Sequence record: MT446411.1
Source of the DNA: Escherichia virus TH40
Length of the DNA: 64,000 nucleotides
Reading direction: 5' to 3' (one strand)
In this document: piece by piece, positions 1 to 64,000 of the stretch
Position numbering within the stretch: the stretch's first letter is position 1
How the letters are laid out: every line of letters starts with the position of its first letter
Position numbers and translations under genes: made by a program
Notes under the pieces: generated by a model
Database searches by the model: none
The model's input: only the letters and a program-made list of their open reading frames with translations
What the model was told of the DNA's origin: nothing

Positions 1-8
1 ATAATTCA

Positions 9-467
9 TTATGAATTTGTTTTGTTCTCGAAGTGGATTACCGGACACATCTTAGATTTACGAGCTTTAATATATTGAATGAAAACATTTTCTTTAATTT
101 CCTTTCCTTCACGTTTAGCTTTAATGCGTTCCCATTCTTTTTCTTCTTTACGTAAATCGTACCAGGCCCATAAATTCATTAGACCATACATTAGACCAAA
201 TGCTACCGTCAGAATAAGAGCCAGTGTAGCTAGTCCTAAAATAAACCCTAAGCCTAAACCGACCGGGGTGCTTAATACAAAGAAATGCTCTAATACACCT
301 GCACCCGCGACAGTTAATCCAAAAACCATACTACCGATAAAAACGGCACAAACAAAACAAGCCCAAACCATTTTCCAGAAATAAGCACACAAAGAGTGTG
401 GACGAGAATGACGGTCATAAAAACGGTCGTGGAAACGAGCATGCCATGAGTTTGTATTGATAATCAT
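9..467 (-). CDS. hypothetical membrane protein
   Basis: 152-aa ORF with long hydrophobic segments (GLGLGFILGLATLALILTVAFGLMYGL) and charged C-terminus; no recognisable family. Confidence 0.45.
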   Translation of the reverse strand: MIINTNSWHARFHDRFYDRHSRPHSLCAYFWKMVWACFVCAVFIGSMVFGLTVAGAGVLEHFFVLSTPVGLGLGFILGLATLALILTVAFGLMYGLMNLWAWYDLRKEEKEWERIKAKREGKEIKENVFIQYIKARKSKMCPVIHFENKTNS

Positions 468-478
468 AATAATTTTCC

Positions 479-1039
479 TTAAGAGTTCATAGTTGGGATA
501 ACAGAGTTCAGATAAGAGACTAAAACTTTTAGCTCGTCCTTAGTAAATACCACTTCATTAAAACCATCGTGTACTTGGGTAATACATAGTTGGTCACGGC
601 CGCCATGTTGAACAACAGCCAGTTCAGTATTATAATTCAATTCTTCTTCGTCGCCATCAAAGGTTTCACTGGAGTGAATCAGCGCATCTTGACCTGGCAC
701 TTTCCATTCAACTTCTGGCTTACATTCTTCCTGGAAGAGTTTGAAAATACAATCAAAGAATTTATCAGAATCGCTGATACTTAGACATTTTTCATCTGTT
801 TCAATATTAAACCCGCCATCGTGCTTATAAATGCGAGCGCATACGTCATCGTTAATATCAAATACACCACTAAAACTACCGCTAAGATATTCATCTTTAT
901 CCAAAACCTTTAAATCATAAAGTGGTTTGATATCTTGGATAGTCAGTACGATTTTATCGTCTTCTTGACAAAGCTCAATTGCGTTATTAACTACTTTAGC
1001 GGTCAGTTCGCCAAACAATTCAGTTGTTTCAATAATCAT
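479..1039 (-). CDS. hypothetical acidic protein
   Basis: 186-aa ORF, tightly packed with neighbours on same strand. Confidence 0.5.
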   Translation of the reverse strand: MIIETTELFGELTAKVVNNAIELCQEDDKIVLTIQDIKPLYDLKVLDKDEYLSGSFSGVFDINDDVCARIYKHDGGFNIETDEKCLSISDSDKFFDCIFKLFQEECKPEVEWKVPGQDALIHSSETFDGDEEELNYNTELAVVQHGGRDQLCITQVHDGFNEVVFTKDELKVLVSYLNSVIPTMNS

Positions 1040-1051
1040 TTTAATTTCCTC

Positions 1052-1342
1052 TTAACGGTTATGTTTTAAAATACTATAAAGAGCTTCTACTTGGCTTGCA
1101 TCCAGGTAAATAACATCATCATCTTGCTCAATGGAAATACCACCAGTATTACCTGCAACAAAATTACATTCGCACACTTCAACGGGACGGTATACGTCAC
1201 CAACTGGATGCTCAGGCTCCAGAACAATAATACCATTTTCAGAATTACCACTAGGGTCATATAACATTACAGTTTCCTCGCTAACCATGAAAAGAATAAA
1301 CCAATTAAAACAGGCCCTACAGCCATTATTAACCAAGCCCAA
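1052..1342 (-). CDS. hypothetical protein (start uncertain; track start is TTG, first ATG at 1288)
   Basis: ORF in same-strand gene array. Confidence 0.4.
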   Translation of the reverse strand: MGLVNNGCRACFNWFILFMVSEETVMLYDPSGNSENGIIVLEPEHPVGDVYRPVEVCECNFVAGNTGGISIEQDDDVIYLDASQVEALYSILKHNR

Positions 1343-1358
1343 GGTTCAAGATAGTAAA

Positions 1359-1616
1359 TCATCTCATGCTCCTATGCCAACAGTTTCTTGGTTCACGTTT
1401 AAAAACTTTATCATGCATTGATTGGCAACCAACACAATATATCACACCTTTAATCGCTTGTCTCCGCGCTTCAGGAATTTTTTCATCGCAGTCAAAACAG
1501 AATTCAGCAGACTCCCTTTCAACTGCAACCTGTGCTCTTGCATGGGTGATAGCGGCTTGTACAACCGCTTCCATCTCTAACTGTTCAGCGCCATCTTTTG
1601 CAAATCCAACAGCCAT
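1359..1616 (-). CDS. DksA/TraR-type C4 zinc-finger protein
   Basis: 85-aa ORF with CFDC-x17-CVGC spacing typical of TraR/DksA zinc fingers. Confidence 0.5.
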   Translation of the reverse strand: MAVGFAKDGAEQLEMEAVVQAAITHARAQVAVERESAEFCFDCDEKIPEARRQAIKGVIYCVGCQSMHDKVFKREPRNCWHRSMR

Positions 1617-1798
1617 TATGCTTTCAACTCATTCAGATACTCAACCAAGGCTGCTTTAGAGTTAGCCAAATCTCGTTTACACTGCTCTATTCCGGAATAT
1701 GAATATCCTTCACAATGTTCTACTGCAATATCATAAGAATCACGTTCAATAGCAGTAGCAAGTTTAAGGATTTTTTCAATTTGTTCTAAAGTAATCAT
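1616..1798 (-). CDS. hypothetical small protein
   Basis: 60-aa ORF, ATGA-type overlap with downstream gene. Confidence 0.4.
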   Translation of the reverse strand: MITLEQIEKILKLATAIERDSYDIAVEHCEGYSYSGIEQCKRDLANSKAALVEYLNELKA

Positions 1799-1801
1799 AT
1801 G

Positions 1802-2005
1802 TCACCAGTATTTGTTAATGGTAGAAATTAATTCTTGGACTTGAGTATTTTTCAGTTTACACCCACAACTTTTTAATGTTTCTTTAAAAAGTTCAACATC
1901 TTTAAGTTGTTCCTTTTCCAGGCGGATTCTGTACCCCCCTGTAATCAGCAAATATACTTCTGTCATCAAATATCTTAATTTCAAGAATATGATTATTGGT
2001 TTCAT
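1802..2005 (-). CDS. hypothetical small protein
   Basis: 67-aa ORF; start not verified. Confidence 0.35.
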   Translation of the reverse strand: MKPIIIFLKLRYLMTEVYLLITGGYRIRLEKEQLKDVELFKETLKSCGCKLKNTQVQELISTINKYW

Positions 2006-2038
2006 ATTCCAATGAAACCATGGTATTTGTAAGTTTCA

Positions 2039-2242
2039 TTATTCCACCACATATGATAATGAGAAAATTGCTGATGAAAGATGAGTAGCATCTTCTTCAC
2101 ACAGTTCAAATGGAGCTTTCTGTAAGAGTTCAACCACTTCTTCATCAGTGGCACTGTCCATAAAGATTGCATAATCATTAAGATAGATAACAACCTCATC
2201 ACCAGTATTAACTGCATCAATCTTGATATTTTTAATTCTCAT
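2039..2242 (-). CDS. hypothetical small acidic protein
   Basis: 67-aa ORF preceded by GAGGAG SD and early-promoter cassette. Confidence 0.5.
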   Translation of the reverse strand: MRIKNIKIDAVNTGDEVVIYLNDYAIFMDSATDEEVVELLQKAPFELCEEDATHLSSAIFSLSYVVE

Positions 2243-2285
2243 TGTGTTCTCCTCAGTAGTTGATGGGATAATAGTACACCCTTTT
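2243..2285 (-). promoter_or_regulatory. early-promoter-like cassette (inverted repeat with -10-like element, then SD)
   Basis: minus-strand gggtgTACTATtatcccatcaactactGAGGAG upstream of ATG; member of repeated family. Confidence 0.4.
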
Positions 2286-2307
2286 TATGAGGATGTAAAC
2301 CCCTAAA

Positions 2308-2336
2308 TGAAAAAGGTCCACCCGAAGGCAGACCTT
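2308..2336 (-). terminator. putative intrinsic terminator (imperfect hairpin + T-run)
   Basis: ggtctgcc-ttcg-ggtggacc followed by tttttcattt on minus strand after stop of 2342..2725. Confidence 0.35.
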
Positions 2337-2341
2337 TTGAA

Positions 2342-2725
2342 TTACTCTAGTGTTAACAGATACTTAGTTTGAAAGAAAACTCCAACGATATCGTCCAGAG
2401 TCGATTGAATAGCCTTAGGTACAACTTTATAGACTCTTTCAGAGCTTTTAATCATTTCATCTAAAAACAAAATTGTATCTTTCGGCAAGTCCGAGGCGGA
2501 CGGTAATGCAGCTTTGTATTGTTTCCCACTGTAACCTAACCATTGTTCACTGAACTGGTCGAGTGGACCTTGGATTTCTGTGAAGTAGAAATCATAAGCT
2601 TTATGGCGGGCGTAACTTTTGGTTTCAAGATGGGCGGACTTAAAATATGCTAAAGAGGTTAATAGCCACCCAATGTATGAATCCACCTCAGACCCACGAC
2701 CTGTTACGAAATCATCGAATTTCAT
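2342..2725 (-). CDS. hypothetical protein
   Basis: 127-aa ORF. Confidence 0.5.
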   Translation of the reverse strand: MKFDDFVTGRGSEVDSYIGWLLTSLAYFKSAHLETKSYARHKAYDFYFTEIQGPLDQFSEQWLGYSGKQYKAALPSASDLPKDTILFLDEMIKSSERVYKVVPKAIQSTLDDIVGVFFQTKYLLTLE

Positions 2726-3008
2726 CTTCCAATTTTACCTTCATTAATTTAGCGTATTCGACTGCAGCAGCCCGGCCATCAATTTGACATGTGATTTCAT
2801 TTACACATTGACTCTTATTGTTCCATTCAGTTTTAATAAAAGCCCAAAATTGTTCGGACTGCTCGACGCTGGGTTCTTTGAATTGCGAATAGATTTGCAT
2901 CGCACTATCTGCATATTGTGTAAATTTACCATCTGTAGCAGAGGACAGATTTGGGCCTAAACAGCCCATTAGTAATAGACTTAGAGAAAGTCCTCGAATA
3001 AGGTCCAT
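2712..3008 (-). CDS. putative lipoprotein
   Basis: ATG at 3008 preceded by AAGGAG; N-terminus MDLIRGLSLSLLLMGC has signal peptide plus lipobox (L-M-G-C). Confidence 0.5.
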   Translation of the reverse strand: MDLIRGLSLSLLLMGCLGPNLSSATDGKFTQYADSAMQIYSQFKEPSVEQSEQFWAFIKTEWNNKSQCVNEITCQIDGRAAAVEYAKLMKVKLEDEIR

Positions 3009-3082
3009 AAAGGACTCCTTATTGTTGGTCATGATTACGCTTTGCAGCCTTAACATAGCGGAATACTAGTTAGTAACTGTAT

Positions 3083-3358
3083 TTATAATCTTTTAAACTT
3101 GAAACAATATATTGCAAATAAATCAGAAAAATGTCTATCAACCCATATTCTTTGCACTGGACTAGTAACAGTCAGCATATAATGTGCTTTTTGTAAATTT
3201 ATTCCATTTTTATTCGGGCATTCTTTATTAACAGAATGGTACGTGCTTGCTACTATTTCAATTTCCCTTTCATATCTCTCGCTATCTGTTTGTGTGGGGA
3301 TAAATGCAATTCCAGCAATAACAAAAATAGAGATATACGTCCAAATCTTATATATCAT
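3083..3358 (-). CDS. hypothetical protein with N-terminal transmembrane helix
   Basis: 91-aa ORF; IWTYISIFVIAGIAFIPT hydrophobic stretch. Confidence 0.45.
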   Translation of the reverse strand: MIYKIWTYISIFVIAGIAFIPTQTDSERYEREIEIVASTYHSVNKECPNKNGINLQKAHYMLTVTSPVQRIWVDRHFSDLFAIYCFKFKRL

Positions 3359-3365
3359 AAGGACC

Positions 3366-3938
3366 TCAGCTTGTCAATTCGAGCCAATGTTTCCTGCATA
3401 AAGATACGTACGATTCATTCCCACCAACTAACACTTGCTCGCCGTCCTTTACAGCAGCACCGTCGATTACTCGAGCGGTCATGGTTGCTTTCCGGCCGCA
3501 ATGGCAGACGCCCTTTAATTCAACCAGTTTATCCGAAATAGCCAGAAGTCTGGCTGAACCGGGAAATAACTGACCCCGAAAATCTGTTCTTAGCCCGTAA
3601 CACATAACGGGGATATTGTAATTATCAACCACTCGTGCTAACTGGTCAATTTGCTCTGGTAGCAAAAATTGAGCTTCATCGACCAGGACACAATGGATAT
3701 CCTTTTGAGACTCGGCCCATTTATAGAATTCAAACAGGTTCATGTCGGCCGTTACCAGGTTTGCTTCCTGGCTAATACCAATACGTGATTTAATTTCAGA
3801 TTCCGAGTCCCGATTATCAATAACAGGTTTTAGCAAAAGCACACTCATTCCACGCTCTTTATAGGAATAAGCTGCAGTCAGCAATGAAGCTGTTTTGCCT
3901 GCATTCATTGCTGCGTAATGATAAATTAAACTCGCCAT
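3366..3938 (-). CDS. tk: thymidine kinase
   Basis: 190 aa; P-loop AAMNAGKT and C-terminal zinc-ribbon Cys pairs typical of type II thymidine kinase; position as in T4. Confidence 0.9.
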   Translation of the reverse strand: MASLIYHYAAMNAGKTASLLTAAYSYKERGMSVLLLKPVIDNRDSESEIKSRIGISQEANLVTADMNLFEFYKWAESQKDIHCVLVDEAQFLLPEQIDQLARVVDNYNIPVMCYGLRTDFRGQLFPGSARLLAISDKLVELKGVCHCGRKATMTARVIDGAAVKDGEQVLVGGNESYVSLCRKHWLELTS

Positions 3939-3947
3939 ATCACCTTC

Positions 3948-4133
3948 TTATTCTGTAATACTTTCCAGATAATTTTCTAAATCGTCTGAAGCCTTATTAA
4001 GGGCTTCTAGCGCTTTATAATAGTCTTCACGGGAGTAATATTCTGTATGAAGTTCTTCGTCGTATTCGCTTTTAGCATCAACAACAGTTTCAATCATATC
4101 CAGAATTTTATTTTTCTGTTCTTTAGTAATCAT
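3948..4133 (-). CDS. hypothetical small acidic protein
   Basis: 61-aa ORF. Confidence 0.4.
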   Translation of the reverse strand: MITKEQKNKILDMIETVVDAKSEYDEELHTEYYSREDYYKALEALNKASDDLENYLESITE

Positions 4134-4141
4134 AATATACC

Positions 4142-4327
4142 TTAAAGAGTATTCACATAAGCAATTAATTCGTTTTCTTTCTCATCAAACCGATTAGCAA
4201 ATTCTTCCTGATGTTCGGCATCTATCGGGCCGTATCCATCATAAAAAGCGTTCGCTTCCGTATGCTCGTCCAAAAGCTCATGGATAAGCTCAAACAATCT
4301 ACTTTTCTGACTAATACTTAAACTCAT
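4142..4327 (-). CDS. hypothetical small acidic protein
   Basis: 61-aa ORF. Confidence 0.4.
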   Translation of the reverse strand: MSLSISQKSRLFELIHELLDEHTEANAFYDGYGPIDAEHQEEFANRFDEKENELIAYVNTL

Positions 4328-4530
4328 TTCGGTTCACCTTGTTTTACAAAGTCTGGATACGGTTGAAACCCGGAATAGAAACCAGCGCCTGCATGATTCA
4401 CACACCCTTTATTAGAACAATAGCACCAATAATCAAAGTCACATATCATTTCATCGTTGCATAAAGCAAAAACAACTGGCCATTTACACTTTTCACAGTG
4501 AGCATTTTTAAGAATACTAGTTTGACTCAT
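4324..4530 (-). CDS. hypothetical Cys-rich small protein
   Basis: 68 aa with multiple CxxC-like pairs. Confidence 0.4.
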   Translation of the reverse strand: MSQTSILKNAHCEKCKWPVVFALCNDEMICDFDYWCYCSNKGCVNHAGAGFYSGFQPYPDFVKQGEPK

Positions 4531-4981
4531 AATCCACCACTATCAAATCAATATCAGGAGTAAACATATCAATTAACCGGGAAACCTTATCCCAATCACC
4601 ACCTGCAATACCACAACCAATCCTGGGAATATAAATCACAGGCTTGAACAAAAGTGATTCTGCTTGTCGATTTAATTCTATCATGCAATTTACTAAAGCA
4701 CCATAATCCAGATTTGGACCCGGTTCATACTGGGTATAAAGGTTATAACACATACCAAATCCAGTTGGTTTATGTTTAAAAACGATAGACATATCACCGA
4801 GTTTTTCCCGGGAACCGTACTCAGTTGATGTCTTATCCATTTCTAAAATTTTTGGGTAAGCCTTTGCCAGTTGACCAGCAACGCCTGAACCCATTGTATG
4901 GAAGCAGTTACAGCCATGAGCTATGATGTTTCCTTCGAGAAAGAGGGCGACAATATCGCCCTTAATATAGTTAACAATCAT
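4517..4981 (-). CDS. macro-domain protein (ADP-ribose binding/processing fold)
   Basis: 154 aa; GDI...IIAHGCNCFHTMGSGVAGQL and IPRIGCGIAGGD match macro-domain motifs (compare E. coli YmdB N-A-A-N...GGGV and ISTGVYG). Confidence 0.6.
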   Translation of the reverse strand: MIVNYIKGDIVALFLEGNIIAHGCNCFHTMGSGVAGQLAKAYPKILEMDKTSTEYGSREKLGDMSIVFKHKPTGFGMCYNLYTQYEPGPNLDYGALVNCMIELNRQAESLLFKPVIYIPRIGCGIAGGDWDKVSRLIDMFTPDIDLIVVDYESN

Positions 4982-5337
4982 TTAGAGTTCAATCCTCTAT
5001 TATAGGAATCGACTAACCTGTCAACCATACTGGTGCAGGCCGCTTTATATTTGGCACTCGACAGAATACAATCCATTTCAAATAGTTTCTTTTCATATTT
5101 GTTGGATAAAGTACTCTTTTTCATAAGAGTGTGTTCAACATCATTTTGGCCGTCTTTATATGCCGCGGTGAGCTTGGCACTAAACCGGATTACACAATCC
5201 ACATTGCTTGATGCGCAATAATCTTTGGCCGTCCTCGTTGCATATTCTATGATGCTATTATTATCATCGCTCTGTACTGAAGCTATTCCTCCCGTGCTGA
5301 ATACTAACCCTATGGCTAAAGTTATGACTCTTACCAT
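4978..5337 (-). CDS. hypothetical secreted protein
   Basis: 119 aa with N-terminal signal-peptide-like MVRVITLAIGLVFSTGGIASVQS. Confidence 0.5.
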   Translation of the reverse strand: MVRVITLAIGLVFSTGGIASVQSDDNNSIIEYATRTAKDYCASSNVDCVIRFSAKLTAAYKDGQNDVEHTLMKKSTLSNKYEKKLFEMDCILSSAKYKAACTSMVDRLVDSYNRGLNSK

Positions 5338-5880
5338 TTAATCCACCATTTTTAATAGGCCTCGTGATTTTAAGTAGTTAGCTTTTTCTAGGACCTGTGA
5401 AGCATACGTATTTCCAGCTTTCACATTCCACCCTGCGTTATATGATGATAGTGTTTTTCTTATGTCCCCCTTGTGAATGTTCAACCAGTATGAAAGCTCA
5501 ATATAAGCCCAGCGCGCGCTGTTTTCTCTCTTGCTTATCATCTTGATTATTTCTTTATCTGTCATTGTCCACCCAACCTGTTTCACGCGTTCGCGCACGG
5601 TTGGAAGATAATTTTGGAATATACCATATGCATGATGCTTATCTTTATTTAATCCTGTATTAACACCAGCAGATGATTCCTGCCAGGTTAAACCAGCCAT
5701 GATATATCCCAAACCATTATGTTGGTGCGGATTTTCTTTGTACTTACCATTTTTCTGGAACTGTTCTCCAAATGCATACGCATATTGAAGATTTTCCATC
5801 TGTTCATTACTGAAAGTAGGCTCTACGCTATGGGCAGACATACTAACTGTCAATAGTAAGGTGGCGATTACTTTTTTCAT
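5338..5880 (-). CDS. lytic transglycosylase-like protein with signal peptide
   Basis: 180 aa; signal peptide MKKVIATLLLTVSMSAHS; TWQESS ... AYGIFQ resembles SLT-domain catalytic E-S and G-[LI]-x-Q motifs. Confidence 0.55.
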   Translation of the reverse strand: MKKVIATLLLTVSMSAHSVEPTFSNEQMENLQYAYAFGEQFQKNGKYKENPHQHNGLGYIMAGLTWQESSAGVNTGLNKDKHHAYGIFQNYLPTVRERVKQVGWTMTDKEIIKMISKRENSARWAYIELSYWLNIHKGDIRKTLSSYNAGWNVKAGNTYASQVLEKANYLKSRGLLKMVD

Positions 5881-5890
5881 GAATTCCTCA

Positions 5891-6349
5891 TTAGATATAA
5901 ATCACTTTTGTGCTAATTTTTCCTTCCAGACGATTAGAGTTAACAAACGCCATACGACAACACATGGTCGGAGACTTCCCAGGAAGAGCCGGGTTAACTG
6001 TCATTCCTAGCCATAAGTTCTTGTCTGTGATTTCCAGACGAAGTGGACGGTAGTTCACATTCGGGTCAATTTGTGCTTCAACTTCTGGAAGCGGTTCCAT
6101 TTTTAAGAATTCAACAATTTCTTTTACATGTGGTGTGATTTTTCCAAACAAGTCAAAAACATATTGTTCGTCAATTTCACGTTGGATTGCACGGTCCAAC
6201 AGGTGCGGACTGTACTTAATGAAGAATGCTTCAAGGCCTGCTTCTTTACAAGCCTTGTTGATAGCATTATTAATTTTGAGGAACTCCGTTTCAAAAATAC
6301 GACGAAGTTTATTGCGGCGAATGTAAACACTTGAATCGATAGTAGTCAT
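5891..6349 (-). CDS. regB: RegB endoribonuclease
   Basis: From ATG at 6349 (GGAG SD) the protein MTTIDSSVYIRRNKLRR...HLLDRAIQREIDE...RLEITD...CRMA closely matches T4 RegB. Confidence 0.8.
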   Translation of the reverse strand: MTTIDSSVYIRRNKLRRIFETEFLKINNAINKACKEAGLEAFFIKYSPHLLDRAIQREIDEQYVFDLFGKITPHVKEIVEFLKMEPLPEVEAQIDPNVNYRPLRLEITDKNLWLGMTVNPALPGKSPTMCCRMAFVNSNRLEGKISTKVIYI

Positions 6350-6392
6350 GATTATCTCCTTTTGTTTGATGGGATAATCATAACTCATTTCA
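6350..6392 (-). promoter_or_regulatory. early-promoter-like cassette
   Basis: minus-strand gagttatgattatcccatcaaacaaaaGGAGataatcATG; member of repeated family. Confidence 0.35.
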
Positions 6393-6405
6393 ACCTGCTT
6401 GTACA

Positions 6406-6711
6406 CTATTCTTTAAAACGAATTAGCTTATTTAATGACTGTGAGACTTCAGCACGAACAGCGTGTAAATTCTTAAGCTGTTCAAGGCGTTGCTCGTAGT
6501 AAGCAATTTCATCTTCTTCAAGACAGTCGTTTGAATCTTCTTTAAGATAGTTCCCGTAGTCCTGAAAGGCCTTACGAATAACTTCTTGGAAATCGTCTAG
6601 ACTTTGAATTTTTGGTTGTTTCGATGTGAATCCAAACGGATTGGAATCATTTATGCGGCGATGAGAAGCGGTTGATAACTCATAACCAAAACCAGAATTA
6701 ATCTGCGCCAT
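6406..6711 (-). CDS. hypothetical protein
   Basis: ATG at 6711 overlaps upstream stop (TAATG). Confidence 0.45.
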
Positions 6712-6974
6712 TAGTATTTTTCCTCGGGTCGAAATACTGCACGACATGCCCACATGCTGGCTTCTTTTAGATGTTGCTTAGCATACTTAAGAGCCTGCAC
6801 TGCATCCATATCTTCTTTGGTTTGTTGCTCTGTTTCATTTTCTTTCAAGATATATGCTTCTTCAATCAGAGCATCAAACATCAATCCAAGACGGACTTCT
6901 GCATCTTTAATAGCGTTCACTTTACCGATTTTATCATCGGTATGTGGCTTGTAACCTTTGATATCTTCAATCAT
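6711..6974 (-). CDS. hypothetical protein
   Basis: ATG at 6974 with GAGGAAG SD; ATGA overlap with upstream gene. Confidence 0.4.
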
Positions 6975-7189
6975 TTCACTTCCTCGCCAGTTGCGATATC
7001 GTATTCTACCAAACGAAGTCCGTCGGTCCACCCTTGCACGGAGATATAAGTGCTAGGATAAACCAGTTCTTTACCGTTCCACTGACCACCGTCCCAAACT
7101 TCCAGAAAGTCTTGTTCGCCCGGGCCATTAAACCATTCAACGAATCTTTTCAAGGCTGCATCAGAGCCTTCAATCGTCAGTTTAGACAT
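6971..7189 (-). CDS. hypothetical protein
   Basis: ATG at 7189; track start at 7204 is GTG. Confidence 0.4.
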   Translation of the reverse strand: MSKLTIEGSDAALKRFVEWFNGPGEQDFLEVWDGGQWNGKELVYPSTYISVQGWTDGLRLVEYDIATGEEVK

Positions 7190-7478
7190 ATTTTTTCCAG
7201 TCACTAATTAATCGCACATCCTGGTCATACGTCAGGAGGCTACGAGTTATAATACCCTTACATGGTCCAGAAATAAATTCCAGAGTAAAGTAAGGAACCA
7301 ACTTCATCAAGCGAATACTCGGAGCAGTGCAACGAAATCTGGACCCAATAAAAGGTCCAGACAAAAACACATACTCAAAGAAATTAGCTTTATTAAAGAT
7401 TTCAAAATTCTTTACGAAATCCTCAGACCTAACCTTTGGAATAAAATAGATTTGGTCAAAAAGCTCTTCATGGGTCAT
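7182..7478 (-). CDS. hypothetical protein
   Basis: 98-aa ORF. Confidence 0.4.
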   Translation of the reverse strand: MTHEELFDQIYFIPKVRSEDFVKNFEIFNKANFFEYVFLSGPFIGSRFRCTAPSIRLMKLVPYFTLEFISGPCKGIITRSLLTYDQDVRLISDWKKYV

Positions 7479-8023
7479 TATTGCATTCCAATCACAAAAA
7501 ATTGAGGACGAACTGTTTCACCCGTTTTAAAACAATGAGCATGACAGCAGTGTTGTACAGTTTTCATATGGATATCGTAAATCTTGTCCATATCAGGAGC
7601 TTTAATAGGTTCATCAATTATATACAATACGCGTGAAAGTGCAAGGCCACGGAATTTAGAACCTTCATTACCGATAAAGCTACGTAATGAATCATGGAAA
7701 AGCCGGTAACGAATATCTTCCGCGCTAAAACGAATAAAATCATTTTTGATAGAATCGGATGAAATTCTTGCATAAGCCGAGGTATTAGACAGGACAATTA
7801 CTGTACCTCCGTCATAAATCCAGTTAGCGGCAAAATTAGTTACTGCAGTAGATTTACCTGATTGTCGCCCGCCATCCATACGGAGTGTGCAGTATTCTTT
7901 GAGCAAGACTTCCATTGGAGGAATATAACAATCGGTCTTACAAAGTTCTTCTATTCGAGCATCAGAATGGTGGGTAAAAGCATTCATCAGGGATAGATAA
8001 GGTCCAGTTAAAAAAGTTCTCAT
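7478..8023 (-). CDS. P-loop NTPase-like hypothetical protein
   Basis: 181 aa; Walker-A-like GGRQSGKST and Walker-B-like LYIIDEP. Confidence 0.5.
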   Translation of the reverse strand: MRTFLTGPYLSLMNAFTHHSDARIEELCKTDCYIPPMEVLLKEYCTLRMDGGRQSGKSTAVTNFAANWIYDGGTVIVLSNTSAYARISSDSIKNDFIRFSAEDIRYRLFHDSLRSFIGNEGSKFRGLALSRVLYIIDEPIKAPDMDKIYDIHMKTVQHCCHAHCFKTGETVRPQFFVIGMQ

Positions 8024-8110
8024 ATTGTTTCTCTTAAGGTTTTGGGGCCATTCCTTGGCACATTAATTCGTCCATGTATCCGAATGTAAACCCCTTACCG
8101 CACTCGGGCT
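8024..8110 (-). promoter_or_regulatory. putative early promoter
   Basis: minus-strand GTTTAC -35-like, about 17 nt, ATTAAT -10-like, then AAGAG SD and ATG. Confidence 0.3.
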
Positions 8111-8187
8111 CGACCTTATTACAGGTAGGGAAAGGTCCATCACTCAGAGGACACGACGTTCATGAGGAGAGGGTCGGTTTGCCTTTA

Positions 8188-8487
8188 TTAAAAAGAACCA
8201 GAGCCTTTAATTGTGTTCTGGCGACCTTTATTTTCGAATTCAGAATGGTCGATTTCGTATGCTTGTGCTACGCCAAAGGCCTTTTTAACTTTAGCTAAAG
8301 AACCTTTAGTTGTAACAATATTAAAAGTATTGCCTTTGGTAAAATCAACCAAATCCACTTGCACCCCTTGTTTACCAAGGCTTGCTACAATAGCATCAAC
8401 ATATTGTTGGTCTAAATTGCCTTGAACCCCAATTTGAAATGCTTTAGGAACTTTGGCTTCTGTGATAAATTCTTGATATGTTTTCAT
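8188..8487 (-). CDS. internal-protein-like head protein with capsid-targeting sequence (CTS)
   Basis: N-terminus MKTYQEFITE matches T4 IPII/IPIII CTS MKTYQEFIAE, with I-x-E prohead-protease cleavage motif. Confidence 0.7.
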   Translation of the reverse strand: MKTYQEFITEAKVPKAFQIGVQGNLDQQYVDAIVASLGKQGVQVDLVDFTKGNTFNIVTTKGSLAKVKKAFGVAQAYEIDHSEFENKGRQNTIKGSGSF

Positions 8488-8500
8488 ATTGTTTCTTTAA

Positions 8501-8815
8501 TCAAGCTTTAGGGAAATCGCGCAAAAATGCATCATAAAGTTTATTACCAATGCGACGAAATGCTTTTGCTGCATGAACGTTATCTGGGTTTGCAATTTTA
8601 ATCTGCATTACATGACTACCAGCCCATGATTTAGCTTCGTCATAATAACCTTTAATTTCTTTAATAGTCTTGCGTTTTCCACCAGGACCATCAACAGTAA
8701 TTTTCCACGAACCAGTGCTTGTTTCACTTGGTGGGGTTAACTGTTCAATCCAGACATAACCACCTTCAACACGTTGTTGAGTAGATTCAGTAATAAATTC
8801 TTGATAAGTTTTCAT
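8501..8815 (-). CDS. internal-protein-like head protein with CTS
   Basis: ATG at 8815 gives MKTYQEFITEST...; track start 8854 is an upstream extension. Confidence 0.7.
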   Translation of the reverse strand: MKTYQEFITESTQQRVEGGYVWIEQLTPPSETSTGSWKITVDGPGGKRKTIKEIKGYYDEAKSWAGSHVMQIKIANPDNVHAAKAFRRIGNKLYDAFLRDFPKA

Positions 8816-8863
8816 TTTATATTCCATTGTTTGGTTGATAAAATCATTATACAACCTTTTTAG

Positions 8864-9280
8864 TTAAGCGTACACAGCTTTCCCATAGTATTTGTACCAG
8901 GTAGGCTTTTGAGAAATTTTCTCATTCAGTCTGGCTTGACTGATTTCAATTGACCAGATTGATGGTTGATAATCATTCTTCCATTCATCAGGAATATCAT
9001 TTAAATCTTGGGTAGAAATATCTTTTATATTAAACCCTCGCTTTAAACATTCAGCAATAAGTTCTTGATGACGGTTTTTAAGGAACAAAAGCTTATCATA
9101 AAAGAAGGTGACATGACCAGTCCCTAAAAGAAAAGATGATGGGATTTTAAAGTCAGACACCTTTTTACCATTTTGTACATGCTTACGAACAGCACCAAAC
9201 ACGCGAGGAAGCTCACGATATTCAGCCATAAGGTGTTGGTCAGCAAGTTCAGATACCAGGGTTAAATTAATGCGAGTCAT
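8864..9280 (-). CDS. denV: endonuclease V (pyrimidine-dimer DNA glycosylase)
   Basis: 138 aa; [35 protein letters not shown]... near-identical to T4 DenV. Confidence 0.92.
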
Positions 9281-9322
9281 GTTTGTTCTCCGTAGTTGAT
9301 AGGGTCATTATAACCCTATCGT
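9281..9322 (-). promoter_or_regulatory. early-promoter-like cassette
   Basis: minus-strand gataGGGTTATAATGACCCtatcaactacGGAGaacaaacATG; TATAAT in loop of inverted repeat. Confidence 0.4.
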
Positions 9323-9335
9323 TTGGAGATGTAAA

Positions 9336-9824
9336 CTAATAAGCGTCAAAAGTTCCAGTACGGAAAGTTTCAATAACTCGTTTGGCCCGGTTCGGAGTCT
9401 GGACTTTATACCATCTTGAGTCCGCCAGTTCCTTAGCAGCAGCTTCCCATGATTTAGCCTTGAGCAATCGCATACCCTTAGGAAAACCAGCAACACCAGC
9501 TACACCCATTTGGAATACCATATTAATGAGTGCGCAACGACGAACTTCATCCAGTACATCATAAACAGGTTTTAAGACAGGATGTTTCAAGATTCCAGAT
9601 TTAGCTTTTTCGACCGAACGATTAAACAATGTTTCGGCTTCGTGCTGGGTTATACGGCCATTACAGACGCGACCCATGAGCTTATCGAGCTCGGCACGAG
9701 CAACATCTTTCGATGGGTTCTTAGTTATCAGTTGTCCGATACCAATGGTCCAATAACCTTCGGTATCTTTATACAAATCCAACTTACAACCTTCATCTAT
9801 GCGTAACATTTCGAATATATTCAT
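9336..9824 (-). CDS. e: lysozyme (endolysin, T4 e type)
   Basis: 162 aa; [12 protein letters not shown]...[13 protein letters not shown]...[15 protein letters not shown] matches T4 lysozyme including catalytic E11/D20/T26 context. Confidence 0.95.
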
Positions 9825-9850
9825 AATACCCCCTTATATAGGGGTATTTA

Positions 9851-10312
9851 TTATCCGAAAATTTGAGTCAAAACCTTATACATCGATTTACCCATTACGT
9901 ATTGCCATTGACTTGGTTTAATCAGAGCAAATGCATCAAACTCTGGGACCGAACTACCATCCGGGAAGGTATGATATGCGGAGCATTTACTATGTCTGAA
10001 TTGCTCATGCTCGACCGGAACCGTGTACAAAAACAGGTGAAGGTTTTTATTATCTGAATAACGAAACTCGCCTAGGTCTTTTAAGAATGCCGGGTCATAC
10101 TTGGTAAAACCTGTTTCTTCTTCACATTCACGCATAGCTGCTTCAATCAGGGATTCACCGGCTTCAACATGACCCTTAGGGATATCCCATTTATGCGCAG
10201 GCATACCCGGTTTGCGAGAACCAGTCACGCGCCCCATGAATAACTCTTTATCTTCAGTCATGAAAATAATACCAGCAGATAATTCTTTCGCCGCGTTTTT
10301 CTTACTCATCAT
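9851..10312 (-). CDS. nudE: Nudix hydrolase
   Basis: ATG at 10312; Nudix box GHVEAGESLIEAAMRECEEETG; position after e as in T4. Confidence 0.8.
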   Translation of the reverse strand: MMSKKNAAKELSAGIIFMTEDKELFMGRVTGSRKPGMPAHKWDIPKGHVEAGESLIEAAMRECEEETGFTKYDPAFLKDLGEFRYSDNKNLHLFLYTVPVEHEQFRHSKCSAYHTFPDGSSVPEFDAFALIKPSQWQYVMGKSMYKVLTQIFG

Positions 10313-10538
10313 CACGTTCCCAAGATTTTTTAAAGATTTCAGCCATAATAATTTCAATGCGTGTTTCTGTTGAAGGAGATTCACTACTAGAAGTTTGAAC
10401 TCTGTATTCAGAAATCGGGCGGAACAAGTCCAGGTCAATTTCTAAATCATCTTTGATTTCAACTTCGGGTGTACCTTTATCATAGGAATACAGGTAAGAA
10501 TCACATGACTCTGATTTAATATAAATTGCAATACTCAT
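10302..10538 (-). CDS. hypothetical acidic protein
   Basis: 78-aa ORF overlapping nudE start. Confidence 0.4.
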   Translation of the reverse strand: MSIAIYIKSESCDSYLYSYDKGTPEVEIKDDLEIDLDLFRPISEYRVQTSSSESPSTETRIEIIMAEIFKKSWERDDE

Positions 10539-11116
10539 TTACGACATTCCTCAATAAAAGAGTTCAATGTATTTTTCTTTGTGATATTGTCATATACCTT
10601 TTTAACTTTAGAAATACGAAAAGGTACTTCAATAATCGCAGTCCATAAAAATGAGGCGATAATACCTGCAATGGCCGCAGTCACTGCTGCCCCGAATATG
10701 CAAATTGGCAAGTCATTTTTCGTTGTCAGGAAAAACCACAGGATTGGAAAAAATAGTATTCCCATCCAGGCATAGAACCTGGAGCACACTAACTTGTCAT
10801 ATTCATCGCTCCATGTACGAAAACCATATTTTTCACTATAACAAATCAATGGGTCAGGTGTTTGTTCTTTATGTGGTTCTGGTTGCCAACCTTTAACGAT
10901 GTGCTTCATTTTATATTCCTCAATTAAAAGCTCTTTCATATGGCGATTGCATCGCGACCAATCAACGTTTTCCACCTTGATTCCTTCATCGCCATCATCA
11001 AGGTCAGCCCAATATCTTTTGGTAATCATAAATTCATCCCTTGGAACTGGAATACCTGCACATCCTTGTGGACCTTTCATATCACCCATGCAACCGGGTT
11101 CATACATCATTACCAT
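10535..11116 (-). CDS. hypothetical membrane protein, C-terminal F-I-E-E-C motif family
   Basis: 193 aa; two hydrophobic helices; ends NSFIEECRK. Confidence 0.5.
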   Translation of the reverse strand: MVMMYEPGCMGDMKGPQGCAGIPVPRDEFMITKRYWADLDDGDEGIKVENVDWSRCNRHMKELLIEEYKMKHIVKGWQPEPHKEQTPDPLICYSEKYGFRTWSDEYDKLVCSRFYAWMGILFFPILWFFLTTKNDLPICIFGAAVTAAIAGIIASFLWTAIIEVPFRISKVKKVYDNITKKNTLNSFIEECRK

Positions 11117-11796
11117 CCCTCCATAGGGAATTCCAGATATACTTGAGCATTAACGCGGATTTCATTGGTAATATTTTTAACACGGTCAGTGTTACGAGAT
11201 ACACGACCAAACCAGCGCCAACCGTTACTTACTGCACGAGAACCTGTATGCCATGTCTGCCAATCAAACTGGAGCAACGTGCGGTCAGGAGCATCCCACT
11301 TGGTTAATTCATTGGACTCAATTTTTTCCAGAACTTCTTTATGCCACTGGCGATAGATAAGTTCGCCTTCAGGAATCTGACTAAATTGTGCAGTTCCGGT
11401 TGCAAAATAAGTAGGGCACACATCAGCGTTAACAAGACCAAGAATATGTTCAGAATGGTAACGAGGATTATCATAATCAGGTTGCCCTGCAGTAATAAAG
11501 TGTTGACCAACCGGAATATCCGGGCGTGGTACATCGTCATGATGATAGCCAGGGATAGCTGGATACCAACCAGGCATCAACATATGAACCCGAGAATCAA
11601 ACACAACATGTTGATTAGTCCAATCAATTGGGAGATTGGCAATAAAGCTACGAGTGATTGGCCCGCCATTATCCCAAGCAAAACTCAAATCACAGTTAAA
11701 GAACATTGGTTCATTTTTGATTTGGTCATTTTGTACGTTATGTGCAAAACCACCTACTGCACGAGCTTGACTATTAAAAGTTTTAGGACCGTTCAT
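11110..11796 (-). CDS. hypothetical protein
   Basis: 228 aa; GAGGA SD before ATG 11796; no confident family assignment. Confidence 0.5.
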   Translation of the reverse strand: MNGPKTFNSQARAVGGFAHNVQNDQIKNEPMFFNCDLSFAWDNGGPITRSFIANLPIDWTNQHVVFDSRVHMLMPGWYPAIPGYHHDDVPRPDIPVGQHFITAGQPDYDNPRYHSEHILGLVNADVCPTYFATGTAQFSQIPEGELIYRQWHKEVLEKIESNELTKWDAPDRTLLQFDWQTWHTGSRAVSNGWRWFGRVSRNTDRVKNITNEIRVNAQVYLEFPMEGW

Positions 11797-11855
11797 AATA
11801 TTTTCCTCATTGATTGTGGGACCATTATGTCATAGCCCCATTTGGTTGTACACAC

Positions 11856-12815
11856 TTATTTTGAAAAAGGACGAATTAAATGTTGGTTAGCCTTGAAACG
11901 TTTAACATAGTCTTCGCGACCCAGGGTGTTGTACATATTCACTACTTCCTGGTAATGTTCCCAGGCATACTCACGAAACCATCCAGAAGTAATGGAGGTG
12001 CAGACTTTTTCCAGAGCAATATGGAAGCTCACGGATGGAGAGATACTAAACTCGTTAGGAACCTGCGAACGCTCCAGAGCGAGCACACATGCTTCTTCAT
12101 AAACCCCTGCCAGTTTAATAACATCAGGGAGTGCTTCAAATTTTTCACGCGAGGTCATGACTTCCGAATCATCCTTCATATAGAACTTATATGCAGGCTT
12201 ATCAGCAAGCGCCACGGCCTCGTGGATGGAGTCATGGTCAAGGGTATAGATTGTATCATTAAAGAAAGTTTTCTTGCCCACGTCTAGTTTAGGGTGGCTA
12301 TATGACAGTGTTTCTGCCTGACGTTGTAACATAATTTTCTGCAGTTCATCATTAAGAACAACACCCTTATTACGAAGGTAATTAATATGGCTCATGGTCT
12401 TCAGGAAGAATGGATTGTTCTTCAGGTAACGATGAGACAATTTAATTGCCAGACAAATATCAGGGGTCGCCCAATAGAAACCTGTAAGACGGTCTTTCTT
12501 AATATGATTTTCAGCGTATTTCAAGAGACGATAACTTGAGGTGAAATCTTCATCTTGAAGCTCACCAGTAATTTCTCGTACGTTGGTCAGGGCACGGACA
12601 ATATAAGCTTCAAAATAGGTTTCTTTGCCATTGTACATACATTTAAAAGCTTGGACATCAGGGTTATCCACAGGAACATGAGCACCGAACATACGTGCTT
12701 TAAAGTGGTTCCATGAGCCCTGGTCAGCGATGAAGTCCCAATCAGAGTTTTCAATTTTCTGACTTTCAATCAGACCAGCGTTATGTAATGCACGAGAACC
12801 AATAACTAACATCAT
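11856..12815 (-). CDS. hypothetical protein, possible nucleotidyltransferase-fold
   Basis: ATG pair at 12815/12812 with GAGGA SD; VIGSRALHNAG...SDWDFIA weakly resembles NTase h-G-S / D-x-D motifs. Confidence 0.45.
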   Translation of the reverse strand: MMLVIGSRALHNAGLIESQKIENSDWDFIADQGSWNHFKARMFGAHVPVDNPDVQAFKCMYNGKETYFEAYIVRALTNVREITGELQDEDFTSSYRLLKYAENHIKKDRLTGFYWATPDICLAIKLSHRYLKNNPFFLKTMSHINYLRNKGVVLNDELQKIMLQRQAETLSYSHPKLDVGKKTFFNDTIYTLDHDSIHEAVALADKPAYKFYMKDDSEVMTSREKFEALPDVIKLAGVYEEACVLALERSQVPNEFSISPSVSFHIALEKVCTSITSGWFREYAWEHYQEVVNMYNTLGREDYVKRFKANQHLIRPFSK

Positions 12816-12834
12816 AATATTTTCCTCAGATAAC

Positions 12835-13065
12835 TTAAATTTCAGCAGCAGAGATATTAGATTCATCTATCATCTCGGAGGCGGACCCCTTAACGATAGG
12901 AACCAATTTGCCATAGAGGTCTTCATTATAAGGGTCGTTGATACAGTGCGCATCTTCAAAACGAACACCGTAATCAGACTTCTTATAAACGAGACCGTAA
13001 ATCTTTGTAAACTTAGCGCGACTAATTTTTACGGGCTCATCAGCCATTGGAGCATAATACCACAT
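12835..13065 (-). CDS. hypothetical small protein
   Basis: 76-aa ORF. Confidence 0.4.
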   Translation of the reverse strand: MWYYAPMADEPVKISRAKFTKIYGLVYKKSDYGVRFEDAHCINDPYNEDLYGKLVPIVKGSASEMIDESNISAAEI

Positions 13066-13168
13066 AATATTTTCCTCATTAGTTGACGAGATAATGATAC
13101 TACGTTTCTTTAGGCTTGTACACTAAATTTCTGCGCATAAGTCCTCCTATCACATCCTTGTGATTAAA

Positions 13169-13396
13169 TTATTTTCCTAACGAAATACGAGTAGGTTTTT
13201 TACCGAAATATTCTTCATAGGAACCATCTAAACGGCCCGCTTTAGACCGACAGTACGAATCATACTTTTTGTAATAAGTCAACTCTGTATTGTAACGTGG
13301 ATGTCTATCAGCCATAATAATACTTAACGGCCAACCTTTGGCGTAATCACGAAGACCATTTATTTTACGAATATATCTTTTCTTTAATTTTAACAT
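13169..13396 (-). CDS. hypothetical small basic protein
   Basis: 75-aa ORF; ATG overlaps upstream stop. Confidence 0.4.
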   Translation of the reverse strand: MLKLKKRYIRKINGLRDYAKGWPLSIIMADRHPRYNTELTYYKKYDSYCRSKAGRLDGSYEEYFGKKPTRISLGK

Positions 13397-13614
13397 GAGC
13401 TCGGATACCAGATTTTACCATCCGGGTGAGCAACAAAGGTGCGTCCAGCTTCTTCACCATAACAAGAGCTATTCAACCAGTCTTCAAGACGAACTTCACC
13501 ATCATAATCGTCGAGCTCAATACCGAAATCTTGGGCAGAAGCCATATCTTTAACTTTCTTATACAGCGCAGCCAGTTCAAGAGCTGCTTTTTCTAATTCA
13601 TTAATATCAGACAT
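13390..13614 (-). CDS. small protein, C-terminal SS-C tail family
   Basis: 74 aa ending ...WYPSSC; SD overlapping upstream stop. Confidence 0.45.
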   Translation of the reverse strand: MSDINELEKAALELAALYKKVKDMASAQDFGIELDDYDGEVRLEDWLNSSCYGEEAGRTFVAHPDGKIWYPSSC

Positions 13615-13623
13615 TTTTATTCC

Positions 13624-13821
13624 TTAGCATTCGTAAGAGGAGGACACCCAAGAGGTACCACTAATAGTAATACAACCGTTATAAAGCGTGATATGTCGTT
13701 CTAGGTCACGAACACCGTCGATATAGATATCAGCTTCTTCTCGTTCTTCTTTACAAATCTGGATAACGTTTTCAATAGCTGCGGCTGCAGTACGGATTGC
13801 ACAATCTAATTCACGAGACAT
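13624..13821 (-). CDS. small protein, C-terminal W-V-S-S-S-x-E-C tail family
   Basis: 65 aa ending SWVSSSYEC. Confidence 0.45.
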   Translation of the reverse strand: MSRELDCAIRTAAAAIENVIQICKEEREEADIYIDGVRDLERHITLYNGCITISGTSWVSSSYEC

Positions 13822-13830
13822 AATAATTCC

Positions 13831-14112
13831 TTAACATTCAGAAGAGGAGGACACCCAACCACCTTTTTCCAGGTCAGTTGTATAGTCATGTTGGTTAACG
13901 ATAGCGTATTGGGCTTCACCGTAGTTTTCCCAATGAGCAAGGTCAGCTTTCAGGGCGCCAGGAGAATAATAGTCACCGCCCATACCGCGAGCAGGGTATA
14001 TATTAAAATGAGTCTCATATTTGTTTGCAATTTCCTCGGCACGACGAATAGCTTTATGGATATCATTTACTGCGTTGGCCAGTTCTTTATTTTTACTGTA
14101 ATCGTTCATCAT
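13831..14112 (-). CDS. small protein, C-terminal W-V-S-S-S-x-E-C tail family
   Basis: 93 aa ending GWVSSSSEC. Confidence 0.45.
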   Translation of the reverse strand: MMNDYSKNKELANAVNDIHKAIRRAEEIANKYETHFNIYPARGMGGDYYSPGALKADLAHWENYGEAQYAIVNQHDYTTDLEKGGWVSSSSEC

Positions 14113-14121
14113 ACCATTTCC

Positions 14122-14412
14122 TTAACACATCTCAGAAGAGGAGACCCAAGCACCAACGGTAACAACACCATTTTCAACCCGACCGCCATTGGCTTCAATA
14201 TGATGGGTAAACCATTCAGAGCATTCATAACCAACTGGATGATATGTACGGCCGGTGCCGTAATCACCAGTGCTGAATTCGATACCATATTCATCTGCGA
14301 TTTCTTCACAGTGTTTTTCAATTTCAGAGGTCTTATTTAGAAGAGAATAGATAGCTTTTTCTGCAGATTTCTCATCATAATACTTGGGGATAGCAATTTC
14401 AATTTTATTCAT
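14122..14412 (-). CDS. small protein, C-terminal W-V-S-S-S-x-x-C tail family
   Basis: 96 aa ending AWVSSSEMC. Confidence 0.45.
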   Translation of the reverse strand: MNKIEIAIPKYYDEKSAEKAIYSLLNKTSEIEKHCEEIADEYGIEFSTGDYGTGRTYHPVGYECSEWFTHHIEANGGRVENGVVTVGAWVSSSEMC

Positions 14413-14762
14413 GATTTACATTCCTTAATAAAGGTTTCAAGGTCATTACGTTTTGTTTTGTCTAGGAACTTATTATACTCAGCCATTGCTGAAGCATATC
14501 TCTTATATATGGGAGCATTCAAGGCGTTTGTATAACAGATATCATACACAACCGGGATAAAATAGGCCACAACAGCCGGAGCAATTATCATAAAGAAGCC
14601 CATCTCAATAGGCATGACTCCCTCGATTGCAGCCATAACCGTGGTCATTACCAGACCAACCAGACCACCGAGCATGGCAGTGACAATCCCTAATAATAAA
14701 TTGGCACCAATATCATATTCAGCCAATTGATAAACATGTGATGCAAGACTAGGCCGTTCCAT
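14409..14762 (-). CDS. hypothetical membrane protein, C-terminal F-I-K-E-C family
   Basis: ATG at 14762 with AAGGAGG SD; 2-3 TM helices; ends ETFIKECKS. Confidence 0.5.
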   Translation of the reverse strand: MERPSLASHVYQLAEYDIGANLLLGIVTAMLGGLVGLVMTTVMAAIEGVMPIEMGFFMIIAPAVVAYFIPVVYDICYTNALNAPIYKRYASAMAEYNKFLDKTKRNDLETFIKECKS

Positions 14763-15108
14763 TACGAACCTCCTTAATAAATTCTTCGGCACATTTAATT
14801 TTGTGCTCTTCTTGTAGGGAAACACATTTTTGTTCCCACTCTTTAACTCGTCCACGATATCCTTTATTCATATGATTTTGATGCCACACATTTATCAATA
14901 TCATACACAAGACCGTAATAAAAGGAGCGGCGATTATTAGTGCCCAGGCAACTCCAACACTAATGATATCCATATCCCCACAAAGCACCATCATTATAAC
15001 CCCAACAATGCATATAGACAGAGCCCCAAATGGAGGCATAAGGTCTTTATCAATTTTGTCTGCGTATACAAATTTTTCTGGTTTACTTGGTAGATATAGC
15101 GTTCGCAT
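14749..15108 (-). CDS. hypothetical membrane protein, C-terminal F-I-K-E-V family
   Basis: ATG at 15108; TM helices; ends EEFIKEVRNGTA, where the F-I-K-E codons carry the downstream SD. Confidence 0.45.
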   Translation of the reverse strand: MRTLYLPSKPEKFVYADKIDKDLMPPFGALSICIVGVIMMVLCGDMDIISVGVAWALIIAAPFITVLCMILINVWHQNHMNKGYRGRVKEWEQKCVSLQEEHKIKCAEEFIKEVRNGTA

Positions 15109-15637
15109 TTTGAGCCCCTTTAGCATATTCACGACATTCAGTAATAAAACGATTAAGCTTCCGTTGTTGTTTACGACTCTCTGATGTGTATTCAGCCGCC
15201 AAATCAAGAAGTTCAGCTTTATCATAATTTTTAATATCAGCATAAGCTGGACGACGGTCAACCATTCCAAAGTGGTCACCATTTTCTAACATCAAATAAC
15301 ATACCAAATGGTCATCATCATCCGCATCAATAAGTCGTTTATAATCGCTTGGGTCGTTTAATGCATACACTGAATAACGTAGTCCAGCGAATTCCACTCG
15401 TTGGATACCCAGATTTACGTCAATAATTTCCAAGGCATCTGCAAAAGAAAGGTCTTCAGCTAAAGCAAAAATAAAAGGCAATTTTGTAGTATCACCACGG
15501 CTAGTTGTTCTTCTTAAGAAATCATTGGAATAACCTAGGTCACCACGGATTCTATAAAGAACTGTATTAGTTTCAGTGGCAAGACCACTACCGCCAAACC
15601 ATTCTACATTTGATATAAGATTATCGTATGAAGTCAT
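15083..15637 (-). CDS. hypothetical protein, C-terminal F-I-T-E-C family
   Basis: ATG at 15637 with GAGGAG SD; ...LNRFITECREYAKG. Confidence 0.5.
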   Translation of the reverse strand: MTSYDNLISNVEWFGGSGLATETNTVLYRIRGDLGYSNDFLRRTTSRGDTTKLPFIFALAEDLSFADALEIIDVNLGIQRVEFAGLRYSVYALNDPSDYKRLIDADDDDHLVCYLMLENGDHFGMVDRRPAYADIKNYDKAELLDLAAEYTSESRKQQRKLNRFITECREYAKGAQNANAISTK

Positions 15638-15655
15638 AATATTCTCCTCTCCCAA

Positions 15656-15680
15656 TTAAGGGGGCAAAGCCCCCTTTTAT
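15656..15680. terminator. GC hairpin with flanking A/T runs
   Basis: gggggc-aaa-gccccc then tttt on plus strand, between two minus-strand genes; orientation ambiguous. Confidence 0.35.
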
Positions 15681-15681
15681 C

Positions 15682-16275
15682 TTACTTAAGTGAATTGATG
15701 TATTCTTCAATGTCAGCGGATGTGGTATCCACACCGACCTGCGGGCCTTTGAAGGTTTCAACACGCATCAGAGTGTCTTCAATATCAATCTTAGTCAATG
15801 CAGCGATTTCAACAACATCATCTGCAGTCGCAATACCCAGGGCAGATACCTTACGAGTTTCGCGGATGTATTCCAGTTTAACAGCTAGTTCCTGACGAGA
15901 ATCATCCAGCTCTTTAACTTTCAATTTAATTTCATTACGCATTTCAACATAATCATCTGCCTTCTTACGAAGTTGTTTAGCAGTGCGACGATACAGAAGA
16001 CCCAGTTTAGCATGGACTTGCACATCTGCTCCATCAGCAATCAGTTTACGGATTTCACGCTCTTTTGAAGCAGCGAGCTGGTCTTTTTCATTCGCTAACT
16101 CGCGGATGCGTTTTTCTTCATTAACAGACTTAACGTGGGCAGTCTGGAGCTCAGTAATCTTGTCAATCAGGGTAGAAGCCGCTTTGGTATACTGGTCTTC
16201 AATAGACAGGTTTTGTGCCATTGCAGTACCCAGTTTGGAGCGGATGAATTCAACAAGTTTCTTTAAAGTATTCAT
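15682..16275 (-). CDS. hypothetical coiled-coil protein
   Basis: 197 aa rich in heptad-like charged repeats. Confidence 0.5.
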
Positions 16276-16351
16276 GGTATTTCCTTCAGTTGGTTAATGT
16301 TTTATTATCCAGGGAACATACTATCATGTTCCCGTTAAAGCGTACACTGAT

Positions 16352-16657
16352 TTAGATTTTATTTTCCTGCACACCATAATACAGTTCATCAGATACAATA
16401 TTCAGGATGTGGCGAACATATTCATCATGGTATTGACAGTCAAAATCAAATGCAACAGTAGTTTCCGCTTCACGAGTGAATTTAACTTGCACATTCAGGT
16501 GATTAGTAACGTGAGTTAATTTATCAGTAAAGAACTCTTTTGCTACCGCCTGCTGGACTTGCACTTTGAACTTGGTGTTGCGAATCATATTTTCAGCAGA
16601 TGCGAAATTACCAGTTTTATCAAAGTCAACAAGCGCCAGGTTGATGATGAATTTCAT
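16352..16657 (-). CDS. hypothetical protein
   Basis: 101-aa ORF with GGAG SD. Confidence 0.5.
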   Translation of the reverse strand: MKFIINLALVDFDKTGNFASAENMIRNTKFKVQVQQAVAKEFFTDKLTHVTNHLNVQVKFTREAETTVAFDFDCQYHDEYVRHILNIVSDELYYGVQENKI

Positions 16658-16737
16658 TTTATTCTCCAGTTTTATTTGGTAACTCAGTATGGAATCATTA
16701 TGCCTTAAAGCAGGGGGCTTGTATACCCCCTTTTGAA
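16658..16737 (-). promoter_or_regulatory. hairpin plus early-promoter cassette
   Basis: minus-strand aaaaGGGGGtatacaaGCCCCC...gcATAATgattccatactgagttaccaaataaaactGGAGaataaaATG. Confidence 0.4.
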
Positions 16738-17169
16738 TTAAATTTCAAATTCTTTGCGGAAGTTGGAAGCATAAGATTGAACTGATGCTTTGTTGAATCC
16801 AAACTCACGCACAATCATATCAATAACAGCTCTGCGAGCAGCACCATTAGACATATTAACAGTTTTGAACATATCATAGCATAAATCTTTGTTGCTCATA
16901 CCGGAGCGTTTAGGTGCCTTACGCTCAGCTTTTGGTTCAGCTTTAGGAGTAGGTTTAACCTGTCCATCATTCAGACCTTTAAAAATTTTACCCGCCAGAG
17001 TTGCCAGTTTAGCAGCTTCGCCACGAGTGATACCAAATACTGCCGGGTTAAATGAAATACCTTCAGCTGTTAAACGTTTGAAGAACATACGCGCTGCGGA
17101 TTGCGCTTCAGCTTCAGAAGAGTTGTTTAATGCCAGTTTAACGTACTTAATCAGTTTTGAAGTTTTCAT
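16738..17169 (-). CDS. hypothetical protein, paralog of 17253..17678
   Basis: ATG at 17169 (MKTSKLIKYVK...); shares AARRA(V/L)ID...VQSYASNFRK C-terminal block with neighbour. Confidence 0.5.
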   Translation of the reverse strand: MKTSKLIKYVKLALNNSSEAEAQSAARMFFKRLTAEGISFNPAVFGITRGEAAKLATLAGKIFKGLNDGQVKPTPKAEPKAERKAPKRSGMSNKDLCYDMFKTVNMSNGAARRAVIDMIVREFGFNKASVQSYASNFRKEFEI

Positions 17170-17240
17170 TTTATTATCCCGTTTGTTTATTTGGTAACTC
17201 AGTATGGGATAATTATACACTATCCCACCTGGAAGTAAAA
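17170..17240 (-). promoter_or_regulatory. early promoter cassette (-35 GTTTTAC, -10 TATAAT inside inverted repeat)
   Basis: minus-strand gtGTTTTACttccaggtGGGATAgtgTATAATTATCCCatactgagttaccaaataaacaaacGGGAtaataaaATG. Confidence 0.5.
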
Positions 17241-17252
17241 CACTTTTCTCAA

Positions 17253-17678
17253 TTATTTTTGAGCTTTGCGGAAGTTAGAAGCATAAGACTGAACAACAGT
17301 CTTTTTGATATCATGGGTAGTAACCAGAACATCAATCAGAGCGCGGCGAGCTGCATTATCATTCATATCAATTTCTGCAAATGCCTGGAAGCAAATGTCA
17401 CGGGCGTTACCAGATTTGGACTGGATTTTTTCTTCTTTAACTTCTTCAATTGGGAATTCAATCATTTCAGCTTGGATTAATTCAATGATGGACTCTTTTG
17501 ACTGTTTGGTGTTTACCTTCAGTTCAGAATTAAGGGACTTAGCGATGGCAACAATCTGGGTTGAAGTCAGATGGATAAGGGCATCTTCACGAATGCAGAT
17601 TTCACATACTTCGTCAGCAACCATTTTGTTAGTGATGCGGGTAACAGAAAATGCAGAGGTCAGGGTCAGAAAGTTCAT
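17253..17678 (-). CDS. hypothetical protein, paralog of 16738..17169
   Basis: 141 aa; C-terminal ...NAARRALIDVLV...VVQSYASNFRKAQK. Confidence 0.5.
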   Translation of the reverse strand: MNFLTLTSAFSVTRITNKMVADEVCEICIREDALIHLTSTQIVAIAKSLNSELKVNTKQSKESIIELIQAEMIEFPIEEVKEEKIQSKSGNARDICFQAFAEIDMNDNAARRALIDVLVTTHDIKKTVVQSYASNFRKAQK

Positions 17679-17745
17679 TTTATTTCTCCAAAGTTTTTGT
17701 GATTCAGTGTGTAACTCAGTATGGAATCATTATGCACCCGGTCAA
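17679..17745 (-). promoter_or_regulatory. early promoter cassette
   Basis: minus-strand GTGTACA, 17 nt spacer, CATAATgattccatactgagtta...GGAGaaataaaATG. Confidence 0.4.
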
Positions 17746-17805
17746 TTCGGATGTACACTACTTTTTGAAGAAATATTAAAAATAAACCCGCCGGAGCGGG
17801 TTTGA

Positions 17806-18360
17806 TTAGTTCTTATAAAAACGGAAGGGATTGATATGAAAGGCTAACATAGCTTTCGGGATAGGACGGGACAGAAGACTTTTTAGCTTCCAACCACAAT
17901 ACACGCGCAGATAAAAGGTGATTCCACCAACTTTAAGATAAGGTACGGAAGCGAACACGCCCCATGCATTATCATTCCACATCCAGAGCCAGCCATGGTG
18001 AGCTTTATCCGGGGAGCCCGATTCAACATCAGGATTACCTTTATAATGGAATTTAGAATCACAATCGCGGCCCAGCTTATGATAAGCAAAATTGTAGGCT
18101 TTGTTTCGCCAGAGCCAGGCCACTCGCTGGAAGTAAACGCCTAACGGCCATTTTCTGATTTTTTCCCAGCGTTTAACATGACCACGGTCGCCATCAATTG
18201 GGTTGTCGTATGTCATCATCCAGTCAAATCCAAACGGAAGCTTACCAGTCTTTTTGTTATGGAACGGCACTACAAATGGTGTAAGGATAACAGCCAGAAT
18301 CATGGAGATAAAATCCAGTGGCACTAACAGAATCCAGCTTAGATATTTTAAAAGTTTCAT
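17806..18360 (-). CDS. hypothetical protein with N-terminal transmembrane segment, late-promoter driven
   Basis: 184 aa; N-terminal ILLVPLDFISMILAVILTPFVV; TATAAATA about 27 nt upstream on minus strand. Confidence 0.55.
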   Translation of the reverse strand: MKLLKYLSWILLVPLDFISMILAVILTPFVVPFHNKKTGKLPFGFDWMMTYDNPIDGDRGHVKRWEKIRKWPLGVYFQRVAWLWRNKAYNFAYHKLGRDCDSKFHYKGNPDVESGSPDKAHHGWLWMWNDNAWGVFASVPYLKVGGITFYLRVYCGWKLKSLLSRPIPKAMLAFHINPFRFYKN

Positions 18361-18386
18361 AAATTTCCTTAGTTATGGGTACGTTA

Positions 18387-18394
18387 TATTTATA
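18387..18394 (-). promoter_or_regulatory. T4-type late promoter motif TATAAATA
   Basis: exact TATAAATA on minus strand (plus tatttata) immediately after terminator hairpin and before ATG 18360. Confidence 0.5.
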
Positions 18395-18396
18395 AA

Positions 18397-18425
18397 AAAG
18401 CCCCAACCTTTCGGAAGGGGCTATA
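18397..18425 (-). terminator. intrinsic terminator
   Basis: minus-strand GCCCCttccgaaaggttGGGGC followed by TTTTTT. Confidence 0.55.
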
Positions 18426-18459
18426 CCTTGTCGGGGTTCCACCTGCAAGGCAAGTGTTC

Positions 18460-18843
18460 TTATCCGCGGGCGAATGCCATTGCAGCGCGTTCGTTGGCAC
18501 GGTCAGTGATGTTCAAGAATTTATCACGAGCGATTTCGATTGGAGCGCCAACCCAGTCAGCGGCTCCATTACCTGGAGATTGTTTAGGACGAACCATATA
18601 AGTTGAAACTTTGGAACCAGCTAGTTTAGCACCAGGTGCAGCGGCATTCTTAACGTCTTTAGCTTTGATACCAAAACCAGTTACAATGCCCCAAGAAACA
18701 CCATTAACTGGTTTCTTGAACATAACACGGTCGCCAATTGAAACCCCAGCTTTTTCTGGAGCTACTAAAGAAAATTTACCGGCTTCAGTCAGTACGGATT
18801 CGGTGATGGTATTGCGATTTAAAAATTCTGCATATGTAAGCAT
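18460..18843 (-). CDS. candidate internal protein with degenerate CTS, late-promoter driven
   Basis: 127 aa; N-terminus MLTYAEFLNRNTITE resembles CTS MKTYQEFIAE and carries an I-T-E cleavage motif; TATAAATA upstream. Confidence 0.5.
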   Translation of the reverse strand: MLTYAEFLNRNTITESVLTEAGKFSLVAPEKAGVSIGDRVMFKKPVNGVSWGIVTGFGIKAKDVKNAAAPGAKLAGSKVSTYMVRPKQSPGNGAADWVGAPIEIARDKFLNITDRANERAAMAFARG

Positions 18844-18874
18844 TTTGTTTTTCCATTATTAGGGTTGTTGTTAA

Positions 18875-18882
18875 TATTTATA
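18875..18882 (-). promoter_or_regulatory. T4-type late promoter motif TATAAATA
   Basis: minus-strand ggaaTATAAATAttaac about 32 nt upstream of ATG 18843. Confidence 0.5.
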
Positions 18883-18892
18883 TTCCATAGTA

Positions 18893-18945
18893 CCGGATGC
18901 ACCACCCGCTCGGATTTCTCATACTACCGGGCGCACCGCCCGCTC
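18893..18945 (-). repeat. tandem direct repeat (two ~24-nt GC-rich units, each a short hairpin)
   Basis: plus taccggatgcaccacccgctcgg ... taccgggcgcaccgcccgctctgg separated by 11 nt. Confidence 0.6.
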
Positions 18946-19084
18946 TGGAAAAACTCCGTAAAAGGTGCGCCGTTTCAGCTGTGATATAAGGGGCCATTAA
19001 CAAAACATAAAGATTTATTAATGTCAGTCCTTAAACAGGGAACTTCAGTCCGACGACTTACCGGTAGCGACCCGGTTTCTTGTT

Positions 19085-19160
19085 TGGTCGAGACAGTAGG
19101 AATCGAACCTACGACCCAGGACTTAGAAGGTCCTTGCTCTTCCTTCTGAGCTATGCCTCG
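19085..19160 (-). tRNA. tRNA-Arg (anticodon UCU)
   Basis: 76-nt cloverleaf folded by hand: acceptor CGAGGCA/TGTCTCG, D-arm GCTC-AGAAGGAA-GAGC, anticodon stem AGGAC/GTCCT with loop CTTCTAA, T-arm GTAGG-TTCGATT-CCTAC, encoded CCA. Confidence 0.8.
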
Positions 19161-19293
19161 TGCTTGTTCATAGCGGGGTGGACTCGAACCACCAATATTA
19201 AGTCACTCATGCTCCAAGCATGCAGGGCACTTACCCCGGACGGAATCGAACCGCATCTACAATACCTATCGCCATGATAATTTAAAATAAGTT
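19161..19293 (-). ncRNA. unresolved tRNA-like / small stable RNA region
   Basis: two T-arm-like motifs (GGTTCGATTCC, GGTGGTTCGAGTCCACC) but no canonical cloverleaf could be folded by hand. Confidence 0.25.
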
Positions 19294-19367
19294 TGGTGGC
19301 CCTGGGTGGAATCGAACCACCATCCAGCGATTATGAGTCGCTCGCTTGACCGTCCAGCTACAGGGCC
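19294..19367 (-). tRNA. tRNA with CAU anticodon (Met, or Ile if lysidine-modified as in T4)
   Basis: 74-nt cloverleaf: acceptor GGCCCTG/CAGGGCC perfect 7 bp, anticodon stem AGCGA/TCGCT with loop CTCATAA, T-arm GGTGG-TTCGATT-CCACC, encoded CCA. Confidence 0.75.
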
Positions 19368-19445
19368 TTAATTCTATTATGAAAGGCTCTTTGAGGGAAG
19401 AACCTTTGGTAATAGAGGGTACTTATTAATAATAACGCGTTTTTA

Positions 19446-19922
19446 TTAAAGCATATCAAGTGCTTTAACGTTCAGGATTTGGATTTCTTCTTCGATGATG
19501 TATAATTTCACCCACGAAACTACGCGTATAAAATCACTATCATATTCCACTGGCTCGCCCAGCAATTCCTGGAGAGAACACAATAATTCAAATTCCTGGT
19601 CATTGTCACCTTCAACCAGATTTTCAATACAAAGTGTTTTGTTAATGAATTCAGGAGTTAATTGACCAGATTTTACACCAGATTCAATGTGTGCGATAAT
19701 CAAGTCTTTAACTATGTCCCATTCTGAATTACCACATTTATTGCGGTTATTACAATGAGAGCCTTGAAAAAGTTCCAGGATATATTTGTACTGCTGGATT
19801 TCTTGTTCTTCTACACCAAATATTGTCTGGGTTTTATAGTTGTCACCATCATTTTCCAAGGTTTCAATTTCAATCACATAACCTTTAGGGATGGTCTGAC
19901 CAAATTTAATATTCATAATCAA
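19446..19922 (-). CDS. hypothetical acidic protein
   Basis: 158-aa ORF. Confidence 0.5.
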   Translation of the reverse strand: MIMNIKFGQTIPKGYVIEIETLENDGDNYKTQTIFGVEEQEIQQYKYILELFQGSHCNNRNKCGNSEWDIVKDLIIAHIESGVKSGQLTPEFINKTLCIENLVEGDNDQEFELLCSLQELLGEPVEYDSDFIRVVSWVKLYIIEEEIQILNVKALDML

Positions 19923-20299
19923 CCTTCATCAACAATAGTATGGGTATTAGCATTAACAATCTGCCACCAGTCAAAACGGTTAGAACCATATTGAGGCTTA
20001 TTCTCGTTTTCTTTAATGATATCACGCAGTTCATCTTCGGTAGCGGCTTTTGCGATTAGGTCTGCATAACCGCCACGGGGATAATAGTTATCGCCAGCAA
20101 AGAGTAAAAAGTTTGTTTTGATATTCTTGAATTCTTCAAGAGTAATAACCGTTCCAGATGGTTGAACAATATCTACGTAACTATATCCTAATTTCTGGGC
20201 ATTATCTACCGCTTCAAGCAGGGTGTCATGTGCCCACCCAATTTGACATTCTGGTTTTTCAGATGGATTTGCCTGATAATCTGCATACACTTTATACAT
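19919..20299 (-). CDS. hypothetical protein
   Basis: ATG at 20299 with SD; track start 20347 is an upstream extension. Confidence 0.5.
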   Translation of the reverse strand: MYKVYADYQANPSEKPECQIGWAHDTLLEAVDNAQKLGYSYVDIVQPSGTVITLEEFKNIKTNFLLFAGDNYYPRGGYADLIAKAATEDELRDIIKENENKPQYGSNRFDWWQIVNANTHTIVDEG

Positions 20300-20300
20300 T

Positions 20301-20486
20301 TTACTCACCTTTAGAGATTTTATCCATAACGAAAGAGATTGAACCAATTAAGAATGCAACTACTAAAGAGATTATATTCTCAGAAGTTGAAAGCATATTC
20401 AACATAAAGCCAGCAAACATGCTAAAACCAAAAGCGGTAACAGCAACAAGGGCAGTAACATTTCTAATTAATTCGCAACGTTTCAT
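20301..20486 (-). CDS. hypothetical small membrane protein
   Basis: 61 aa, two hydrophobic helices; GAGGAG SD and promoter cassette upstream. Confidence 0.5.
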   Translation of the reverse strand: MKRCELIRNVTALVAVTAFGFSMFAGFMLNMLSTSENIISLVVAFLIGSISFVMDKISKGE

Positions 20487-20530
20487 TTTATTCTCCTCAG
20501 TAGTTAATGGGATAATTATGCACTATCCCA
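20487..20530 (-). promoter_or_regulatory. early promoter cassette
   Basis: minus-strand GGGATAgtgCATAATTATCCCattaactactGAGGAGaataaaATG. Confidence 0.45.
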
Positions 20531-20543
20531 TTCAAAAGTACAC

Positions 20544-20777
20544 TTATTTTTTACGGAAAATTGATTTATACTGTTTAGCCCATTTCTCGATAACTTCTGC
20601 CGGACCCTGGATAACAAAATAGTCCCCAAACTCTTCACCGCCGAGCTGACCGTAATTATCTAAGGCGTCGCGGAGAGTTCCATAAGGCATTTCGCCCATT
20701 TTATCTTTCTTGCCGGTGTAAATGAATTGCACTTTAACATCAGCAGTTTCATTAATAAATTCTTGATAAGTTTTCAT
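20544..20777 (-). CDS. internal-protein-like small protein with CTS
   Basis: 77 aa; N-terminus MKTYQEFINE (CTS with I-N-E cleavage motif). Confidence 0.7.
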   Translation of the reverse strand: MKTYQEFINETADVKVQFIYTGKKDKMGEMPYGTLRDALDNYGQLGGEEFGDYFVIQGPAEVIEKWAKQYKSIFRKK

Positions 20778-20832
20778 GTTGTCTCCAGTAGTTGATGGGA
20801 TAATTATACTGCAGTTATCCCAGCGCGTATAC
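20778..20832 (-). promoter_or_regulatory. early promoter cassette
   Basis: minus-strand GTATAC...GGGATAactgcagTATAATTATCCCatcaactactGGAGAcaacATG. Confidence 0.45.
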
Positions 20833-21075
20833 TTATTTTAAGTCTTCCAGACGTTTTTTCATCTTGGTACCATTCTTAGCAATTTCGCCTGCATCAGAAC
20901 AAAGAGCAAGGAGAGCTTTAACTTTACCCTGGTCGCCTTTAAAAGATGATGCATCTACAGAATCAGCAAGTTCTTTGATGCGAGCAAACAGACGCTCTGC
21001 TTCAGCAAGGGCTTGACCAAGTTTAACTTCCATACCATGAGAAGATTCATTAATAAATGTTTGATAAGTTTTCAT
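20833..21075 (-). CDS. internal-protein-like small protein with CTS
   Basis: 80 aa; N-terminus MKTYQTFINE. Confidence 0.7.
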   Translation of the reverse strand: MKTYQTFINESSHGMEVKLGQALAEAERLFARIKELADSVDASSFKGDQGKVKALLALCSDAGEIAKNGTKMKKRLEDLK

Positions 21076-21083
21076 TTGAAATC

Positions 21084-21356
21084 CTATTTTAGATAAATTG
21101 CGTATTTTTTATACCCAGCTGTCTCATGGCGGAGACCCTTGTCATTGGCAAAACGCTCAATGTTATTAATTTGGTTCTGGTCAAGTTCTGAAATGTCAAA
21201 CGCGAAAAAGTTGCGTTTGTTTCCAATTGTTATATGGTCAGTTAAGTCAATGCTATACAGGTGATTGATATTGTCAATCATAGCTTTGACTGCTTTACTA
21301 ATTTTTACTTCTTCATTCAGTTGGGACTCGTTGAAAAGTTCATTAAAAGTTTTCAT
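21084..21356 (-). CDS. internal-protein-like small protein with CTS-like N-terminus
   Basis: 90 aa; N-terminus MKTFNELFNE. Confidence 0.6.
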   Translation of the reverse strand: MKTFNELFNESQLNEEVKISKAVKAMIDNINHLYSIDLTDHITIGNKRNFFAFDISELDQNQINNIERFANDKGLRHETAGYKKYAIYLK

Positions 21357-21364
21357 AAGAAACC

Positions 21365-21697
21365 TTATTTATACAGTTTAGCTAGTTCTTTACGTCCGCG
21401 AGCAGACATAATGAATTGTTCATCACCAATTTTGAAATAAGCCATGCCGCCGTCAACAGCGATACCAATTTCTTTAGTACCTTCTTTACCTTTCCACTTG
21501 CCACCAGATTTTAGGACAGCTTCAACTGCAGCTTTGGAATATTTGGATGTTTGAAAACGTTCATTACCAATCTGAAAGAAAACACCATCTGCATTTTTGG
21601 ATAAACCAAATTTCAGAGAGCCTTCACTATCATCAATTGATTTAGTCTCATTGATGGCGGATTCGGCTAAAAACTCATTATAAGTCTTGATGTTCAT
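21365..21697 (-). CDS. internal-protein-like protein with CTS-like N-terminus
   Basis: ATG at 21697 with GGAG SD gives MNIKTYNEFLAES... Confidence 0.6.
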   Translation of the reverse strand: MNIKTYNEFLAESAINETKSIDDSEGSLKFGLSKNADGVFFQIGNERFQTSKYSKAAVEAVLKSGGKWKGKEGTKEIGIAVDGGMAYFKIGDEQFIMSARGRKELAKLYK

Positions 21698-21750
21698 TTT
21701 AACTCCGTTTGTTCGTTGGTGTAGGAACATAATACTGTGCCTACACTCAT
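21698..21750 (-). promoter_or_regulatory. early promoter cassette
   Basis: minus-strand GTGTAGGcacagTATTATgttCCTACACcaacgaacaaacGGAGttaaaATG. Confidence 0.4.
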
Positions 21751-21757
21751 TTGTACA

Positions 21758-22448
<691 letters not shown>

Positions 22449-22449
<1 letters not shown>

Positions 22450-23126
22450 TATATTACCTTATTAATTTTATCAAAAAGTTCTTCGAGTGTGCCATCGTTT
22501 TTAATAACAATGTCACTAGCTAGTGGTGGAAGTCCAGCTTCCGTAATGTGTGTATCAGTAGAATGATTTGCTTCATCGCGTTCTACAAAGATTATTGTAG
22601 CACCCATCGCCCGAAGCGAATCAAGTTCGTTCTTTTGGCGAACATCAGGGACAACGTAATATTTATATCCAGAATAGAGGTTGTCAAGATAATCGCACGC
22701 AAAAGTTTTAATCCAAAACATGCTGTCGAACTCTGTACAAACGATGTCAGTTCCAAGGGTCTGCATGAAACGTCTAACTGTCCAGGGCTCAACATTATTT
22801 AGTGTGTGAAATTCAATGATTTTACGAACCATATCTGGATTCGGAAGGTCAAGATTATATTGTTGTTTTAACCATTCAAGAGCATCAACCAGAAGAATAT
22901 AAGCTTCGGTATTGTTCATTATCAAGGTTTTTTCACGGTCATAACCTTGTCCATCAAAATTTTCCAGGGTCAAATTGTGTGGCAGGTCTTGACGAACCCA
23001 CGCTTTATAAAGCGCTTCTTTAATTGGACCAGCAAGTTGCCACTTTGTTCCGTTTTGACTAATAACATAATCAGCGGTCGTATCTTTACCACTGCGTTTT
23101 TTACCCACAATCGCAATTAATTTCAT
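22449..23126 (-). CDS. 1: deoxynucleoside monophosphate kinase
   Basis: 225 aa; MKLIAIVGKKRSGKDTTADYV... matches T4 gp1 P-loop N-terminus. Confidence 0.9.
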
Positions 23127-23722
23127 ACGTTTCTCATAGATGGATGCATTGACTTAGACCTGATTTCCTGTTGCATTGCTGCATTACTATCAATCTGTGG
23201 TCTACCTTCTATTATTATACCATCAATTTCTACAGCAAAAGACTTAAAGTTAAAAGTTGCTGTTGCGTTGATAGCAGGGTCAGAATCTTCTTTATATGAA
23301 TACTGAATCTCTGACAGGTCGGACGGCCATGCTCCATAGTAATGGATTGACATGACAATTTTGTCCTTGTTGTTATCTAAGATATGAAGCGTGACCGCTT
23401 CGGGACGACCCTTTGGATGCCATGCCTTTGATTCGTGTGTGATGTAGTTATTAAGCGAGAGCATCCATTTATAGATATCAAGCCATGCTCTTAAGTCTTT
23501 GTCACACAGAAAGTTAACAATCAGCGGGTCGAATTCTATTGTACTACCAGGAAGGCTGGAGCGATTTATACCTTGCGTTCCGCCGGGGACATCTGTAACA
23601 GGAATGTGAACTCCTGGGAGGGTAACGTCTTGAACGTTGAGTTTAAAAGTCTGTGTGAGGTTTGAGTCGCTTACCTCTAATATAAAGTTAGTCGTGTTAG
23701 TTTGATTATATAAACCTGACAT
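23123..23722 (-). CDS. 3: tail tube terminator / sheath stabiliser gp3
   Basis: ATG at 23722 (MSGLYNQ...); gene order 1-3-2-4 as in T4; track start 23887 is an extension. Confidence 0.7.
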   Translation of the reverse strand: MSGLYNQTNTTNFILEVSDSNLTQTFKLNVQDVTLPGVHIPVTDVPGGTQGINRSSLPGSTIEFDPLIVNFLCDKDLRAWLDIYKWMLSLNNYITHESKAWHPKGRPEAVTLHILDNNKDKIVMSIHYYGAWPSDLSEIQYSYKEDSDPAINATATFNFKSFAVEIDGIIIEGRPQIDSNAAMQQEIRSKSMHPSMRNV

Positions 23723-23807
23723 AGTGCACCTTGTTTGCTTTAAACCAATCAGTGTTATAATGGTTCTAGACCTTTTGTCCTTACCAATAACACTGACCGA
23801 TAATAGA

Positions 23808-24632
23808 TTATGAATTTCTCCATACTTTCTGGGAAGAGAATCTTTTGCCTTTCGACATGAACTGCTGAAGGGGGAGTAATACCACATTTGCCCAGTCGCT
23901 GGGCTTGATTTCAGTGATACTACCTTTTATATTACCAGGTATATATGCTTTAATCATCTGGTCAGCCCCTTTAAATCCCTTCACCTTTGACCAATCAATC
24001 TTCAGATGAGTCTTGTTTGTAATCGTAGGAGTATTAGCATATTGCTTAAGAAGTTCCTCAAGGAACTCTTGACGTGCCTTCGGTGGAATATAGTGCAAGT
24101 TCAAACCGTACATCAAATTATGCTTACCTAGACCAAGATAAATGATTAACGGATATTTATCCCAGTATGGAAGAGTATCCTTATGCTTTGCATCATAGAT
24201 ATAAGCATAAAGTTTGCCTGGTTGAGGTTTAGCCGTTACGTGACCGCGAACTGATTTCTTAATTGTCTCTGCGAACCATCTGGCGGATTTGGTGTTGCTT
24301 GCAGCGCCTTCGTTAGCAATCTTATCTCTTATGCTCTTCCTAAAGCTATTCACCATTATCAGCTGGCGTTCCGCCTTCGTAAGTTTACCAGCAGGTTTCT
24401 TTTTGAGCTTAGATACTTTATAAGCAGTCTGAATTCTTGAATGATACCTCGACATGCTTTTGGTAAAGGTCGAATAGTTGATTCCTTTCTCTTCAGCAAA
24501 CTTCTTCGAGGTCATTCCTTTTTCTTTTGCTGTATAAAATTCAACCCCTATCTCAACCCATTGTTGTTCGGATTTACTGGGTTTCGGACCTGGTTTATCT
24601 GCAGATTCATTGATAAATGTAAAAATACTCAT
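23808..24632 (-). CDS. 2: DNA end protector protein gp2
   Basis: ATG at 24632 forms ATGA overlap with gene 4 stop and gives 274 aa, the size of T4 gp2. Confidence 0.75.
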
Positions 24633-25078
24633 CCTTTCCATCCTAATTTTTTCAGTGAGTTTTCAGTGATTATCCTGAACGTTATACCCATCTTATCCGC
24701 GGTAGCTTGCGCAGCTTTCCATTTGTCAGAGTTAACGCTCCAGGTGTACATCTCGTTAATAAATCTCTTTTTACTCGCGGCTGTATTATTAACCGGTTTG
24801 GTTGGAGGTCTTGTTTCTTTTAATGGCTTAACTTCAAAAAAGAACTGTTGTCCTGTATCAAACTTAACCCAGAAATCCATATAATATCTGCGCTTTTTCC
24901 CTTCAGCATTGCAGAAGTATGGAATAATCACAGTCTCAGAGCCCCATTGAACAACGTTCGGATGGTTGTCGAGCCATCTCATCAACCAAGCCTCCCAGCT
25001 TGACCGGTATTGTATTTTCTTCCAGTCGCCCTTATATTTTTCTATATTAGTGGGCTTAAATTTCCCGGAGTATGCCAT
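24629..25078 (-). CDS. 4: head completion protein gp4
   Basis: 149 aa at divergent junction with gene 53 as in T4. Confidence 0.8.
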
Positions 25079-25110
25079 ATAGCCTCCTAATAAATATTGA
25101 TATACTTATT

Positions 25111-25118
25111 TATAAATG
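25111..25118 (+). promoter_or_regulatory. late-promoter-like motif TATAAATG
   Basis: 7 of 8 match to TATAAATA, about 9 nt before GGAGG SD of gene 53. Confidence 0.4.
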
Positions 25119-25126
25119 GAGGCTTT

Positions 25127-25729
25127 ATGCTTTTTTCATTTTTTAACCCAATTGATTATGATGCTAAAACAATCAGAAAAAACTCGGCATCATTAACGAA
25201 AGAAGATGTCTTAAGCATCCCAATGACTGACATCTTCAGAAACTATCGTGCGTATTTTGATAAGGTTGCGGTTAATTATACACCGAAAACATATTACATC
25301 GCCGGAGCTCCGAGACCTGAAGAACTTGCATATCAGCTCTATGGTAATACTCAACTCTATTGGGTTCTCCTTATGCTTAATAATATCTATGACCCGTATT
25401 ATGGTTGGATATGTTCACAAGAATCATCATATCAGGCATCAATTCAACGCTATTCGAATATAGGTGGTAATCAGGTTCTTTATCATGTAAATGAAGATGG
25501 TGAAAAATTCTGGAATCTTGTTTCTTATCCTGATAATCCATACACATGGTATGATAAAGGTGATAAGAACAAATTATACCCACAGTATGAAGGCCCATTA
25601 GCTGCAGTGGATATCTACGAAGATGCTATTCGCAAAAATGAATATAAACGAGAAATAAAGATAATCGACCCTAATGATATCGAATCATTTATTTCGGCAT
25701 TAATCCGCGAGATGGAGAAGGCGCTATGA
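25127..25729 (+). CDS. 53: baseplate wedge protein gp53
   Basis: From ATG 25127: MLFSFFNPIDYDAKTIRKN...PMTDIFRNYRAYF matches T4 gp53. Confidence 0.9.
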   Translation: MLFSFFNPIDYDAKTIRKNSASLTKEDVLSIPMTDIFRNYRAYFDKVAVNYTPKTYYIAGAPRPEELAYQLYGNTQLYWVLLMLNNIYDPYYGWICSQESSYQASIQRYSNIGGNQVLYHVNEDGEKFWNLVSYPDNPYTWYDKGDKNKLYPQYEGPLAAVDIYEDAIRKNEYKREIKIIDPNDIESFISALIREMEKAL

Positions 25730-27468
25730 TTAATATGTCAGATAGTGTAAGTTGGTTCGTCGGTGTTGTCGAAGACCGAATGGACCCACTTCAACAAGGT
25801 CGTGTTCGTGTTCGGGTATGGGGTATGCATCCATATGAGAAATCACAAGGGCCTGTAAAAGGTATCAGAACTGAAGACCTACCATGGATGTCCGTACTGA
25901 TGCCAACATCATCTGCATCGGTTTCCGGTATTCAAACTGCCATGACTGGTATGGTACCAGGGACTCAGGTATATGGTCACTTTTTGGACAAGTGGAAGCT
26001 CAATGGATTAGTCCTTGGTACATATGGCTCAGCATCAAGACAGAAGGCAAACACAACAGAAGGTTTTAGTGACCCCACAGGGCAATATCCACTTTATGTG
26101 GGCAATGATGCTGCTGCGCTTAACCGAGGCGGTGAGGTCGGTTATGATGACACTTCAAACGTAATACAAGATGCAAACACTGATGTAGGTATTAATCCAG
26201 ACGGGTTAGATTTAAGCCAAGTTAAGCCTGATGATAATCCTAATTTCACAATAGAAAACATGCTTCACCGCGATGAAGGTCTTCGTCTGAAAGTATATTG
26301 GGACACTGAAGGTTATCCTACTATAGGTATAGGACACTTAATTACACCACAACCTATTAGAGATATGAATCAGATAAACAAAATATTATCTAATCAAATA
26401 GGCCGTGAAGTTAAAGGTAACCCTGGTGCAATATCAATGGACGAGGCTTCTAAGTTATTCCAAGAAGACCTTAAAAAAGTCCAAAATGATATAGGTAGAC
26501 ATAGTGTTGTAGGTCCGGTTTACAATAAAGAAAACCGTTCAAGACAAATGGCTCTTGAAAACATGGCTTTCCAAATGGGATTAGGTGGACTTGCTAAATT
26601 CCGTGGAATGCTTAGTGCAATGTTAATAGGCGATTATAAAAAGGCATTTGAAGAAGCTCGCAATTCAGTATGGTTTAACCAAACTAAAGGACGTGCATCA
26701 AGGGTATCAATGATTATCCTCACCGGTAATATGGAATCATACGGTATTATGGCCCCAAAAGAAATGGAATTTAATGGGCGTTCTTATAGGATGATTCAAA
26801 CCTTTGCAGCCCCTACAAATTCCGACCCGGCCGACCCGTGGACTCCAGAAGATACGAGGATTCTGTTTAAAGAGCCAGAATCAAGTTACAAGGGCGAATA
26901 TCCTTATGTGCAGACAATGCAAACTGAAGGCGGTCATATTCAGGAATTCGATAACACTCCAGGACAAGAACGTTATCGACTGATTCATCCGACCGGTTCC
27001 TATGAGGAAGTTGCACCAGATGGTCGTAAGACTTCGAAGACGGTAGCCGATGGCTATTATATGACCCAGGGCGATTCAAGCACTTATGTTGGTGGGAATA
27101 ATAAAGTCAACGTTGGTGGTGATGAAACCTATTACAATATGGCTAACGTTCGTCGTCAGACCGATGGAAACGAAACCATCCATATTCGTGGTAACGAAGA
27201 GAAAACTGTAGAAGGTAATGGAACACTCAGAGTTAAAGGCAACGTTACTGTTATTGTTGAAGGAAATGCTGATGTTACTGTTAAGGGTGATGCGACTACC
27301 TTAGTAGAAGGTAATGAAACTCGCACGACTAATGGTAATTTAAACTGGACTGTAAATGGTACCGTATCTTGGACTTGTGCAGGTGCTTGGTCCGAGACTA
27401 TGGCTTCAATGAGTTCTATTACATCTAGTCAATATACTATTGATGGTTCGAGGATTGACATTGGCTAA
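25726..27468 (+). CDS. 5: baseplate hub / cell-puncturing protein gp5 with lysozyme domain
   Basis: 580 aa; OB-fold N-terminus, central lysozyme domain (LRLKVYWDTEGYPTIGIGHLI) and C-terminal VxGxxxV beta-helix repeats. Confidence 0.92.
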   Translation: MINMSDSVSWFVGVVEDRMDPLQQGRVRVRVWGMHPYEKSQGPVKGIRTEDLPWMSVLMPTSSASVSGIQTAMTGMVPGTQVYGHFLDKWKLNGLVLGTYGSASRQKANTTEGFSDPTGQYPLYVGNDAAALNRGGEVGYDDTSNVIQDANTDVGINPDGLDLSQVKPDDNPNFTIENMLHRDEGLRLKVYWDTEGYPTIGIGHLITPQPIRDMNQINKILSNQIGREVKGNPGAISMDEASKLFQEDLKKVQNDIGRHSVVGPVYNKENRSRQMALENMAFQMGLGGLAKFRGMLSAMLIGDYKKAFEEARNSVWFNQTKGRASRVSMIILTGNMESYGIMAPKEMEFNGRSYRMIQTFAAPTNSDPADPWTPEDTRILFKEPESSYKGEYPYVQTMQTEGGHIQEFDNTPGQERYRLIHPTGSYEEVAPDGRKTSKTVADGYYMTQGDSSTYVGGNNKVNVGGDETYYNMANVRRQTDGNETIHIRGNEEKTVEGNGTLRVKGNVTVIVEGNADVTVKGDATTLVEGNETRTTNGNLNWTVNGTVSWTCAGAWSETMASMSSITSSQYTIDGSRIDIG

Positions 27469-27478
27469 TATACTTCCG

Positions 27479-28000
27479 ATGAGCACTGACCTAGGAGACT
27501 CCATGGAAGGAGCCTCAATCGATGTTACGTTTACAGCTCAATTAGAAACAAACGAAACATTAGTCGAAATAAATATAACTGAATATGAGGCCACCCCTGG
27601 CGTTAATGTTGAGGGAAATCATCTTTATGGTGTTTATGAATCCGTGTTCGGATTTGCAGATGATGCACTTAAATATCGGCTTAATGATGAATTTAAAACT
27701 GCTGGTTCATGGGAAGACCTTCCTACCGATAAGAGTACTCAATTGTATCTCTGGAGGGCCCCATCGAGCCTCCAGAAGGTCTTTTCATACACGGTAACCC
27801 TAACCTATGATTTTCAAGAAGAGAGCTCTGGTGGAGACACAGGGAACTCTGGTGGCAGTAATAGCCGTACAGGTAATGAGACCGACCCACCTCCTGCTCC
27901 AGTAAGAAAGACAATGACAAAAGTTTACACAAAAACTATCGTTGGCAACTGGTCAAGATGGGCCGATAAATTGCGTTCATACGTATACGCGAGGGATTAA
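27479..28000 (+). CDS. hypothetical protein in gene 5.1 position (start uncertain; alternatives 27443 ATG, 27440 TTG)
   Basis: ORF between gene 5 and 5.4. Confidence 0.5.
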
Positions 28001-28293
28001 TGGCTGGATTAAGTTTTAATCAATGTGTTACAGCAGGCCACGAAGCATGGCCGCCGACTGTAATTAATGCAACTCAAGGTAAAGTATTCACCGGGGGAAT
28101 TCCAGTATTAGTTGCCGGAGACCCTATTACCGAGCATACCGAAATTAAAAAACCATATGAAACCCACGGCGGAGTAACACAACCGCGTACATCAAAGGTA
28201 TTCGTTACCGGTAAGAAAGCTGTTCAAATGGCAGACCCGATTTCATGTGGTGATACTGTGGCTCAAGCCTCATCAAAAGTCTTTATAAAATAG
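28000..28293 (+). CDS. 5.4: PAAR-like baseplate spike tip protein gp5.4
   Basis: 97 aa; [20 protein letters not shown]...[18 protein letters not shown] matches T4 gp5.4. Confidence 0.9.
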
Positions 28294-28301
28294 GAAATAA
28301 A

Positions 28302-30248
28302 ATGGCTACTCCTACGAATTACCAATTAACAAGAACCGTTAACGCTATCCCAAAAGTATTTGTGGGAGCTACGTTTGAAGAAATTAAAAAGAACATCATC
28401 GACTGGTTATCAAGCCAGGATGAATTTAAGGATTATGATTTCGTAGGTTCGCGAATGAATATCCTGATTGACATGCTTGCATATAATACATTGTATATGC
28501 AGCAGTTTGCTAATACAGCGGTTTATGAATCATTTATCGGAACTGCAAACTTAAGGTCTTCAGTTGTTCAGGCTGCGCAGGATAATGGATATCTTCCATC
28601 TTCTCGCTCGGCTGCAAAGACTTCGGTTATGTTGACATGTTCTCATGCTCTACAACCATCGAATATTGAAATCCCACGAGGAACTAAATTCCTGGCTTAT
28701 GCTCGTGATACATCAGCTGACCCTTATGTTTTTGTTACCACGGAAAACGTTATCGCGGTTAAAGATATTAACAACCAATACCTTCCGATTGTATCTCTGG
28801 CACAGGGTCGTATTATTCGTACGGAACTTTTATATGACCCGAAACAACCTATTCTTATCCGCGACCCGGATATTGACCGCAAAGAAGTTAAGTTATATGT
28901 GAATGGTGTTGAGTGGGATGACTGGACGAACAAATCAATGGTTCACGCTGGTTCGACTTCCACCATATTTTATATGCGTGAAACAATTGATGGCTATACC
29001 GAATTTTTCTTCGGTGAAGGTGAATCCACCAAATCTGTGGCCGGTGGCGTTATGGAAGCCAACTATATTGGCGGTCTTAAACCTGTGCAAGATTCAACAA
29101 TTGTTATTGAGTATCTTCGCACTTCCGGGGCAGATGCAAACGGCGCTGTTGATTTTAGTTATGCTGATACTTTGTCTTATATTACAGTGGATAAAATTAC
29201 CGAAAACTATAATAACGACCCTGATTATGTCGGTGCTGATGGTGGCGGTGACCCAGAAGATATCGAACGTATCCGTGAACTGGCTGTTGTTAAACGTGAA
29301 GCGCAGATGCGTGCTGTCACCGGAACAGATTATGATACCTTCGTATCCGAAAGATTTGGGTCAATTGTACAAGCCGTGCAGACGTTTACAGACGCTAATA
29401 AACCTGGATATGCGTTTATATCAGTTAAGCCTAAATCGGGCTTGTATCTCACTGCAGTGCAGCGTGAGGACATCCAGAACTACCTTAGCGAGTTCAACGT
29501 ATCAACAATTACACCATCGGTAATTTCTCCGGATTATTTGTTCCTTAAACATAATATCAAAGTGTCTTATGCGCTGAACAAATTGCAAGAATCTGAACAA
29601 TGGTTGCAAGCACAAATCATTAATCAGATTGACCGTTATTATATTGATGAAGTTGAAATCTTTAACAGAAGTTTTGCTAAGTCAAAAATGCTTACATACG
29701 TGGATAATACCGACCATAGTATTCTTGGCTCGTCTGCAACCATTTCGATGGTGCGTGAAGTCCTGAACTTCTTTAAGACTCCGGAATCCGGCATTAAATA
29801 CTATAACCAGTATGGCAACCGTTCAGTCGAATCAAGCGAATTTGAATTTGTTCCGACTACGGGTGAAGCCTATAACGTTCGCATTGTTGCAACTGATAAA
29901 GATTCTCGCGGTGATGGCAAAATGGTAATTGGTCCATTCCGTCCGGGTGATGTTATCGAAAACGTAAACATCCAGCCTTACCTACAAGATGACTTTAATA
30001 AAATGGAAGCTCCGGCTGACCAAACAGTTTATTACGCAATTGGCGAAATTGACTATTACTCTGACTATATTTTTTGGGATATCGCCGCGATTGGATTGAC
30101 ATCCGAGCGCTTTGAAGTTCAATCAATCGAACTTTATGCAAGTCCCAACCAAGATAATATATACACGCAAGATGGTTCACTGATTGTATTTGAGAATGAC
30201 CTTCGTCCGCAATATACAAAGATTGACCTTGAACCGATTACACTATAA
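28302..30248 (+). CDS. 6: baseplate wedge protein gp6
   Basis: 648 aa; size and order match T4 gp6. Confidence 0.88.
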   Translation: MATPTNYQLTRTVNAIPKVFVGATFEEIKKNIIDWLSSQDEFKDYDFVGSRMNILIDMLAYNTLYMQQFANTAVYESFIGTANLRSSVVQAAQDNGYLPSSRSAAKTSVMLTCSHALQPSNIEIPRGTKFLAYARDTSADPYVFVTTENVIAVKDINNQYLPIVSLAQGRIIRTELLYDPKQPILIRDPDIDRKEVKLYVNGVEWDDWTNKSMVHAGSTSTIFYMRETIDGYTEFFFGEGESTKSVAGGVMEANYIGGLKPVQDSTIVIEYLRTSGADANGAVDFSYADTLSYITVDKITENYNNDPDYVGADGGGDPEDIERIRELAVVKREAQMRAVTGTDYDTFVSERFGSIVQAVQTFTDANKPGYAFISVKPKSGLYLTAVQREDIQNYLSEFNVSTITPSVISPDYLFLKHNIKVSYALNKLQESEQWLQAQIINQIDRYYIDEVEIFNRSFAKSKMLTYVDNTDHSILGSSATISMVREVLNFFKTPESGIKYYNQYGNRSVESSEFEFVPTTGEAYNVRIVATDKDSRGDGKMVIGPFRPGDVIENVNIQPYLQDDFNKMEAPADQTVYYAIGEIDYYSDYIFWDIAAIGLTSERFEVQSIELYASPNQDNIYTQDGSLIVFENDLRPQYTKIDLEPITL

Positions 30249-30250
30249 GC

Positions 30251-30270
30251 CTCTTCGGAGGCTTTTTAAG
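30251..30270 (+). terminator. intrinsic terminator
   Basis: gcctc-ttcg-gaggc followed by ttttt right after gene 6 stop. Confidence 0.6.
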
Positions 30271-30276
30271 GAAACC

Positions 30277-33200
30277 ATGATGAGTGTTAAAGCCCCTTAT
30301 GTAACCAGCTTACGGATTGATAAACTATCTGCTAACCAGGTTAGCATAAAATGGGATAATGTTGGCGCCAACTTTTATTATTTTGTTGAGATTGCTACGA
30401 CAAAAGAAAATGGTGTTGCTATTCCAGAAGAAAATCTGTTATGGAGGAATTTAGGTTATACTCCAGACAATGAATGGTTCGAACAAAATTTTATTCGTCC
30501 AGTATCATTTTACAAAATGCGTGTTGCTGTTGCAGCAATGGGTTTTGAACAATCTGATTGGGTTTATACCGAAGAATTTGAAACCTTTGCAACTAACGCA
30601 TATACATTTGAGCACATGCGTGAATTTACATTAACAAATAAATTCATCGAAGAAAAATTTACAAACAATAACCAAGCTTATATCAACTTTAATAATGATG
30701 CAATTATGGCATCGCTGATGTCTGAAGATTTTAGCTTTACTCCTGCGTATTCTCATTTGTCTTCAATTTCAAACTATGTATTAAAAGAAGACCAATACCA
30801 CGAAATCCAGGGTAGCATTCAGCCGGTGTGTAACGATGTTAATCGTACGATGATTGCTGAACTCGGTGGCGTACTGTATTTGTTTGAACGATTCCAGACA
30901 ACTGTCAAAGTCTCCAATGATAAAGGGCAGAACTGGTATTATGTAAAATTGTTTAATGACCGTATCGGTAACCCGGTATCGCGCACAATTTATTATCAAT
31001 CAGATACGACAACTTATGTACTCGGGTATGACCGAATTTTTTACGGCCGCAAATCAAGTGACATAAGATGGTCTGCTGATGATATTCGATTCAGTTCCCA
31101 GGATATAACATTTGCAAAAATTGGTTCGGATATCAATCTTGGATTTGATATTGAAATATTTGGCACATACGCAAGACTTCCTGCTTATATCTCGACAATT
31201 GCCGAAGCAATCACTACGACCGATTCCATGATTTACGTTGCCGGGCGCGACCGCGTGTACAAAGCTAAATCTTCTGATGCTCCAATTGATAACGACCCCA
31301 ACTCCCCAACATTCGGTGAAAAATTATTTGAAGCTGGATATAGCACAATAAGTGGTAACCCAAAAGCTGTTTGTTATAAGATGGATGCAATTGATGGTGA
31401 AGTATTTGCATTAATCACGGGGGAAGTAAAAGAAGAGCGACAAGACCCGACTAAACCTGAAAACGTTGTCGATTCGTTATCTAAGGGCGTTTATAAATTA
31501 AATGCTGACACCGATACATGGACACGAGTTTTTGGTAACACAGAGGATGAACGTCGACGTATTGAACATGGTTACACAAGCATGTCAACCGACGGAATTG
31601 AACTTTTTATCAGTTCAAGTAACTTCCGTTATTCCGTAGAGCCGGATACTGAACTCCCTGCTAAGTATCCTGAAGAAGTTAATGAAGCAGTCAAATATGT
31701 GTATGACGAACAATGGATACATGACAAGCATTATTTGATGATGAGTTTTAGGTCGAATAAAGATTCAGGTTGGGAAGAGTTTAAACCTGGCCGTATGTCA
31801 TATTACGCTGAACCGTTCTTTAACTGGTCTCGTCGTGATGATACTCGTTGTTGGATTACTACGTCAGACAGAGCTCTGGTTGTATATAATGACATGCTGT
31901 ATCAAAAGATTATCGATACCTTTGGTGGTTCATCCCCTGAACGTATTGTACACGAATACTGGAATAAAGGTCAAGTAAAAGTTACTTCTCCTAACATCGA
32001 ATTCAATGGCTTTAAAAAATACGCCTCGGGTATTATGTTACACAAAAATACTGGAGAGCTTATTGGCTATTTTGAATTTGACTATCGTAGGCGTGATGAA
32101 GTTAGATTAATCTGGAAACCGAAAGAAGTTATGTTCACTGCAGAATTACAGAACCAGGAACATGATATTCCATGGACACCAGATAATGACGAACAAGAGA
32201 AAGACCCAGACTTGCGTCCTCTTTTAACAAAGATGGTTCCAGATAGTTATTTGCTCCAGGATAGCAACTTTGAAAAATTCTGTGAATATTATTTGCAGTT
32301 TATCAGTGATGGCTCTGGTACATATTATAACAACCTTTTGAACTTAATTCGCAACCAGTACCCGCGCGAGGAAGATGCATGGGAATACCTTTGGAGCGAA
32401 ATGTACAAAAGAAATATATATTTGTCAAAGACCAAGCGTGACGAAGTAGTTCGTTTCTTTGAAGCAAGACAGTCTGATTTTTGGGCCACTAAGGGTACTG
32501 AAGCATCCTATAAATTTTTGTTCAAATTGTTATATAATGAAGACGTTGAAATCGATATTGAATCCAAGAACGGAACCGAGTATGACATAATCGTCGAATC
32601 TGATAACATCAGCGAAGATATTGTTGGACAAACAATTTACACACCAACTGGTCGCAGTAACGTTACTTATATGGAACGTGACTACAAACAGGGTAAATTG
32701 AGATGGCGTATCACGATTCATAACTTACTTGGTCGCTTTATTGTTGGGCAAGAAATTAAATCCGAAAGGACTTCCTTTGAAGGTATGATTGTTCAGGGTG
32801 TTCGTGGGAAAGAATTACTTAGCAACAACATCGATTATATCAACCGAAATCGTTCTTACTATGTAATGACCATTAAATCAAGTCTCCCAACATCTCGTTA
32901 TCGTAATGACGTATTGCGATTTGTTCATCCGGTTGGATTTGGATTCGTTGGAATTACATTATTGACAATGTTTGTTAATGCTGGTCTGTCATTAAAACAT
33001 ACCGAAACTATTATCAATAAACTGAACAACTATCGTTGGTCGTCAGGTATTCCGTCAGAATGGTGCGACCGTATCGCAGTTATTGGGGCCGATGGAAACA
33101 TTGAGCGTAGTCCTGTTACAGGTGAAGCGGTATATAATATTGCTCCTAATGCAGGTTTACCATTCCCATTACCAGCAGATTATGATGCCGAAAACGATTT

Positions 33201-33375
33201 TTCAGATTTTCATGGGACTCTCCCGTCTGAACGTCGTAAAAAATACAGTCCATTGTTTGACCAGTCTGCCGTGACTTTTGCTAACTGGCGCAATTTGGTT
33301 AATCAACGTCTTAAGGATGATATTGGTAATCCACGCGACCCGAAAGAACCCACACAGGTAAAGGTAAATGAATAA
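30277..33375 (+). CDS. 7: baseplate wedge protein gp7
   Basis: ATG at 30277 (AAGGA SD) gives 1032 aa = T4 gp7 length; MMSVKAPYVTSLRIDKLSANQV matches T4 gp7. Confidence 0.9.
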   Translation: MMSVKAPYVTSLRIDKLSANQVSIKWDNVGANFYYFVEIATTKENGVAIPEENLLWRNLGYTPDNEWFEQNFIRPVSFYKMRVAVAAMGFEQSDWVYTEEFETFATNAYTFEHMREFTLTNKFIEEKFTNNNQAYINFNNDAIMASLMSEDFSFTPAYSHLSSISNYVLKEDQYHEIQGSIQPVCNDVNRTMIAELGGVLYLFERFQTTVKVSNDKGQNWYYVKLFNDRIGNPVSRTIYYQSDTTTYVLGYDRIFYGRKSSDIRWSADDIRFSSQDITFAKIGSDINLGFDIEIFGTYARLPAYISTIAEAITTTDSMIYVAGRDRVYKAKSSDAPIDNDPNSPTFGEKLFEAGYSTISGNPKAVCYKMDAIDGEVFALITGEVKEERQDPTKPENVVDSLSKGVYKLNADTDTWTRVFGNTEDERRRIEHGYTSMSTDGIELFISSSNFRYSVEPDTELPAKYPEEVNEAVKYVYDEQWIHDKHYLMMSFRSNKDSGWEEFKPGRMSYYAEPFFNWSRRDDTRCWITTSDRALVVYNDMLYQKIIDTFGGSSPERIVHEYWNKGQVKVTSPNIEFNGFKKYASGIMLHKNTGELIGYFEFDYRRRDEVRLIWKPKEVMFTAELQNQEHDIPWTPDNDEQEKDPDLRPLLTKMVPDSYLLQDSNFEKFCEYYLQFISDGSGTYYNNLLNLIRNQYPREEDAWEYLWSEMYKRNIYLSKTKRDEVVRFFEARQSDFWATKGTEASYKFLFKLLYNEDVEIDIESKNGTEYDIIVESDNISEDIVGQTIYTPTGRSNVTYMERDYKQGKLRWRITIHNLLGRFIVGQEIKSERTSFEGMIVQGVRGKELLSNNIDYINRNRSYYVMTIKSSLPTSRYRNDVLRFVHPVGFGFVGITLLTMFVNAGLSLKHTETIINKLNNYRWSSGIPSEWCDRIAVIGADGNIERSPVTGEAVYNIAPNAGLPFPLPADYDAENDFSDFHGTLPSERRKKYSPLFDQSAVTFANWRNLVNQRLKDDIGNPRDPKEPTQVKVNE

Positions 33376-34372
33376 TTCATCTGTAGTTTATCGTTCGATA
33401 ATTACCTCGAAATTTCGAACTGAAAAAATGTATAACTTTTATAAAATGATTGGTAACGAGCCTGACCAGAATACGATGTATGTAACATTCGGTCGTGCTG
33501 AACCCTGGGCTTCGAATGAGAATGACCCGGGGTTCGCCCCTCCTTATCCGGTTGATACAGCACAAGGTGTTGAAGATACTTGGACCAATATGATGGGGGC
33601 AGTCAAAGTTTATAAATCAATGCTTGATTGTGTTGTCCCACGTAAAGACTGGGGCGATATCAGATATCCTAATCCGCTTAACTTCCAGGTAGGGGAAATT
33701 GTTGTAGCTAACAGTGCTCCATATAACCGAACTGATGTTGGTAAAGGTTGGATGGTTTATCGTTGCGTGGATGTTCCTGATGTTGGGACTTGCTCCATTT
33801 ATTCCATTATCAATAAAGAAGAGTGCTTAAAACTCGGTGGTAAATGGACGGCAGAATATAACTCGACGAGAGCTCCAGCAGGGACTGGCGACACTGAAGG
33901 ACGAGTTGATATGGGCGATGGTTATCTCTGGGAATATTTGTATGAGATTCCGCCTGATGTATCCATCAACCGTTGTACTAACGAATATATTGTTGTTCCA
34001 TGGCCTGAAGAAATCGAAGAAGACCCGTCACGTTGGGGTTACAAAGACAATATCAGCTGGCAACAAGATGATTTCGGTTTAATATATAGAATCAAAGGAT
34101 ATACAATCAGATTTAAAGCATTTATGGATTCCATTTACTTCCCGGAATTCAGTCTCCCGGGAAACAAAGGCTTCCGACAGCTGTCGATTATATCCAACCC
34201 ACTTGAAGTTAAAGTACATCCTAATGACCCAAATATCAAAGCAATCAAAGAATACTACGATGCAATTGATTTGGACCGTCATTCTGGGGAAATGATTTAT
34301 ATGGAAAACCGCCCACCAATTATTCGTGCAATGGACCAGACAGAAGAAGTTAACATTATTTTTGAATTCTAA
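33368..34372 (+). CDS. 8: baseplate wedge protein gp8
   Basis: 334 aa, same as T4 gp8. Confidence 0.88.
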   Translation: MNNSSVVYRSIITSKFRTEKMYNFYKMIGNEPDQNTMYVTFGRAEPWASNENDPGFAPPYPVDTAQGVEDTWTNMMGAVKVYKSMLDCVVPRKDWGDIRYPNPLNFQVGEIVVANSAPYNRTDVGKGWMVYRCVDVPDVGTCSIYSIINKEECLKLGGKWTAEYNSTRAPAGTGDTEGRVDMGDGYLWEYLYEIPPDVSINRCTNEYIVVPWPEEIEEDPSRWGYKDNISWQQDDFGLIYRIKGYTIRFKAFMDSIYFPEFSLPGNKGFRQLSIISNPLEVKVHPNDPNIKAIKEYYDAIDLDRHSGEMIYMENRPPIIRAMDQTEEVNIIFEF

Positions 34373-34374
34373 CT

Positions 34375-34396
34375 AGGGACCTTCGGGTCCCTTTTT
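34375..34396 (+). terminator. intrinsic terminator
   Basis: gggacc-ttcg-ggtccc followed by tttttt. Confidence 0.7.
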
Positions 34397-34400
34397 TATT

Positions 34401-34408
34401 CTATAAAT
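34401..34408 (+). promoter_or_regulatory. T4-type late promoter TATAAATA
   Basis: exact motif 29 nt upstream of gene 9 ATG. Confidence 0.6.
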
Positions 34409-34436
34409 ATAGCTATATCAATAACGAGGCTTACCT

Positions 34437-35306
34437 ATGATTAATCAAACCCCAAAATTATTAGTAGACATCGGCGAGATTGGTAACGCCAGCACCGGTG
34501 ATATTCTATATGAAGGCGGTCGTAAACTGAACGTGGATTTAGACAGTTTGTATAATACATTTGGCGACCAGCGTCTGTACTCTGTGAACAATGGAGAAAA
34601 CACCCAGGTCCTTCATGCGACTGGGTACTATCAAAAAGCTACAAATATCATCGAATGGAACTCAACTGTTGCTCTCGGTTCTATGCGTGATGTCAATACT
34701 GCCGAAGGTGTTATCACCGCAAGAATTGCAAAAGGTAAAGCAGGCGAAGGTGTTATCTTTATTAACTCCAATGGTTCATTATCTACCTCGATGCCTCTGG
34801 AAGTTGAACTACAAGGCACGGATTCATTCCTGACCGCTGCAACGAACAAAATGAAATTTACTCAGCCTTATACAAAAATTACATTGTGGTGTATTGACGA
34901 TGCTAACGGCGTAGGGACCTGGGACTACAAAATTGAAAGTATGTTTGGTAACCAATCTGTATTGCTCGACAAAACATACAATATGAGCTCGGTTGTTCGT
35001 GATATTCCAATCGCTTACCGCGCAGATTATAAAACTATCAAATTGATGCTGACAGCTATTTCAACAGACGAAACTAAATACAAAGCATCAGAAATGTTAC
35101 TTTACATCGACCTTAAAGCCCGCAAGGTATATAGCACAGAATACGCTGTAATCAGACGTGGACAAGCTAACGACGATGATGAGATATATGCTATCGATTT
35201 TAGAATTGATAACCAGGACATCATACAGGCGGCTATAAGCTCACCCACTGCCATGAAGCTCGCTATTAAAGTAATTTCCGCCCAAACAATCGGAGTACCG
35301 GTATAA
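34437..35306 (+). CDS. 9: baseplate protein gp9 (long tail fiber socket)
   Basis: 289 aa (T4 gp9 288 aa). Confidence 0.88.
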   Translation: MINQTPKLLVDIGEIGNASTGDILYEGGRKLNVDLDSLYNTFGDQRLYSVNNGENTQVLHATGYYQKATNIIEWNSTVALGSMRDVNTAEGVITARIAKGKAGEGVIFINSNGSLSTSMPLEVELQGTDSFLTAATNKMKFTQPYTKITLWCIDDANGVGTWDYKIESMFGNQSVLLDKTYNMSSVVRDIPIAYRADYKTIKLMLTAISTDETKYKASEMLLYIDLKARKVYSTEYAVIRRGQANDDDEIYAIDFRIDNQDIIQAAISSPTAMKLAIKVISAQTIGVPV

Positions 35307-37117
35307 TGAAACAGAATTTAAAAATTGGAAATATGGTTGATGATGGTACGGGTGATTACCTTCGTCTCGGCGGTCAAAAAATAAATAATAACTTTGATGA
35401 CCTTTATTATCAGCTAGGGGACGGTGAAAATCCCCATGCAGCTGGTGCATGGAAAACTTGGACTACGCAAGAAGGTACCGAGTTGTCCGCTGTTATGGGC
35501 CGAAGCTATACCATCGATACATCAGCGGGTGCCGTTCGAGTCGTCCTTCCGAAAGGAACAACTCAAGAATACAATTATGTAATTCGCTTGCGTGATGTGT
35601 TTGCTACCTGGCAAATCAACCCGGTGACAATTGTTCCTGCAGTCGGGGATACGATTAAAGGCTCACCGAATCCAGTAGAAATTAAACGCAACTTAGCCGA
35701 CCTTGAACTTGTATATTGTTCACCAGGTCGTTGGGAATATATCGATAATAAACAAGTCGATAAAATTTCAAATAACGACGTTGCCACAGTTGCATCCCAA
35801 CAGTTTATTGCCACCGAAGGACAAACTGACTTTATCAATGTGTTTGGTGCTATTCCATATAGCGTATCGAACTTAGAAGTCAAACATCGTGGTAACGACC
35901 TGTTTTATGGTAAAGATGATATTTTTGACCCGGTGAATGCTGAATTTGGTTCCCCTGGTGCAAACCCTGGTGAAATCGTTGCGCTTGATGGTAAAAGCAT
36001 CCGTCTGAAAATGCCATGTGCTGAAGGTGATACTGTTATCATCCGAACATTTAATGATGGTATTGCTCAATGGCGTAGTTCGTATAATCGTCGTGATATA
36101 CTTGTTCGTAGTCAAGACAGGACCAAAGAAACAACAATTAATGGTTCTTTGATTGTTACAGATTTGGCAACCAAACACACCTTTACAATTGAAGAACTTG
36201 GTATTTCTCCGGGTAGCCCAATTAACCCAAACGCATGTCAGGTATTCATTAACAGTATTTTACAACATCAGGCTGGTACTGCGGGAACTCCAGTATTTTA
36301 TTGTGAAGGTGCACAAGGTTCTACTGCTGCAGAATGTAGTGCAAATGGTGGTAGCTGGTCTGAATCAAACCAGGATTATTTGCTGCAATTTGATGATGAT
36401 AACCGTATCGAAGGCATTAGCATTTACCGTGAATTTGAAGACGGTGATATTCTGTCGGTCATTTGGTACAATAACGATATCGGCACAACTATGACCATGG
36501 ATGAAATCCGTGATGAGACTGATACTCTTTATGTTTCTCAGGGCAATACGTTGAGCCTAACCGGTCGTGTGCGTATTACAGATTTTGATAATCCGTTTGC
36601 ACCAAACGTTGAACCAGTCGGTCTTCAGGAAGTTGTTCCATCTTCTGTTGGCGCTATCTTTGAATTATTCTATCCGGTCGGTACAATTTACGAAAATACG
36701 GTTAACCCAAATAACCCGGTTACTTATATGGGATTTGGTTCATGGAAACGTTTGAAAGAACGTGTAATTGTTGCCTGGTCAGACGACCCTGCCTCAAACT
36801 TCCATACAAACAATAATGACCTGGATTCTGGTGGTAACCCACAAGCGACAGCAGGTGGTACAGGTGGTAGCGTTGAAGTTCATATTAAAGATATAAACGT
36901 ACCTAAACTTGAAACTGATGAGAAGGTTTTAGTTGTTGATGATAATGGCCCGATTGTTGTCGGTGGTTGTCAGGTAGACCCGGATGCACAAGGTCCAGCC
37001 TATACCAAATACAGAGAAGACAAAGCCACCATTAACCAGGCGCAAGACCCTCAAGCTCAACCGGTTTATACAATGCCTCCATATTTGATTGCTCATCGCT
37101 GGGTAAGGATTGCTTAA
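35306..37117 (+). CDS. 10: baseplate wedge protein gp10
   Basis: 603 aa (T4 gp10 602 aa). Confidence 0.88.
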   Translation: MKQNLKIGNMVDDGTGDYLRLGGQKINNNFDDLYYQLGDGENPHAAGAWKTWTTQEGTELSAVMGRSYTIDTSAGAVRVVLPKGTTQEYNYVIRLRDVFATWQINPVTIVPAVGDTIKGSPNPVEIKRNLADLELVYCSPGRWEYIDNKQVDKISNNDVATVASQQFIATEGQTDFINVFGAIPYSVSNLEVKHRGNDLFYGKDDIFDPVNAEFGSPGANPGEIVALDGKSIRLKMPCAEGDTVIIRTFNDGIAQWRSSYNRRDILVRSQDRTKETTINGSLIVTDLATKHTFTIEELGISPGSPINPNACQVFINSILQHQAGTAGTPVFYCEGAQGSTAAECSANGGSWSESNQDYLLQFDDDNRIEGISIYREFEDGDILSVIWYNNDIGTTMTMDEIRDETDTLYVSQGNTLSLTGRVRITDFDNPFAPNVEPVGLQEVVPSSVGAIFELFYPVGTIYENTVNPNNPVTYMGFGSWKRLKERVIVAWSDDPASNFHTNNNDLDSGGNPQATAGGTGGSVEVHIKDINVPKLETDEKVLVVDDNGPIVVGGCQVDPDAQGPAYTKYREDKATINQAQDPQAQPVYTMPPYLIAHRWVRIA

Positions 37118-37782
37118 TGAAAACATTAACGAATAAAAAGGCTGGAGTAATTTCCCGCCTTGCTAGTTGCTTAGAATTTCAAAATACATCAAAAAATATT
37201 ACGGCTGTCATGGGTCAACGAGCAATCGGCGGCCCATCTGCAACACAAACAACCGAGGGTATTTTTTATCCAACAGTTCAGAGCGCAATAGATGATATTG
37301 CGTTTCGATATGAGCTTCCGGTTGGCAGTGTAATTACTAATACGAATAACCTTTCTCCTGCGGCAATCAGTCAGTCGGATAAAATTAAATTTACCGGGTC
37401 TATTTCTGGTGCTGGAGTTGGTGATACTGTTTTATTTTTCATTTTTGGTATTCCAGTTGAGGTTATTGTCGGGGATTCGGCTGTATTAGTTGCTTCCAAG
37501 GTTAACGATGCTTTGTTAGCGGCTGTTGCTGATAGTTTAATTGTGTCAAGCTCTGCAATTGATAGTGTAGACCAGTCTATATTAAATATTACATATAACG
37601 ATTATCAAAACCATAATTTTGCACCTTTTGCTCAATATGGTTGTACGCTTAGCCAGACTATTATACAACAACCGCGCGGTGGTTATGGTTCCTGGGAATA
37701 TCTTGGAACTTCAACCCAGACATTATCAGGTGGCACAGCAGATGGCGCAATTTCACTTTACCATTATAAGCGAGTATCGTAA
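37117..37782 (+). CDS. 11: baseplate wedge protein gp11 (short tail fiber connector)
   Basis: 221 aa. Confidence 0.85.
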   Translation: MKTLTNKKAGVISRLASCLEFQNTSKNITAVMGQRAIGGPSATQTTEGIFYPTVQSAIDDIAFRYELPVGSVITNTNNLSPAAISQSDKIKFTGSISGAGVGDTVLFFIFGIPVEVIVGDSAVLVASKVNDALLAAVADSLIVSSSAIDSVDQSILNITYNDYQNHNFAPFAQYGCTLSQTIIQQPRGGYGSWEYLGTSTQTLSGGTADGAISLYHYKRVS

Positions 37783-39332
37783 TGACAACGACTAACACGC
37801 TAAAACACATTAGCGATAAATCCGAATATAAAACATTCGACCCGACGGGAACAGCTTTCCCGTCGACTGTTACCAACGTACAAGAGGCTTTAGGGTCTCT
37901 TAATAAAATTGCGTTAGATGGATATATCCCAGCCTCATCCGAAACGACCGCAGGACTCATCAGGCTAGCCACCACACAAGAAGTTATTGATGGTATTAGT
38001 CCAGACTCTGCAGTTACTCCAGCGACCTTAAAAGCTCGTTTAGACATTCCTACGCAAGCTACAGAAACTTATGTAGGTATTACCCGTTATGCAACCAATG
38101 CCGAAGCAATTGCCGGGACAGTAACCGATGCGGCTATTGTTCCATCTTCATTAAAAGCAACAATTGATGATGTTTTTACTGTTCGTGTTGGTACCGAAAA
38201 TAATTTGGGTGTTCTTCGTATTAGTACCGAGGATGCAGCTTTAGCTGGCACAGATGACACAACCGCTATGTCTCCGTTGAAAGTTGCTCTGGCAATTGGC
38301 AAAGCAACAGCGGCGCTTCCAACTTATTCAACTGCCACACAAACTGTTTCTGGTTTAGTACGAATTGCTACAAATGCTGAAGTGCAAGCAGGAACCCTGG
38401 GTGACGGTGTAGCAATTTCTCCAGCAGGTTTAAATGCTCGTACAGCAACACAAGACCGCGCTGGGATTATTCGTCTTGGTAATCAGTCAGAGATTAATAA
38501 CAGTGCTGATGGTGTTGCGGTAACTGGCGCAACTCTTAATGGTCGTGGAGCCACAACCGATAATCGCGGCGTCGTTAGATTAACTACTCAGGCTGGGGTT
38601 GCTCCTGGTGGTGATGGTGCCGGTGCACTGGCTTGGAATGCTGATGTAATCAACACTCGTGGTGGTCAACGAATTAATGGAAGTCTTTTTTTAGATTATA
38701 TTTCCACCGGCAATTTTGATTCCAATACAGCTCATATGGGCGGTCAATTACTTTCTACACAGCGTTATGCTTCTGAACGGGTTCCAGTTGGAACGGTGAT
38801 GATGTTCGCAGGTGATAGTGCTCCTCCTGGCTGGATTATGTGTCACGGCGGCACCGTTAATGGTGACCAATTCCCTGACTATCGAAATACTGTTGGAACT
38901 CGTTTCGGTGGCGATTGGACCAACGTCGGTATTCCTGATATGCGTGGTTTGTTTGTTCGTGGTGCTGGTACCGGTGGACATATTCTGAATAACCGCGGTC
39001 AAGATGGTTATGGCAAAGACCGTTTGGGTGTTGGTTGTGATGGTTCATGGGTCGGTGGTGTACAAGCTCAGCAAATGTCATATCATAAACACGCGGGTGG
39101 TTGGGGTGAATACCAACGTAACGAAGCTCCATTTGGTGCATCAGTTTATCAAGGTTATCTAGGTACAAGAAAATATGCAGACTGGGATAACGCTTCATAT
39201 TTTACTAACGATGGATTTGAACTCGGTGGCGGCAGAGATGCTTTAGGTACGTTAAACCGTGAAGGTCTTATTGGTTATGAAACTCGCCCATGGAATATGT
39301 CTTTAAACTATATTATCAAAATTCATTACTAA
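37782..39332 (+). CDS. 12: short tail fiber protein gp12
   Basis: 516 aa, repetitive G/A/T-rich fibre sequence. Confidence 0.88.
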   Translation: MTTTNTLKHISDKSEYKTFDPTGTAFPSTVTNVQEALGSLNKIALDGYIPASSETTAGLIRLATTQEVIDGISPDSAVTPATLKARLDIPTQATETYVGITRYATNAEAIAGTVTDAAIVPSSLKATIDDVFTVRVGTENNLGVLRISTEDAALAGTDDTTAMSPLKVALAIGKATAALPTYSTATQTVSGLVRIATNAEVQAGTLGDGVAISPAGLNARTATQDRAGIIRLGNQSEINNSADGVAVTGATLNGRGATTDNRGVVRLTTQAGVAPGGDGAGALAWNADVINTRGGQRINGSLFLDYISTGNFDSNTAHMGGQLLSTQRYASERVPVGTVMMFAGDSAPPGWIMCHGGTVNGDQFPDYRNTVGTRFGGDWTNVGIPDMRGLFVRGAGTGGHILNNRGQDGYGKDRLGVGCDGSWVGGVQAQQMSYHKHAGGWGEYQRNEAPFGASVYQGYLGTRKYADWDNASYFTNDGFELGGGRDALGTLNREGLIGYETRPWNMSLNYIIKIHY

Positions 39333-39340
39333 GGACCAAA

Positions 39341-40966
39341 ATGATTAATAAACTCAGTCTCAAAGAACTGCCGTATAGCATCGGTATTCCAGACGAAGGT
39401 CAACAGAGAATTCGTTGGATACAAAACGGCGATTGTATGACTGCGGCCAGTACCAAATATGGTCATGATGGTAATTTGAACGCCGCTGCAGTTGGCGTTC
39501 AAACAAACGTAGATACACTCGACGACAACTCAAATGCATCTAAAGAAAAAATAAACGAAATTATTGATAACGTCAATAATATTCAGGAAGCTTTGAATAT
39601 AACAACTAACACGGAAGTTGTTAAACAAATTGAAAAAAACCGTACAGATATTCTTGACCTTGATGAACGTCAATTTAATACCGAATTGTTATCAAGCGAA
39701 ACATCTGAAGACCTTAAAAAGTTAAAAGAAGATGTTGGTGTTTATGACCCGTTAACCGATTCATATTATCGCACAGTTCGTAATGACCTCGTATGGATTA
39801 AAAATGAATTAGGCCAGTATGTTGACCAAGATATAAATGGTCTCCAGGTTATCGGCAATCCGTCAAGAGGCATGAAACGTCGCATCATCGATAACAGTTC
39901 GGCTATTGTTGCCCATGGAGTTCGTATTAAGACTCTTGAGGATAATTACCATGATTCTGATGTTGGTTCTCTTAACGTAAAAGTAATTAAAATTCGCGAA
40001 GAATTGGGTGAGTCGACTTTAGCAGTAGGTAAACCAGCTGTATTTGTTCGACTGAATACTCTTGACGACAAAGTAGTCGAAATTGACGAAGATATTGCCA
40101 ATATTCAAGAAGATATCGGTTTTGGCACCGGGCTTGCAATTACAACTCGCGTTGAAAATCTTGGTGGACGTGTTTCGGTCAATGAAACAGATATTGCGAA
40201 TATCAAACCAAGACTCACTAAGGTTGAAGCTGATATCGGCACCGCTCTGGAACCATTAACAATTAATGGTCGAATCAGTGCTTTGCGTTCGGATGTTAAT
40301 GGCTTACAGGTTGTTGTTGGCCAGGATTCAAGCTCTGGTTTACGCGGAACCACTGCATGGCTTTCTCAGAGAATCGGTACAGAGCAATCTCCGGAGCCAA
40401 ACACTATCACGTATAAGTTGAATGCGACCACTACACTGGCTAACGAAACTGCATCAGGCCTTCAGGATGTACAGGCCGAAATCGGTACAAATAACACTGG
40501 TATGAAAGGCTCTATTTTGACTTTAACTAGCCAGATGAATGGTACAAACCCTAACGGTGCTACCGTGGCTGAACGTGGTGTTCTTCCGGTTGTAATTAAC
40601 TTGGATATGCTGATGGCGTCCAAGCTGAACGACGCACCATTGGACAATAAGTTATATGGTCGCAAGCAAGGAAACTGGGCTGAAATTATCGATACCAAAA
40701 CCGAGATTGATGCAATTAAACTCGATACTGCAAAAATTGCACCATTAACCACTCGCGTGACAACCCTTGAAGGTACAGTAACTCCGCTCCCTGGTCGCCT
40801 GGATGTGGCCGAGGCGAAGATAACTACTTTAGAAGGTAAAGTATCAGCCTTAGAAACAGAGCTCGCCAAAAGGCCTCCTGTCGCTCCTGCAGCTGATGGT
40901 CTCCCTTATGTGCTCGTTGATAATGCATGGGTTCTTTTGTCTACATTCGTGACTGTTGGACCATAA
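39341..40966 (+). CDS. wac: fibritin (whisker antigen control)
   Basis: ATG at 39341 (AAGGA SD); coiled-coil body; ...IRWIQNG... N-terminus and foldon-like C-terminus PYVLVDNAWVLLSTFV. Confidence 0.88.
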   Translation: MINKLSLKELPYSIGIPDEGQQRIRWIQNGDCMTAASTKYGHDGNLNAAAVGVQTNVDTLDDNSNASKEKINEIIDNVNNIQEALNITTNTEVVKQIEKNRTDILDLDERQFNTELLSSETSEDLKKLKEDVGVYDPLTDSYYRTVRNDLVWIKNELGQYVDQDINGLQVIGNPSRGMKRRIIDNSSAIVAHGVRIKTLEDNYHDSDVGSLNVKVIKIREELGESTLAVGKPAVFVRLNTLDDKVVEIDEDIANIQEDIGFGTGLAITTRVENLGGRVSVNETDIANIKPRLTKVEADIGTALEPLTINGRISALRSDVNGLQVVVGQDSSSGLRGTTAWLSQRIGTEQSPEPNTITYKLNATTTLANETASGLQDVQAEIGTNNTGMKGSILTLTSQMNGTNPNGATVAERGVLPVVINLDMLMASKLNDAPLDNKLYGRKQGNWAEIIDTKTEIDAIKLDTAKIAPLTTRVTTLEGTVTPLPGRLDVAEAKITTLEGKVSALETELAKRPPVAPAADGLPYVLVDNAWVLLSTFVTVGP

Positions 40967-40971
40967 CAAAA

Positions 40972-40989
40972 GGGCTTCGGCCCTTTTTT
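40972..40989 (+). terminator. intrinsic terminator
   Basis: gggc-ttcg-gccc followed by tttttt after wac. Confidence 0.7.
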
Positions 40990-40991
40990 CG

Positions 40992-40999
40992 TATAAATA
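40992..40999 (+). promoter_or_regulatory. T4-type late promoter TATAAATA
   Basis: exact motif upstream of gene 13. Confidence 0.6.
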
Positions 41000-41017
41000 C
41001 AGTAAAGAGGAAAACAT

Positions 41018-41956
41018 ATGGCAACTGAATCATACAACCCGAAACAATTAAAAGATGCAATCCTTCGACGTCTTGGTGCTCCAATTACGAATATCGAAGT
41101 TACGACCGAACAGGTCTATGATTGCATCCAGCGTGCATTAGAATTATATGGTGAATATCATTATAATGGTTATAACAAAGGTTATCAGGCTTTTTATATC
41201 GGTCATGATGACGTTTCACAGCAGAAATTTCGCGATGGCGTTTTCGATTTAAAAGGCCGTAATATTTTTGCAGTAACGCAGATTATTCGTACTAACGTCG
41301 GTTCATTAACTTCGATGGATGGTCAAGCTACATATCCATGGTTCACAGATTTTGTTCTAGGACTGGCCGGGATTAACGGTGGAATGGGTAGCTCATGTAA
41401 CAGCTTTGGTCCAAATGCTTTTGGTGCAGACCTTGGTTATTTTACACAGCTTATGCAATATCGTTCAATGATGCAAGACCTGATGGTTCCGCTTCCGGAT
41501 TACTGGTATAATGACGATACTGAACAACTTAAAATTATGGGTAACTTCCGACAGGGAGATGTGATTGTAATTGAAGTTTATACCAAATCGTATAACGGCG
41601 TGGATTCAATGGTAGGCAATACAGCTGGATATGGTTTTGCTTCGGCCGATTGTGATAATCCGTGGAATGCTGGCGCACAGTGGGATAACCCGGCGCGCAG
41701 AATAAGCGGCATGAGAGCAGGTGAGGACCTTGGACTTCAAGATGGCGCATACAACAACCGTTGGGTGAAAGACTATGCCACGGCGCTCGTTAAGGAAGTT
41801 AACGGCAACGTATTGGCTAAACACCAGGGGATGATGATGCCAGGTGGTACCACGGTTGATGGTGTTCGTTTAATTGAAGAAGCTCGTATGGAAAAAGAAC
41901 GTCTTCGTGAGGAACTTGACCTGCTGGATGCACCGGCTGGAATACTAATTGGGTGA
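41018..41956 (+). CDS. 13: neck protein gp13
   Basis: 312 aa (T4 gp13 309 aa). Confidence 0.88.
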
Positions 41957-41959
41957 TTA

Positions 41960-42595
41960 ATGACTACTTACTATAGACTTTATGTATCAACATTTGAAAC
42001 ATCTAATGGGATAATGGTATATGGCGGTAAACGCCATTCACATTATGAAGATTCTAAAGCGGATAGTTATTTCGGTTCTGGTACTATTGTCAAGCGAGCT
42101 AAACAAAAATACGGAAGGAAATGTTTAGTCGACATTACATGGTCTAAACCTTTTGAATCGCCTGCCCTATTAAAAGAAGCCGAAGCCTTACTAGTCAGTG
42201 AGCTTTTAGAAAGTTTCGATAATTGTGCAAATTTACATCCAACAGGGGGAGGCGGACCAGAAGGTTATAGTTGTCCAGAAGATTCCCCTGCCTTTGGTAA
42301 AAAGAGAACAGCAGAATCAAGAAAACGAATGTCAGACGCAGCAAAACAAAGGGAATGGTCAGAAGAAGGATTAAAACGTCGTAAAGAATCAACAGCTCGA
42401 ATGTGGATTGATTTTAAGGACAGACATCCAGATTTTTCTGATGATAAAAATCCGGCCGCGCGTAAAATTATTACCGGCGACCTAGAATTTTGTACCGGAA
42501 GAAAATGTGCAGAATATTATTCGATAACACCGGCGACGGTCATTTACAGATGTAAAAGTACAGCCGAAAAATGGAAATTATGGAATTATGCGTAA
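41960..42595 (+). mobile_element. freestanding GIY-YIG-family homing endonuclease gene (Seg / I-TevI-like)
   Basis: 211 aa; N-terminal YRLYV...NGIMVYGG...YFGSG (GIY-YIG-like), NUMOD-like basic linker, C-terminal [34 protein letters not shown] aligning with I-TevI DNA-binding tail FDCAADAARHFKISSGLVTYRVKSDKWNWFYI; inserted between genes 13 and 14. Confidence 0.6.
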
Positions 42596-43376
42596 TTCTT
42601 ATGATGCAAGCTTATTCGCTCGGCTCGAAGATGGAACCGGGTATGACAATACAAACTCGTCAGAGATACTCAACCAATATGTAAACTTTATGCATCATGA
42701 AAATACCCAGACTTTAGCAGATGCTATTGTTGCTGAAAGTATTCAGATGCGCGGAATGTCTCTCTATTATATCCCAAGACAATTCGTTAAACCGGATTTA
42801 TTATTCGGTGAAGACCTCCAGAGTAAATTTGATAAAGCATGGAAATTTGCTGGATATCTGGATACGTTCGATGCATATCAGGGTGATGGTTCTATCTTTA
42901 GTAAATTCGGTATGACTGTGAACGATGAAATTACAATATCGATTAACCCTAATCTGTTTAAACACCAATGTAACGGAACTGAACCTATCGCCGGGGATTT
43001 GATTTATTTCCCTCTTGATAACAGCCTGTTCGAAATTACATGGGTGCAACCTTATGACCCATTCTATCAGGTAGGTCAAAATGCTATCCGTAAAATCACC
43101 GCGAGCAAATACATTTACTCCGGGGAAGAACTTAAACCTGAATTGCAACGGAATGAAGGTATTAATATTTCAGAATTCAGCGAGCTCGATTTACAACCAA
43201 TCCACAATATTGATGGCCTTACAGATATCAGCGATATCCCTTATGCTGAATCCAATGAGATTAACGCAGAAGCAGCTGAATATGTTAAACCATATTTTGT
43301 GCAGAATGGTCGTGGACTTGAGGCTCCACCTAAGGCAAAACAGGATAGCTTTGACGATAGTTTCTTTGATGAATAA
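42588..43376 (+). CDS. 14: neck protein gp14
   Basis: 262 aa (T4 gp14 256 aa). Confidence 0.85.
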
Positions 43377-43419
43377 ATACATTTATTAATGCGCCCGAAC
43401 TGGGCGCCTGGAGGTTACT

Positions 43420-44291
43420 TTGTTTGGGCATTTTTATAATTCGTCTCTGCGTCGCTATATCGTTTTAATGGGCGATTTATTTTCCCATGTACAAGTGGCC
43501 AGAACCAGAGAAGACACTGGACTTAAATATATTAAGGTCCCTATTTCTTATGCTTCAAAAGAAAAATTCATGATGCAGCTTGGAAAATGGACCGCTATTC
43601 AGAATACACCGACTCCTGACATGTCACCACAAGAACGTGCTGCTCAGAAGGCTAAAATCGAGACCGTATTGCCCCGTATGAACCTGCATATGGTTGACTT
43701 GATGTATAACGGGCAATATAAAACGGCTCTCCAGAATCACACACAGGCGCGATTTGCTAATAACGACCCTCGCAAGCAGATATCTCAATATTCTCCTGTA
43801 CCGGTCAAAATGATTTTCGAGCTTGGAATATATACAAGGCATCAAGATGATATGTTCCAGATTATCGAACAAATCATGCCTTACTTCCAACCACATTTTA
43901 ATACAACTATCACCGAACTTTACACGAATGAAATTACATTCGAACGTGATATAAGAATCGTATTGCAGTCAATTGCTATGGATGAGCAAATTGAAGGTGA
44001 TGCAATGACTCGTCGTAGACTCGAATGGTCCATTATGTTCGAAGTTAACGGTTGGTTATATCCACCGGTCAAGGAAGTAGCCGGGGAAATCCGTACTATC
44101 TATCTTGACTTCTTTGCAAATTCCAGAGAGCTTGCACCGGAGGGCAATTTCGAATCTGTTGACTCGGAAGCTGTTCCACGAGACGTCGACCAAGAAGACT
44201 GGCAAGGTGAATCTGTTCAAACATATTCGCAGGATATTCCTGTACCGGTTGACCCAGCGCCGCCAGCCCCAAGAAAAAATAGGGTACCACT

Positions 44292-44295
<4 letters not shown>
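43420..44295 (+). CDS. 15: tail sheath stabiliser / tail completion protein gp15 (TTG start)
   Basis: (M)[24 protein letters not shown] matches T4 gp15 MFGYFYNSSFRRY...; initiation codon is TTG preceded by GGAGG. Confidence 0.85.
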
Positions 44296-46602
<2,307 letters not shown>

Positions 46603-46631
46603 AAGTAAAGCAAACTATTAGAGGACTCAAA

Positions 46632-48611
46632 ATGGCTTTATTATCCCCGGGCATTGAGCTCAAAGAAACAACGGTACAAAGCACTGTTGTTCGTAACGCG
46701 ACGGGTCGTGCGGCGCTGGTTGGTAAATTCCAGTGGGGCCCAGCTTTCCAGGTAACTCAAATTACAAACGAAGTTGAACTTGTTGATTTGTTTGGTGGTC
46801 CGAATAATGAAACAGCAGATTACTTTATGAGTGGGATGAACTTCCTGCAATATGGTAACGACCTCCGTACTGTACGTGTTGTTAACCGTGACGAAGCTAA
46901 AAACGCATCCCCTATTGCTGGCAATATTGAAACTACCATCGTAACTGCTGGTACAAACTATGCTGTCGGTGATGTTATTCAGGTTAAACACAACCAGACT
47001 GTTGTTGAACCGGCTGGCCGTGTGACCAAGGTCGACGTTGATGGTAAAATTCAGGCAATCTTTATTCCTACCGATAAGATTATTGCATTTGCCAAAACTA
47101 TTAACCAGTATCCTAATTTAGGTAGTGCATGGACTGCAGAAGTTACGACCACTTCTTCCGGTGTATCTGGTACCATCACTGTTGGGAAAATTGTTACCGA
47201 TTCTGGCATTCTGTTGACTGAAGCAGAAAACAGTGAAGAAGCAATTACTTCTCTGGAATTCCAGGCATCACTGGCAAAATATGCAATGCCGGGTGTTGTT
47301 GCTCTTTATCCAGGCGAAATCGGTTCGACTCTGGAAGTTGAAATCGTATCTAAAGCTGAATTTGAAAAAGGCGCAGCTGCAAATCTGAATATTTTCCCGG
47401 GCGGCGGAACGCGTGCTTCTGTGGCTCGTGCCGTGTTTAACTATGGCCCTCAGTCTGAAAACCAATATGCAATTATCGTTCGCCGCGATGGTGCAATCGT
47501 CGAAAACGTTGTTTTGTCTACCAAGCAGGGCGAAAAAGATGTTTACGGTAATAACATTTATCTGGATGACTACTTTGCAAAAGGTACTTCCAACTACATC
47601 TATGCAACATCTCGCAACTGGCCTGTAGGCTTCAGTGGTATCATCAATCTGTCTGGTGGTATTTCTGCAAACGATAAGATTACCGCTGGTGATTTGATGC
47701 AAGGTTGGGACCTGTTTGCTGACCGTGAAGCACTGCATATTAACCTGCTTATCGCTGGTGCAGTAGCTGGTGAAGGTGATGCGACCGCTTCCACTGTTCA
47801 GAAACACGTGGTTTCTATTGCTGACGAACGTCAGGATTGTCTGGCATTTATTTCCCCGCCGAAAGGTCTGTTGGTTAACGTTCCTCTGACCCGTGCAGTG
47901 GATAACCTGATTGACTGGCGTACAGGTGCTGGCGCATTTGATACTGATAACATGAATATCAGCACGACTTATGCAGCGATTGATGGCAACTATAAATATC
48001 AGTATGATAAATATAATGACGTTAACCGTTGGGTTCCTCTGGCAGCTGATATGGCTGGTCTGTGTGCTCGTACTGATGATGTTTCTCAGCCTTGGATGTC
48101 TCCGGCTGGTTATAACCGCGGTCAGATTCTGAACGTTCTGAAATTGGCTGTTGAACCACGTCAGACCCAACGTGACCGCATGTATCAAGAAGCTATCAAC
48201 CCGGTTGTTGGTTTCGCAGGTGGTGATGGTTTTGTTCTGTACGGTGATAAGACTGCAACTAAAGTTCCATCTCCGATGGACCATATTAACGTTCGTCGTC
48301 TTACGAATATGCTGAAGAAAAATATCGGTGATGCATCCAAATATAAACTGTTTGAGCTTAACGATAACTTCACTCGTGCATCATTCCGTATGGAAACTTC
48401 TCAATACTTGGATGGTATTCGTGCACTTGGTGGCATTTATGAAGGTCGTGTAGTTTGTGATACTACTAACAACACCCCGTCGGTCATAGACCGAAATGAG
48501 TTTGTTGCTAGCATTTATTTTAAACCTGCGCGCAGCATCAACTACATCACTCTTAATTTCGTAGCCACTAGCACTGGTGCTGATTTTGATGAGCTGATTG
48601 GGCCACAATAA
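46632..48611 (+). CDS. 18: tail sheath protein gp18
   Basis: 659 aa, same as T4 gp18; N-terminus M-x-LLSPGIELKETTVQSTVV. Confidence 0.95.
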   Translation: MALLSPGIELKETTVQSTVVRNATGRAALVGKFQWGPAFQVTQITNEVELVDLFGGPNNETADYFMSGMNFLQYGNDLRTVRVVNRDEAKNASPIAGNIETTIVTAGTNYAVGDVIQVKHNQTVVEPAGRVTKVDVDGKIQAIFIPTDKIIAFAKTINQYPNLGSAWTAEVTTTSSGVSGTITVGKIVTDSGILLTEAENSEEAITSLEFQASLAKYAMPGVVALYPGEIGSTLEVEIVSKAEFEKGAAANLNIFPGGGTRASVARAVFNYGPQSENQYAIIVRRDGAIVENVVLSTKQGEKDVYGNNIYLDDYFAKGTSNYIYATSRNWPVGFSGIINLSGGISANDKITAGDLMQGWDLFADREALHINLLIAGAVAGEGDATASTVQKHVVSIADERQDCLAFISPPKGLLVNVPLTRAVDNLIDWRTGAGAFDTDNMNISTTYAAIDGNYKYQYDKYNDVNRWVPLAADMAGLCARTDDVSQPWMSPAGYNRGQILNVLKLAVEPRQTQRDRMYQEAINPVVGFAGGDGFVLYGDKTATKVPSPMDHINVRRLTNMLKKNIGDASKYKLFELNDNFTRASFRMETSQYLDGIRALGGIYEGRVVCDTTNNTPSVIDRNEFVASIYFKPARSINYITLNFVATSTGADFDELIGPQ

Positions 48612-48645
48612 TTATCATCGCTTAGAATGAATTAATCAGTTAGAA

Positions 48646-48696
48646 ACCGTAGAACCATTATACAGTGGTATAAATAAAAGCATAATCGGTTCTACG
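48646..48696 (+). promoter_or_regulatory. late promoter TATAAATA (48669-48676) inside the loop of a 10-bp perfect inverted repeat
   Basis: ccgtagaacc ... gtggTATAAATAaaag ... ggttctacgg. Confidence 0.5.
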
Positions 48697-48755
48697 GGCT
48701 CCTGTGGTTGATTCTGGGAAGCCATTATCTTGAGATGATGAATCATATTACCTAG

Positions 48756-48763
48756 TATAAATA
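48756..48763 (+). promoter_or_regulatory. T4-type late promoter TATAAATA
   Basis: exact motif about 50 nt upstream of gene 19 ATG. Confidence 0.6.
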
Positions 48764-48815
48764 CATGCATCAGGGACGCGTTCGCGCGACCTGTGTCTAT
48801 AAAGAGGATTCCTTA

Positions 48816-49307
48816 ATGGAGTTGACCGATATCACACGCGCTTTCGAATCCGGCGACTTTGCTCGCCCTAACCTGTTCGAAGTCGAAATCCCATTCCTGG
48901 GTAAAAACTTTGCTTTCCATTGTAAAGCAGCCCCGATGCCAGCAGGCATTGTAGAAAAAGTTCCTGTCGGCTACATGAACCGTAAAATCAACGTTGCGGG
49001 CGACCGTACATTTGATGACTGGACTATTACGATTTATAACGACGATGCTCATAAAGTTCGTCAAGCAATTGTTGATTGGCAAAACCTGTGTCACGGTATG
49101 ACTAACGAAATCACCGGTGCAGCTCCTGCTGATTATAAGAAAACCGCTACTGTCCGCCAGTTCCATCGTGATGGTAAGACCGTTACGAAAGAAGTTGTTA
49201 TTACCGGCATGTGGCCAACCAACGTTGGGGAAGTCCAGATGGATTGGGACTCCAATAATGAGATTGAGACGTTCGAAGCAACGTTCGCAATTGACTGGTG
49301 GGAATAA
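48816..49307 (+). CDS. 19: tail tube protein gp19
   Basis: From ATG 48816: MELTDITRAFESGDFARPNLFEVEIPFLG matches T4 gp19; track start 48765 is an extension. Confidence 0.92.
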   Translation: MELTDITRAFESGDFARPNLFEVEIPFLGKNFAFHCKAAPMPAGIVEKVPVGYMNRKINVAGDRTFDDWTITIYNDDAHKVRQAIVDWQNLCHGMTNEITGAAPADYKKTATVRQFHRDGKTVTKEVVITGMWPTNVGEVQMDWDSNNEIETFEATFAIDWWE

Positions 49308-49308
49308 G

Positions 49309-49316
49309 TATAAATA
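49309..49316 (+). promoter_or_regulatory. T4-type late promoter TATAAATA
   Basis: exact motif right after gene 19 stop, upstream of gene 20. Confidence 0.6.
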
Positions 49317-49326
49317 AAGTTATTAT

Positions 49327-49346
49327 GAGGCTTCGGCCTCATTTCC
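49327..49346 (+). terminator. hairpin, weak terminator or 5'UTR structure
   Basis: gaggc-ttcg-gcctc followed by atttccc (poor T-run). Confidence 0.35.
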
Positions 49347-49364
49347 CAAACTTCGGAGACTCTA

Positions 49365-50939
49365 ATGGCAGGTTTTAACACAATACTAAATTTTCTTAAG
49401 CCTTGGGCTAAAGAAGATGAACAAGAATATAAGCAACAAGAAAAAAATAATTTAGAGTCAATGACCGGGCCGAAGTTTGACGATGGGGCTCGCGAAATTG
49501 AGTCACAAGAACAAAACGTCCCGTATAATGCATTGATGCAACAGATGTTCGGGAGTAATGAACCTGAAGTAAAAAATACCAGGGAATTAATTGACACTTA
49601 CCGCAACTTACTAAATAATTATGAAGTTGATAACGCGGTGCAAGAAATTGTGTCTGATGCTATCGTTTTTGAAGACGGTAAAGATGTTGTATCTCTTAAC
49701 CTTGATGCTACCGAATTTAGTCAGAAAATTAAAGACCGAATCCTCGAAGAATTCTCGGAAGTTAATAACCTCCTTAATTTCGAGCGTAAAGGTTCTGACC
49801 ACTTTAAACGTTGGTATGTGGATTCTCGAATTTTCTTCCACAAAATTATCAACCCAGCAAAACTTAAAGATGGGGTCCAAGAACTTCGTCGCCTTGACCC
49901 AAGACAAATCCAGTTCATCCGTGAAATCGTTACACGCATGGAAAATGGTACAAAAATTGTCGACGGTTACAGAGAATATTTTGTATACGATACTGGCCAT
50001 GAAAGTTATTGTGCCGATGGTCGTATATATGAAGCGGGTACTAAAATAAAAATTCCTCGTGCGGCGATTGTATATGCGCATTCTGGATTACTCGATTGCT
50101 GTGGTAAGAATATCATCGGATACTTACAACGAGCAATTAAACCTGCAAACCAATTAAAACTATTAGAAGATGCTTTAGTCATTTATCGTATAACTCGTGC
50201 ACCAGACCGCCGAGTCTTTTATATCGATACCGGGAATATGCCGTCTCGTAAAGCAGCAGCACACATGCAACATATTATGAATACGATGAAAAACCGTGTC
50301 GTATATGATGCAACCACGGGTAAAATCAAAAATCAACAGCACAACATGTCTATGACAGAAGACTATTGGTTGCAACGTCGTGATGGTAAAGCAGTCACCG
50401 AAGTTGATACTCTCCCGGGCGCGCAAGGCATGTCGGATATGGACGATGTTCGCTGGTTTAAGAACAACCTATATCAGGCTCTCCGAATTCCATTATCTCG
50501 TATCCCTAATGACCAAAACAGCGGCGTTATGTTTGATGCGGGCGCGACAATTACTCGCGATGAATTGAATTTCTCTAAATGGATTAGGCAGCTACAGAAT
50601 AAATTTGAAGAAGTTTTCCTCGACCCGCTTAAAACCAACCTTATCCTGAAAAAAATTATTTCAGAAGAGGAATGGGAAAAGGAACTAAATAATATTAAAG
50701 TTACGTTCAACCGTGATAGCTATTTCACTGAAATGAAAGACGCAGAAATCATGGAACGCAGAATCAATATGCTAACGATGGCTGAACCGTTTATCGGTAA
50801 ATATATTTCGCATCAAACGGCTATGAAGGACTTCCTCCAGATGTCTGATGAAGAAATTAATCAAGAAGCTAAGCAAATTGAATTGGAGTCCAAAGAGGCT
50901 CGTTTCCAAAACCCTGAAGAAGAAGAAGAGGATTTCTAA
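49365..50939 (+). CDS. 20: portal vertex protein gp20
   Basis: 524 aa, same as T4 gp20. Confidence 0.92.
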
Positions 50940-51193
50940 TGGATGATTTATTTGAAGCCATTAAATCAAACGACCTCGTAGCCGTTCGCAAATATTTTGC
51001 TGAAAACATTGGCCCAGTATGCGGTAGTTTGATTGAAGAACGTAAGATTGAAATTGCACGTTCCATCATGATTGAAGGCGAAGAGCCTAAAGAAGATGAT
51101 GAAGACGGTAAAGCAGAAAAGAAAGACAAAAAAGAATCTGATGACGCTGACGAAGGCGACGATGACGAAGATGATGATGAGGACGATGAATAA
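50939..51193 (+). CDS. 67: prohead core protein gp67
   Basis: 84 aa with poly-acidic C-terminus, between 20 and 68 as in T4. Confidence 0.8.
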
Positions 51194-51621
51194 TGTTTAT
51201 TATCCCTGATGATTACGAATTAACTCTTGAAAACATTGAAAGTGTTTCCGAAGAAGCTCAGGGACAATTTGATTCATTATCTGAAGCCTTAGAAAAAGAC
51301 GATATAAATATTATTGTAGAAAACATGTTTGCAGCCGGTGAATATGAAAAAGCAACGGTTATCGGCGCGCTGAATGAAGGTGTTCAGCTTAACGAATTTA
51401 TCGTTAAACATGTATCGTCTCGCGGCGAGTTAACCCGCACAAAAGACCTAGCTACTCGTAAGCGTAATGCTTTCCAAACAACTGGTCTTTCTAAAGCTAA
51501 ACGTCGTCAAATTGCCCGTCTGGCTACTAAAACAAAAAGAGCAAACCCATCTACGCAAATCAGAGCAGAGCGCAAGCGCAAAAAAGCTCGAGCTAAGCGT
51601 AAAGCATTCGGACTTGATTAA
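51193..51621 (+). CDS. 68: prohead core protein gp68
   Basis: 142 aa, position as in T4. Confidence 0.8.
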
Positions 51622-52259
51622 TGGAACAGAAACCAGAGTTACTAATTGAACACTGGGGTCAACCGGGCGAAATTAAAGATGGTGTACCGATGTTGGAATC
51701 TCATGACGGTTCCAGCAGCGGTTTAAAGCCAGGACTTTATATTGAAGGTATTTTCCTACAAGCTGAAGTTGTTAACCGTAATAAACGACTTTATCCTAAA
51801 CATATTTTGGAAAAAGCCGTTGCTGATTATATGACAGAACAGGTTGCTACTAAACAAGCTTTAGGAGAATTAAATCATCCGCCCCGTGCTAACGTCGACC
51901 CTATGCAAGCCGCTATTATTATTGAAGATATGTGGTGGAAAGGTAATGATGTATATGGCCGAGCGCGTATTATCGAAGGCGACCATGGCCCAGGTGATAA
52001 ACTTGCTGCAAATATAAGAGCAGGTTGGATTCCAGGTGTATCTAGTCGTGGACTTGGTTCCTTGACTAAATCAGCAAAAGGTTATAGCATCGTTAATGAA
52101 GGTTTTAAATTGACGGTTGGAGTAGATGCAGTATGGGGGCCAAGTGCTCCGGACGCTTGGGTCAAACCAAAGCAGATTACAGAATCACAAACGGCAGTTG
52201 CCGATACCAGTGCCGATGACGCCTTTATGGCTCTCGCAGAGGCTTTAAAGACGTTATAA
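51621..52259 (+). CDS. 21: prohead core protease gp21
   Basis: 212 aa, same as T4 gp21. Confidence 0.9.
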   Translation: MEQKPELLIEHWGQPGEIKDGVPMLESHDGSSSGLKPGLYIEGIFLQAEVVNRNKRLYPKHILEKAVADYMTEQVATKQALGELNHPPRANVDPMQAAIIIEDMWWKGNDVYGRARIIEGDHGPGDKLAANIRAGWIPGVSSRGLGSLTKSAKGYSIVNEGFKLTVGVDAVWGPSAPDAWVKPKQITESQTAVADTSADDAFMALAEALKTL

Positions 52260-52262
52260 ATA
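52255..52262 (+). promoter_or_regulatory. T4-type late promoter TATAAATA
   Basis: exact motif overlapping gene 21 stop, upstream of gene 22. Confidence 0.6.
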
Positions 52263-52291
52263 AATGTATATCTTAACAACAGGACTACAAA

Positions 52292-53110
52292 ATGCTTAAA
52301 GAACAACTCATTTCTGAAGCTCAGAATATCGATGCTTCCGTTGCTCTCGATAGTATTTTCGAATCAGTTAATTTGTCCCCGGAAGCGAAAGCTACCTTCG
52401 GCACTGTATTCGAAGCTACCGTCAAGCAACACGCCATCAAACTGGCAGAATCTCACATTCACGCCATCGCTGAAAAAGCTGAAGAAGAAGTCGAAAAGAA
52501 TAAAGAAGAAGCCGACGAAAAAGCAGAGAAAAAACTGAAAGAATCTGCAGCTAAATTCCTGGACCACGTTGCTAAAGAATGGCTCGCTGAAAATAAACTG
52601 GCTGTCGACCGTGGCATTAAAGCTGACCTGTTCGAATCCATGTTCACCGGCATGAAAGAACTGTTCGTTGAGCACAACGTTGTTGTTCCAGAAGAATCTG
52701 TCGATGTTGTTGCAGAAATGCAGGAAGAACTGGCTGAACAGAAAGAAGAAACCGCTAATCTGTTCGAAGAAGTTGCTAAGCGTGATGCTTATATCAATTA
52801 TGTCCAACGTGAAGTTGCGTTGACTGAAGCGACTAAAGACCTGACTGAATCTCAAAAAGAAAAAGTTGGTTCTCTGGTAGAAGGCATGGAATACTCTGAT
52901 GCATTCGGTACCAAAATTGGCGTTATCGTTGAAATGGTTAAAGGTCAGGTAGAACCCACCGACAAACCAATCACCGAAGCCGCTATAAATAAAAATGTAG
53001 ACGATGCTGCGGCACTGAATTACATTTCAGAAGCAGTTGAAGAAAAAGGCGCCAAGCCTACCCTGTCCTTCGCGGACTTGTCTGCTCTCGCAGCATCACG
53101 AATTTCTTAA
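52292..53110 (+). CDS. 22: prohead core scaffold protein gp22
   Basis: 272 aa, acidic coiled-coil. Confidence 0.88.
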   Translation: MLKEQLISEAQNIDASVALDSIFESVNLSPEAKATFGTVFEATVKQHAIKLAESHIHAIAEKAEEEVEKNKEEADEKAEKKLKESAAKFLDHVAKEWLAENKLAVDRGIKADLFESMFTGMKELFVEHNVVVPEESVDVVAEMQEELAEQKEETANLFEEVAKRDAYINYVQREVALTEATKDLTESQKEKVGSLVEGMEYSDAFGTKIGVIVEMVKGQVEPTDKPITEAAINKNVDDAAALNYISEAVEEKGAKPTLSFADLSALAASRIS

Positions 53111-53131
53111 TTTAATAAGGTTATACAACAC

Positions 53132-54691
53132 ATGAAAAAGAATGCATTAGTTCAAAAATGGTCCGCTCTGCTGGAAAACGAAGCTCTTCCGGAAATCGTT
53201 GGTGCTTCTAAACAAGCTATCATCGCTAAAATCTTTGAAAACCAGGAACAAGATATTCTGACCGCTCCTGAATACCGTGACGAAAAAATCTCCGAAGCAT
53301 TTGGTTCTTTCCTGACCGAAGCTGAAATCGGTGGTGACCATGGTTATGATGCTACCAATATCGCTGCTGGCCAGACCTCTGGTGCAGTAACTCAGATTGG
53401 GCCGGCAGTTATGGGTATGGTTCGTCGTGCTATCCCGCATCTGATTGCGTTTGATATTTGTGGCGTACAGCCTCTGAACAACCCGACTGGCCAGGTATTT
53501 GCCCTGCGTGCAGTTTACGGTAAAGACCCTGTAGCTGCTGGTGCTAAAGAAGCTTTCCACCCGATGTATGCTCCAAATGCTATGTTCTCTGGTCAGGGCG
53601 CTGCTGAGGCTTTCGAAGCTCTGGCTGCAAGCAAAGTTCTTACCGTTGGTAAAATTTATTCTCACTTCTTCGAAGCAACCGGTGCCGCGCACTTCCAGGC
53701 TGTTGAAGCTGTAACCGTTGATGCTGCTGCTACTGATGCCGCTAAACTTGACGCCGAAGTTACCAAACTGCTCGAAGCTGGTAAGCTGGCCGAAATCGCT
53801 GAAGGTATGGCTACCTCTATCGCCGAATTGCAGGAAGGCTTCAACGGTTCTACTGATAACCCGTGGAACGAAATGGGCTTCCGTATCGATAAACAAGTTA
53901 TCGAAGCTAAATCCCGTCAGCTGAAAGCAAGTTACTCCATCGAACTGGCACAGGACCTGCGCGCTGTTCATGGTATGGATGCTGATGCCGAATTGAGTGG
54001 TATTCTGGCTACCGAAATTATGCTGGAAATCAACCGCGAAGTTATCGATTGGATTAACTACTCCGCACAGGTTGGTAAATCTGGTATGACCAACACCGTT
54101 GGCGCTAAAGCTGGTGTGTTTGACTTCCAGGACCCGATTGATATCCGTGGCGCTCGTTGGGCTGGTGAAAGCTTCAAAGCTTTACTGTTCCAGATTGATA
54201 AAGAAGCCGCTGAAATCGCTCGTCAGACTGGCCGTGGTGCAGGTAACTTCATCATCGCTTCCCGTAACGTAGTTAACGTACTGGCTGCAGTTGATACCTC
54301 CGTATCTTATGCTGCTCAGGGTCTGGGTAAAGGTTTCAACGTTGACACCACTAAAGCTGTGTTCGCTGGTGTTCTGGGTGGCAAATACCGTGTATACATC
54401 GACCAGTATGCTCGTGCAGACTATTTCACCATCGGTTACAAAGGCGCTAACGAAATGGATGCTGGTATCTACTACGCACCATATGTTGCACTGACCCCGC
54501 TGCGTGGCTCTGACCCGAAAAACTTCCAGCCGGTTATGGGCTTCAAAACCCGTTACGGTATCGGTATTAACCCGTTCGCTGACCCGGTAGCTCAGGCTCC
54601 AACCAAGCGCATTCAGAACGGCATGCCGGACATCGTTAACAGCCTCGGCTTGAACGGTTACTTCCGCCGCGTATATGTTAAAGGAATTTAA
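53132..54691 (+). CDS. 23: major capsid protein gp23
   Basis: 519 aa (T4 gp23 521 aa). Confidence 0.95.
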   Translation: MKKNALVQKWSALLENEALPEIVGASKQAIIAKIFENQEQDILTAPEYRDEKISEAFGSFLTEAEIGGDHGYDATNIAAGQTSGAVTQIGPAVMGMVRRAIPHLIAFDICGVQPLNNPTGQVFALRAVYGKDPVAAGAKEAFHPMYAPNAMFSGQGAAEAFEALAASKVLTVGKIYSHFFEATGAAHFQAVEAVTVDAAATDAAKLDAEVTKLLEAGKLAEIAEGMATSIAELQEGFNGSTDNPWNEMGFRIDKQVIEAKSRQLKASYSIELAQDLRAVHGMDADAELSGILATEIMLEINREVIDWINYSAQVGKSGMTNTVGAKAGVFDFQDPIDIRGARWAGESFKALLFQIDKEAAEIARQTGRGAGNFIIASRNVVNVLAAVDTSVSYAAQGLGKGFNVDTTKAVFAGVLGGKYRVYIDQYARADYFTIGYKGANEMDAGIYYAPYVALTPLRGSDPKNFQPVMGFKTRYGIGINPFADPVAQAPTKRIQNGMPDIVNSLGLNGYFRRVYVKGI

Positions 54692-54714
54692 TCCTAGATT
54701 AAGTTAAATAAAAA

Positions 54715-54741
54715 GGGACCCTTGAGGTCCCTTTCTTGTTT
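54715..54741. terminator. bidirectional intrinsic terminator
   Basis: gggacc-cttga-ggtccc then tttcttgtttt on plus strand; lies between convergent gene 23 (+) and ORF 54742..55023 (-). Confidence 0.65.
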
Positions 54742-55023
54742 TCATACCATACCATTTAAATGAACTTCTACCCGGCGCTTGATGAGGTCTCTGAAGTTAA
54801 CATTGTTTTCTTGAAGTTTCAACCAGTTACCATTTTTATCTTTAGTGTGAGTAGAATAATTACCATTCCACCAGAAATCAGTGTCATATGCTAAGTTTTC
54901 ATATTTTTTAACTAGTTTGTTCAGAGCATTACCATTAACACCATTTGGGTATTTGTTGACCAATGCAATAACTTCAATTTCCAATTTTTTAAAGGTGTTC
55001 AGAAGGAAAGTTGCTTTGTTCAT
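54742..55023 (-). CDS. hypothetical protein (accessory gene between 23 and 24)
   Basis: 93-aa ORF on opposite strand with its own early-type promoter and GGAG SD. Confidence 0.55.
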   Translation of the reverse strand: MNKATFLLNTFKKLEIEVIALVNKYPNGVNGNALNKLVKKYENLAYDTDFWWNGNYSTHTKDKNGNWLKLQENNVNFRDLIKRRVEVHLNGMV

Positions 55024-55090
55024 TTTTAAACTCCAGGTTTTGTTTGTTAACTCAGTATGGAATCATTATGTCTTATCTTAATCTGGTTGT
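55024..55090 (-). promoter_or_regulatory. early promoter cassette
   Basis: minus-strand GTTTACaaccagattaagataagaCATAATgattccatactgagttaacaaacaaaacctGGAGtttaaaaATG. Confidence 0.45.
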
Positions 55091-55100
55091 AAACAACTTT

Positions 55101-55108
55101 TATAAATA
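55101..55108 (+). promoter_or_regulatory. T4-type late promoter TATAAATA
   Basis: exact motif upstream of first gene 24 copy. Confidence 0.6.
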
Positions 55109-55134
55109 AAGTATATCACAAAAGGAAAGCGCAA

Positions 55135-56415
55135 ATGGCAAAGATTAACAAATTACTGCGCGAGTCAACTATTACTACCAGCAACTCCTTGGGCCGCCCG
55201 AATCTTGTTGCTTTGACCCGCGCTACGACTAAATTGATTTACCGCGATATCATCGCTGAACAACGTACTAACCAACCTGTTGCTGCACTGTATGGTGTTA
55301 AATATCTTACTCCTGATAATGAATTCAGTTTCCAGACGGGCGCTACTTATGGAGGCGAAGTCGGTTCTAAAGACCGCACAACTATTCCAGAATTAACTAC
55401 AGCCACTCAGCCTGTGGCTAAAGGCGAATATGTAAAATACCAAAATATCGTTTACAAAGCTCTGGTTGATAATCCATTTGCATCGACCACAGAAACAGTG
55501 TTATCTGATGTTCTGCAAGAAGGTCTTATTGCATCGACTATTCGCCTTGTTCCTGATGCCGCACACACTGAAAAATTCGAAGCCGGTGATGTTGAAATTA
55601 GCAATGCTGTATTCCAGGTTAATAAATGGAATGCTCCGGTTAAAACACGTAAATTGAAAACTGCATTAACTGTTGAACTTGCTCAGGATATGGAAGCAAA
55701 TGGTTTTAACGCTCCTGCTTTCTTGGAAGACCTGCTTGCCACTATTATGGCAGATGAAATTAACAAAGATGTTCTTCAGTCTCTTATTACCGTTTCCAAG
55801 CGTTATAAAGTAACTGGCGTTTCTGACAATGGCACCATCGATTTAACATATGATGCAGCTCCAGAAGGCGCACGTAAACTGTATGAACTGGTTTGCGAAA
55901 TGAACTCCGAAATTCAGAAAACTACATCTTATTCCGGTACCTTTGTTGTTGCCTCTAGCCGTGTTGCTGCTATGTTGGCCGGTTCTGGTTGGTTGAAACA
56001 CAGACCAGAAGACGAACAGTGGCTCCCCGAAACAGCGTACGGTTATTTGATTAATGGCCTCCCTGTATTCTGTGATGTTAACAGTCCATTGGATTATGTA
56101 ACTGTTGGTGTTAAAGAAAATTACGGCGGAAACGAAGTCGTAGGCTCAATTTTCTATGCTCCTTATACCGAAGGCCTGGACTTGGATGATGAAGAGCACG
56201 TTGGTGCGTTTAAGGTCATTGTGGACCCAGACAGCTTGCAGCCATCTATCTCTCTGATGGTTCGTTACGCACTTTCAGCTAACCCGTACACCGTTGCTAA
56301 AGACGATAAAGAAGCTCGTATTATCGATGCAACCAATATGGATTTAATGGCCGGTCAGAGCAATATGTCTTATCTGCTCGGTGTTAAACTTCCGCCAATC
56401 ATTTATGAGGCGTAA
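55135..56415 (+). CDS. 24: capsid vertex protein gp24
   Basis: 426 aa; MAKINKLLRESTITTSNSLGRPNLVALTRATTKLIY close to T4 gp24. Confidence 0.92.
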   Translation: MAKINKLLRESTITTSNSLGRPNLVALTRATTKLIYRDIIAEQRTNQPVAALYGVKYLTPDNEFSFQTGATYGGEVGSKDRTTIPELTTATQPVAKGEYVKYQNIVYKALVDNPFASTTETVLSDVLQEGLIASTIRLVPDAAHTEKFEAGDVEISNAVFQVNKWNAPVKTRKLKTALTVELAQDMEANGFNAPAFLEDLLATIMADEINKDVLQSLITVSKRYKVTGVSDNGTIDLTYDAAPEGARKLYELVCEMNSEIQKTTSYSGTFVVASSRVAAMLAGSGWLKHRPEDEQWLPETAYGYLINGLPVFCDVNSPLDYVTVGVKENYGGNEVVGSIFYAPYTEGLDLDDEEHVGAFKVIVDPDSLQPSISLMVRYALSANPYTVAKDDKEARIIDATNMDLMAGQSNMSYLLGVKLPPIIYEA

Positions 56416-57699
56416 ATGCAAAAGATTAATGCACTAATTCACGAATCAACATTAACGGCGGCCAACCAGGTCGCCCGTCCTAATTTGCTTTCTTATACTC
56501 AGGCTACGAATAAACGAATTTTTAAAGCACTCGTGGCCGAACAGAAAACTACCCAGCCTGTTGCAGCCCTGTATGGTGTTCGTGTTCTGAACCCAGATGA
56601 TAAAATGACTTATCTCGGTGGAGCAACATTTGCAGGTCAGATTGGTATGTTCGAGCGTAAGAATATTCCAGAATTTACAAACAAAGACGAAGCTTATGCA
56701 GTCGGCGATATGTTCCAGTTTGAAAGTGTTGTGTTCAAAGTTTTGGAAGCATCCCCATTCGCCGGTACACTCGAAACTGATTTAGGTGAAGTTATTTCTG
56801 AAGCCATTGCTGCTGGGCATATAAGAATGATGTCAGATGCTGCTTTCACTGATAAATTTGAAAAGGGGCATCCTGAAATTGCTGAAGCTGGTTTTCGTAT
56901 CGATAAATGGCAGACTGAAGTTAAATCCAGAAAGTTGAAAACTTCTTTAACTGTCGAGCTTGCCCAGGACCTGGAAGCAAACGGTTTTGATGCAACAGAC
57001 TTCATCGATAATATTCTCGGCATTCAAATGGCAGAGGAAATTAATAAGGATGTATTGCAATCCCTTATTACTGTTAGTTCCCGCTTCAAGGTGCAAGGTG
57101 TTTCGGAAAAAGGTGTATTGAATCTTACTGACCCGAAATATGATAATGCCCAGGACCGCGCACGAACCCTGTATTATTATATGTGTGAAATGAATTCTGC
57201 AGTTCAACGTCAGACTTCGTTTGCTGGTACATATGCAGTTGCTTCTTCCCGTTGTGCAGCTATTTTAGCCGCTTCTGGCTGGGTTGAGAAAAAGGAAGAC
57301 CAGGATGAATTGGCCTATGGTGTTCTGAAGAACGGTTTGCCTCTTTACGCTGATATGAATAGTCCATGCGATTATGTTATTGTTGGTGTAAATGCGGATA
57401 TGGGTGAAGGTCAGACGGTCGCATCTTTATATTATGCGCCTTATACGGAAGGACTTAGCGAAGTTGATGATGAGGGTGATACCTCGGTTGGGGAATTCAA
57501 GGTTATTGTTGACCCCGAAAGCTTACAACCTACGGTTGCACTGTTAGCTCGTTATGCTTTGACTGCGAACCCTTACACCGTTGCTAAAGATGATAAAGAA
57601 GCTCGCCTTATTGATGGAGCTGATATGGATAAGATGGCTAACCAAAGTCAATTGAGTTCTTATCTTGGTGTTAAACTTCCACCGCTGGAAAAAGAATAA
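56416..57699 (+). CDS. capsid vertex protein gp24 paralog (second tandem copy)
   Basis: 427 aa; MQKINALIHESTLTAANQVARPNLLSYTQATNKRIF... collinear with upstream gp24 but diverged. Confidence 0.85.
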   Translation: MQKINALIHESTLTAANQVARPNLLSYTQATNKRIFKALVAEQKTTQPVAALYGVRVLNPDDKMTYLGGATFAGQIGMFERKNIPEFTNKDEAYAVGDMFQFESVVFKVLEASPFAGTLETDLGEVISEAIAAGHIRMMSDAAFTDKFEKGHPEIAEAGFRIDKWQTEVKSRKLKTSLTVELAQDLEANGFDATDFIDNILGIQMAEEINKDVLQSLITVSSRFKVQGVSEKGVLNLTDPKYDNAQDRARTLYYYMCEMNSAVQRQTSFAGTYAVASSRCAAILAASGWVEKKEDQDELAYGVLKNGLPLYADMNSPCDYVIVGVNADMGEGQTVASLYYAPYTEGLSEVDDEGDTSVGEFKVIVDPESLQPTVALLARYALTANPYTVAKDDKEARLIDGADMDKMANQSQLSSYLGVKLPPLEKE

Positions 57700-57719
57700 G
57701 GGCCTTGCGGCCCTTTTTT
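57700..57719. terminator. bidirectional intrinsic terminator
   Basis: gggcc-ttgc-ggccc with flanking T/A runs, between convergent gp24 paralog and rnlB. Confidence 0.65.
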
Positions 57720-58725
57720 ATTCACTAATTAATGCAATCCATACATGTCTTAATGTTTCTTTTACATTTGCGATAAGTTGCTTTTTAACTTCAACAGGAT
57801 TTTCTGTCTGGGTTAATTCAAGTCCTTCACGACCCGCTTCTTCCAGGATATCCTGGACAGTCAAACCCATTACCTTTCCAAAATCCTTAGGTGTTACTTC
57901 CCCAATCTTACTGATAACATTATTGATACGGTTGACAGTCACATAATCAGTAAACTTCCATAAAACATCCAGGTCTTCCTGTGACAACACAACTGCAGCT
58001 TTAATAGGCTTATCAGACTTTTTCTTTTCACTGAATTTAGAGTTCTTGCATTTAATCGCTACGCGCTCACCGTTAGGTAACCATGCAGGAACATCAGGTT
58101 TTAATACAAATCCTTCAGCAGTGAATACTTTACCTTCCACCTTTGCATCAAAATCAGTGGTATTTGCTGTAGTCAATCCTGCGTTATCCACTGTAAAATT
58201 GTAATCAGGGACCACAGAATCCAGGTCATTAGGGAGCTTAATCAAGTCTTCAAAGCTACCTGTGGCCAGGCGTGGGGCAACTTTAAACTTATGAATAATA
58301 CAAAAGGCTTCCATAAGTGTGTCAGTCAGGACGGATTCAGAGCCATCTTCCTTAGTAACGCGGATATCAAACACATAGAAATCTTTATCGCCGTAATCCA
58401 CATTCTTCTGAATACCTGTACCAGCAAACTCGCCATAAATCTGGTAAGCCTGGTAATTAATATCCTGCAAAAGTTTCTGCACAGATTTAATAGAATCTGT
58501 GTAGTTCTTTAATACAATTTCATAACCATAGAAATCTTCTGCAGGTAGAATAGGTCCAGTGCGTTTCGCGCATGTCACATTGTCTTGTTCAATGATTAAT
58601 GAAAAGTTGGTACCATGAATTTTCTCACGAGCTACCCATTCACCGCTGGTGAAGCCTTGCAGGCGAATCTTTTCAATGAACTTGTTATTATAGTGATTTT
58701 CAAGGCTGTTGTATTTCTTAAACAT
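57718..58725 (-). CDS. rnlB: RNA ligase 2
   Basis: 335 aa; [19 protein letters not shown]...[12 protein letters not shown] (KxHG adenylation motif) matches T4 Rnl2. Confidence 0.92.
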
Positions 58726-58855
58726 AATCTCTCACTTTTGATGTTATAAATATCATTATAAATTAGACCCGCTATACTTTCTTTCTCTGAAAGGAATTAA
58801 TAGTCACAAAGGGTCTAGAACCATTATACCGCATTTTTATTTGAAGCAAAAAGGG

Positions 58856-59119
58856 TCAGAATTTTACATACAGCATTGGCTTGGATTCTTGCCAATCATA
58901 ATTCCAGGTAAAAGATGTAAATTTTTCTGCTCGCAGAAATTCAGATATCTTTGCGCGGTTTCCTTCTTCATACTCTTTTTCAGAAACTGCCATATTAACA
59001 GCATCTTTGCCGTTCTCGGCGGCGGCAATAGCCACTTTGCGAAATATAGAAATAAAGTCATTTGCAACTTTATCTTGTGACTCTTTGTCTATTTGGCGTA
59101 GTTCTTCTGCGAATGTCAT
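58856..59119 (-). CDS. hypothetical protein (gene 24.2 position)
   Basis: 87-aa ORF. Confidence 0.5.
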   Translation of the reverse strand: MTFAEELRQIDKESQDKVANDFISIFRKVAIAAAENGKDAVNMAVSEKEYEEGNRAKISEFLRAEKFTSFTWNYDWQESKPMLYVKF

Positions 59120-59319
59120 TTCTTCACCTTTTTGTTATTCAAACGTTTACGATAAACAATCTTTTCTTTCGCTTTAAATTTAGCTTTGGCTTGTTCTACA
59201 TCAACCCAGGCCTTTGCCATCTCTTTAGCAGTCCCGCCTAATACCTTGGCGATTTCAATAAATGTCATGCCAGATTCATGCAGAAAATGTACTTTAACCT
59301 TATCCATAATGATTCTCAT
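59116..59319 (-). CDS. hypothetical protein (gene 24.3 position; start 59319 or 59307)
   Basis: 67-aa ORF; -35 GTTTAC / -10 TAAGAT-like promoter upstream. Confidence 0.45.
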   Translation of the reverse strand: MRIIMDKVKVHFLHESGMTFIEIAKVLGGTAKEMAKAWVDVEQAKAKFKAKEKIVYRKRLNNKKVKK

Positions 59320-59464
59320 GTTGAGTTAGTGAAGCTATCTTAACATGGAATTTTTAACTTGTAAACATGATTTTTATGCCAGATGAACAATTGTTATGGT
59401 ATGACCACAAGGACTTACCGGAGAAGGGGCCCAGGCAATGTTTGCTCAGTACCATAAAAATAAA

Positions 59465-59484
59465 GGGACCGAAGGTCCCTTTTT
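59465..59484. terminator. bidirectional intrinsic terminator downstream of hoc
   Basis: gggacc-gaa-ggtccc with T-runs on both strands. Confidence 0.65.
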
Positions 59485-59486
59485 AA

Positions 59487-60620
59487 TTAATAAACGTAAT
59501 CGTATATAATACCAGTTTCTAAAGCGGTGCGATGAATAACTCGACCATTACGAGATTCTTGTACATCAACCTCTGGATAGTCGGTAATCATTTTTTGAAG
59601 TGTGTATCGGTGCAAATAATACGGGCTATCCGGGTCATCAGTTTTCCAGTCTTGGCCGGCAAGAGTCATTTTCTGAATTTCATCCATAACCCACCAACCA
59701 CACCAGATATAAGCTGAATTACGTACTGGCAATGGGTGAATATATGGTAATTCGCCATCTGGAACTGGTGCGACTTTAGCCGTGACTGTTACATTACCAG
59801 TTTTGGTAACGGTTACAGGGTTATAATCTGTAGCAGATACAACAACAGAAACTTCAATTAACTGGGAACCTTCGGCGCTTGTATCGATTGCTAAAGTATC
59901 CGTGGTACCAGCGACTGGTGAACCATCTTTCTTCCAAGAATAGGCAAAAGTAGCACCGGCAGGCGCACCGGCTACAGTAGCTTTAAAAGAAGCCGGAGTT
60001 CCTGAAGGAACATTAATAGAGGTCGGTGCTAAAGTAACAGAAACACCCGACATAGTTTTCTTAACAAAAGTTACCGCAGCTCCTTTAGATGCGGTGCCAT
60101 TATTATAATCGGGTGCAGAAACAGTAACTTCACAGTTCAATGTATAATTTGCTTCTGCTGATTCGGTGACGGTAATAGTTTTACCAGTTTGACCTGCGAT
60201 TACGCTAGTGTTACGTTTCCAAACGTAAGCGATTGTTGCACCAGAAGGAGCGCCTGTCACGTTAGCAGTAACAACTTGAGATTGCCCCACTTCTTTAGTA
60301 ACAGAGGCAGGGTCTAAAGTCAATGTAATAGCAGGCATTGTTTTATTCTGGATAGTTAAAGTTGTCTCAGCCTCAGCAGTTTCCGGTTCACCGTCTGCCG
60401 GAGTGGTAGTTGCAACAACTTTAATAGTCTTACTGCCTGCTGGGCCAACAGCGACATAAGCCATTGCTGCAGTCACAGAAGATTGAGGAACGCCATCAAC
60501 GGTCCATACAAATGATTCAACACCTTCAGCTGCAGCACCAGAGCCGGTTGCAGTGAAATTGGTTGTTGCTCCAATAACGGCCGTAGCCGCCAAAGGAGCA
60601 ATAGCTACGGTATAAGCCAT
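59487..60620 (-). CDS. hoc: head outer capsid protein Hoc
   Basis: 377 aa; Ig-like repeats and C-terminal capsid-binding region ...YIHPLPVRNSAYIWCGWWVMDEIQKMT...YYLHRYTLQKM matching T4 Hoc. Confidence 0.9.
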   Translation of the reverse strand: MAYTVAIAPLAATAVIGATTNFTATGSGAAAEGVESFVWTVDGVPQSSVTAAMAYVAVGPAGSKTIKVVATTTPADGEPETAEAETTLTIQNKTMPAITLTLDPASVTKEVGQSQVVTANVTGAPSGATIAYVWKRNTSVIAGQTGKTITVTESAEANYTLNCEVTVSAPDYNNGTASKGAAVTFVKKTMSGVSVTLAPTSINVPSGTPASFKATVAGAPAGATFAYSWKKDGSPVAGTTDTLAIDTSAEGSQLIEVSVVVSATDYNPVTVTKTGNVTVTAKVAPVPDGELPYIHPLPVRNSAYIWCGWWVMDEIQKMTLAGQDWKTDDPDSPYYLHRYTLQKMITDYPEVDVQESRNGRVIHRTALETGIIYDYVY

Positions 60621-60629
60621 AATAAACCC

Positions 60630-61295
60630 TTATTTTAAAGTGACAAAAGATGAGTTACGAGTTTCTCGTACTAGAACAGACCCATTACGATTGATGTAAT
60701 AAATCAAACTGAATAGGGTTTGATGCGCGGTGGGATGTGGGAAAGCAGTTGGACGTTCTTTCCAATCCGGAGTCTCAGAAATCCACTGATAAATCCACCA
60801 TGGAACAGTACAGAATCCAGGGTTCTTGCCAATAAGCATAAGATTTGGACTAAAGTTTTTTGGTAGAGCAAATACAGGTTTTTCAGATTCGATAACCTTA
60901 GCAACAGCTGCTTCGAACTTTTCTTCGATAAAAGGAACATCTTCTTCGACCAAAACAACTGGTTCTTTGATTTCAACAACTTCAACCTTTGCTTCGGTTG
61001 GAGCATCAAATAAGAGTTTAGCTTCTTCTTTAGCTGACTCATCGCCATCAAATTTAGCACCTGACAATTCATCGTCAGCATCAATAAGGTCGGTGATGCT
61101 CAGGCCTTCATTATCATCAGGCATAGGCATGTCAGCAAATGCTTTAAGTCCTGCTTCCAGGTCAGCCAACATATTATCAAAGGTTTTTGTTTTCTTAACA
61201 TCAACGCCAAGTGATGCTGCATATTCGGCTAATTTTTCTTTGGCTTCTTTTTTCTCGAGGACACGAATTTCCTCAATGTAGTTCTTGTCAATCAT
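60630..61295 (-). CDS. inh: acidic protein in inh position (inhibitor of prohead protease-like)
   Basis: 221 aa, position between hoc and uvsW as T4 inh. Confidence 0.65.
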   Translation of the reverse strand: MIDKNYIEEIRVLEKKEAKEKLAEYAASLGVDVKKTKTFDNMLADLEAGLKAFADMPMPDDNEGLSITDLIDADDELSGAKFDGDESAKEEAKLLFDAPTEAKVEVVEIKEPVVLVEEDVPFIEEKFEAAVAKVIESEKPVFALPKNFSPNLMLIGKNPGFCTVPWWIYQWISETPDWKERPTAFPHPTAHQTLFSLIYYINRNGSVLVRETRNSSFVTLK

Positions 61296-61313
61296 GATGA
61301 ACCTCGGTTAGTG

Positions 61314-61321
61314 TATAAATA
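61314..61321 (+). promoter_or_regulatory. T4-type late promoter TATAAATA
   Basis: exact motif 29 nt upstream of uvsW ATG. Confidence 0.6.
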
Positions 61322-61349
61322 TAGATATATTTATTACCTTGGAATCATC

Positions 61350-62849
61350 ATGGATATTAAAATCAACTTTCTAAATTTTAGTCACGTGCATGTTGAATGT
61401 GAAGATGGAATCTTCTACGAACTCCGTGATTACTTCAGCTTCGAAGCTGAAAACTATCGCTTCAATCCAAAATTCAAGCAGGGAGTTTGGGACGGACGAA
61501 TCCGCCTCCTGGATTACAATCGTAAATTACCATACGGTTTGGTTAATCAAATTAAAAAGTTCGCTGACCAGTTTGGCTATTCATTCTGGATTGACCCACA
61601 AATCACCGAGAAAGAAGAAATCTCTCGCGAAGAATTCGACAAATGGGTCGAGTCAAAAGAAATCTATTCAGGCAATACTAAGATAACGCCCCATTGGTAT
61701 CAATCTGACGCCGTATATGATGGTCTGGTCAACAGAAGAAAGATTCTGAACTTACCTACGTCTGCAGGTAAAAGTCTCATCCAGGCGCTTCTGGCGCGAT
61801 ATTATCTCGAGAACTATGAAGGCAAGGTACTTATCCTTGTTCCTACAACCGCGCTTGTTGACCAGATGATTAATGACTTTGTTGATTATCGTCTGTTCCC
61901 TCGTGAAGCTTGTCTGGGTATTCGTTCTGGTACCAAACGCGATTCTGATGCGATGATTTATGTATCGACTTATCAGACGGCTGTAAAACAACCTAAAGAA
62001 TGGTTTGAACAGTTTGGTCAGTTTATGAATGACGAATGTCATATGGCTACAGGTAAATCAATTTCGACGGTTATCGAAGGCCTTACGAATTGTATGTTTA
62101 AATTTGGTTTGTCCGGTTCACTCCGTGACGGCAAAGCCAACCTTATGCAATATATGGGTCTGTTTGGTGATATCTTTAAACCAGTATCAACATCTAAATT
62201 GATGGAAGATGGTCAGGTCACTGACCTTAAAATAAATAGTATTTTCCTTCGTTACCCTGATGAATTTACCGTTAAAATGAAAGGTAAAACTTATCAGGAT
62301 GAAATTAAGGTAATTACAAAAGCTACACGCCGAAATAAATGGGTAACAAATCTTGCTCTCAAGCTTGCTAAAAAAGATGAAAACGTCTTTTTGATGTTTA
62401 AGAATATCGAGCACGGTAAATCGATGTTTGAAATGCTTAAGGAAGCTGGTCATGAGAAAGTGTATTATGTTTCCGGGGAAGTTGATACCGAAACTCGTAA
62501 TGCATTAAAGGTCATGGCAGAGAATGGAAAGGGAATTATCGTTGTAGCTTCATATGGCGTATTCTCGACGGGTATTTCCGTTAAAAACCTCCATCATATT
62601 ATTTTCGCCCACCCGGTCAAGTCAAAGGTAATTGTACTCCAGACAATTGGTCGTGTGCTTCGAAAACATGAATCCAAATCACAAGCAAACGTTTTTGATA
62701 TCGTGGATGATATGGGGGTTAAACCTAAATCGGTAAATGCTAAAAAGAAATATGTTCATTTGAACTTTGCCCTAAAACATGGTCTTGAACGTATACAACG
62801 ATATGCTGATGAACGTTTTAACTATGTAATTAAACAGGTGGAAATTTGA
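61350..62849 (+). CDS. uvsW: UvsW ATP-dependent DNA/RNA helicase
   Basis: From ATG 61350: MDIKINFLNFSHVHVECEDGIFYELRDYF..., DExH helicase motifs (LPTSAGKS, MNDECH) match T4 UvsW. Confidence 0.92.
   Translation: MDIKINFLNFSHVHVECEDGIFYELRDYFSFEAENYRFNPKFKQGVWDGRIRLLDYNRKLPYGLVNQIKKFADQFGYSFWIDPQITEKEEISREEFDKWVESKEIYSGNTKITPHWYQSDAVYDGLVNRRKILNLPTSAGKSLIQALLARYYLENYEGKVLILVPTTALVDQMINDFVDYRLFPREACLGIRSGTKRDSDAMIYVSTYQTAVKQPKEWFEQFGQFMNDECHMATGKSISTVIEGLTNCMFKFGLSGSLRDGKANLMQYMGLFGDIFKPVSTSKLMEDGQVTDLKINSIFLRYPDEFTVKMKGKTYQDEIKVITKATRRNKWVTNLALKLAKKDENVFLMFKNIEHGKSMFEMLKEAGHEKVYYVSGEVDTETRNALKVMAENGKGIIVVASYGVFSTGISVKNLHHIIFAHPVKSKVIVLQTIGRVLRKHESKSQANVFDIVDDMGVKPKSVNAKKKYVHLNFALKHGLERIQRYADERFNYVIKQVEI
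62827..62845 (+). repeat. 19-bp direct repeat, copy 1 (3' end of uvsW)
   Basis: taattaaacaggtggaaat, identical to 63519..63537. Confidence 0.8.
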
Positions 62850-63541
62850 ATTATCAAAAAATATATGATGATTTAATTGGGAGTCGAAAGGCTTCCAAAC
62901 CGATTGGATATACAGAATCTCACCATATCATTCCAGAATGTATGGGTGGGCCTGATACACAAGAAAACAGAGTCAACCTTACTCCGGAAGAACATTTCAT
63001 TGCACATAAATTATTGGCCAAAATTCATCCCAATCATTACGGTCTTATAAAGGCCGTCATTGCTATGGGTATGAGCTCTCGGACACACCAACGACAATTT
63101 AATAAATCGTATGGATGGGAGCGTAGACAAATGTCAGTTCTTCAAACGGGTGAAGGTAATCCTTTTTATGGTAAGCACCATACTGAAGAACATAAAGAAT
63201 ATATGAGTCAATTATTGAAGGGTCGCAAAATAACTTGGGCTGATAAAATATCCGTGACAAAGAAAGCGAATCCGTATAAATACTCTCAAGCACAATGTCA
63301 AGCTATATCAGAAAGAAATAAAGGTGAAGGCAATTGGATGTATGGTAAATCACATACACCAGAAGCATCGAAGAAAATTTCAGATAAAGCGAAAGAACGT
63401 TATAAAGACCCGTCTAAAAATCCGGCAGCTAAAAAGGTTGTTATAGGTGGAGTTGAATATGGTTCAATGAAACAAGCTTCAGAAGCTACGGGGCTTTCTA
63501 AATATAAAATTAGAAATTTAATTAAACAGGTGGAAATATAA
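62846..63541 (+). mobile_element. freestanding HNH-family homing endonuclease gene with NUMOD-like repeats
   Basis: 231 aa; HNH core ESHHIIPECMGG...ENRVNLTPEEHFIAH, NUMOD-like GNPFYGKHHTEEHK and GNWMYGKSHTPEASKK, helix-turn-helix-like C-terminus; TTG start overlapping uvsW stop; inserted between uvsW and uvsW.1. Confidence 0.65.
63519..63537 (+). repeat. 19-bp direct repeat, copy 2 (3' end of HNH gene)
   Basis: taattaaacaggtggaaat; both uvsW and the HNH ORF end with residues ...IKQVEI. Confidence 0.8.
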
Positions 63542-63768
63542 TGAAATCCTTCGAAGAAATTATGTACGAAGCATCAATTGAAGGCTTTATGGCTAAGATT
63601 GGTTCCTGCCAGACCATAGACGGTCTGAAGGAGTTGGAAAGCTATTATAAAAAACGCAGTAAAGAAGCTGAACTAAAAGATTCCGATGATATCAGTGTTC
63701 GTGATGCTCTTGCCGGTAAACGCGCCGAGCTTGAGGATATGGACGATGATGAAGACGAAGATTTCTAA
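63541..63768 (+). CDS. uvsW.1: UvsW.1-like small acidic protein
   Basis: 75 aa beginning MKSFEE, ATG overlapping upstream stop (TAATG). Confidence 0.7.
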   Translation: MKSFEEIMYEASIEGFMAKIGSCQTIDGLKELESYYKKRSKEAELKDSDDISVRDALAGKRAELEDMDDDEDEDF

Positions 63769-63774
63769 ATAAAA

Positions 63775-63800
63775 AGGCCCCAACCAAAAGGAAGGGGCAA
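63775..63800 (-). terminator. intrinsic terminator for minus-strand transcript
   Basis: minus-strand gcccc-ttccttttggtt-ggggc followed by ctttttattta. Confidence 0.5.
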
Positions 63801-63825
63801 AACCAAAAATGGTTAACAACACTAG

Positions 63826-63993
63826 CTAAATTAAAAGTTGGGTCTCGTTCAGTTGCTCTTCTGTATTTTCCGTAACTGGCAAACTCTGAACATAATTATA
63901 ACAGGCGCCCGGATGCACCGGACCTTGGTCTGTATCCACAACCAATGCAGAATCGATTGGAGTTTTACAGACAACACAAATCTTATCTGACAT
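63826..63993 (-). CDS. hypothetical small Cys-containing protein (below ORF-track length cutoff)
   Basis: 55-aa ORF translated by hand: MSDKICVVCKTPIDSALVVDTDQGPVHPGACYNYVQSLPVTENTEEQLNETQLLI; followed by terminator. Confidence 0.35.
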   Translation of the reverse strand: MSDKICVVCKTPIDSALVVDTDQGPVHPGACYNYVQSLPVTENTEEQLNETQLLI

Positions 63994-64000
63994 GATTGTC

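What the first reader, a model, noticed from the sequence alone, without database searches (positions are those of the whole stretch)
16658..17745. Repeated early-promoter cassette with the -10 element embedded in an inverted repeat
At least twelve intergenic sites on the minus strand share a 40-60 bp module: a -35-like GT(T/A/G)TAC, about 17 nt, a (T/C)ATAAT -10 often sitting in the loop of a GGGATA...TATCCC inverted repeat, then a common leader (..ccatactgagtta.. or ..atcaactact..) and a GGAG/GAGGAG SD. Copies are at about 2243, 6350, 9281, 11797, 16658, 17170, 17679, 20487, 20778, 21698 and 55024, plus a weaker one near 13065. Some are preceded by a GC hairpin. They resemble the mobile promoter-early stem-loop cassettes proposed to drive modular shuffling in T4-type hyperplastic regions.
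Basis: partly seen in the sequence, partly recalled or inferred. Interest (0 to 1): 0.5.

Follow-up and report, generated by a model that had tools for sequence, protein, structure and literature searches.

The report
Early promoter cassettes of a T4-type phage
The repeated 60-90 bp modules are the early promoters of a T4-like (Gaprivervirus) phage, about half of them with a hairpin wrapped around the -10 box; this is a further example of the already described "PeSL" promoter/stem-loop cassettes, so it is real but ordinary.

Summary
All 12 listed sites exist, and I found two more (-35 at 8875 and 16347). A profile built from the copies scores 13 sites at 25-40 bits, and the next hit scores 11. 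All lie on the minus strand just upstream of an SD and ATG, 13 of 14 in the 22-kb early-gene arm.

The window is a Gaprivervirus (SP18/VR26-like, 91-95% identity). The consensus (A-tract, GT(G/T)TAC, 17-18 nt, (T/C)ATAAT, ATCCC, A) is the published T4-type early promoter consensus.

An inverted repeat spanning the -10 is real. 13 of 29 cassette families have a perfect stem of 6 bp or more, against 13.5% when arms are swapped between families (0 of 20,000 permutations). Other copies carry the hairpin around the -35, in the spacer or upstream, as in the PeSL subclasses of phages RB49/phi1.

"Mobile" is only partly supported. One clean cassette-to-cassette recombination lies inside the finding (cassette 17240 is a chimera). 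But 11 of 12 strong cassette families in the early arm are fixed in at least 10 of 11 relatives. Cassette junctions are not significantly richer in breakpoints than other gene junctions (p=0.35). No within-family test showed selection on the stems.

Verdict: new member of a known kind, low interest.

The parts
2240..2340 (-). Cassette 1. Terminator-like hairpin with T-run upstream. -35 GTTTAC 2300-2295, -10 TACTAT 2276-2271, leader ATCAACTACTGAGGAG, ATG 2242. Drives the 67-aa ORF 2039-2242 (MobD.5-like by position in relatives' annotation; PHROG 3024, unknown function).
   Evidence: (33.1 bits); present in 11/11 relatives
6347..6416 (-). Cassette 2, the regB promoter. -35 GTGTAC 6406-6401, -10 TATGAT 6382-6377, SD GGAG, ATG 6349. 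No hairpin.
   Evidence: (32.6 bits); downstream protein is an endoribonuclease, PHROG 1323, E 2.8e-72; 11/11 relatives
8813..8885 (-). Drives a 104-aa ORF that begins MKTYQEFI, the leader shared by the window's internal-protein genes.
   Evidence: (26.4 bits)
9278..9346 (-). Cassette 4, the denV promoter. -35 GTTTAC 9336-9331, -10 TATAAT 9312-9307 in the loop of GATAGGGTT/GACCCTATC, ATG 9280.
   Evidence: RNA -14.4 kcal/mol, z -3.9; endonuclease V. TH55 and TH44 carry a 287-nt insertion exactly at the -35.
11794..11863 (-). Cassette 5. -35 GTGTAC 11853-11848, -10 CATAAT 11829-11824 inside GGGGCTAT/ATGGTCCC (two G-T pairs), ATG 11796. Drives a 228-aa ORF.
   Evidence: z -2.7. Orthologues show C-G, U-G and U-A at one stem pair. 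Breakpoints at 11809, 11847, 11862 and 11874.
13063..13133 (-). Cassette 6. -35 GTGTAC 13123-13118, -10 TATCAT 13099-13094, ATG 13065. No hairpin. Drives a 76-aa ORF.
   Evidence: (30.3 bits). Present in only 4/11 relatives. Breakpoints at 13062-13164.
16273..16357 (-). Drives the e.6-like 197-aa ORF.
   Evidence: 11.2 bits, E 0.017; z -3.7. TH54 has a 448-nt insertion within it.
16655..16737 (-). Cassette 8. -35 GTATAC 16726-16721 in the loop of GGGGG..CCCCC, -10 CATAAT 16702-16697, long leader CCATACTGAGTTACC.., SD GGAGAATAAAA, ATG 16657. Drives a 101-aa ORF.
   Evidence: z -2.3
17167..17250 (-). Cassette 9. -35 TTTTAC 17240-17235, -10 TATAAT 17217-17212 in GGGATA..TATCCC, long leader, ATG 17169. 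It is a chimera of two cassettes that flank an extra 98-aa ORF in TH22, TH44, TH54 and TH57.
   Evidence: RNA -16.1 kcal/mol, z -3.5
17676..17803 (-). Cassette 10. Intrinsic-terminator-like hairpin at 17803-17784 followed by a T-run. -35 GTGTAC 17758-17753, -10 CATAAT 17734-17729, long leader, ATG 17678. Drives a 141-aa ORF that is a paralogue of ORF 16738-17169.
   Evidence: (40.1 bits)
20484..20553 (-). Cassette 11. -35 GTGTAC 20543-20538, -10 CATAAT 20520-20515 inside AATGGGATA/TATCCCATT, SD GAGGAGAATAAAA, ATG 20486. Drives a 61-aa ORF.
   Evidence: RNA -13.9 kcal/mol, z -4.1. Breakpoints at 20552 and 20557.
20775..20842 (-). Cassette 12. -35 GTATAC 20832-20827, -10 TATAAT 20808-20803 in GGGATAA..TTATCCC, ATG 20777. 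Drives an internal virion protein gene that begins MKTYQEFI.
   Evidence: Breakpoints at 20829 and 20839.
21695..21768 (-). Cassette 13. -35 GTGTAC 21758-21753, -10 TATTAT 21734-21729 in GTAGG..CCTAC, ATG 21697. Drives a 110-aa ORF.
   Evidence: z -4.0. TH44's orthologue has a 9-bp stem, GTAGGTGCA/TGCACCTAC.
55021..55104 (-). Cassette 14. -35 GTTTAC 55094-55089, -10 CATAAT 55070-55065, long leader, ATG 55023. Drives a 93-aa ORF lying antisense between late genes 23 and 24. No hairpin.
   Evidence: (31.6 bits)

Best explanation
These are the sigma-70-dependent early promoters of a T4-type phage of the genus Gaprivervirus. Each is fused to a short leader and a Shine-Dalgarno/ATG.

How each part most likely works:
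- Host RNA polymerase should fire from them straight after infection. The recognition elements are an A-tract acting as UP element, GT(G/T)TAC at about -36 to -31, (T/C)ATAAT at -12 to -7, a C-rich -5 to -1, and an A at +1.
- The GGAG / GGAGAATAAAA ribosome sites match the target of the phage's own RegB nuclease. The module would therefore also carry its own post-transcriptional shut-off.
- Ten of the 14 copies carry one hairpin, placed anywhere from upstream of the -35 to the start site. Seven of them span the -10.
- The -10-spanning stems reach into the start site, so they cannot form in the promoter's own transcript. The hairpin position also varies between copies. So the hairpin most likely acts on RNA that reads through from the upstream gene, as an attenuator, pause site or 3'-end stabiliser that insulates adjacent early units.
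- The cassettes are mostly fixed, vertically inherited sites. Copies share 20-50 nt of near-identical sequence, so they occasionally serve as substrates for ordinary homologous recombination, which adds or removes the small genes between them.

Shown here: the sequence anatomy, the non-random hairpins, the strand and region bias, conservation in relatives, and one cassette-to-cassette indel.

Inferred, not shown: promoter activity, RegB cleavage and the role of the hairpin.
For: Identity and context:
- The window is 91-95% identical to SP18, VR26, ECML-359 and TH22. The minus-strand arm 1-25078 is the T4 region mobD-tk-vs-regB-ip-denV-e-tRNA-57-1-3-2-4.

Promoter profile:
- 13 copies score 24.8-40.1 bits and the next hit 11.2; all are on the minus strand.
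- The column consensus is AAAA..GTnTACA..N..GTATAATnATCCCAT. It matches the published T4-type early consensus: GTTTAC at -36 to -31, A-rich -40 to -44, GT before -12, C at -3 to -1 (PMC1524935; PMC2988021).
- Each copy ends 19-44 nt after the predicted start at an SD and ATG.

Distribution:
- In the whole TH22 genome there are 36 hits, all on one strand, and only one lies in the late-gene block.
- Each of the 11 relatives has 12-15 copies in the syntenic arm.
- 9 window families are present in all 11 relatives.

Downstream genes:
- They include regB, denV and internal virion proteins; the rest have unknown function.
- The SDs of cassettes 16726 and 20543 equal the RegB strong-site consensus GGAGRAYARAA, and 17240 its GGAU form (against PMC3014915).

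Hairpins:
- 13/29 families have a perfect stem of at least 6 bp across the -10, against 13.5% with swapped arms (0 of 20,000 permutations reached it).
- The mean MFE z-score of the 29 families is -1.17, p=1.3e-4.
- The window hairpins fold at -8 to -16 kcal/mol as RNA.
- Stem sequences differ between families: GGGATA, ATAGGGT, GTAGG, GGGAACAT, GGGAGC, GGGGTC.

Recombination:
- TH22 carries an extra ORF flanked by two cassettes. Window positions 17167-17216 align to both flanks, so cassette 17240 is the recombinant.
Against: - There are no transcript data, so promoter activity is inferred from consensus only.
- The common -35, TGTACA, matches the sigma-70 consensus TTGACA at only 4 of 6 positions.
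- The -10-spanning hairpins are not followed by a T-run. They are therefore not canonical intrinsic terminators, and the insulator role is a guess.
- Within orthologous families the stem arms are not more conserved than the rest of the spacer: 28/117 against 14/96 variable sites, p=0.12, in the wrong direction.
- The one compensatory pair is not above shuffled controls (280/500).
- G-T against A-C mismatches run 29:17, p=0.10, which does not establish an RNA-level structure.
- Four copies (6406, 8875, 13123, 55094) have no convincing hairpin.
Confidence: 0.8

Rival explanations
1. The cassettes are truly mobile elements. The stem-loop would be recognised by a recombinase or a structure-specific nuclease (for example endonuclease VII on an extruded cruciform). 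Cassette plus ORF units would then excise as mini-circles and reinsert at other cassettes, which would make the cassettes the main engine of gene shuffling in this region.
For: - There is one exact cassette-to-cassette indel.
- Breakpoints fall inside the cassettes at 9336, 11853, 13123, 16347, 17240, 20543 and 20832.
- The same promoter-plus-leader precedes unrelated genes, including one between late genes 23 and 24.
- An exact 22-mer is dispersed 8 times per genome in three Gaprivervirus contigs.
- Mini-circles were reported for RB49/phi1 (PMC2839356).
Against: - 8/13 cassette junctions against 20/45 other junctions carry a breakpoint (odds ratio 2, p=0.35).
- Indels at non-cassette junctions are also flanked by short repeats of 11-30 nt. 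Ordinary short-homology recombination is therefore enough.
- 11 of the 12 strong cassette families in the early arm are present in at least 10 of 11 relatives.
- The crossover in cassette 17240 lies in the shared -10/leader segment, not specifically in the stem.
- Cassettes without hairpins (13123) are also breakpoints.
Confidence: 0.12
2. The inverted repeat around the -10 acts at the DNA level on the promoter itself. Two forms are possible. A supercoil-dependent cruciform could occlude the -10 or present it single-stranded. Or the repeat could be a palindromic operator for a dimeric phage protein that shuts early promoters off.
For: - The repeat is centred on the -10 in half of the families, far more often than chance.
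- How T4 early promoters are shut off is not fully understood (PMC3014915).
- From memory, not verified here: an engineered E. coli promoter with a repeat at the -10 is repressed by cruciform extrusion.
Against: - Stem sequences differ between families and loop lengths range from 4-5 to 13 nt. That argues against a sequence-specific operator.
- In other copies the hairpin sits around the -35, in the spacer or upstream, and 4 of 14 have none. A role in polymerase mechanics would predict a fixed position.
- The stems show no excess conservation within families.
Confidence: 0.1
3. The hairpins have no function of their own. The right arm (TATCCC) is promoter consensus. Matching left arms would arise and spread by templated quasi-palindrome correction, tandem duplication and gene conversion between cassettes.
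For: - Stem arms evolve no more slowly than the neighbouring spacer.
- Single-sided disruptions are common, for example 5 of 19 sequences in the 20832 family.
- Two of the three copies in the finding flank tandem paralogues.
- GGGATA/TATCCC is shared by several families, which fits copying between cassettes.
Against: - At least nine different stem sequences occur at the same position, each matched to its own right arm even where that arm departs from the consensus: ACCCTAT, GTTCCTAC, GCTCCC, GACCCC, ATGTTCCC.
- There is at most one hairpin per cassette, in 10 of 14 copies.
- The same architecture recurs in distant T4-type phages whose promoter sequences are unrelated (PMC2839356, PMC4122927).
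Confidence: 0.2

Closest known systems
PeSL (promoter-early stem-loop) cassettes of coliphages RB49 and phi1 (Arbiol et al. 2010, PMC2839356)
   Same: - A composite of an AT-rich tract, a sigma-70-type early promoter, a stem-loop, and an SD with the start codon.
- The stem-loop lies upstream of the -35, over the -35, in the spacer or over the -10.
- The cassettes are concentrated in hyperplastic regions in front of small ORFs of unknown function.
- There are dozens per genome (about 51-52 there; 36 profile hits in TH22 here).
- Indels arise by recombination between neighbouring cassettes.
   Different: - The promoter hexamers differ: near-perfect TTGACA/TATAAT in RB49, GT(G/T)TAC/(T/C)ATAAT here.
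- The stems here are GGGAT-type or varied rather than polyG/polyC.
- There is no sequence homology between the two sets.
- Most -10 hairpins here lack a T-run.
- Promoter activity, terminator activity and mini-circles were shown experimentally there and not here.
PeSLs of T4/PST and KVP40/nt-1 (Comeau et al. 2014, PMC4122927)
   Same: - The T4/PST promoter consensus TTTACW-N17-TAYWAT is close to the one here.
- The cassettes lie near indels between closely related genomes.
   Different: - In PST the stem-loops lie just upstream of the promoter. Here half of them span the -10.
- The dominant -35 here is GTGTAC, not GTTTAC.
T4-type early promoters (T4 consensus as cited in Nolan et al. 2006, PMC1524935; review by Hinton 2010, PMC2988021)
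   Same: - A-rich -40 to -44, G at -36, xTTAC-type -35, GT before the -10, TAnAAT, C-rich -3 to -1.
- All lie on the early-gene strand, in front of both conserved early genes (regB, denV) and novel ORFs.
   Different: - G replaces T at -34 in most copies.
- An extended shared leader is present, up to 23 identical bases after the -10 in one subfamily.
- Hairpins are frequent.
Variable internal-protein (IP) loci of T-even phages, with an early promoter, a stem-loop and a conserved leader (Repoila et al. 1994, as cited in PMC2839356)
   Same: - Cassettes 8875 and 20832, and more loosely 21758, precede genes that open with an MKTYQEF-type leader.
- Gene bodies are swapped between relatives while the promoter and the leader are kept.
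   Different: Only 3-4 of the 14 cassettes belong to IP genes.
Morons of lambdoid phages, and integron cassettes
   Same: Small accessory genes come with their own expression signals and are inserted between conserved genes.
   Different: - No integrase or attC-type site is involved.
- The repeated element here is the promoter itself.

Membership tests
T4-type early promoter | -35 element of the GTTTAC type at -36 to -31, and a sigma-70 -10 (TAnAAT) 17 +/- 1 nt after the TTTACA-equivalent hexamer | tested here: met
   14/14 copies: GT(G/T/A)TAC or TTTTAC, then 17-18 nt, then a -10 with A at position 2 and T at position 6.
T4-type early promoter | Additional consensus: A-rich tract at -40 to -44, GT before -12, C-rich -3 to -1 | tested here: met
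   Column consensus AAAA...GTnTACA...GTATAATnATCCCAT, compared with PMC1524935.
T4-type early promoter | Located 5' to early genes, in their orientation | tested here: met
   All 14 lie on the minus strand upstream of an SD and ATG. In TH22 36/36 hits are on one strand. Downstream genes include regB and denV.
T4-type early promoter | Transcription starts there immediately after infection, using unmodified host sigma-70 RNA polymerase | not testable with these tools
   Needs 5'-end mapping or in vitro transcription.
PeSL cassette | A stem-loop within or adjoining the promoter, in one of five positions | tested here: met
   10 of 14 window copies: seven across the -10, one around the -35, two upstream. 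Relatives add spacer hairpins. The excess over swapped arms and over shuffles is significant. Four copies lack a hairpin.
PeSL cassette | AT-rich upstream region, with the SD and start codon of the downstream gene at the 3' end | tested here: met
PeSL cassette | Preferential location in hyperplastic regions, next to ORFs of unknown function | tested here: met
   13/14 copies lie in the first 22 kb and one in the 39-kb late block. In TH22, 17 of 36 hits lie in the stretch 88.7-112.7 kb, which holds this early arm. 9 of the 14 downstream proteins fall in PHROGs of unknown function.
PeSL cassette | Cassettes act as crossover points for indels and replacements between close relatives | tested here: inconclusive
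   There is one clean case and several breakpoints inside cassettes. But there is no significant enrichment over other gene junctions: 8/13 against 20/45, p=0.35.
PeSL cassette | The stem-loop terminates or attenuates transcription; mini-circles form | not testable with these tools
   Only two upstream hairpins (2300, 17758) have a T-run. The -10 hairpins do not.
Known structured RNA family (Rfam) | Match to a curated covariance model at its gathering score | tested here: not met
   Only two tRNAs were found in 1-25100.

The most novel reading that the evidence does not exclude
The hairpin that encloses the -10 box and the start site would be a selected structural device in its own right. It could be a supercoil-sensitive cruciform that switches early promoters on or off. 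It could instead be a structure-specific target, for example for endonuclease VII, that makes early promoters programmed recombination hotspots. The excess of own-arm pairing over swapped arms does not exclude this. The within-family tests do not support it.
Probability: 0.1. Interest if true: 0.6.

Novelty: new member of a known kind. Interest (0 to 1): 0.2.

Why it matters
The work gives a clean map of the early transcription units of a Gaprivervirus hyperplastic region. It extends the PeSL architecture to another genus of T4-type phages; in the papers I could search I found no description of PeSLs for this genus.

It also adds two cautionary results. The cassettes are mostly stable, inherited promoters rather than frequent movers. 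And breakpoints between relatives sit at gene boundaries in general, not specifically at cassettes.

The -10-spanning hairpin remains unexplained and could be tested cheaply with reporters. None of this changes current understanding of T4-type gene expression or genome plasticity.

Tried and rejected
- **Generic sigma-70 scan:** 51 sites against 43.5 expected, so it does not discriminate. I replaced it with a specific profile.
- **Junction enrichment:** cassette against non-cassette gene junctions as breakpoints gave odds ratio 2, p=0.35. This gives no support for a special role.
- **Stem conservation within families:** stem-arm against non-arm spacer variability was 28/117 against 14/96, p=0.12, in the wrong direction.
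- **Covariation in the 11853 family:** the first attempt used the wrong register. The correct register gives 100% pairing and one double change, but 280/500 shuffles do as well.
- **Strand of the structure:** G-T against A-C mismatches, used to infer which strand or level the structure acts on, gave 29:17, p=0.10. The test is biased because the fold allowed G-T pairs.
- **Rfam:** only tRNAs.
- **Tandem 61-aa ORFs at 3948-4327:** suspected to be duplicates, but they show no similarity.
- **Repressor operator:** considered and set aside, because the stems vary in sequence and in loop length.
- **MITE or transposon:** considered and set aside. I noticed no terminal inverted repeats or target-site duplications, and the copies are fixed at orthologous sites.
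Full report
**What the window is**

Megablast of 16000-19000 and of 1-25000 finds only T4-type phages of the genus Gaprivervirus (SP18, VR26, ECML-359, the TH series) at 91-95% identity. No record is identical.

Annotated relatives show that the minus-strand arm 1-25078 is the T4 early region mobD-rI-tk-vs-regB-internal proteins-denV-e-nudE-e.x-tRNA-57B-57A-1-3-2-4. The plus-strand block from 25097 carries the late genes 53, 5-24. The finding therefore lies in one of the classical hyperplastic early regions.

- All twelve listed coordinates are the base before a minus-strand ATG that is preceded by the described module.
- A loose pattern (GTDTAY, 17-19 nt, NAYNAT) gives 22 matches, against 5.1 +/- 2.6 in dinucleotide shuffles. 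It also revealed a thirteenth copy at 8875.
- A profile HMM of 59 aligned columns recovers 13 sites at 24.8-40.1 bits, all on the minus strand. The next hits score 11.2 and 10.0 bits.
- The 11.2-bit hit is a fourteenth, weaker copy: GTGTAC at 16347, then 18 nt, then TAGTAT. Its -10 lies inside a perfect 8-bp inverted repeat.
- The 10-bit hit is a MotA-box middle promoter, not a member of this set.
- The generic sigma-70 scan does not discriminate: 51 found against 43.5 expected.

**What the module is**

The information-rich columns are an A-tract, GTnTACA, GT just before the -10, TATAAT, ATCCC and then A. This is the published consensus of T4-type early promoters: GTTTAC at -36 to -31, A-rich -40 to -44, GT-rich before -12, and C at -3 to -1 (PMC1524935). 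Hinton describes the same class as "UP/-35/TGn/-10" promoters (PMC2988021).

- Each copy is followed 19-44 nt after the predicted start by an SD and ATG.
- Downstream genes include regB, denV and internal virion proteins. Nine of the 14 have unknown function.
- In the complete genome of the relative TH22 the profile finds 36 sites. All are on one strand, only one is in the late-gene block, and 17 lie in the stretch 88.7-112.7 kb that holds this early arm.
- Several SDs equal the strong RegB cleavage consensus GGAG/U-RAYARAA: cassettes 16726 and 20543 exactly, and 17240 in its GGAU form (PMC3014915). regB itself sits behind cassette 6406.
- The module therefore probably encodes both early firing and RegB-mediated shut-off. 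That follows from known T4 biology and is not shown here.

**The inverted repeat**

- Seven of the 14 window copies have a stem that brackets the -10 and runs into the start site. One has the -35 in the loop of GGGGG..CCCCC. Two have a terminator-like hairpin with a T-run upstream. Four have nothing convincing.
- Folded as RNA, the window hairpins reach -8.2 to -16.1 kcal/mol, with z from -1.6 to -4.1.
- I collected cassettes from 11 relatives and from further IMG/VR pieces of three Gaprivervirus genomes. That gave 146 unique sequences in 29 families.
- 13 of the 29 families have a perfect stem of at least 6 bp across the -10. When left and right arms are swapped between families the figure is 13.5%, and 0 of 20,000 permutations reached the observed value.
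- With DNA parameters the mean MFE z-score is -1.17 (p=1.3e-4), and 11 families have z below -2.
- Stem sequences differ between families: GGGATA, ATAGGGT, GTAGG(TGCA), GGGACYAT, GGGAACAT, GGGAGC, GGGGTC. Each matches its own right arm. Other families put the hairpin in the spacer or over the -35.
- This is the set of stem-loop positions that defines the PeSL subclasses in RB49/phi1 (PMC2839356).

**Limits of the hairpin evidence**

- Within orthologous families the arms are not more conserved than the rest of the spacer.
- The single compensatory pair (C-G, U-G, U-A) is not above shuffled controls.
- The excess of G-T over A-C mismatches is not significant.
- The -10 stems reach the start site, so they cannot form in the promoter's own transcript.
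- They have no T-run, so they are not canonical terminators.
- Two facts make me favour a role on read-through RNA from the upstream gene (attenuation, pausing or 3'-end protection) over a role in polymerase-promoter mechanics. There is at most one hairpin per cassette, and its position varies between copies. This is inference only.

**Are the cassettes mobile?**

- Each of the 11 relatives carries 12-15 copies in the syntenic arm.
- Nine window families are present in all 11 relatives and two more in 10. Only cassette 13123 is patchy, at 4 of 11.
- I chained blastn alignments of 1-25100 against each relative, which gave 78 distinct breakpoint coordinates.
- 8 of 13 cassette-bearing gene junctions carry a breakpoint, against 20 of 45 other junctions (odds ratio 2, p=0.35). 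Rearrangements end at gene boundaries in general.
- Other indels are also flanked by 11-30-nt repeats.
- There is nevertheless one textbook case inside the finding. TH22, TH44, TH54 and TH57 have an extra 98-aa ORF (PHROG 27242) flanked by two cassettes.
- Window positions 17167-17216 align to both flanks. The window's cassette 17240 combines the upstream half of one cassette with the leader of the other.
- Breakpoints also fall within cassettes 9336, 11853, 13123, 16347, 20543 and 20832.
- The two genes between the three cassettes of the finding are paralogues, 46% identical over the C-terminal 65 residues. Tandem duplication therefore accounts for part of the local repetition.
- The -10/leader segment is far better conserved than those genes: 23 identical bases in three copies. 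An exact 22-mer occurs 8 times per genome in three Gaprivervirus contigs and nowhere else in IMG/VR.

**Comparison with what is known**

The elements work like, and meet the sequence-level criteria of, T4-type early promoters and PeSL cassettes (PMC2839356, PMC4122927).

- They are not homologous in sequence to the RB49 PeSLs.
- They differ from the T4/PST PeSLs in having G at -34, and in placing the stem across the -10 rather than upstream.
- The internal-protein genes, with a shared promoter and an MKTYQEFI leader, repeat the older T-even observation cited in PMC2839356.
- In the papers I could search I found no description of PeSLs for this genus.

**Verdict**

This is a new member of a known kind, and interest is low.

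Noticed in passing
window 58816-58843 (-): A T4-type middle promoter: MotA box TTTGCTTCA, then 12 nt, then TATAAT. It lies upstream of the 335-aa ORF 57718-58725, which is rnlB-like by size and position only. It suggests this phage uses MotA/AsiA sigma appropriation.
   Followed up: partly
window 54742-55104 (-): A 93-aa ORF (PHROG 6003, unknown function) with its own early cassette lies antisense between late genes 23 and 24. It is present in P8 (99.7%) and VR7, and partly in SP18. The sampled hits from other genera match only the end of gene 23.
   Followed up: partly
window 55135-56415 and 56416-57699 (+): Two tandem paralogues of the head vertex protein gp24, 55% identical over 428 residues.
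   Followed up: partly
window 3948-4133 (-): A 61-aa ORF that is absent from all 11 relatives compared (a 190-nt gap at 3950-4141). It is unrelated to its 61-aa neighbour at 4142-4327, and no cassette lies at either end.
   Followed up: partly
window 16738-17169 and 17253-17678 (-): Tandem paralogous genes of unknown function (PHROGs 18416 and 9997) that share a C-terminal domain ending ..VQSYASNFRK. One relative annotates them as 'H15' and 'rho-N' domain proteins.
   Followed up: partly
window 8501-8815, 20544-20777, 20833-21075, 21365-21697 (-): A set of small genes that open with MKTYQEF/MKTYQTF, or with MNIKTYNEF in 21365-21697. Two of them are in internal virion/head protein PHROGs. Relatives swap the gene bodies, with breakpoints 0-46 nt inside this shared leader.
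   Followed up: partly
window 16657-16675, 20486-20505, 17169-17187 (-): The ribosome-binding regions GGAGAATAAAA (twice) and GGATAATAAAA match the strong RegB cleavage consensus GGAG/U-RAYARAA. regB itself is at 5891-6349.
   Followed up: partly
window 23811: TH22 and TH55 carry a 658-nt insertion at this point, between the genes 3 and 2 homologues. It may be a homing endonuclease gene; I did not examine it.
   Followed up: no
window 19085-19160 and 19294-19367 (-): tRNA-Arg(TCT) and tRNA-Met(CAT). The tRNA block varies in content between relatives: SP18 has Arg, Asn and Met, and EAWsc9 has Arg and Ile2.
   Followed up: no
window 15657-15679: A GC-rich palindrome, AAGGGGGCAAAGCCCCCTT, with T-runs on both strands lies between ORF 15083-15655 and the e.6-like gene. 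It looks like a bidirectional terminator.
   Followed up: no

Follow-up and report, generated by a model that had tools for sequence, protein, structure and literature searches.

Two single-gene cassettes with predicted late promoters beside the tRNA genes of coliphage TH40: a probable internal head protein and a DUF7338 membrane protein

Why should two small genes in the minus-strand early region of a T4-like phage each stand behind a late-promoter motif, and what might they encode? The question is raised by ORF-A (17806..18360, minus strand, 184 aa) and ORF-B (18460..18843, minus strand, 127 aa) of Escherichia virus TH40. The 64,000-nt stretch of DNA that was analysed, hereafter the window, comes from a T4-like coliphage of Gaprivervirus whose nearest relative is VR20. 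The arrangement is of an ordinary kind for a T4-like phage, and the two ORFs are uncharacterised passenger genes. We consider it probable, though well short of certain, that they are independent single-gene accessory cassettes in a plastic region just 3' of the tRNA genes. Each would have its own gp55-type late promoter, with terminators at its bounds. This degree of confidence applies jointly to the whole explanation, in which the cassettes have their own late promoters, ORF-B is an internal head protein and ORF-A is directed to the envelope.

The earlier note had placed exact TATAAATA motifs on the minus strand 27 and 32 nt before the two start codons. Both positions were verified, at 18387..18394 for ORF-A and 18875..18882 for ORF-B, and both exact matches are intergenic. 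Counted to the A of the start codon, the last motif base is 27 nt away for ORF-A (ATG at 18360, 26 intervening nt) and 32 nt away for ORF-B (ATG at 18843, 31 intervening nt). The T4 late promoter is an 8-bp box at -13 to -6 with no requirement for a -35 element (PMC1524935, PMC2988020). If the motif is taken as -13 to -6, following PMC1524935, transcription is predicted to start at about 18381 and 18869, respectively. Thus both loci have the 8-bp box of a T4-type gp55/gp33/gp45 late promoter together with its spacing and intergenic placement. ORF-A also has an AAGGA Shine-Dalgarno sequence rated good, and an AT-rich TTAACAA directly follows the ORF-B motif. The closest relative, VR20, encodes gp33.

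Exact copies of TATAAATA are strongly enriched in the window, with 21 found against 5.3 +/- 2.3 expected; none of 100 shuffles reached 21 or more. The shuffles gave a density of about 4e-5 per position per strand, which corresponds to a probability of about 8e-4 for an exact motif in a 20-nt upstream window of a given gene. It is therefore very unlikely that two adjacent genes would both have acquired the motif by chance. For structural genes of the window with clean late promoters, the distance to the ATG is 18-29 nt, and the 26 and 31 nt of ORF-A and ORF-B are beside this range. On these features, late expression of both ORFs is predicted.

Late transcription from this strand is no anomaly, since T4 early and middle transcripts have a single polarity while late transcripts have either (PMC2988020). 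Genes e, ip, 2, 3 and 4 share the strand of ORF-A and ORF-B, and late promoters on it are normal in T4. The generalisation of the earlier note, that late expression from the early strand points to virion-associated or lysis-related products, is supported by the remaining clean minus-strand TATAAATA sites of the window. These precede, and probably drive, a lysis-inhibition gene of the rI type and the gene for the head-closure protein gp4.

The two genes are separated by an intrinsic-terminator hairpin, GCCCCUUCCGAAAGGUUGGGGC followed by U6 (18399..18422, minus strand; 6+2 bp, GC-rich, about -16 kcal/mol), as the earlier note had claimed, and its U-tract extends into the ORF-A promoter. A second terminator follows ORF-A (17784..17803, minus strand), with an 8-bp stem and a T-run (-14 kcal/mol, z = -4.5). 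Presence and absence among close relatives define an ORF-B cassette of leader, promoter and ORF (18453..18962, minus strand) and an ORF-A cassette of promoter core, ORF and terminator (17784..18390, minus strand), both with sharp boundaries. VR20, EAWsc9 and P8 carry both genes, TH22 and RZ only ORF-A, and P896 and TH54 only ORF-B, the lack of ORF-A in TH54 being judged by coverage. Since relatives have either gene alone or both, the cassettes are independent. In TH22 and RZ the ORF-B stretch is replaced by about 165-184 nt of unrelated non-coding sequence, and in P896 about 10-20 nt stand in place of the ORF-A cassette, the deletion junction having destroyed the promoter and containing no TATAAATA. 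The 18399..18422 terminator is also found in relatives without ORF-A or without ORF-B, and thus belongs to the backbone. Directly upstream of the ORF-B cassette lies the last gene of the tRNA cluster, tRNA-Arg(UCU) (19085..19160, minus strand), detected by ARAGORN and Rfam. Rfam matched two tRNAs only, and neither the ORF-B leader nor the replacement segment of TH22 gave a match.

Another reading holds that the TATAAATA motifs are not operative and that both ORFs are expressed mainly early or middle, through read-through of the tRNA unit. There is indeed no U-tract terminator between tRNA-Arg and ORF-B. Moreover, a study of five T4-like genomes reported that the novel ORFs are expressed together with early genes and that only orthologues of T4 late genes are preceded by late promoters (PMC1524935); some listed T4 late-promoter sites also lack proof of activity (PMC2988020). 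Against read-through stand the exact consensus, the intergenic placement and the benchmark spacing of both motifs, and the strong terminator located directly 5' of the ORF-A promoter.

The relatives bear on this reading in different ways for the two genes. The ORF-B promoter is intact in all five sequences compared (the window, VR20, EAWsc9, P8 and P896), and variation is far rarer in its promoter and leader than at its synonymous sites (5 of 134 positions variable versus 35 of 128). Late-type octamers are similarly placed before both remote relatives of ORF-B, P0041 and P0042 (GATAAATA and AATAAATA, at 36 and 28 nt, respectively). On the other side, many relatives that retain ORF-A have a degenerate motif in front of it or none at all. 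Exact copies precede the gene in the window, in VR20 and TH22, and in three further IMG/VR Gaprivervirus contigs (L010, L012 and L013; L009 is the VR20 genome itself). In EAWsc9, P8 and RZ the octamer reads TATAAATC and the leader differs, and the motif is missing in two other contigs (L011 and L014), in the Slopekvirus and Felix O1-like homologues and likewise in other genera. As the ORF-A promoter is not conserved, late timing is not a property of its family; among the sequences compared, the late promoter of the DUF7338 gene appears limited to part of the Gaprivervirus lineage. Taking both sides together, we consider it highly unlikely that early or middle read-through is the main source of expression.

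A structured leader upstream of the ORF-B promoter (18884..18958, minus strand), with similar hairpins at about 18942-18928 and 18908-18894, also speaks against productive read-through, in that the predicted read-through RNA pairs the ORF-B ribosome-binding site; this property, however, is not distinctive. The 5' arm of the leader, GUUUUUCCA (18954-18946), is complementary to the Shine-Dalgarno region UGGAAAAAC (18855-18847). In the minimum-free-energy fold the two arms pair in the read-through RNA, whereas the late RNA is left open. Four distinct sequences each form all 35 pairs; they show one compensatory change from G-C to A-U and two wobble changes, a pattern without statistical significance. 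For P0041 and P0042 the long RNA is likewise predicted to pair the Shine-Dalgarno/AUG region with sequence 5' of the late start. In the background control, 36% of control gene starts were masked as much, and ORF-B, P0041 and P0042 ranked 15, 14 and 7 of 84. Masking as a distinctive trait of the three ORF-B-type loci was accordingly downgraded, being common in such fold predictions. The likeness of ORF-B and its remote relatives to the ribosome-binding-site-sequestering leaders of T4 e, soc, 49 and I-TevI is thus one of predicted fold only and not distinctive. Masking is not predicted for ORF-A, which differs from T4 e-type leaders in being insulated by a terminator instead.

The preferred arrangement, cassettes with their own late promoters, resembles the PeSL/PmSL cassettes of the hyperplastic regions of T4-like genomes (Arbiol 2010; Comeau 2014), PeSL standing for promoter-early stem-loop (PMC4122927). 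In both, composites of stem-loop and promoter flank small variable ORFs, and the ends of indels between close relatives coincide with these elements. Indeed, genomes with only ORF-A, only ORF-B or both have their break-points at terminator/promoter elements. Another shared feature is a canonical terminator plus early-promoter element, which is found after ORF-A and after the ORF-B relative in contig L096. The element behind ORF-A, at 17803-17729, is PeSL-like and consists of the ORF-A terminator and an early-type/sigma-70 promoter, TGTACA-17-CATAAT (17729..17757, minus strand; promoter scan), which serves the next gene (17253-17678); the same promoter motif follows the ORF-B relative in L096. 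Unlike in PeSLs, the promoter joined to the stem-loop before the two ORFs is of the late TATAAATA type, and the scan found no sigma-70-type promoter upstream of ORF-A or ORF-B. The term 'late promoter' does not occur in PMC4122927.

What would the late products be? For ORF-B, all 35 variable nucleotides among the five sequences fall at third codon positions, with no amino-acid change and dS up to 0.33; on this substitution pattern it is a real gene. Recent horizontal spread was rejected as the cause of the 100% protein identity, given up to 25 synonymous differences in the DNA. ORF-B is known from only 15 phage records, in none of which it is annotated as an internal protein (IP), and a search of 1.84 billion representatives gave three matches. 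No match was obtained in Pfam, PHROG, NCBIfam, PADLOC or PDB, and the ORF-B alignment, when scanned against IMG/VR, retrieved VR20 itself as the sole hit. A single-sequence structure model was unusable (pLDDT 36).

The clue to its role lies in the N-terminus, MLTYAEFLNR, described in the earlier note as resembling a capsid-targeting sequence (CTS). In the CTS, for which the model sequence is MKTYQEFIAE, residues 4 and 7 are critical; the prohead protease gp21 cleaves at L/I-x-E, and IP propeptides have 10-19 residues (PMC9026906; for CTS, gp21 and IPI* biology also PMC3012670). ORF-B retains Tyr4 and Phe7, and its codons 1-20 (18784..18843, minus strand) encode a CTS-like propeptide, MLTYAEFLNRNTITE|SVLTE|A, with two L/I-x-E motifs. 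These are the only [LI]xE motifs of the protein, at residues 13-15 (ITE15), within the 10-19 range, and 18-20 (LTE20), one residue past it. Removal of the propeptide would leave 107-112 aa of 11.1-11.7 kDa with a pI of 10.1-10.3 and no hydrophobic segment, that is, a small, basic and soluble mature protein.

The resemblance is statistically well founded. With a position-specific scoring matrix (PSSM) trained on six other IP leaders, ORF-B being left out, its leader was the top-scoring non-training start, at 11.4 bits; the next reached 0.6, and the background of 745 Met starts was -19.7 +/- 6.7. The CTS pattern stands at the exact N-terminus of seven minus-strand ORFs, whereas 0.55 matches would be expected anywhere. 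Four of the six others match internal head/virion protein families (phrog_8111, phrog_3499, phrog_7673 and phrog_2667), and the best match of the other two is phrog_3966, listed in PHROG as of unknown function. These data make it very probable that ORF-B represents a new internal head protein.

ORF-B shares with T4 IPI, IPII, IPIII and the polymorphic Ip genes a MKTYQEFIAE-type leader with aromatic residues at positions 4 and 7, an L/I-x-E site ending the leader and a small basic mature protein. Like the Ip genes of T-even phages, it lies on the counterclockwise strand near the tRNA/ipI region and is optional and patchy in close relatives. Unlike the T4 IPs, its mature part has no similarity to any IP family in PHROGs or Pfam. 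Moreover, its gene lies across the tRNA cluster from the IP locus, between that cluster and novel ORFs and outside the ip5/7/10 and ip6/9 loci, and its protein is invariant among carriers. Such complete conservation is unusual, IPs being described as highly diverse.

These differences leave room for a second reading, in which ORF-B is not packaged but acts inside the infected cell, its CTS-like start being a relic of recombination with neighbouring ip 5' ends. The IP loci are recognised hot spots of recombination (PMC4122927, citing Repoila 1994), and both the location outside them and the lack of an IP-family match fit such a relic. So do two deviations in the leader, Leu instead of Lys at position 2 and Arg at position 10 instead of the Glu needed for processing there. 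With Leu2 and Arg10, any cleavage would have to fall further in. On the other hand, targeting rests mainly on residues 4 and 7, both retained, and IP propeptides can reach 19 residues (PMC9026906); the leader residues are also as invariant as the remaining protein. The only remote relatives, P0041 and P0042 (38-41% identity), begin with MYTFKEFLVE|S...ITE|A and MKSFKEFMLSE|K, respectively, with L/I-x-E sites at LVE10 and ITE18 and at LSE11; the contig of P0041 is T4-like, and a tRNA and a hairpin immediately precede the gene there. Both thus keep a CTS-type leader and a cleavage site although their linkers vary in length and sequence, which argues for selection on the leader. We regard a role without packaging as rather unlikely.

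As an internal head protein, ORF-B would be made late and drawn into the scaffolding core of the prohead by its N-terminal CTS. The gp21 protease would cut it after ITE15 or LTE20, and the trimmed basic protein of 11-12 kDa (pI about 10.2) would be housed with the packaged DNA. It may then be injected into the next host along with the DNA and, as T4 IPI* does, would most likely shield the incoming genome or aid the take-over. Packaging, processing, injection and function are predictions from the sequence and from the known behaviour of T4 IPs.

ORF-A is a different kind of protein. It is a full-length, high-scoring member of Pfam DUF7338 (PF24027; 209.7 bits against a gathering threshold of 27, residues 1-183 on model positions 1-179/180) and of phrog_2143, a family of unknown function, and had no match in sequence searches of NCBIfam, PADLOC and PDB. 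Its dN/dS is 0.02-0.04, and on this ground it is a real gene. The N-terminal transmembrane helix noted earlier is borne out by hydropathy and by the AlphaFold model. A single strongly hydrophobic segment covers residues 3-35 approximately (Kyte-Doolittle 19-residue maximum 2.3), the modelled helix spans residues 2-33, and hydropathy, alignment and flanking charges place the membrane helix at codons 7-32 or thereabouts (18265..18342, minus strand). A mid-helix Asp/Glu is conserved and Pro28 is invariant. The flanks carry net charges of +2.35 on the N-side and +0.56 on the C-side, which favours an N-in/C-out topology. The basic, Trp-rich alpha/beta domain that follows was modelled with high confidence and has no match among solved structures; T50, D52, R85, N86, Y89, R152 and K158 are invariant polar residues in the alignment.

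Could ORF-A act in lysis? Late synthesis would be accounted for if it were a holin, an antiholin or another factor in lysis timing, built like T4 T or RI from a single membrane helix and a large periplasmic domain. The class III holin T and the signal-anchored RI do have an architecture resembling the single N-terminal transmembrane segment and C-terminal domain of about 150 aa found in ORF-A. Homologues are labelled 'holin' in several GenBank records, the rI-like gene of the window likewise has a minus-strand late promoter, and in a jumbo-phage contig (L065) the DUF7338 gene directly follows the endolysin. In another contig (L060), however, the DUF7338 gene is set apart from the endolysin by a terminator and by a canonical holin of 92 aa, and VR20 already encodes T (adjoining gene 38), RI and E; on these two grounds the holin was rejected as the leading identity. 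Furthermore, ORF-A has no sequence match to any holin family in Pfam, PHROG or NCBIfam, and it lies neither in a lysis cassette nor where it would be the sole candidate hole-former. In Felix O1-like and T4-like phages the gene lies amid tRNAs, away from the lysis genes. It is optional among otherwise near-identical phages, and invariant polar motifs across distant members would be atypical of holins. A lysis function is thus quite unlikely, and the 'holin' labels on DUF7338 records are unsupported. The suggestion in the earlier note of virion-associated or lysis-related products is a good inference for ORF-B in its first part, while nothing links ORF-A to lysis.

The surroundings of DUF7338 genes point instead to the cell envelope. 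At least 580 phage genomes, drawn from several families, contain a member of DUF7338. In other phages the gene is the last of tail-fibre modules, and in Chitinivorax it is found at a prophage edge. The literature search returned no mention of DUF7338, and the text on the VpaE1 virion proteome does not list the homologue. On gene neighbourhood and predicted topology, the function of ORF-A is most likely envelope-directed. The protein would be held in the inner membrane by its one N-terminal helix, with the conserved domain most likely in the periplasm, and in this phage it would be made late. Its action would most likely be an accessory one on the envelope, either masking or modification of a receptor or envelope component, or superinfection exclusion, and not hole formation.

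Small envelope proteins of this kind include Cor of phi80/N15, Llp of T5, Z/fun of P2 and T4 Imm and Sp. In several phages the DUF7338 gene, like Cor/Llp/Z/fun-type genes, directly follows genes for tail fibres or their assembly or lies at the edge of a prophage, a comparison based on gene position. There is no sequence or fold similarity between DUF7338 and any of these proteins. Cor and Llp are outer-membrane lipoproteins; unlike them, DUF7338 has no lipobox and has a helical anchor.

A bolder joint reading of both genes is possible, although we hold it to be improbable. DUF7338 would be a new class of inner-membrane-anchored periplasmic enzyme or ligand-binding protein with a fold unseen among solved structures, and the strictly conserved ORF-B an injected anti-defence effector of a new family. 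As a single-gene cassette, DUF7338 would travel among many unrelated phages in the company of tail-fibre modules and tRNA islands. Late in infection its product would alter or mask a conserved component of the envelope (a receptor, LPS or one linked to peptidoglycan), so as to exclude competitors or prevent the loss of progeny on cell debris.

Internal head proteins act before any phage gene expression because they are injected with the DNA, and T4 IPI*, the one among them whose function is known, disarms a host restriction enzyme. ORF-B, invariant yet optional in near-identical phages, would represent a previously unrecognised CTS-bearing family and is a candidate for a new injected counter-defence protein. 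Phages with ORF-A only, ORF-B only or both occur naturally. As DUF7338 is mislabelled 'holin' in databases, its relabelling and the assignment of a role would improve the annotation of many therapeutic-candidate phages. Finally, the pairing of a stem-loop with a late promoter would extend the gene-shuffling regulatory cassettes of T4-like genomes beyond early and middle promoters.

Two minus-strand genes, ORF-A (17806-18360, 184 aa) and ORF-B (18460-18843, 127 aa), are each preceded by an exact T4-type late-promoter motif, TATAAATA. The motifs lie at 18394-18387 and 18882-18875 (minus strand); counted from the last base of the motif, the ATG of ORF-A (18360) is 27 nt away and that of ORF-B (18843) 32 nt. 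Both are intergenic, and the intervening 26 and 31 nt compare with gaps of 18-29 nt for the clean intergenic late motifs used as a benchmark, namely those of plus-strand structural genes and those before the gp4 and rI-like genes on the minus strand. The exact motif occurs 21 times in the window against 5.3 ± 2.3 in shuffled sequences, a count reached in none of 100 shuffles. As the late-promoter box spans -13 to -6 (PMC1524935), transcription is predicted to start at about 18381 for ORF-A and 18869 for ORF-B, with unstructured leaders of 21 and 26 nt. Between the genes lies a terminator, a GC-rich hairpin (18422-18399, minus strand, about -16 kcal/mol) whose U6 tract extends into the ORF-A promoter. 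A second terminator follows ORF-A (17803-17784, minus strand, -14 kcal/mol, z = -4.5), and after it comes an early-type promoter for the next gene. The observation in the earlier note, of both motifs with their distances to the ATGs and of the terminator between the genes, is thus confirmed in every detail. Downstream of ORF-A, the sequence …CATAATGATTCCATACTGAGTTACACA… (17715-17760, minus strand) is closely like …TATAATGATTTCATACTGAGTTAACA… in the early-promoter region downstream of an ORF-B relative (contig L096, 1000-1120); these look like a conserved element of the type of PeSL, a stem-loop and promoter cassette, common to distant T4-like phages.

ORF-A and ORF-B are real, constrained genes. 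Among five sequences of ORF-B, all 35 variable nucleotides are at third codon positions and no amino acid changes (dS up to 0.33, dN 0), and the protein is 99-100% identical across all 15 phage records carrying the gene; dN/dS for ORF-A is 0.02-0.04, with dS up to about 2.

Over the surrounding 1.5 kb, identity is 92.5% with Escherichia phage vB_EcoM_VR20 and about 90% with EAWsc9, P8, MN01 and others; all of these are T4-like Gaprivervirus. The VR20 annotation gives the minus-strand order rI, tk, vs, regB, ip7, ip10, denV, ip5, e, nudE, e.2, about 17 unnamed ORFs, VR20_144 (ORF-A), VR20_145 (ORF-B), VR20_146, tRNA-Arg, tRNA-Met(CAU), Trna.3/.4, ip6, ip9, 57B, 57A, 1, 3, 2 and 4, followed by a strand switch to 53, 5 and 6. 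This order places both genes, each annotated in VR20 as 'hypothetical protein', in a plastic region immediately downstream of the tRNA cluster. In the corresponding stretch (19085-19367, minus strand) the window lacks the VR20_146-type 80-aa ORF that relatives have between ORF-B and tRNA-Arg, and the spacer from tRNA-Arg to tRNA-Met(CAU) is 133 nt long, against 2 nt in VR20. The CAU tRNA is probably a lysidine-modified Ile tRNA, common in T4-like phages (PMC1524935). Further downstream, 16738-17220 and 17253-17678 (minus strand) are tandem paralogues that share about 65 residues of C-terminal domain (46% identity, E 8e-17; ...AARRAxIDxxV...VQSYASNFRK). Their families, phrog_18416 and phrog_9997, have no assigned function, and one relative names them 'rho-N' and 'H15' domain proteins.

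The two genes behave as independent cassettes. VR20, EAWsc9, P8 and the window have both, TH22 and RZ only ORF-A, and P896 (and TH54, judged by coverage) only ORF-B. In place of the segment 18962-18453, which comprises a structured leader, the promoter and ORF-B, TH22 and RZ have about 165-184 nt of unrelated non-coding DNA; in P896, 18390-17784 (promoter core, ORF-A and terminator) is replaced by 10-20 nt, with no TATAAATA at the junction. These boundaries are sharp. The promoters thus travel with their genes, and the hairpin between the genes is a backbone element. The replacement segment of TH22 and RZ (L005 reverse strand, about 1639-1822; same place in L006) contains a tRNA-like T-arm, GGGTTCAAATCCCGG; it received no call from ARAGORN or Rfam, and may be what remains of a tRNA, or else a small stable RNA resembling T4 RNA C/D. 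Stem-loop and promoter cassettes, PeSL and PmSL, have been proposed as gene shufflers in the hyperplastic regions of T4-like phages. The arrangement of ORF-A and ORF-B is similar, but with promoters of the late type, which are absent from that description (PMC4122927). In five T4-like genomes, late promoters were found only before orthologues of T4 late genes, and the expression of novel ORFs went with that of early genes (PMC1524935). The late promoters of ORF-A and ORF-B, which are non-T4 ORFs, make a modest exception to this pattern.

ORF-B has no match in Pfam, PHROG, NCBIfam, PADLOC or PDB. T4 internal proteins have a capsid-targeting sequence (CTS), which the N-terminus of ORF-B, MLTYAEFLNR, resembles. 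A loose CTS pattern, devised after ORF-B had been seen, matched the six-frame translation of the window eight times (0.55 expected). Seven of the matches fell exactly at the N-terminus of a minus-strand ORF, namely ORF-B, four ORFs of an ipI-type locus (20.5-21.7 kb) and two ORFs at 8.2-8.8 kb. Because the pattern postdated sight of ORF-B, a position matrix was made from the six other leaders only, and of 745 starts ORF-B then had the highest score outside this training set (11.4 bits; next 0.6; background -19.7 ± 6.7). Four of the six other ORFs match PHROG internal head or virion families, and two best match phrog_3966, which has no assigned function. All six (8190-8815 and 20544-21697, minus strand) start with an MKTYQEFI-type leader, and none has TATAAATA at 18-31 nt upstream; that with its ATG at 21356 has the motif just 9 nt upstream, where it overlaps the stop codon of the gene before, and two have sigma-70-like TATAAT boxes.

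CTS targeting acts mainly via residues 4 and 7 and processing via residues 8 and 10, as reviewed from Black's work; propeptides of internal head proteins have 10-19 residues, and the prohead protease gp21 cleaves after L/I-x-E (PMC9026906). ORF-B retains the Tyr4 and Phe7 of T4 internal proteins, but differs from them in having Arg10 in its leader. Its only L/I-x-E motifs are ITE15 and LTE20, and the predicted mature protein has 107-112 residues (11.1-11.7 kDa, pI 10.1-10.3) and no hydrophobic segment. Searched exhaustively with HMMER, 1.84 billion representatives gave three matches, one a fragment. The two true remote relatives are 38-41% identical in the core and start with CTS-type leaders with protease motifs (MKSFKEFMLSE/K and MYTFKEFLVE/SELDLITE/A, slashes following the motifs), joined to the core by linkers of differing length. 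Late-type octamers precede their ATGs (AATAAATA at 28 nt, GATAAATA at 36 nt); A at -13 is the commonest variant of T4 late promoters, and other single deviations are among the listed sites (PMC2988020). One relative, on a T4-like contig, is immediately preceded by a tRNA gene and a hairpin. ORF-B is very probably an internal head protein of a new, CTS-bearing family. IPI* is an injected protein that blocks a restriction enzyme (PMC3012670), and on this analogy our best guess is that ORF-B would have an injected protective or take-over role.

No U-tract terminator was found between tRNA-Arg and ORF-B, so early read-through is possible. In the predicted minimum free energy fold of such an RNA, GUUUUUCCA (18954-18946) pairs with UGGAAAAAC at the ORF-B Shine-Dalgarno region (18855-18847), enclosing two hairpins and the late promoter, and RNA begun at the late promoter is predicted to be open. 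T4 genes e, soc, 49 and I-TevI are known to have this design (PMC3014915). Conservation of the leader far exceeds that of synonymous sites (5 of 134 columns variable, against 35 of 128 third positions), and all 35 predicted pairs form in every sequence. One change is compensatory (G-C to A-U) and two are wobble changes, which for four distinct sequences is not significant. An analogous helix is predicted over the AUG of both remote relatives. However, among 84 gene starts of the window used as a control, 36% have as many ribosome-binding-site bases paired upstream (ORF-B ranks 15th, the remote relatives 14th and 7th, ORF-A 35th), and for this reason translational masking of ORF-B is put forward as a hypothesis only. 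The strongest predicted masking of the 84 (17/17 nt, probability 0.97) is that of 17253-17678 (minus strand), just downstream of ORF-A.

ORF-A belongs over its full length to Pfam DUF7338 (209.7 bits) and to phrog_2143, both with no assigned function, and no mention of DUF7338 was found in the literature searched. In an AlphaFold model from a 34-sequence alignment (pLDDT 95, pTM 0.85), residues 2-33 form a membrane helix, alongside several short helices and a long-stranded antiparallel sheet. At mid-membrane this helix has a conserved Asp/Glu, and its flanking net charges (+2.35 on the N-side, +0.56 on the C-side) favour a periplasmic C-domain, which has a pI of 9.9 and 10 Trp. The invariant residues (T50, D52, W82, R85, N86, Y89, R152, G156, W157, K158) and motifs (TxDNPxxGD, WLWRNKAYN, RxYxGWKxK, HINPF) are more suggestive of a binding or catalytic site than of a holin. 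VR20 already encodes holin T, antiholin RI and lysozyme E, so the labels 'holin' and 'amidase-6' in some DUF7338 records are unsupported. A holin role was set aside as the leading explanation also on account of contig L060, in which a terminator and a typical 92-residue holin stand between the DUF7338 gene and the endolysin/spanin genes; the gene directly follows an endolysin only in jumbo contig L065.

The family is present in at least 580 phage records (tblastn). Its gene shares the strand of the tRNA cluster and lies in or beside it in Gaprivervirus, Karamvirus-like, Slopekvirus, Felix O1-like, Av-05-like and some jumbo phages. Across unrelated lineages it accompanies tRNA clusters in L003, L004, L015-L019, L026-L049, L040, L048, L067, L071, L073, L081 and L086, and in Felix O1-like phages the ATG is about 20 nt after a tRNA; this proximity may reflect co-transfer, shared transcription or a common insertion hot spot. 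In other phages DUF7338 is the last gene of the tail-fibre module, following a fibre and its assembly chaperone at a Chitinivorax prophage edge, a Gly-rich fibre-like protein in L091, central fibre J and side-fibre genes in L060, and fibre or assembly genes in L066 and L057. Given the predicted topology and a gene position where such genes sit in other phages, as with Cor, Llp and Z/fun, an envelope-directed accessory function (receptor or envelope masking or modification, or superinfection exclusion) is the best guess, though a tentative one that is less likely than not. The late promoter of ORF-A is exact in only part of the Gaprivervirus lineage, with TATAAATC in EAWsc9, P8 and RZ and CATAAATA in Karamvirus-like contigs, and the motif is absent before the gene in Slopekvirus and Felix O1-like phages. 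Judged from these upstream sequences, late timing would be a local feature of ORF-A and not a trait of the family.

The earlier note had regarded the minus strand as an early region and expected virion or lysis products from late promoters there. The strand is not exclusively early: in T4, early and middle transcripts all have one polarity, and late ones have either (PMC2988020). The other clean late motifs on this strand of the window lie 23 nt before the ATG (3056) of an rI-type lysis-inhibition gene (phrog_1246; 3056-3087, minus strand) and 28 nt before that (25078) of the gp4 head-closure gene (phrog_218; 25078-25114, minus strand). Since such minus-strand motifs precede genes of these kinds, the expectation is a reasonable rule of thumb; it fits ORF-B well, and for ORF-A it is not established. 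The arrangement is of an ordinary kind for T4-like phages, with two uncharacterised passengers. ORF-B is of interest as a candidate injected effector and DUF7338 as a widespread, mis-annotated membrane protein family whose fold is unassigned, and phages with ORF-A only, ORF-B only or both exist in nature, ready for comparison.

Follow-up and report, generated by a model that had tools for sequence, protein, structure and literature searches.

A composite interval downstream of tRNA-Arg in Escherichia virus TH40: a probable rnaD gene and the leader of an inserted gene cassette

The interval 18844-19084 of Escherichia virus TH40 is a composite of two unrelated elements, which meet at 18963/18964. 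These are very probably the gene of the small stable RNA rnaD (18964-19084) and the 5' leader (18844-18963) of an inserted cassette of 504 bp. Taken as a whole, the interval is best explained by rnaD plus a cassette leader proposed to occlude the ribosome-binding site (RBS) of the inserted gene, a reading to which we give a probability of about 0.5. The DNA analysed (hereafter the window) is a stretch of 64,000 nt of record MT446411.1, and the genes of the locus lie on its minus strand throughout. The main elements are the following:

19085-19160, minus strand: tRNA-Arg, anticodon UCU (ARAGORN; Rfam tRNA model, 66.1 bits)
18964-19084, minus strand: rnaD ortholog, the T4 'species 2' small stable RNA, 121 nt (homology, position, covariation)
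18460-18963, minus strand: insertion cassette of 504 bp, comprising leader, late promoter and 127-aa ORF with its stop (flank comparison)
18844-18963, minus strand: non-coding leader of the cassette (conservation against four-fold sites)

Two elements in one interval

The upstream neighbour of the interval is tRNA-Arg(UCU), the final tRNA of the operon, whose CCA is encoded. The original prediction described a non-coding region with repeat, hairpin and promoter features, and all of these are present in the sequence. It is also right that the region has no ORF: no conserved ORF crosses the interval, and a coding function was rejected, the small ORFs on both strands being broken by 1-nt indels or deprived of their AUG in close relatives. 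A '+'-strand CDS is annotated over the region in two records, with unequal lengths. A single structured RNA of 240 nt was likewise rejected. Indeed, the two halves differ in distribution, homologs of rnaD being found in more than 700 records and the repeat-bearing half in 15 phage records, and the folding energy of the whole 241 nt is not unusual in comparison with shuffled sequences (z = -1.33). The repeat-bearing half occurs once per related genome and always with the cassette, VR20 and MN01 being among the carriers, so that the expected conservation of the repeats in related phages holds only among cassette carriers. Membership of a known RNA family was also rejected, as an Rfam search at E up to 10 returned two tRNAs only.

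The rnaD ortholog

The original prediction placed a counterpart of the T4 stable RNAs after tRNA-Arg and included the GC-rich repeat in it. The first part stands for 18964-19084, which is the rnaD ortholog. The second does not: the repeat lies outside rnaD, is unlike rnaC, is devoid of a T-arm and belongs to the cassette. The assignment to rnaD rests on several observations. Indeed (i) the segment shares 84.7% identity with T4 rnaD over 118 nt (blastn, E = 1e-30), (ii) phage RB27 is 94.9% identical to the window across rnaD and tRNA-Arg, and the RB27 stretch is annotated as the ncRNA rnaD, and (iii) homology begins at 19084, the first base after tRNA-Arg, in a layout that is the same in T4 and RB27. 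The RNA is composed of a 5' hairpin P1 (about 19060-19076), a long-range closing stem, an inner stem and a central hairpin of type A, which is replaced by two unrelated versions in other relatives. The suggested covariance check against the T4 stable-RNA region came out in favour of structure: RNAalifold applied to 18 distinct homologs predicted 16 pairs and recovered P1, the closing stem and the inner stem, with helices that covary (pair 9/25 is A-U in 13 homologs, G-C in 3 and G-U in 2; pair 41/112 is A-U in 8 and U-A in 8). All consensus pairs are kept in TH40. Across the T4-like lineages examined, rnaD is always kept, and its central hairpin is a modular, swappable part. In TH40, rnaD would be co-transcribed with the phage tRNAs and cut from the precursor directly 3' of tRNA-Arg; in T4-infected cells, it is reported to be a discrete stable RNA of ~119 nt (PMC9697503).

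A cassette at the rnaC junction

Comparison of the flanks showed three alleles at a single junction. In VR5 and JS98, the bases matching window positions 18459 and 18964 are adjacent (empty allele); in RB27 and TH22, rnaC (about 146 nt) lies between the flanks that border the cassette in TH40. These three alleles recur across about 30 loci, the empty one being that of Dhakaviruses and the rnaC one that of T4-type phages. The cassette is thus inserted at the base after the 3' end of rnaD, which is the rnaC junction. This junction is a hot spot with three alleles, at which rnaC is optional and can give way to a protein-coding cassette. As rnaD is kept and rnaC is optional and replaceable, it can be argued that the two RNAs are not an obligatory pair.

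TH40 has rnaD without rnaC, since the cassette occupies the rnaC site and rnaC is absent from the window, where a blastn search with T4 rnaC gave no match better than E = 3.4. The possibility that the repeat-bearing half is a diverged rnaC was rejected on this ground and on two others: global alignment of 18844-18963 with RB27 rnaC scored 54.5, against 50.3 +/- 6.5 for shuffled sequences, and neither a tRNA-like T-arm (of the GGTTCGAATCC type) nor an acceptor-like stem was found in 18844-18963 at E up to 10. The cassette was encountered beside all three types of rnaD central domain and in two different tRNA arrangements, and therefore appears to recombine freely.

Downstream of the insertion site, the following features were recognised:

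18394-18456, minus strand: conserved sequence 3' of the insertion site, with homologs in all three alleles (empty, rnaC, cassette)
18440-18456, minus strand: hairpin CACUUGC-CUU-GCAGGUG in this flank (from the sequence)
18394-18422, minus strand: intrinsic terminator AGCCCCUUCC-GAAA-GGUUGGGGCU with U-run (from the sequence)
18387-18394, minus strand: next late promoter after the flank (from the sequence)

The terminator-like fold at 18394-18422 also appears as a sub-threshold NsiR1 alignment in the Rfam search. In all three alleles, a stable structure is located 3-22 nt after rnaD or rnaC.

The protein encoded by the cassette

18460-18843, minus strand: 127-aa ORFan, candidate packaged internal head protein (N-terminus, codon-position variation)

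Variation among 16 genomes affects 42 of 127 third codon positions but 4 of 254 first and second ones, and only three distinct proteins are encoded. The ORFan is under strong purifying selection, and this almost exclusive variation at third positions indicates that the gene behind the leader is real. The protein has no match in Pfam or PHROG. Its N-terminus, MLTYAEFLNRNTITE (followed by SVLTE), resembles the start of T4 IPI, MKTFKEFTSTTTPVSTITE, and is shared by two remote homologs (P0003, MYTFKEFLVE..; P0004, MKSFKEFMLSE..). Motifs of the I/L-x-E type are found at residues 13-15 and 18-20, and the first 32 residues are predicted to be disordered. We take the N-terminal motif to be a capsid targeting sequence and I/L-x-E to be the cleavage motif of the prohead protease. 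The cassette ORF is located in the tRNA/ip region, among other ORFs with the same N-terminus. By analogy with T4 IPI, its product may be packaged into heads, and the likeness of the N-terminus to this internal head protein would fit late expression. Structure prediction with AlphaFold was useless from the single sequence (pLDDT 36) and mediocre from three sequences (pLDDT 60), and a Foldseek search with the model gave only SH3/PWWP/KOW-like matches, all non-significant. The hairpin leader is not a cis-element of this protein family: this option was rejected, as the P0003 and P0004 loci have late-promoter-like sequences and no hairpins.

A conserved leader with twin hairpins

In the leader, 7 of 115 columns vary (6%), whereas the adjacent ORF does so at 35 of 73 four-fold sites (48%; p = 2e-11). 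The leader is about eight-fold more conserved than these neighbouring synonymous sites, which served as the neutral comparison; the sites of DUF7338 were left out because their alignment is unreliable. In the next intergenic region, 23 of 99 columns vary. The 38 nt from the second hairpin to the Shine-Dalgarno (SD) sequence are invariant among relatives. The repeats and their hairpins are located as follows:

18920-18945, minus strand: repeat unit 1, GAGCGGGCGGUGCGCCCGGUAGUAUG (direct-repeat search)
18928-18942, minus strand: hairpin H1, CGGGCG-GUG-CGCCCG (fold -11.4 kcal/mol)
18886-18911, minus strand: repeat unit 2, GAGCGGGUGGUGCAUCCGGUACUAUG (direct-repeat search)
18894-18908, minus strand: hairpin H2, CGGGUG-GUG-CAUCCG (fold -7.3 kcal/mol)

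A tandem pair of near-identical 24-nt units had been reported here. The repeat is real, with corrected dimensions: a single direct-repeat family was found, with units of 26 nt (which contain the 23/24-nt strings initially reported), 85% identity and a period of 34 nt; as 8 nt separate the units, they are not strictly head-to-tail. A search with a degenerate 26-mer retrieved only these two units in 64 kb (0.00 expected from shuffles). A dispersed repeat family was rejected, since scans of IMG/VR, metagenomes and GTDB yielded one further true copy (L053) and isolated chance matches in GC-rich DNA. An origin from the host or a likeness to E. coli REP elements was also rejected, no match being found in 5,426 E. 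coli genomes or plasmids.

The claim that each unit can form a short hairpin was borne out, with a stem of 6 bp and a GUG loop on the minus strand. On this strand H2 folds at -7.3 kcal/mol, against -1.9 kcal/mol on the plus strand. Hairpin folding energies are not unusual in comparison with shuffled sequences (z = -0.9 to -1.6), and as energy alone gives no excess over shuffles, the case for structure rests on covariation. Among 11 distinct leaders, pair 4/12 of H1 is G-C in 5, A-U in 6 and unpaired in none; the same pair in H2 is G-U in TH40 and TH44 and A-U in the other leaders, and pair 5/11 is U-A in H2 versus C-G in H1. Stem pairing is 100% in the five unit versions and in the 11 leaders. 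A double compensatory change and several G-U wobbles contribute to this record, which represents few independent events in sequences at least 96% identical. The loop is invariant in both units and the unpaired flanks are conserved (GAG..GUASUAUG). This pattern suggests that the hairpins are maintained as RNA on the transcribed minus strand.

Sigma-70 or middle promoters and terminators at the hairpins were considered and rejected. The promoter scan found no sigma-70 promoter on the minus strand of 18300-19600, the TAGTAT and TACTAT hexamers at the hairpins, inspected manually, have neither a -35 nor a MotA box suitably spaced from them, and no intrinsic terminator was called at the hairpins, which have no U-tract.

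Late promoter and putative occlusion of the ribosome-binding site

18946-18954, minus strand: candidate anti-SD arm GUUUUUCCA (9-bp perfect complement of 18847-18855)
18875-18882, minus strand: T4-type late promoter TATAAATA (motif; invariant in all relatives)
18847-18855, minus strand: ribosome-binding region UGGAAAAAC (GGA 8 nt before the AUG at 18843)

A promoter for the next gene had been placed inside the interval, and it was located at 18875-18882. The motif TATAAATA stands 31 nt ahead of the ATG at 18843 and is found at 21 sites in the window (5.3 expected), all co-oriented with genes. The 5' end of the late transcript would lie at about 18868. Transcripts reading through from the tRNA/rnaD operon, which we infer to exist, would contain the entire leader and could fold into a compact multi-helix domain. 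Besides H1 and H2, this domain would have a middle helix and an outer one, the latter formed by pairing of GUUUUUCCA with the RBS UGGAAAAAC. The 127-aa gene would then remain untranslated in the read-through RNA, and the stable-RNA precursor would be buffered from the mRNA behind it. Because the late promoter lies between the two arms, late transcripts would start downstream of the anti-SD arm and of both hairpins; their RBS would be free and the protein made late. That the leader acts in cis, as an RNA occluding the RBS on read-through transcripts, is a tentative model, to which we give somewhat less than even odds.

Several predictions point to such an occlusion. The two arms form 9 Watson-Crick pairs, a length matched or exceeded in 29 of 5000 dinucleotide shuffles; of the 15 late-promoter genes in the window, this one has the longest complement, and only one ORF start in 110 reaches 9 bp. 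RNAalifold predicted, from 11 leaders, the outer anti-SD helix together with H1, the middle helix and an extended H2. With most choices of 3' end in the window, the outer helix has a predicted probability of 0.7-0.97, and the SD is predicted to be unpaired in less than 10% of the read-through RNA versus about 20-40% of the late RNA. When the anti-SD arm was mutated in silico, the SD was freed; an arm-swap design was uninformative, as it created new pairings.

Other observations weaken this proposal. Rich in A-U pairs, the outer helix has an unremarkable duplex energy (-11.4 kcal/mol): 63 of 1000 shuffles attain it, and three further late genes in the window do better. Its maintenance among relatives is mixed: over the 11 leaders, 96% of its cells are paired, with one G-C to G-U change, yet uncompensated 1-nt indels shorten it in 3 of them (deletion of an A in MN01 and TH55, insertion of a U in TH54). 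TH44 carries two substitutions outside the hairpins, each breaking one pair of the middle and extended helices, and in 4 of 8 relatives (MN01, TH44, TH54, P8) most of the predicted occlusion disappears when the RNA is extended further 3'. A competing local helix (GGAGUUUUUC/GAGAAAUCC) is predicted to form first during transcription and to win in some contexts. A role of the hairpins as required clamps for the anti-SD helix was rejected, since the helix was no weaker in silico when unstructured linkers took the place of H1 and H2; the occlusion model therefore leaves the conservation of the hairpins and of their flanks unexplained.

Alternative explanations for the twin hairpins

As the hairpins are dispensable for the anti-SD helix in silico, they could instead, with no bearing on translation, block 3' decay of the stable-RNA precursor or mark where it is processed. 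After cleavage, 3'-to-5' exonucleases would stall at H2 and H1, and rnaD and the tRNAs would be spared degradation along with the inserted mRNA; the hairpins would restore the layout with a hairpin soon after rnaD that the 18440-18456 hairpin and the terminator provide in the empty and rnaC alleles. Intercistronic hairpins of E. coli REP elements stabilise upstream RNA. The conservation of H1 and H2 as strand-specific RNA structures, their position upstream of the late start, which confines them to the operon read-through RNA, and the stable structure close behind rnaD or rnaC in every allele are all consistent with this. We nevertheless regard it as rather unlikely, since it accounts neither for the conserved flanks of the units (GAG..GUASUAUG) nor for the 38 invariant nucleotides downstream, hairpins of -7 to -11 kcal/mol are modest barriers, and, without an endonucleolytic cut in the 22-nt spacer, they would stand in the way of trimming to the mature CACC end. 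It is less probable still that the ~85-nt segment separating rnaD from the late promoter forms a discrete double-hairpin RNA (about 18886-18963), cut from the tRNA/rnaD precursor, accumulating and replacing rnaC functionally, without homology to it. Such an RNA would occupy the exact position of rnaC in the same transcription unit, its strong conservation and maintained stems would be understandable, its structured ends would protect it, and the AU-rich single-stranded flanks and the conserved GGAG preceding 18946-18954 could be endonuclease sites. However, the segment has no T-arm/acceptor that would recruit RNase P as in rnaC and no terminator of its own, and its conservation runs on through the promoter and the 5' UTR, past any plausible sRNA. 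It is found with the ORF and nowhere else, as would be expected of a gene leader more than of an RNA gene in its own right.

A role of the repeats as DNA, either as GGGC...GCCC inverted repeats for cassette recombination or as a relic of the donor without RNA function, is equally improbable. The element does border an indel within a hyperplastic region, in a cassette found beside three rnaD types and two tRNA arrangements, and H1 contains the GGGC...GCCC motif noted for T4 deletion end-points and for the stems of promoter-early stem-loop (PeSL) cassettes (PMC2839356), two settings in which such a recombination role has been proposed. Yet the junction of the cassette is 22 nt upstream of H1 and not inside it, no second copy of the motif with which to recombine is present at the far end of the cassette or at any other place in the window or the related genomes, the compensatory and wobble changes and the strand asymmetry point to a selected RNA stem, and a relic would not show the eight-fold excess of conservation over synonymous sites. 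The least probable reading makes each unit a DNA or RNA site bound by a phage or host protein, with the pair, spaced by 34 nt, forming an operator beside the late promoter. The two copies with invariant loop and conserved unpaired flanks, a spacing of about three helical turns and the location immediately upstream of the promoter would suit an operator, as would the weak SH3/KOW/Tudor-like beta-barrel prediction for the ORF product (all matches non-significant), a fold class that often binds nucleic acids. On the other hand, T4 late promoters are not known to need upstream sites, half-site symmetry would not select compensatory pairs, the remote ORF homologs have late-promoter-like sequences without such hairpins, and no candidate binder came to light. 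The combination of rnaD and a cassette leader with proposed RBS occlusion is retained as the best explanation of the interval.

Significance

The RNAs rnaD and rnaC are among the oldest unexplained RNAs of molecular biology, without explanation since the 1970s. If the leader did give rise to a stable twin-hairpin RNA, alternative alleles at one junction would provide nothing, rnaC, or a twin-hairpin RNA plus a candidate injected protein, and the three alleles would be a natural genetic handle on the purpose of the T4 stable RNAs. If occlusion is real, the leader is a new case of T4-like phages silencing an inserted late gene on read-through RNA. The product of the cassette gene may add a new member to the injected internal proteins, a diverse set to which an anti-restriction factor of T4 also belongs. 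T4 specialists will find little surprise here.

Comparison with known systems

The rnaD of TH40 differs in nothing essential from T4 rnaD (species 2, T4s002). Position after tRNA-Arg-UCU, strand and length (121 versus 119 nt) correspond, and the conserved 5' 49 nt, the conserved 3' 30 nt and the paired helices are common to both; in TH40, rnaD is then followed by a gene cassette instead of rnaC. With T4 rnaC (species 1, T4s001), the repeat-bearing segment shares location only, starting where rnaC would, after rnaD. Whereas rnaC ends in CCGGGTTCGAATCCCGG... with a tRNA-like T-arm/acceptor domain, the TH40 segment is without such a domain, has no sequence similarity to rnaC and runs on into a promoter and an ORF. 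The cassette ORF resembles T4 IPI, IPII and IPIII in its IPI-like N-terminus, I/L-x-E motifs, late promoter and tRNA/ip location, without similarity of sequence or fold beyond the N-terminus; the T4 internal proteins are themselves diverse except for the targeting sequence (PMC3012670).

The cassette is also reminiscent of PeSL cassettes, in which one or more GC stem-loops and a promoter travel with an ORFan as an indel among close relatives. PeSL cassettes, however, have a strong sigma-70 early promoter and an effective terminator, with a motif that recurs at many genomic sites, whereas the TH40 promoter is late and a U-tract is absent. The TH40 motif, moreover, is not repeated elsewhere in the genome and therefore cannot mediate recombination of the PeSL type.

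The closest parallel to the proposed function is provided by genes whose RBS is sequestered on early RNA and whose late promoter lies within the structure. This arrangement is documented in T4 for the genes e, soc, 49 and I-TevI; for segB, a gene that is itself inserted into the T4 tRNA operon, it has been reported or implicated (PMC3014915; PMC2988022). As in T4 e, soc, 49, I-TevI/II/III and segB and in Aeh1 mobE, an upstream segment of the TH40 leader is complementary to the SD region, TATAAATA is sited so that late RNAs lose the 5' arm, and the gene follows earlier-expressed genes. The known leaders of this kind are single local hairpins, whereas the TH40 arms are separated by some 90 nt, far beyond the distance in those examples, with two conserved GC hairpins and one more helix between them; the predicted TH40 helix is moreover A-U rich and weakened in some natural variants. 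Among these systems, segB shares one more trait with the TH40 cassette, namely its insertion within a tRNA operon.

Organization of the region downstream of tRNA-Arg

The minus strand carries every gene in this part of the window. The interval 18844-19084 is a composite of an rnaD half (18964-19084) and a repeat half (18844-18963), with the following surroundings and features:

19294-19367, minus strand, tRNA-Met (ARAGORN, Rfam)
19085-19160, minus strand, tRNA-Arg(UCU) (ARAGORN, Rfam)
18920-18945, minus strand, repeat unit with a -11.4 kcal/mol stem (hairpin H1), transcribed strand GAG-CGGGCG-GUG-CGCCCG-GUAGUAUG
18886-18911, minus strand, repeat unit with a -7.3 kcal/mol stem (hairpin H2), transcribed strand GAG-CGGGUG-GUG-CAUCCG-GUACUAUG
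18875-18882, minus strand, late promoter TATAAATA
18843 down to 18460, minus strand, 127-codon ORF (ORF call)

The direct repeat announced by the original prediction is indeed present, as two 26-nt units sharing 85% identity with a 34-nt period, and each unit folds, as had been proposed, into a hairpin (6-bp stem, GUG loop). A degenerate 26-mer of the unit has no further site in the 64 kb (0.00 matches expected). Folding energies are unexceptional, with z = -1.33 over the whole 241 nt and z between -0.9 and -1.6 for the individual units. The TATAAATA motif is enriched four-fold in the window and is co-oriented with the genes at every site.

The gap of 133 nt separating tRNA-Met from tRNA-Arg (19161-19293, minus strand) contains two T-arm-like segments (19176-19194 and 19238-19256) and no tRNA according to ARAGORN or Rfam. 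At this place, RB27 encodes tRNA-Tyr and tRNA-Asn, and VR5 has the same tRNA-free gap. The segments, whose local alignments are weak, are probably decayed tRNA genes.

The rnaD half

Of 50,697 phage records searched by blastn with the 241 nt, 732 matched, and only 15 of these exceed 80% query coverage; the others match query positions 121-241 alone, corresponding to window 18964-19084. The RB27 counterpart of this segment is annotated as 'ncRNA rnaD, species II RNA' and lies between tRNA-Arg and rnaC, in the same order as in T4, namely tRNA-Arg, rnaD (119 nt, 'species 2 RNA') and rnaC (139 nt, 'species 1 RNA'). Window 18964-19080 shares 84.7% identity with T4 rnaD (E = 1e-30). The expected counterpart of the T4 stable RNAs 3' of tRNA-Arg is thus found in the rnaD half, but the repeat half is not rnaC. 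The structure and covariance check was also positive: the RNAalifold consensus of 18 distinct homologs comprises (i) a 5' hairpin whose closing pair varies between A-U, G-C and G-U, (ii) a 7-bp closing stem pairing positions 28-34 with the 3' end, and (iii) an inner stem with a pair that is A-U in 8 homologs and U-A in another 8; every consensus pair is kept in the window's copy. Judged on sequence and predicted folding, the rnaD half belongs to a known family of elements, all of whose testable defining features were found. Rfam contains no family for rnaD, and the function of RNAC and RNAD is still called unknown in reviews and recent papers (PMC3014915, PMC9697503, PMC12685909).

The central part of rnaD (window 18990-19035, minus strand) lies between 49 conserved nt on the 5' side and 30 on the 3' side. 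Comparison of the loci L004, L006, L012, L015, L016, L018, L019, L023, L034 and L035 of relatives revealed three unrelated versions of the central hairpin, so rnaD is modular, with a middle that is exchanged among phages irrespective of the alleles on either side.

A cassette inserted at the rnaC site

No part of the window matches T4 rnaC, and the repeat half was rejected as rnaC (score of 54.5 versus 50.3 +/- 6.5 for shuffles). In the Dhakaviruses VR5 and JS98, the counterparts of window 17805-18459 and 18964-19916 abut with no base between them; the window therefore holds a clean 504-bp insertion (18460-18963, minus strand), here called the cassette, which begins immediately after the annotated 3' end of rnaD and finishes with the ORF stop codon. 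Over about 30 loci, this one site is empty, occupied by rnaC or occupied by the cassette, with the following junctions (^) on the transcribed strand:

Empty allele: ...AACGGCGCACC^GAACACTTGCC...
Window: ...GCGCACC^TTTTACGGAG...GGATAA^GAACACTTGCC...
RB27 and TH22: ...GCGCACC^(G/T)AATTA-rnaC-...TTTCGTAC^AAACACTTGCC...

The 3' flank is common to all alleles: a 7-bp hairpin at 18440-18456 is followed by a strong terminator at 18394-18422 and by the next late promoter. Among phage records, the repeat half and the ORF are limited to 15, every one of Gaprivervirus type and with an identity of at least 95.9%; a few metagenomic contigs also bear the repeat half. The rnaC site emerges as a hot spot with three alleles.

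In a Logan contig of SRR14369232 (L033, 1-260), a divergent cassette ORF with 88% amino-acid identity breaks off after 53 codons, directly 5' of a NUDIX gene; the cassette is thus found in rearranged form elsewhere too. In MN01 (L001, 2181-2420), and likewise in VR20, P896 and DK-13, which are the closest cassette-bearing relatives, a 79-aa ORF lies between tRNA-Arg and rnaD, its stop codon abutting the conserved rnaD start, and the tRNA-Arg and tRNA-Met sequences differ from those of the window. The 5' side of rnaD is thus an exchange point as well, and the window's exact combination is found in no phage record.

The cassette ORF and neighbouring genes

Codon-position variation was counted in 16 genomes. 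Third codon positions of the ORF vary at 42/127 sites versus 4/254 for first and second positions, giving three distinct proteins, a pattern that marks the ORF as a real gene. It has no match in Pfam or PHROG, and an exhaustive HMMER search retrieved only two remote relatives (42-47% identity), which share with it the N-terminus M-x-T/S-F/Y-x-E-F-L/M. Internal head proteins have been described as a diverse class, apart from their capsid targeting sequence (PMC3012670). Since the N-terminus of the cassette protein (MLTYAEFLNRNTITE) resembles that of T4 IPI (MKTFKEFTSTTTPVSTITE), its first 32 residues are predicted to be disordered and its promoter is late, it is a candidate internal head protein. 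Furthermore, small ORFs starting at 8815, 8487, 20777, 21075, 21356 and 21697 (minus strand), in two clusters near the tRNA region, have N-termini of the type MKTYQEFI.E (MKTYQEFINE, MKTYQTFINE and similar) that also resemble T4 IPI; this series likely encodes variable internal head proteins. Downstream of the cassette, gene 17806-18360 (minus strand) encodes a DUF7338/phrog_2143 protein and has its own TATAAATA at 18387-18394; the 'holin' label of its ortholog in two phage records is without visible support.

Conservation of the leader and its hairpins

In the leader, i.e. the repeat half, 7 of 115 non-coding columns vary, versus 35 of 73 four-fold sites of the adjacent ORF (Fisher p = 2e-11); the next intergenic region has 23 variable columns out of 99. 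The 38 nt that extend from H2 across the promoter as far as the ribosome-binding site are invariant. By this comparison, the leader is under constraint.

Among the five versions of the repeat unit, pair 4/12 is G-C, A-U or G-U, and H1 has C-G at pair 5/11, where H2 has U-A. Over the whole stem, 30 of 30 cells pair. Over 11 distinct leaders, pair 4/12 is A-U (6) or G-C (5) in H1 and A-U (9) or G-U (2) in H2. Pairing is 100% in both hairpins, versus 32-55% for slid partners, and each of the three variable columns within the hairpins falls on a paired base. The window's H2 is strand-specific because of its G-U pair (-7.3 kcal/mol on the minus strand versus -1.9 on the plus strand). The case that the hairpins act as RNA structures on the transcribed strand is good, not overwhelming, the independent events being few.

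The motif GGAG, cut by the T4 RegB endoribonuclease, is present between rnaD and H1 (18956-18953, minus strand), directly before a U-run, and is invariant in 11/11 leader variants. It could be a processing site separating rnaD from the downstream RNA.

Possible function of the leader

The late promoter is 3' of both hairpins, so H1 and H2 are present only in transcripts reading through from the tRNAs and rnaD. Folding of the leader revealed that GUUUUUCCA (18946-18954, the anti-SD arm) is a perfect 9-bp complement of UGGAAAAAC (18847-18855), which includes GGA, 8 nt 5' of the AUG. Of 5000 dinucleotide-shuffled sequences, 29 contain such a match; no other of the window's 15 late-promoter genes has one as long, and only 1 of 110 ORF starts reaches 9 bp. 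When the RNA starts with the cassette, the predicted helix probability is 0.7-0.97 for most 3' ends and GGA is predicted to be unpaired less than 10% of the time, versus about 20-40% in late transcripts; an in silico mutation of the arm releases GGA. Independently, RNAalifold of the 11 leaders recovers the outer anti-SD:SD helix, H1, a middle helix (UAGUAU with AUAUUA) and an extended H2. The leader fold would thus sequester the ribosome-binding site on early or middle read-through RNA, and the late promoter inside the fold would yield translatable RNA. T4 e, soc, 49 and I-TevI have this architecture, with a sequestered site on read-through RNA and an internal late promoter (PMC3014915; PMC2988022). 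Occlusion is taken as the leader's most likely function, with a tentative probability of roughly 0.35-0.4.

The helix is A-U rich with an ordinary duplex energy, a local helix competes with it, MN01, TH55 and TH54 have uncompensated indels in it, and the predicted occlusion fades at longer 3' extents in four relatives. Replacing H1 and H2 by linkers did not weaken it in the nearest-neighbour model, so occlusion accounts only partly for how conserved the hairpins and flanks are. The main rival, which could coexist with occlusion, is that H1 and H2 are decay barriers insulating the stable-RNA precursor from the inserted mRNA. A new stable RNA in place of rnaC is possible but unsupported: the segment is never seen without the ORF and has no RNase P-type domain, and conservation runs on through the promoter and UTR. 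A host REP origin was excluded. A DNA recombination motif of the PeSL type (promoter-early stem-loop cassettes of T4-like phages) does not fit, since its defining sigma-70 promoter, terminator and repeated copies are absent.

Occlusion on read-through RNA may extend to the late genes starting at 25078 (minus strand), 48051 and 61350 (plus strand), whose initiation regions are strongly complementary to the 95 nt that precede the late start (modelled duplexes of -16 to -20 kcal/mol).

Among known systems, the leaders of T4 late genes in which the ribosome-binding site is hidden would be the most alike in working; here the pairing is long-range and multi-helix, which is unusual, and a pair of conserved hairpins is added. 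Like the cassette, segB, for which such sequestration is reported or implicated, is inserted in the tRNA operon (PMC3014915; PMC2988022).
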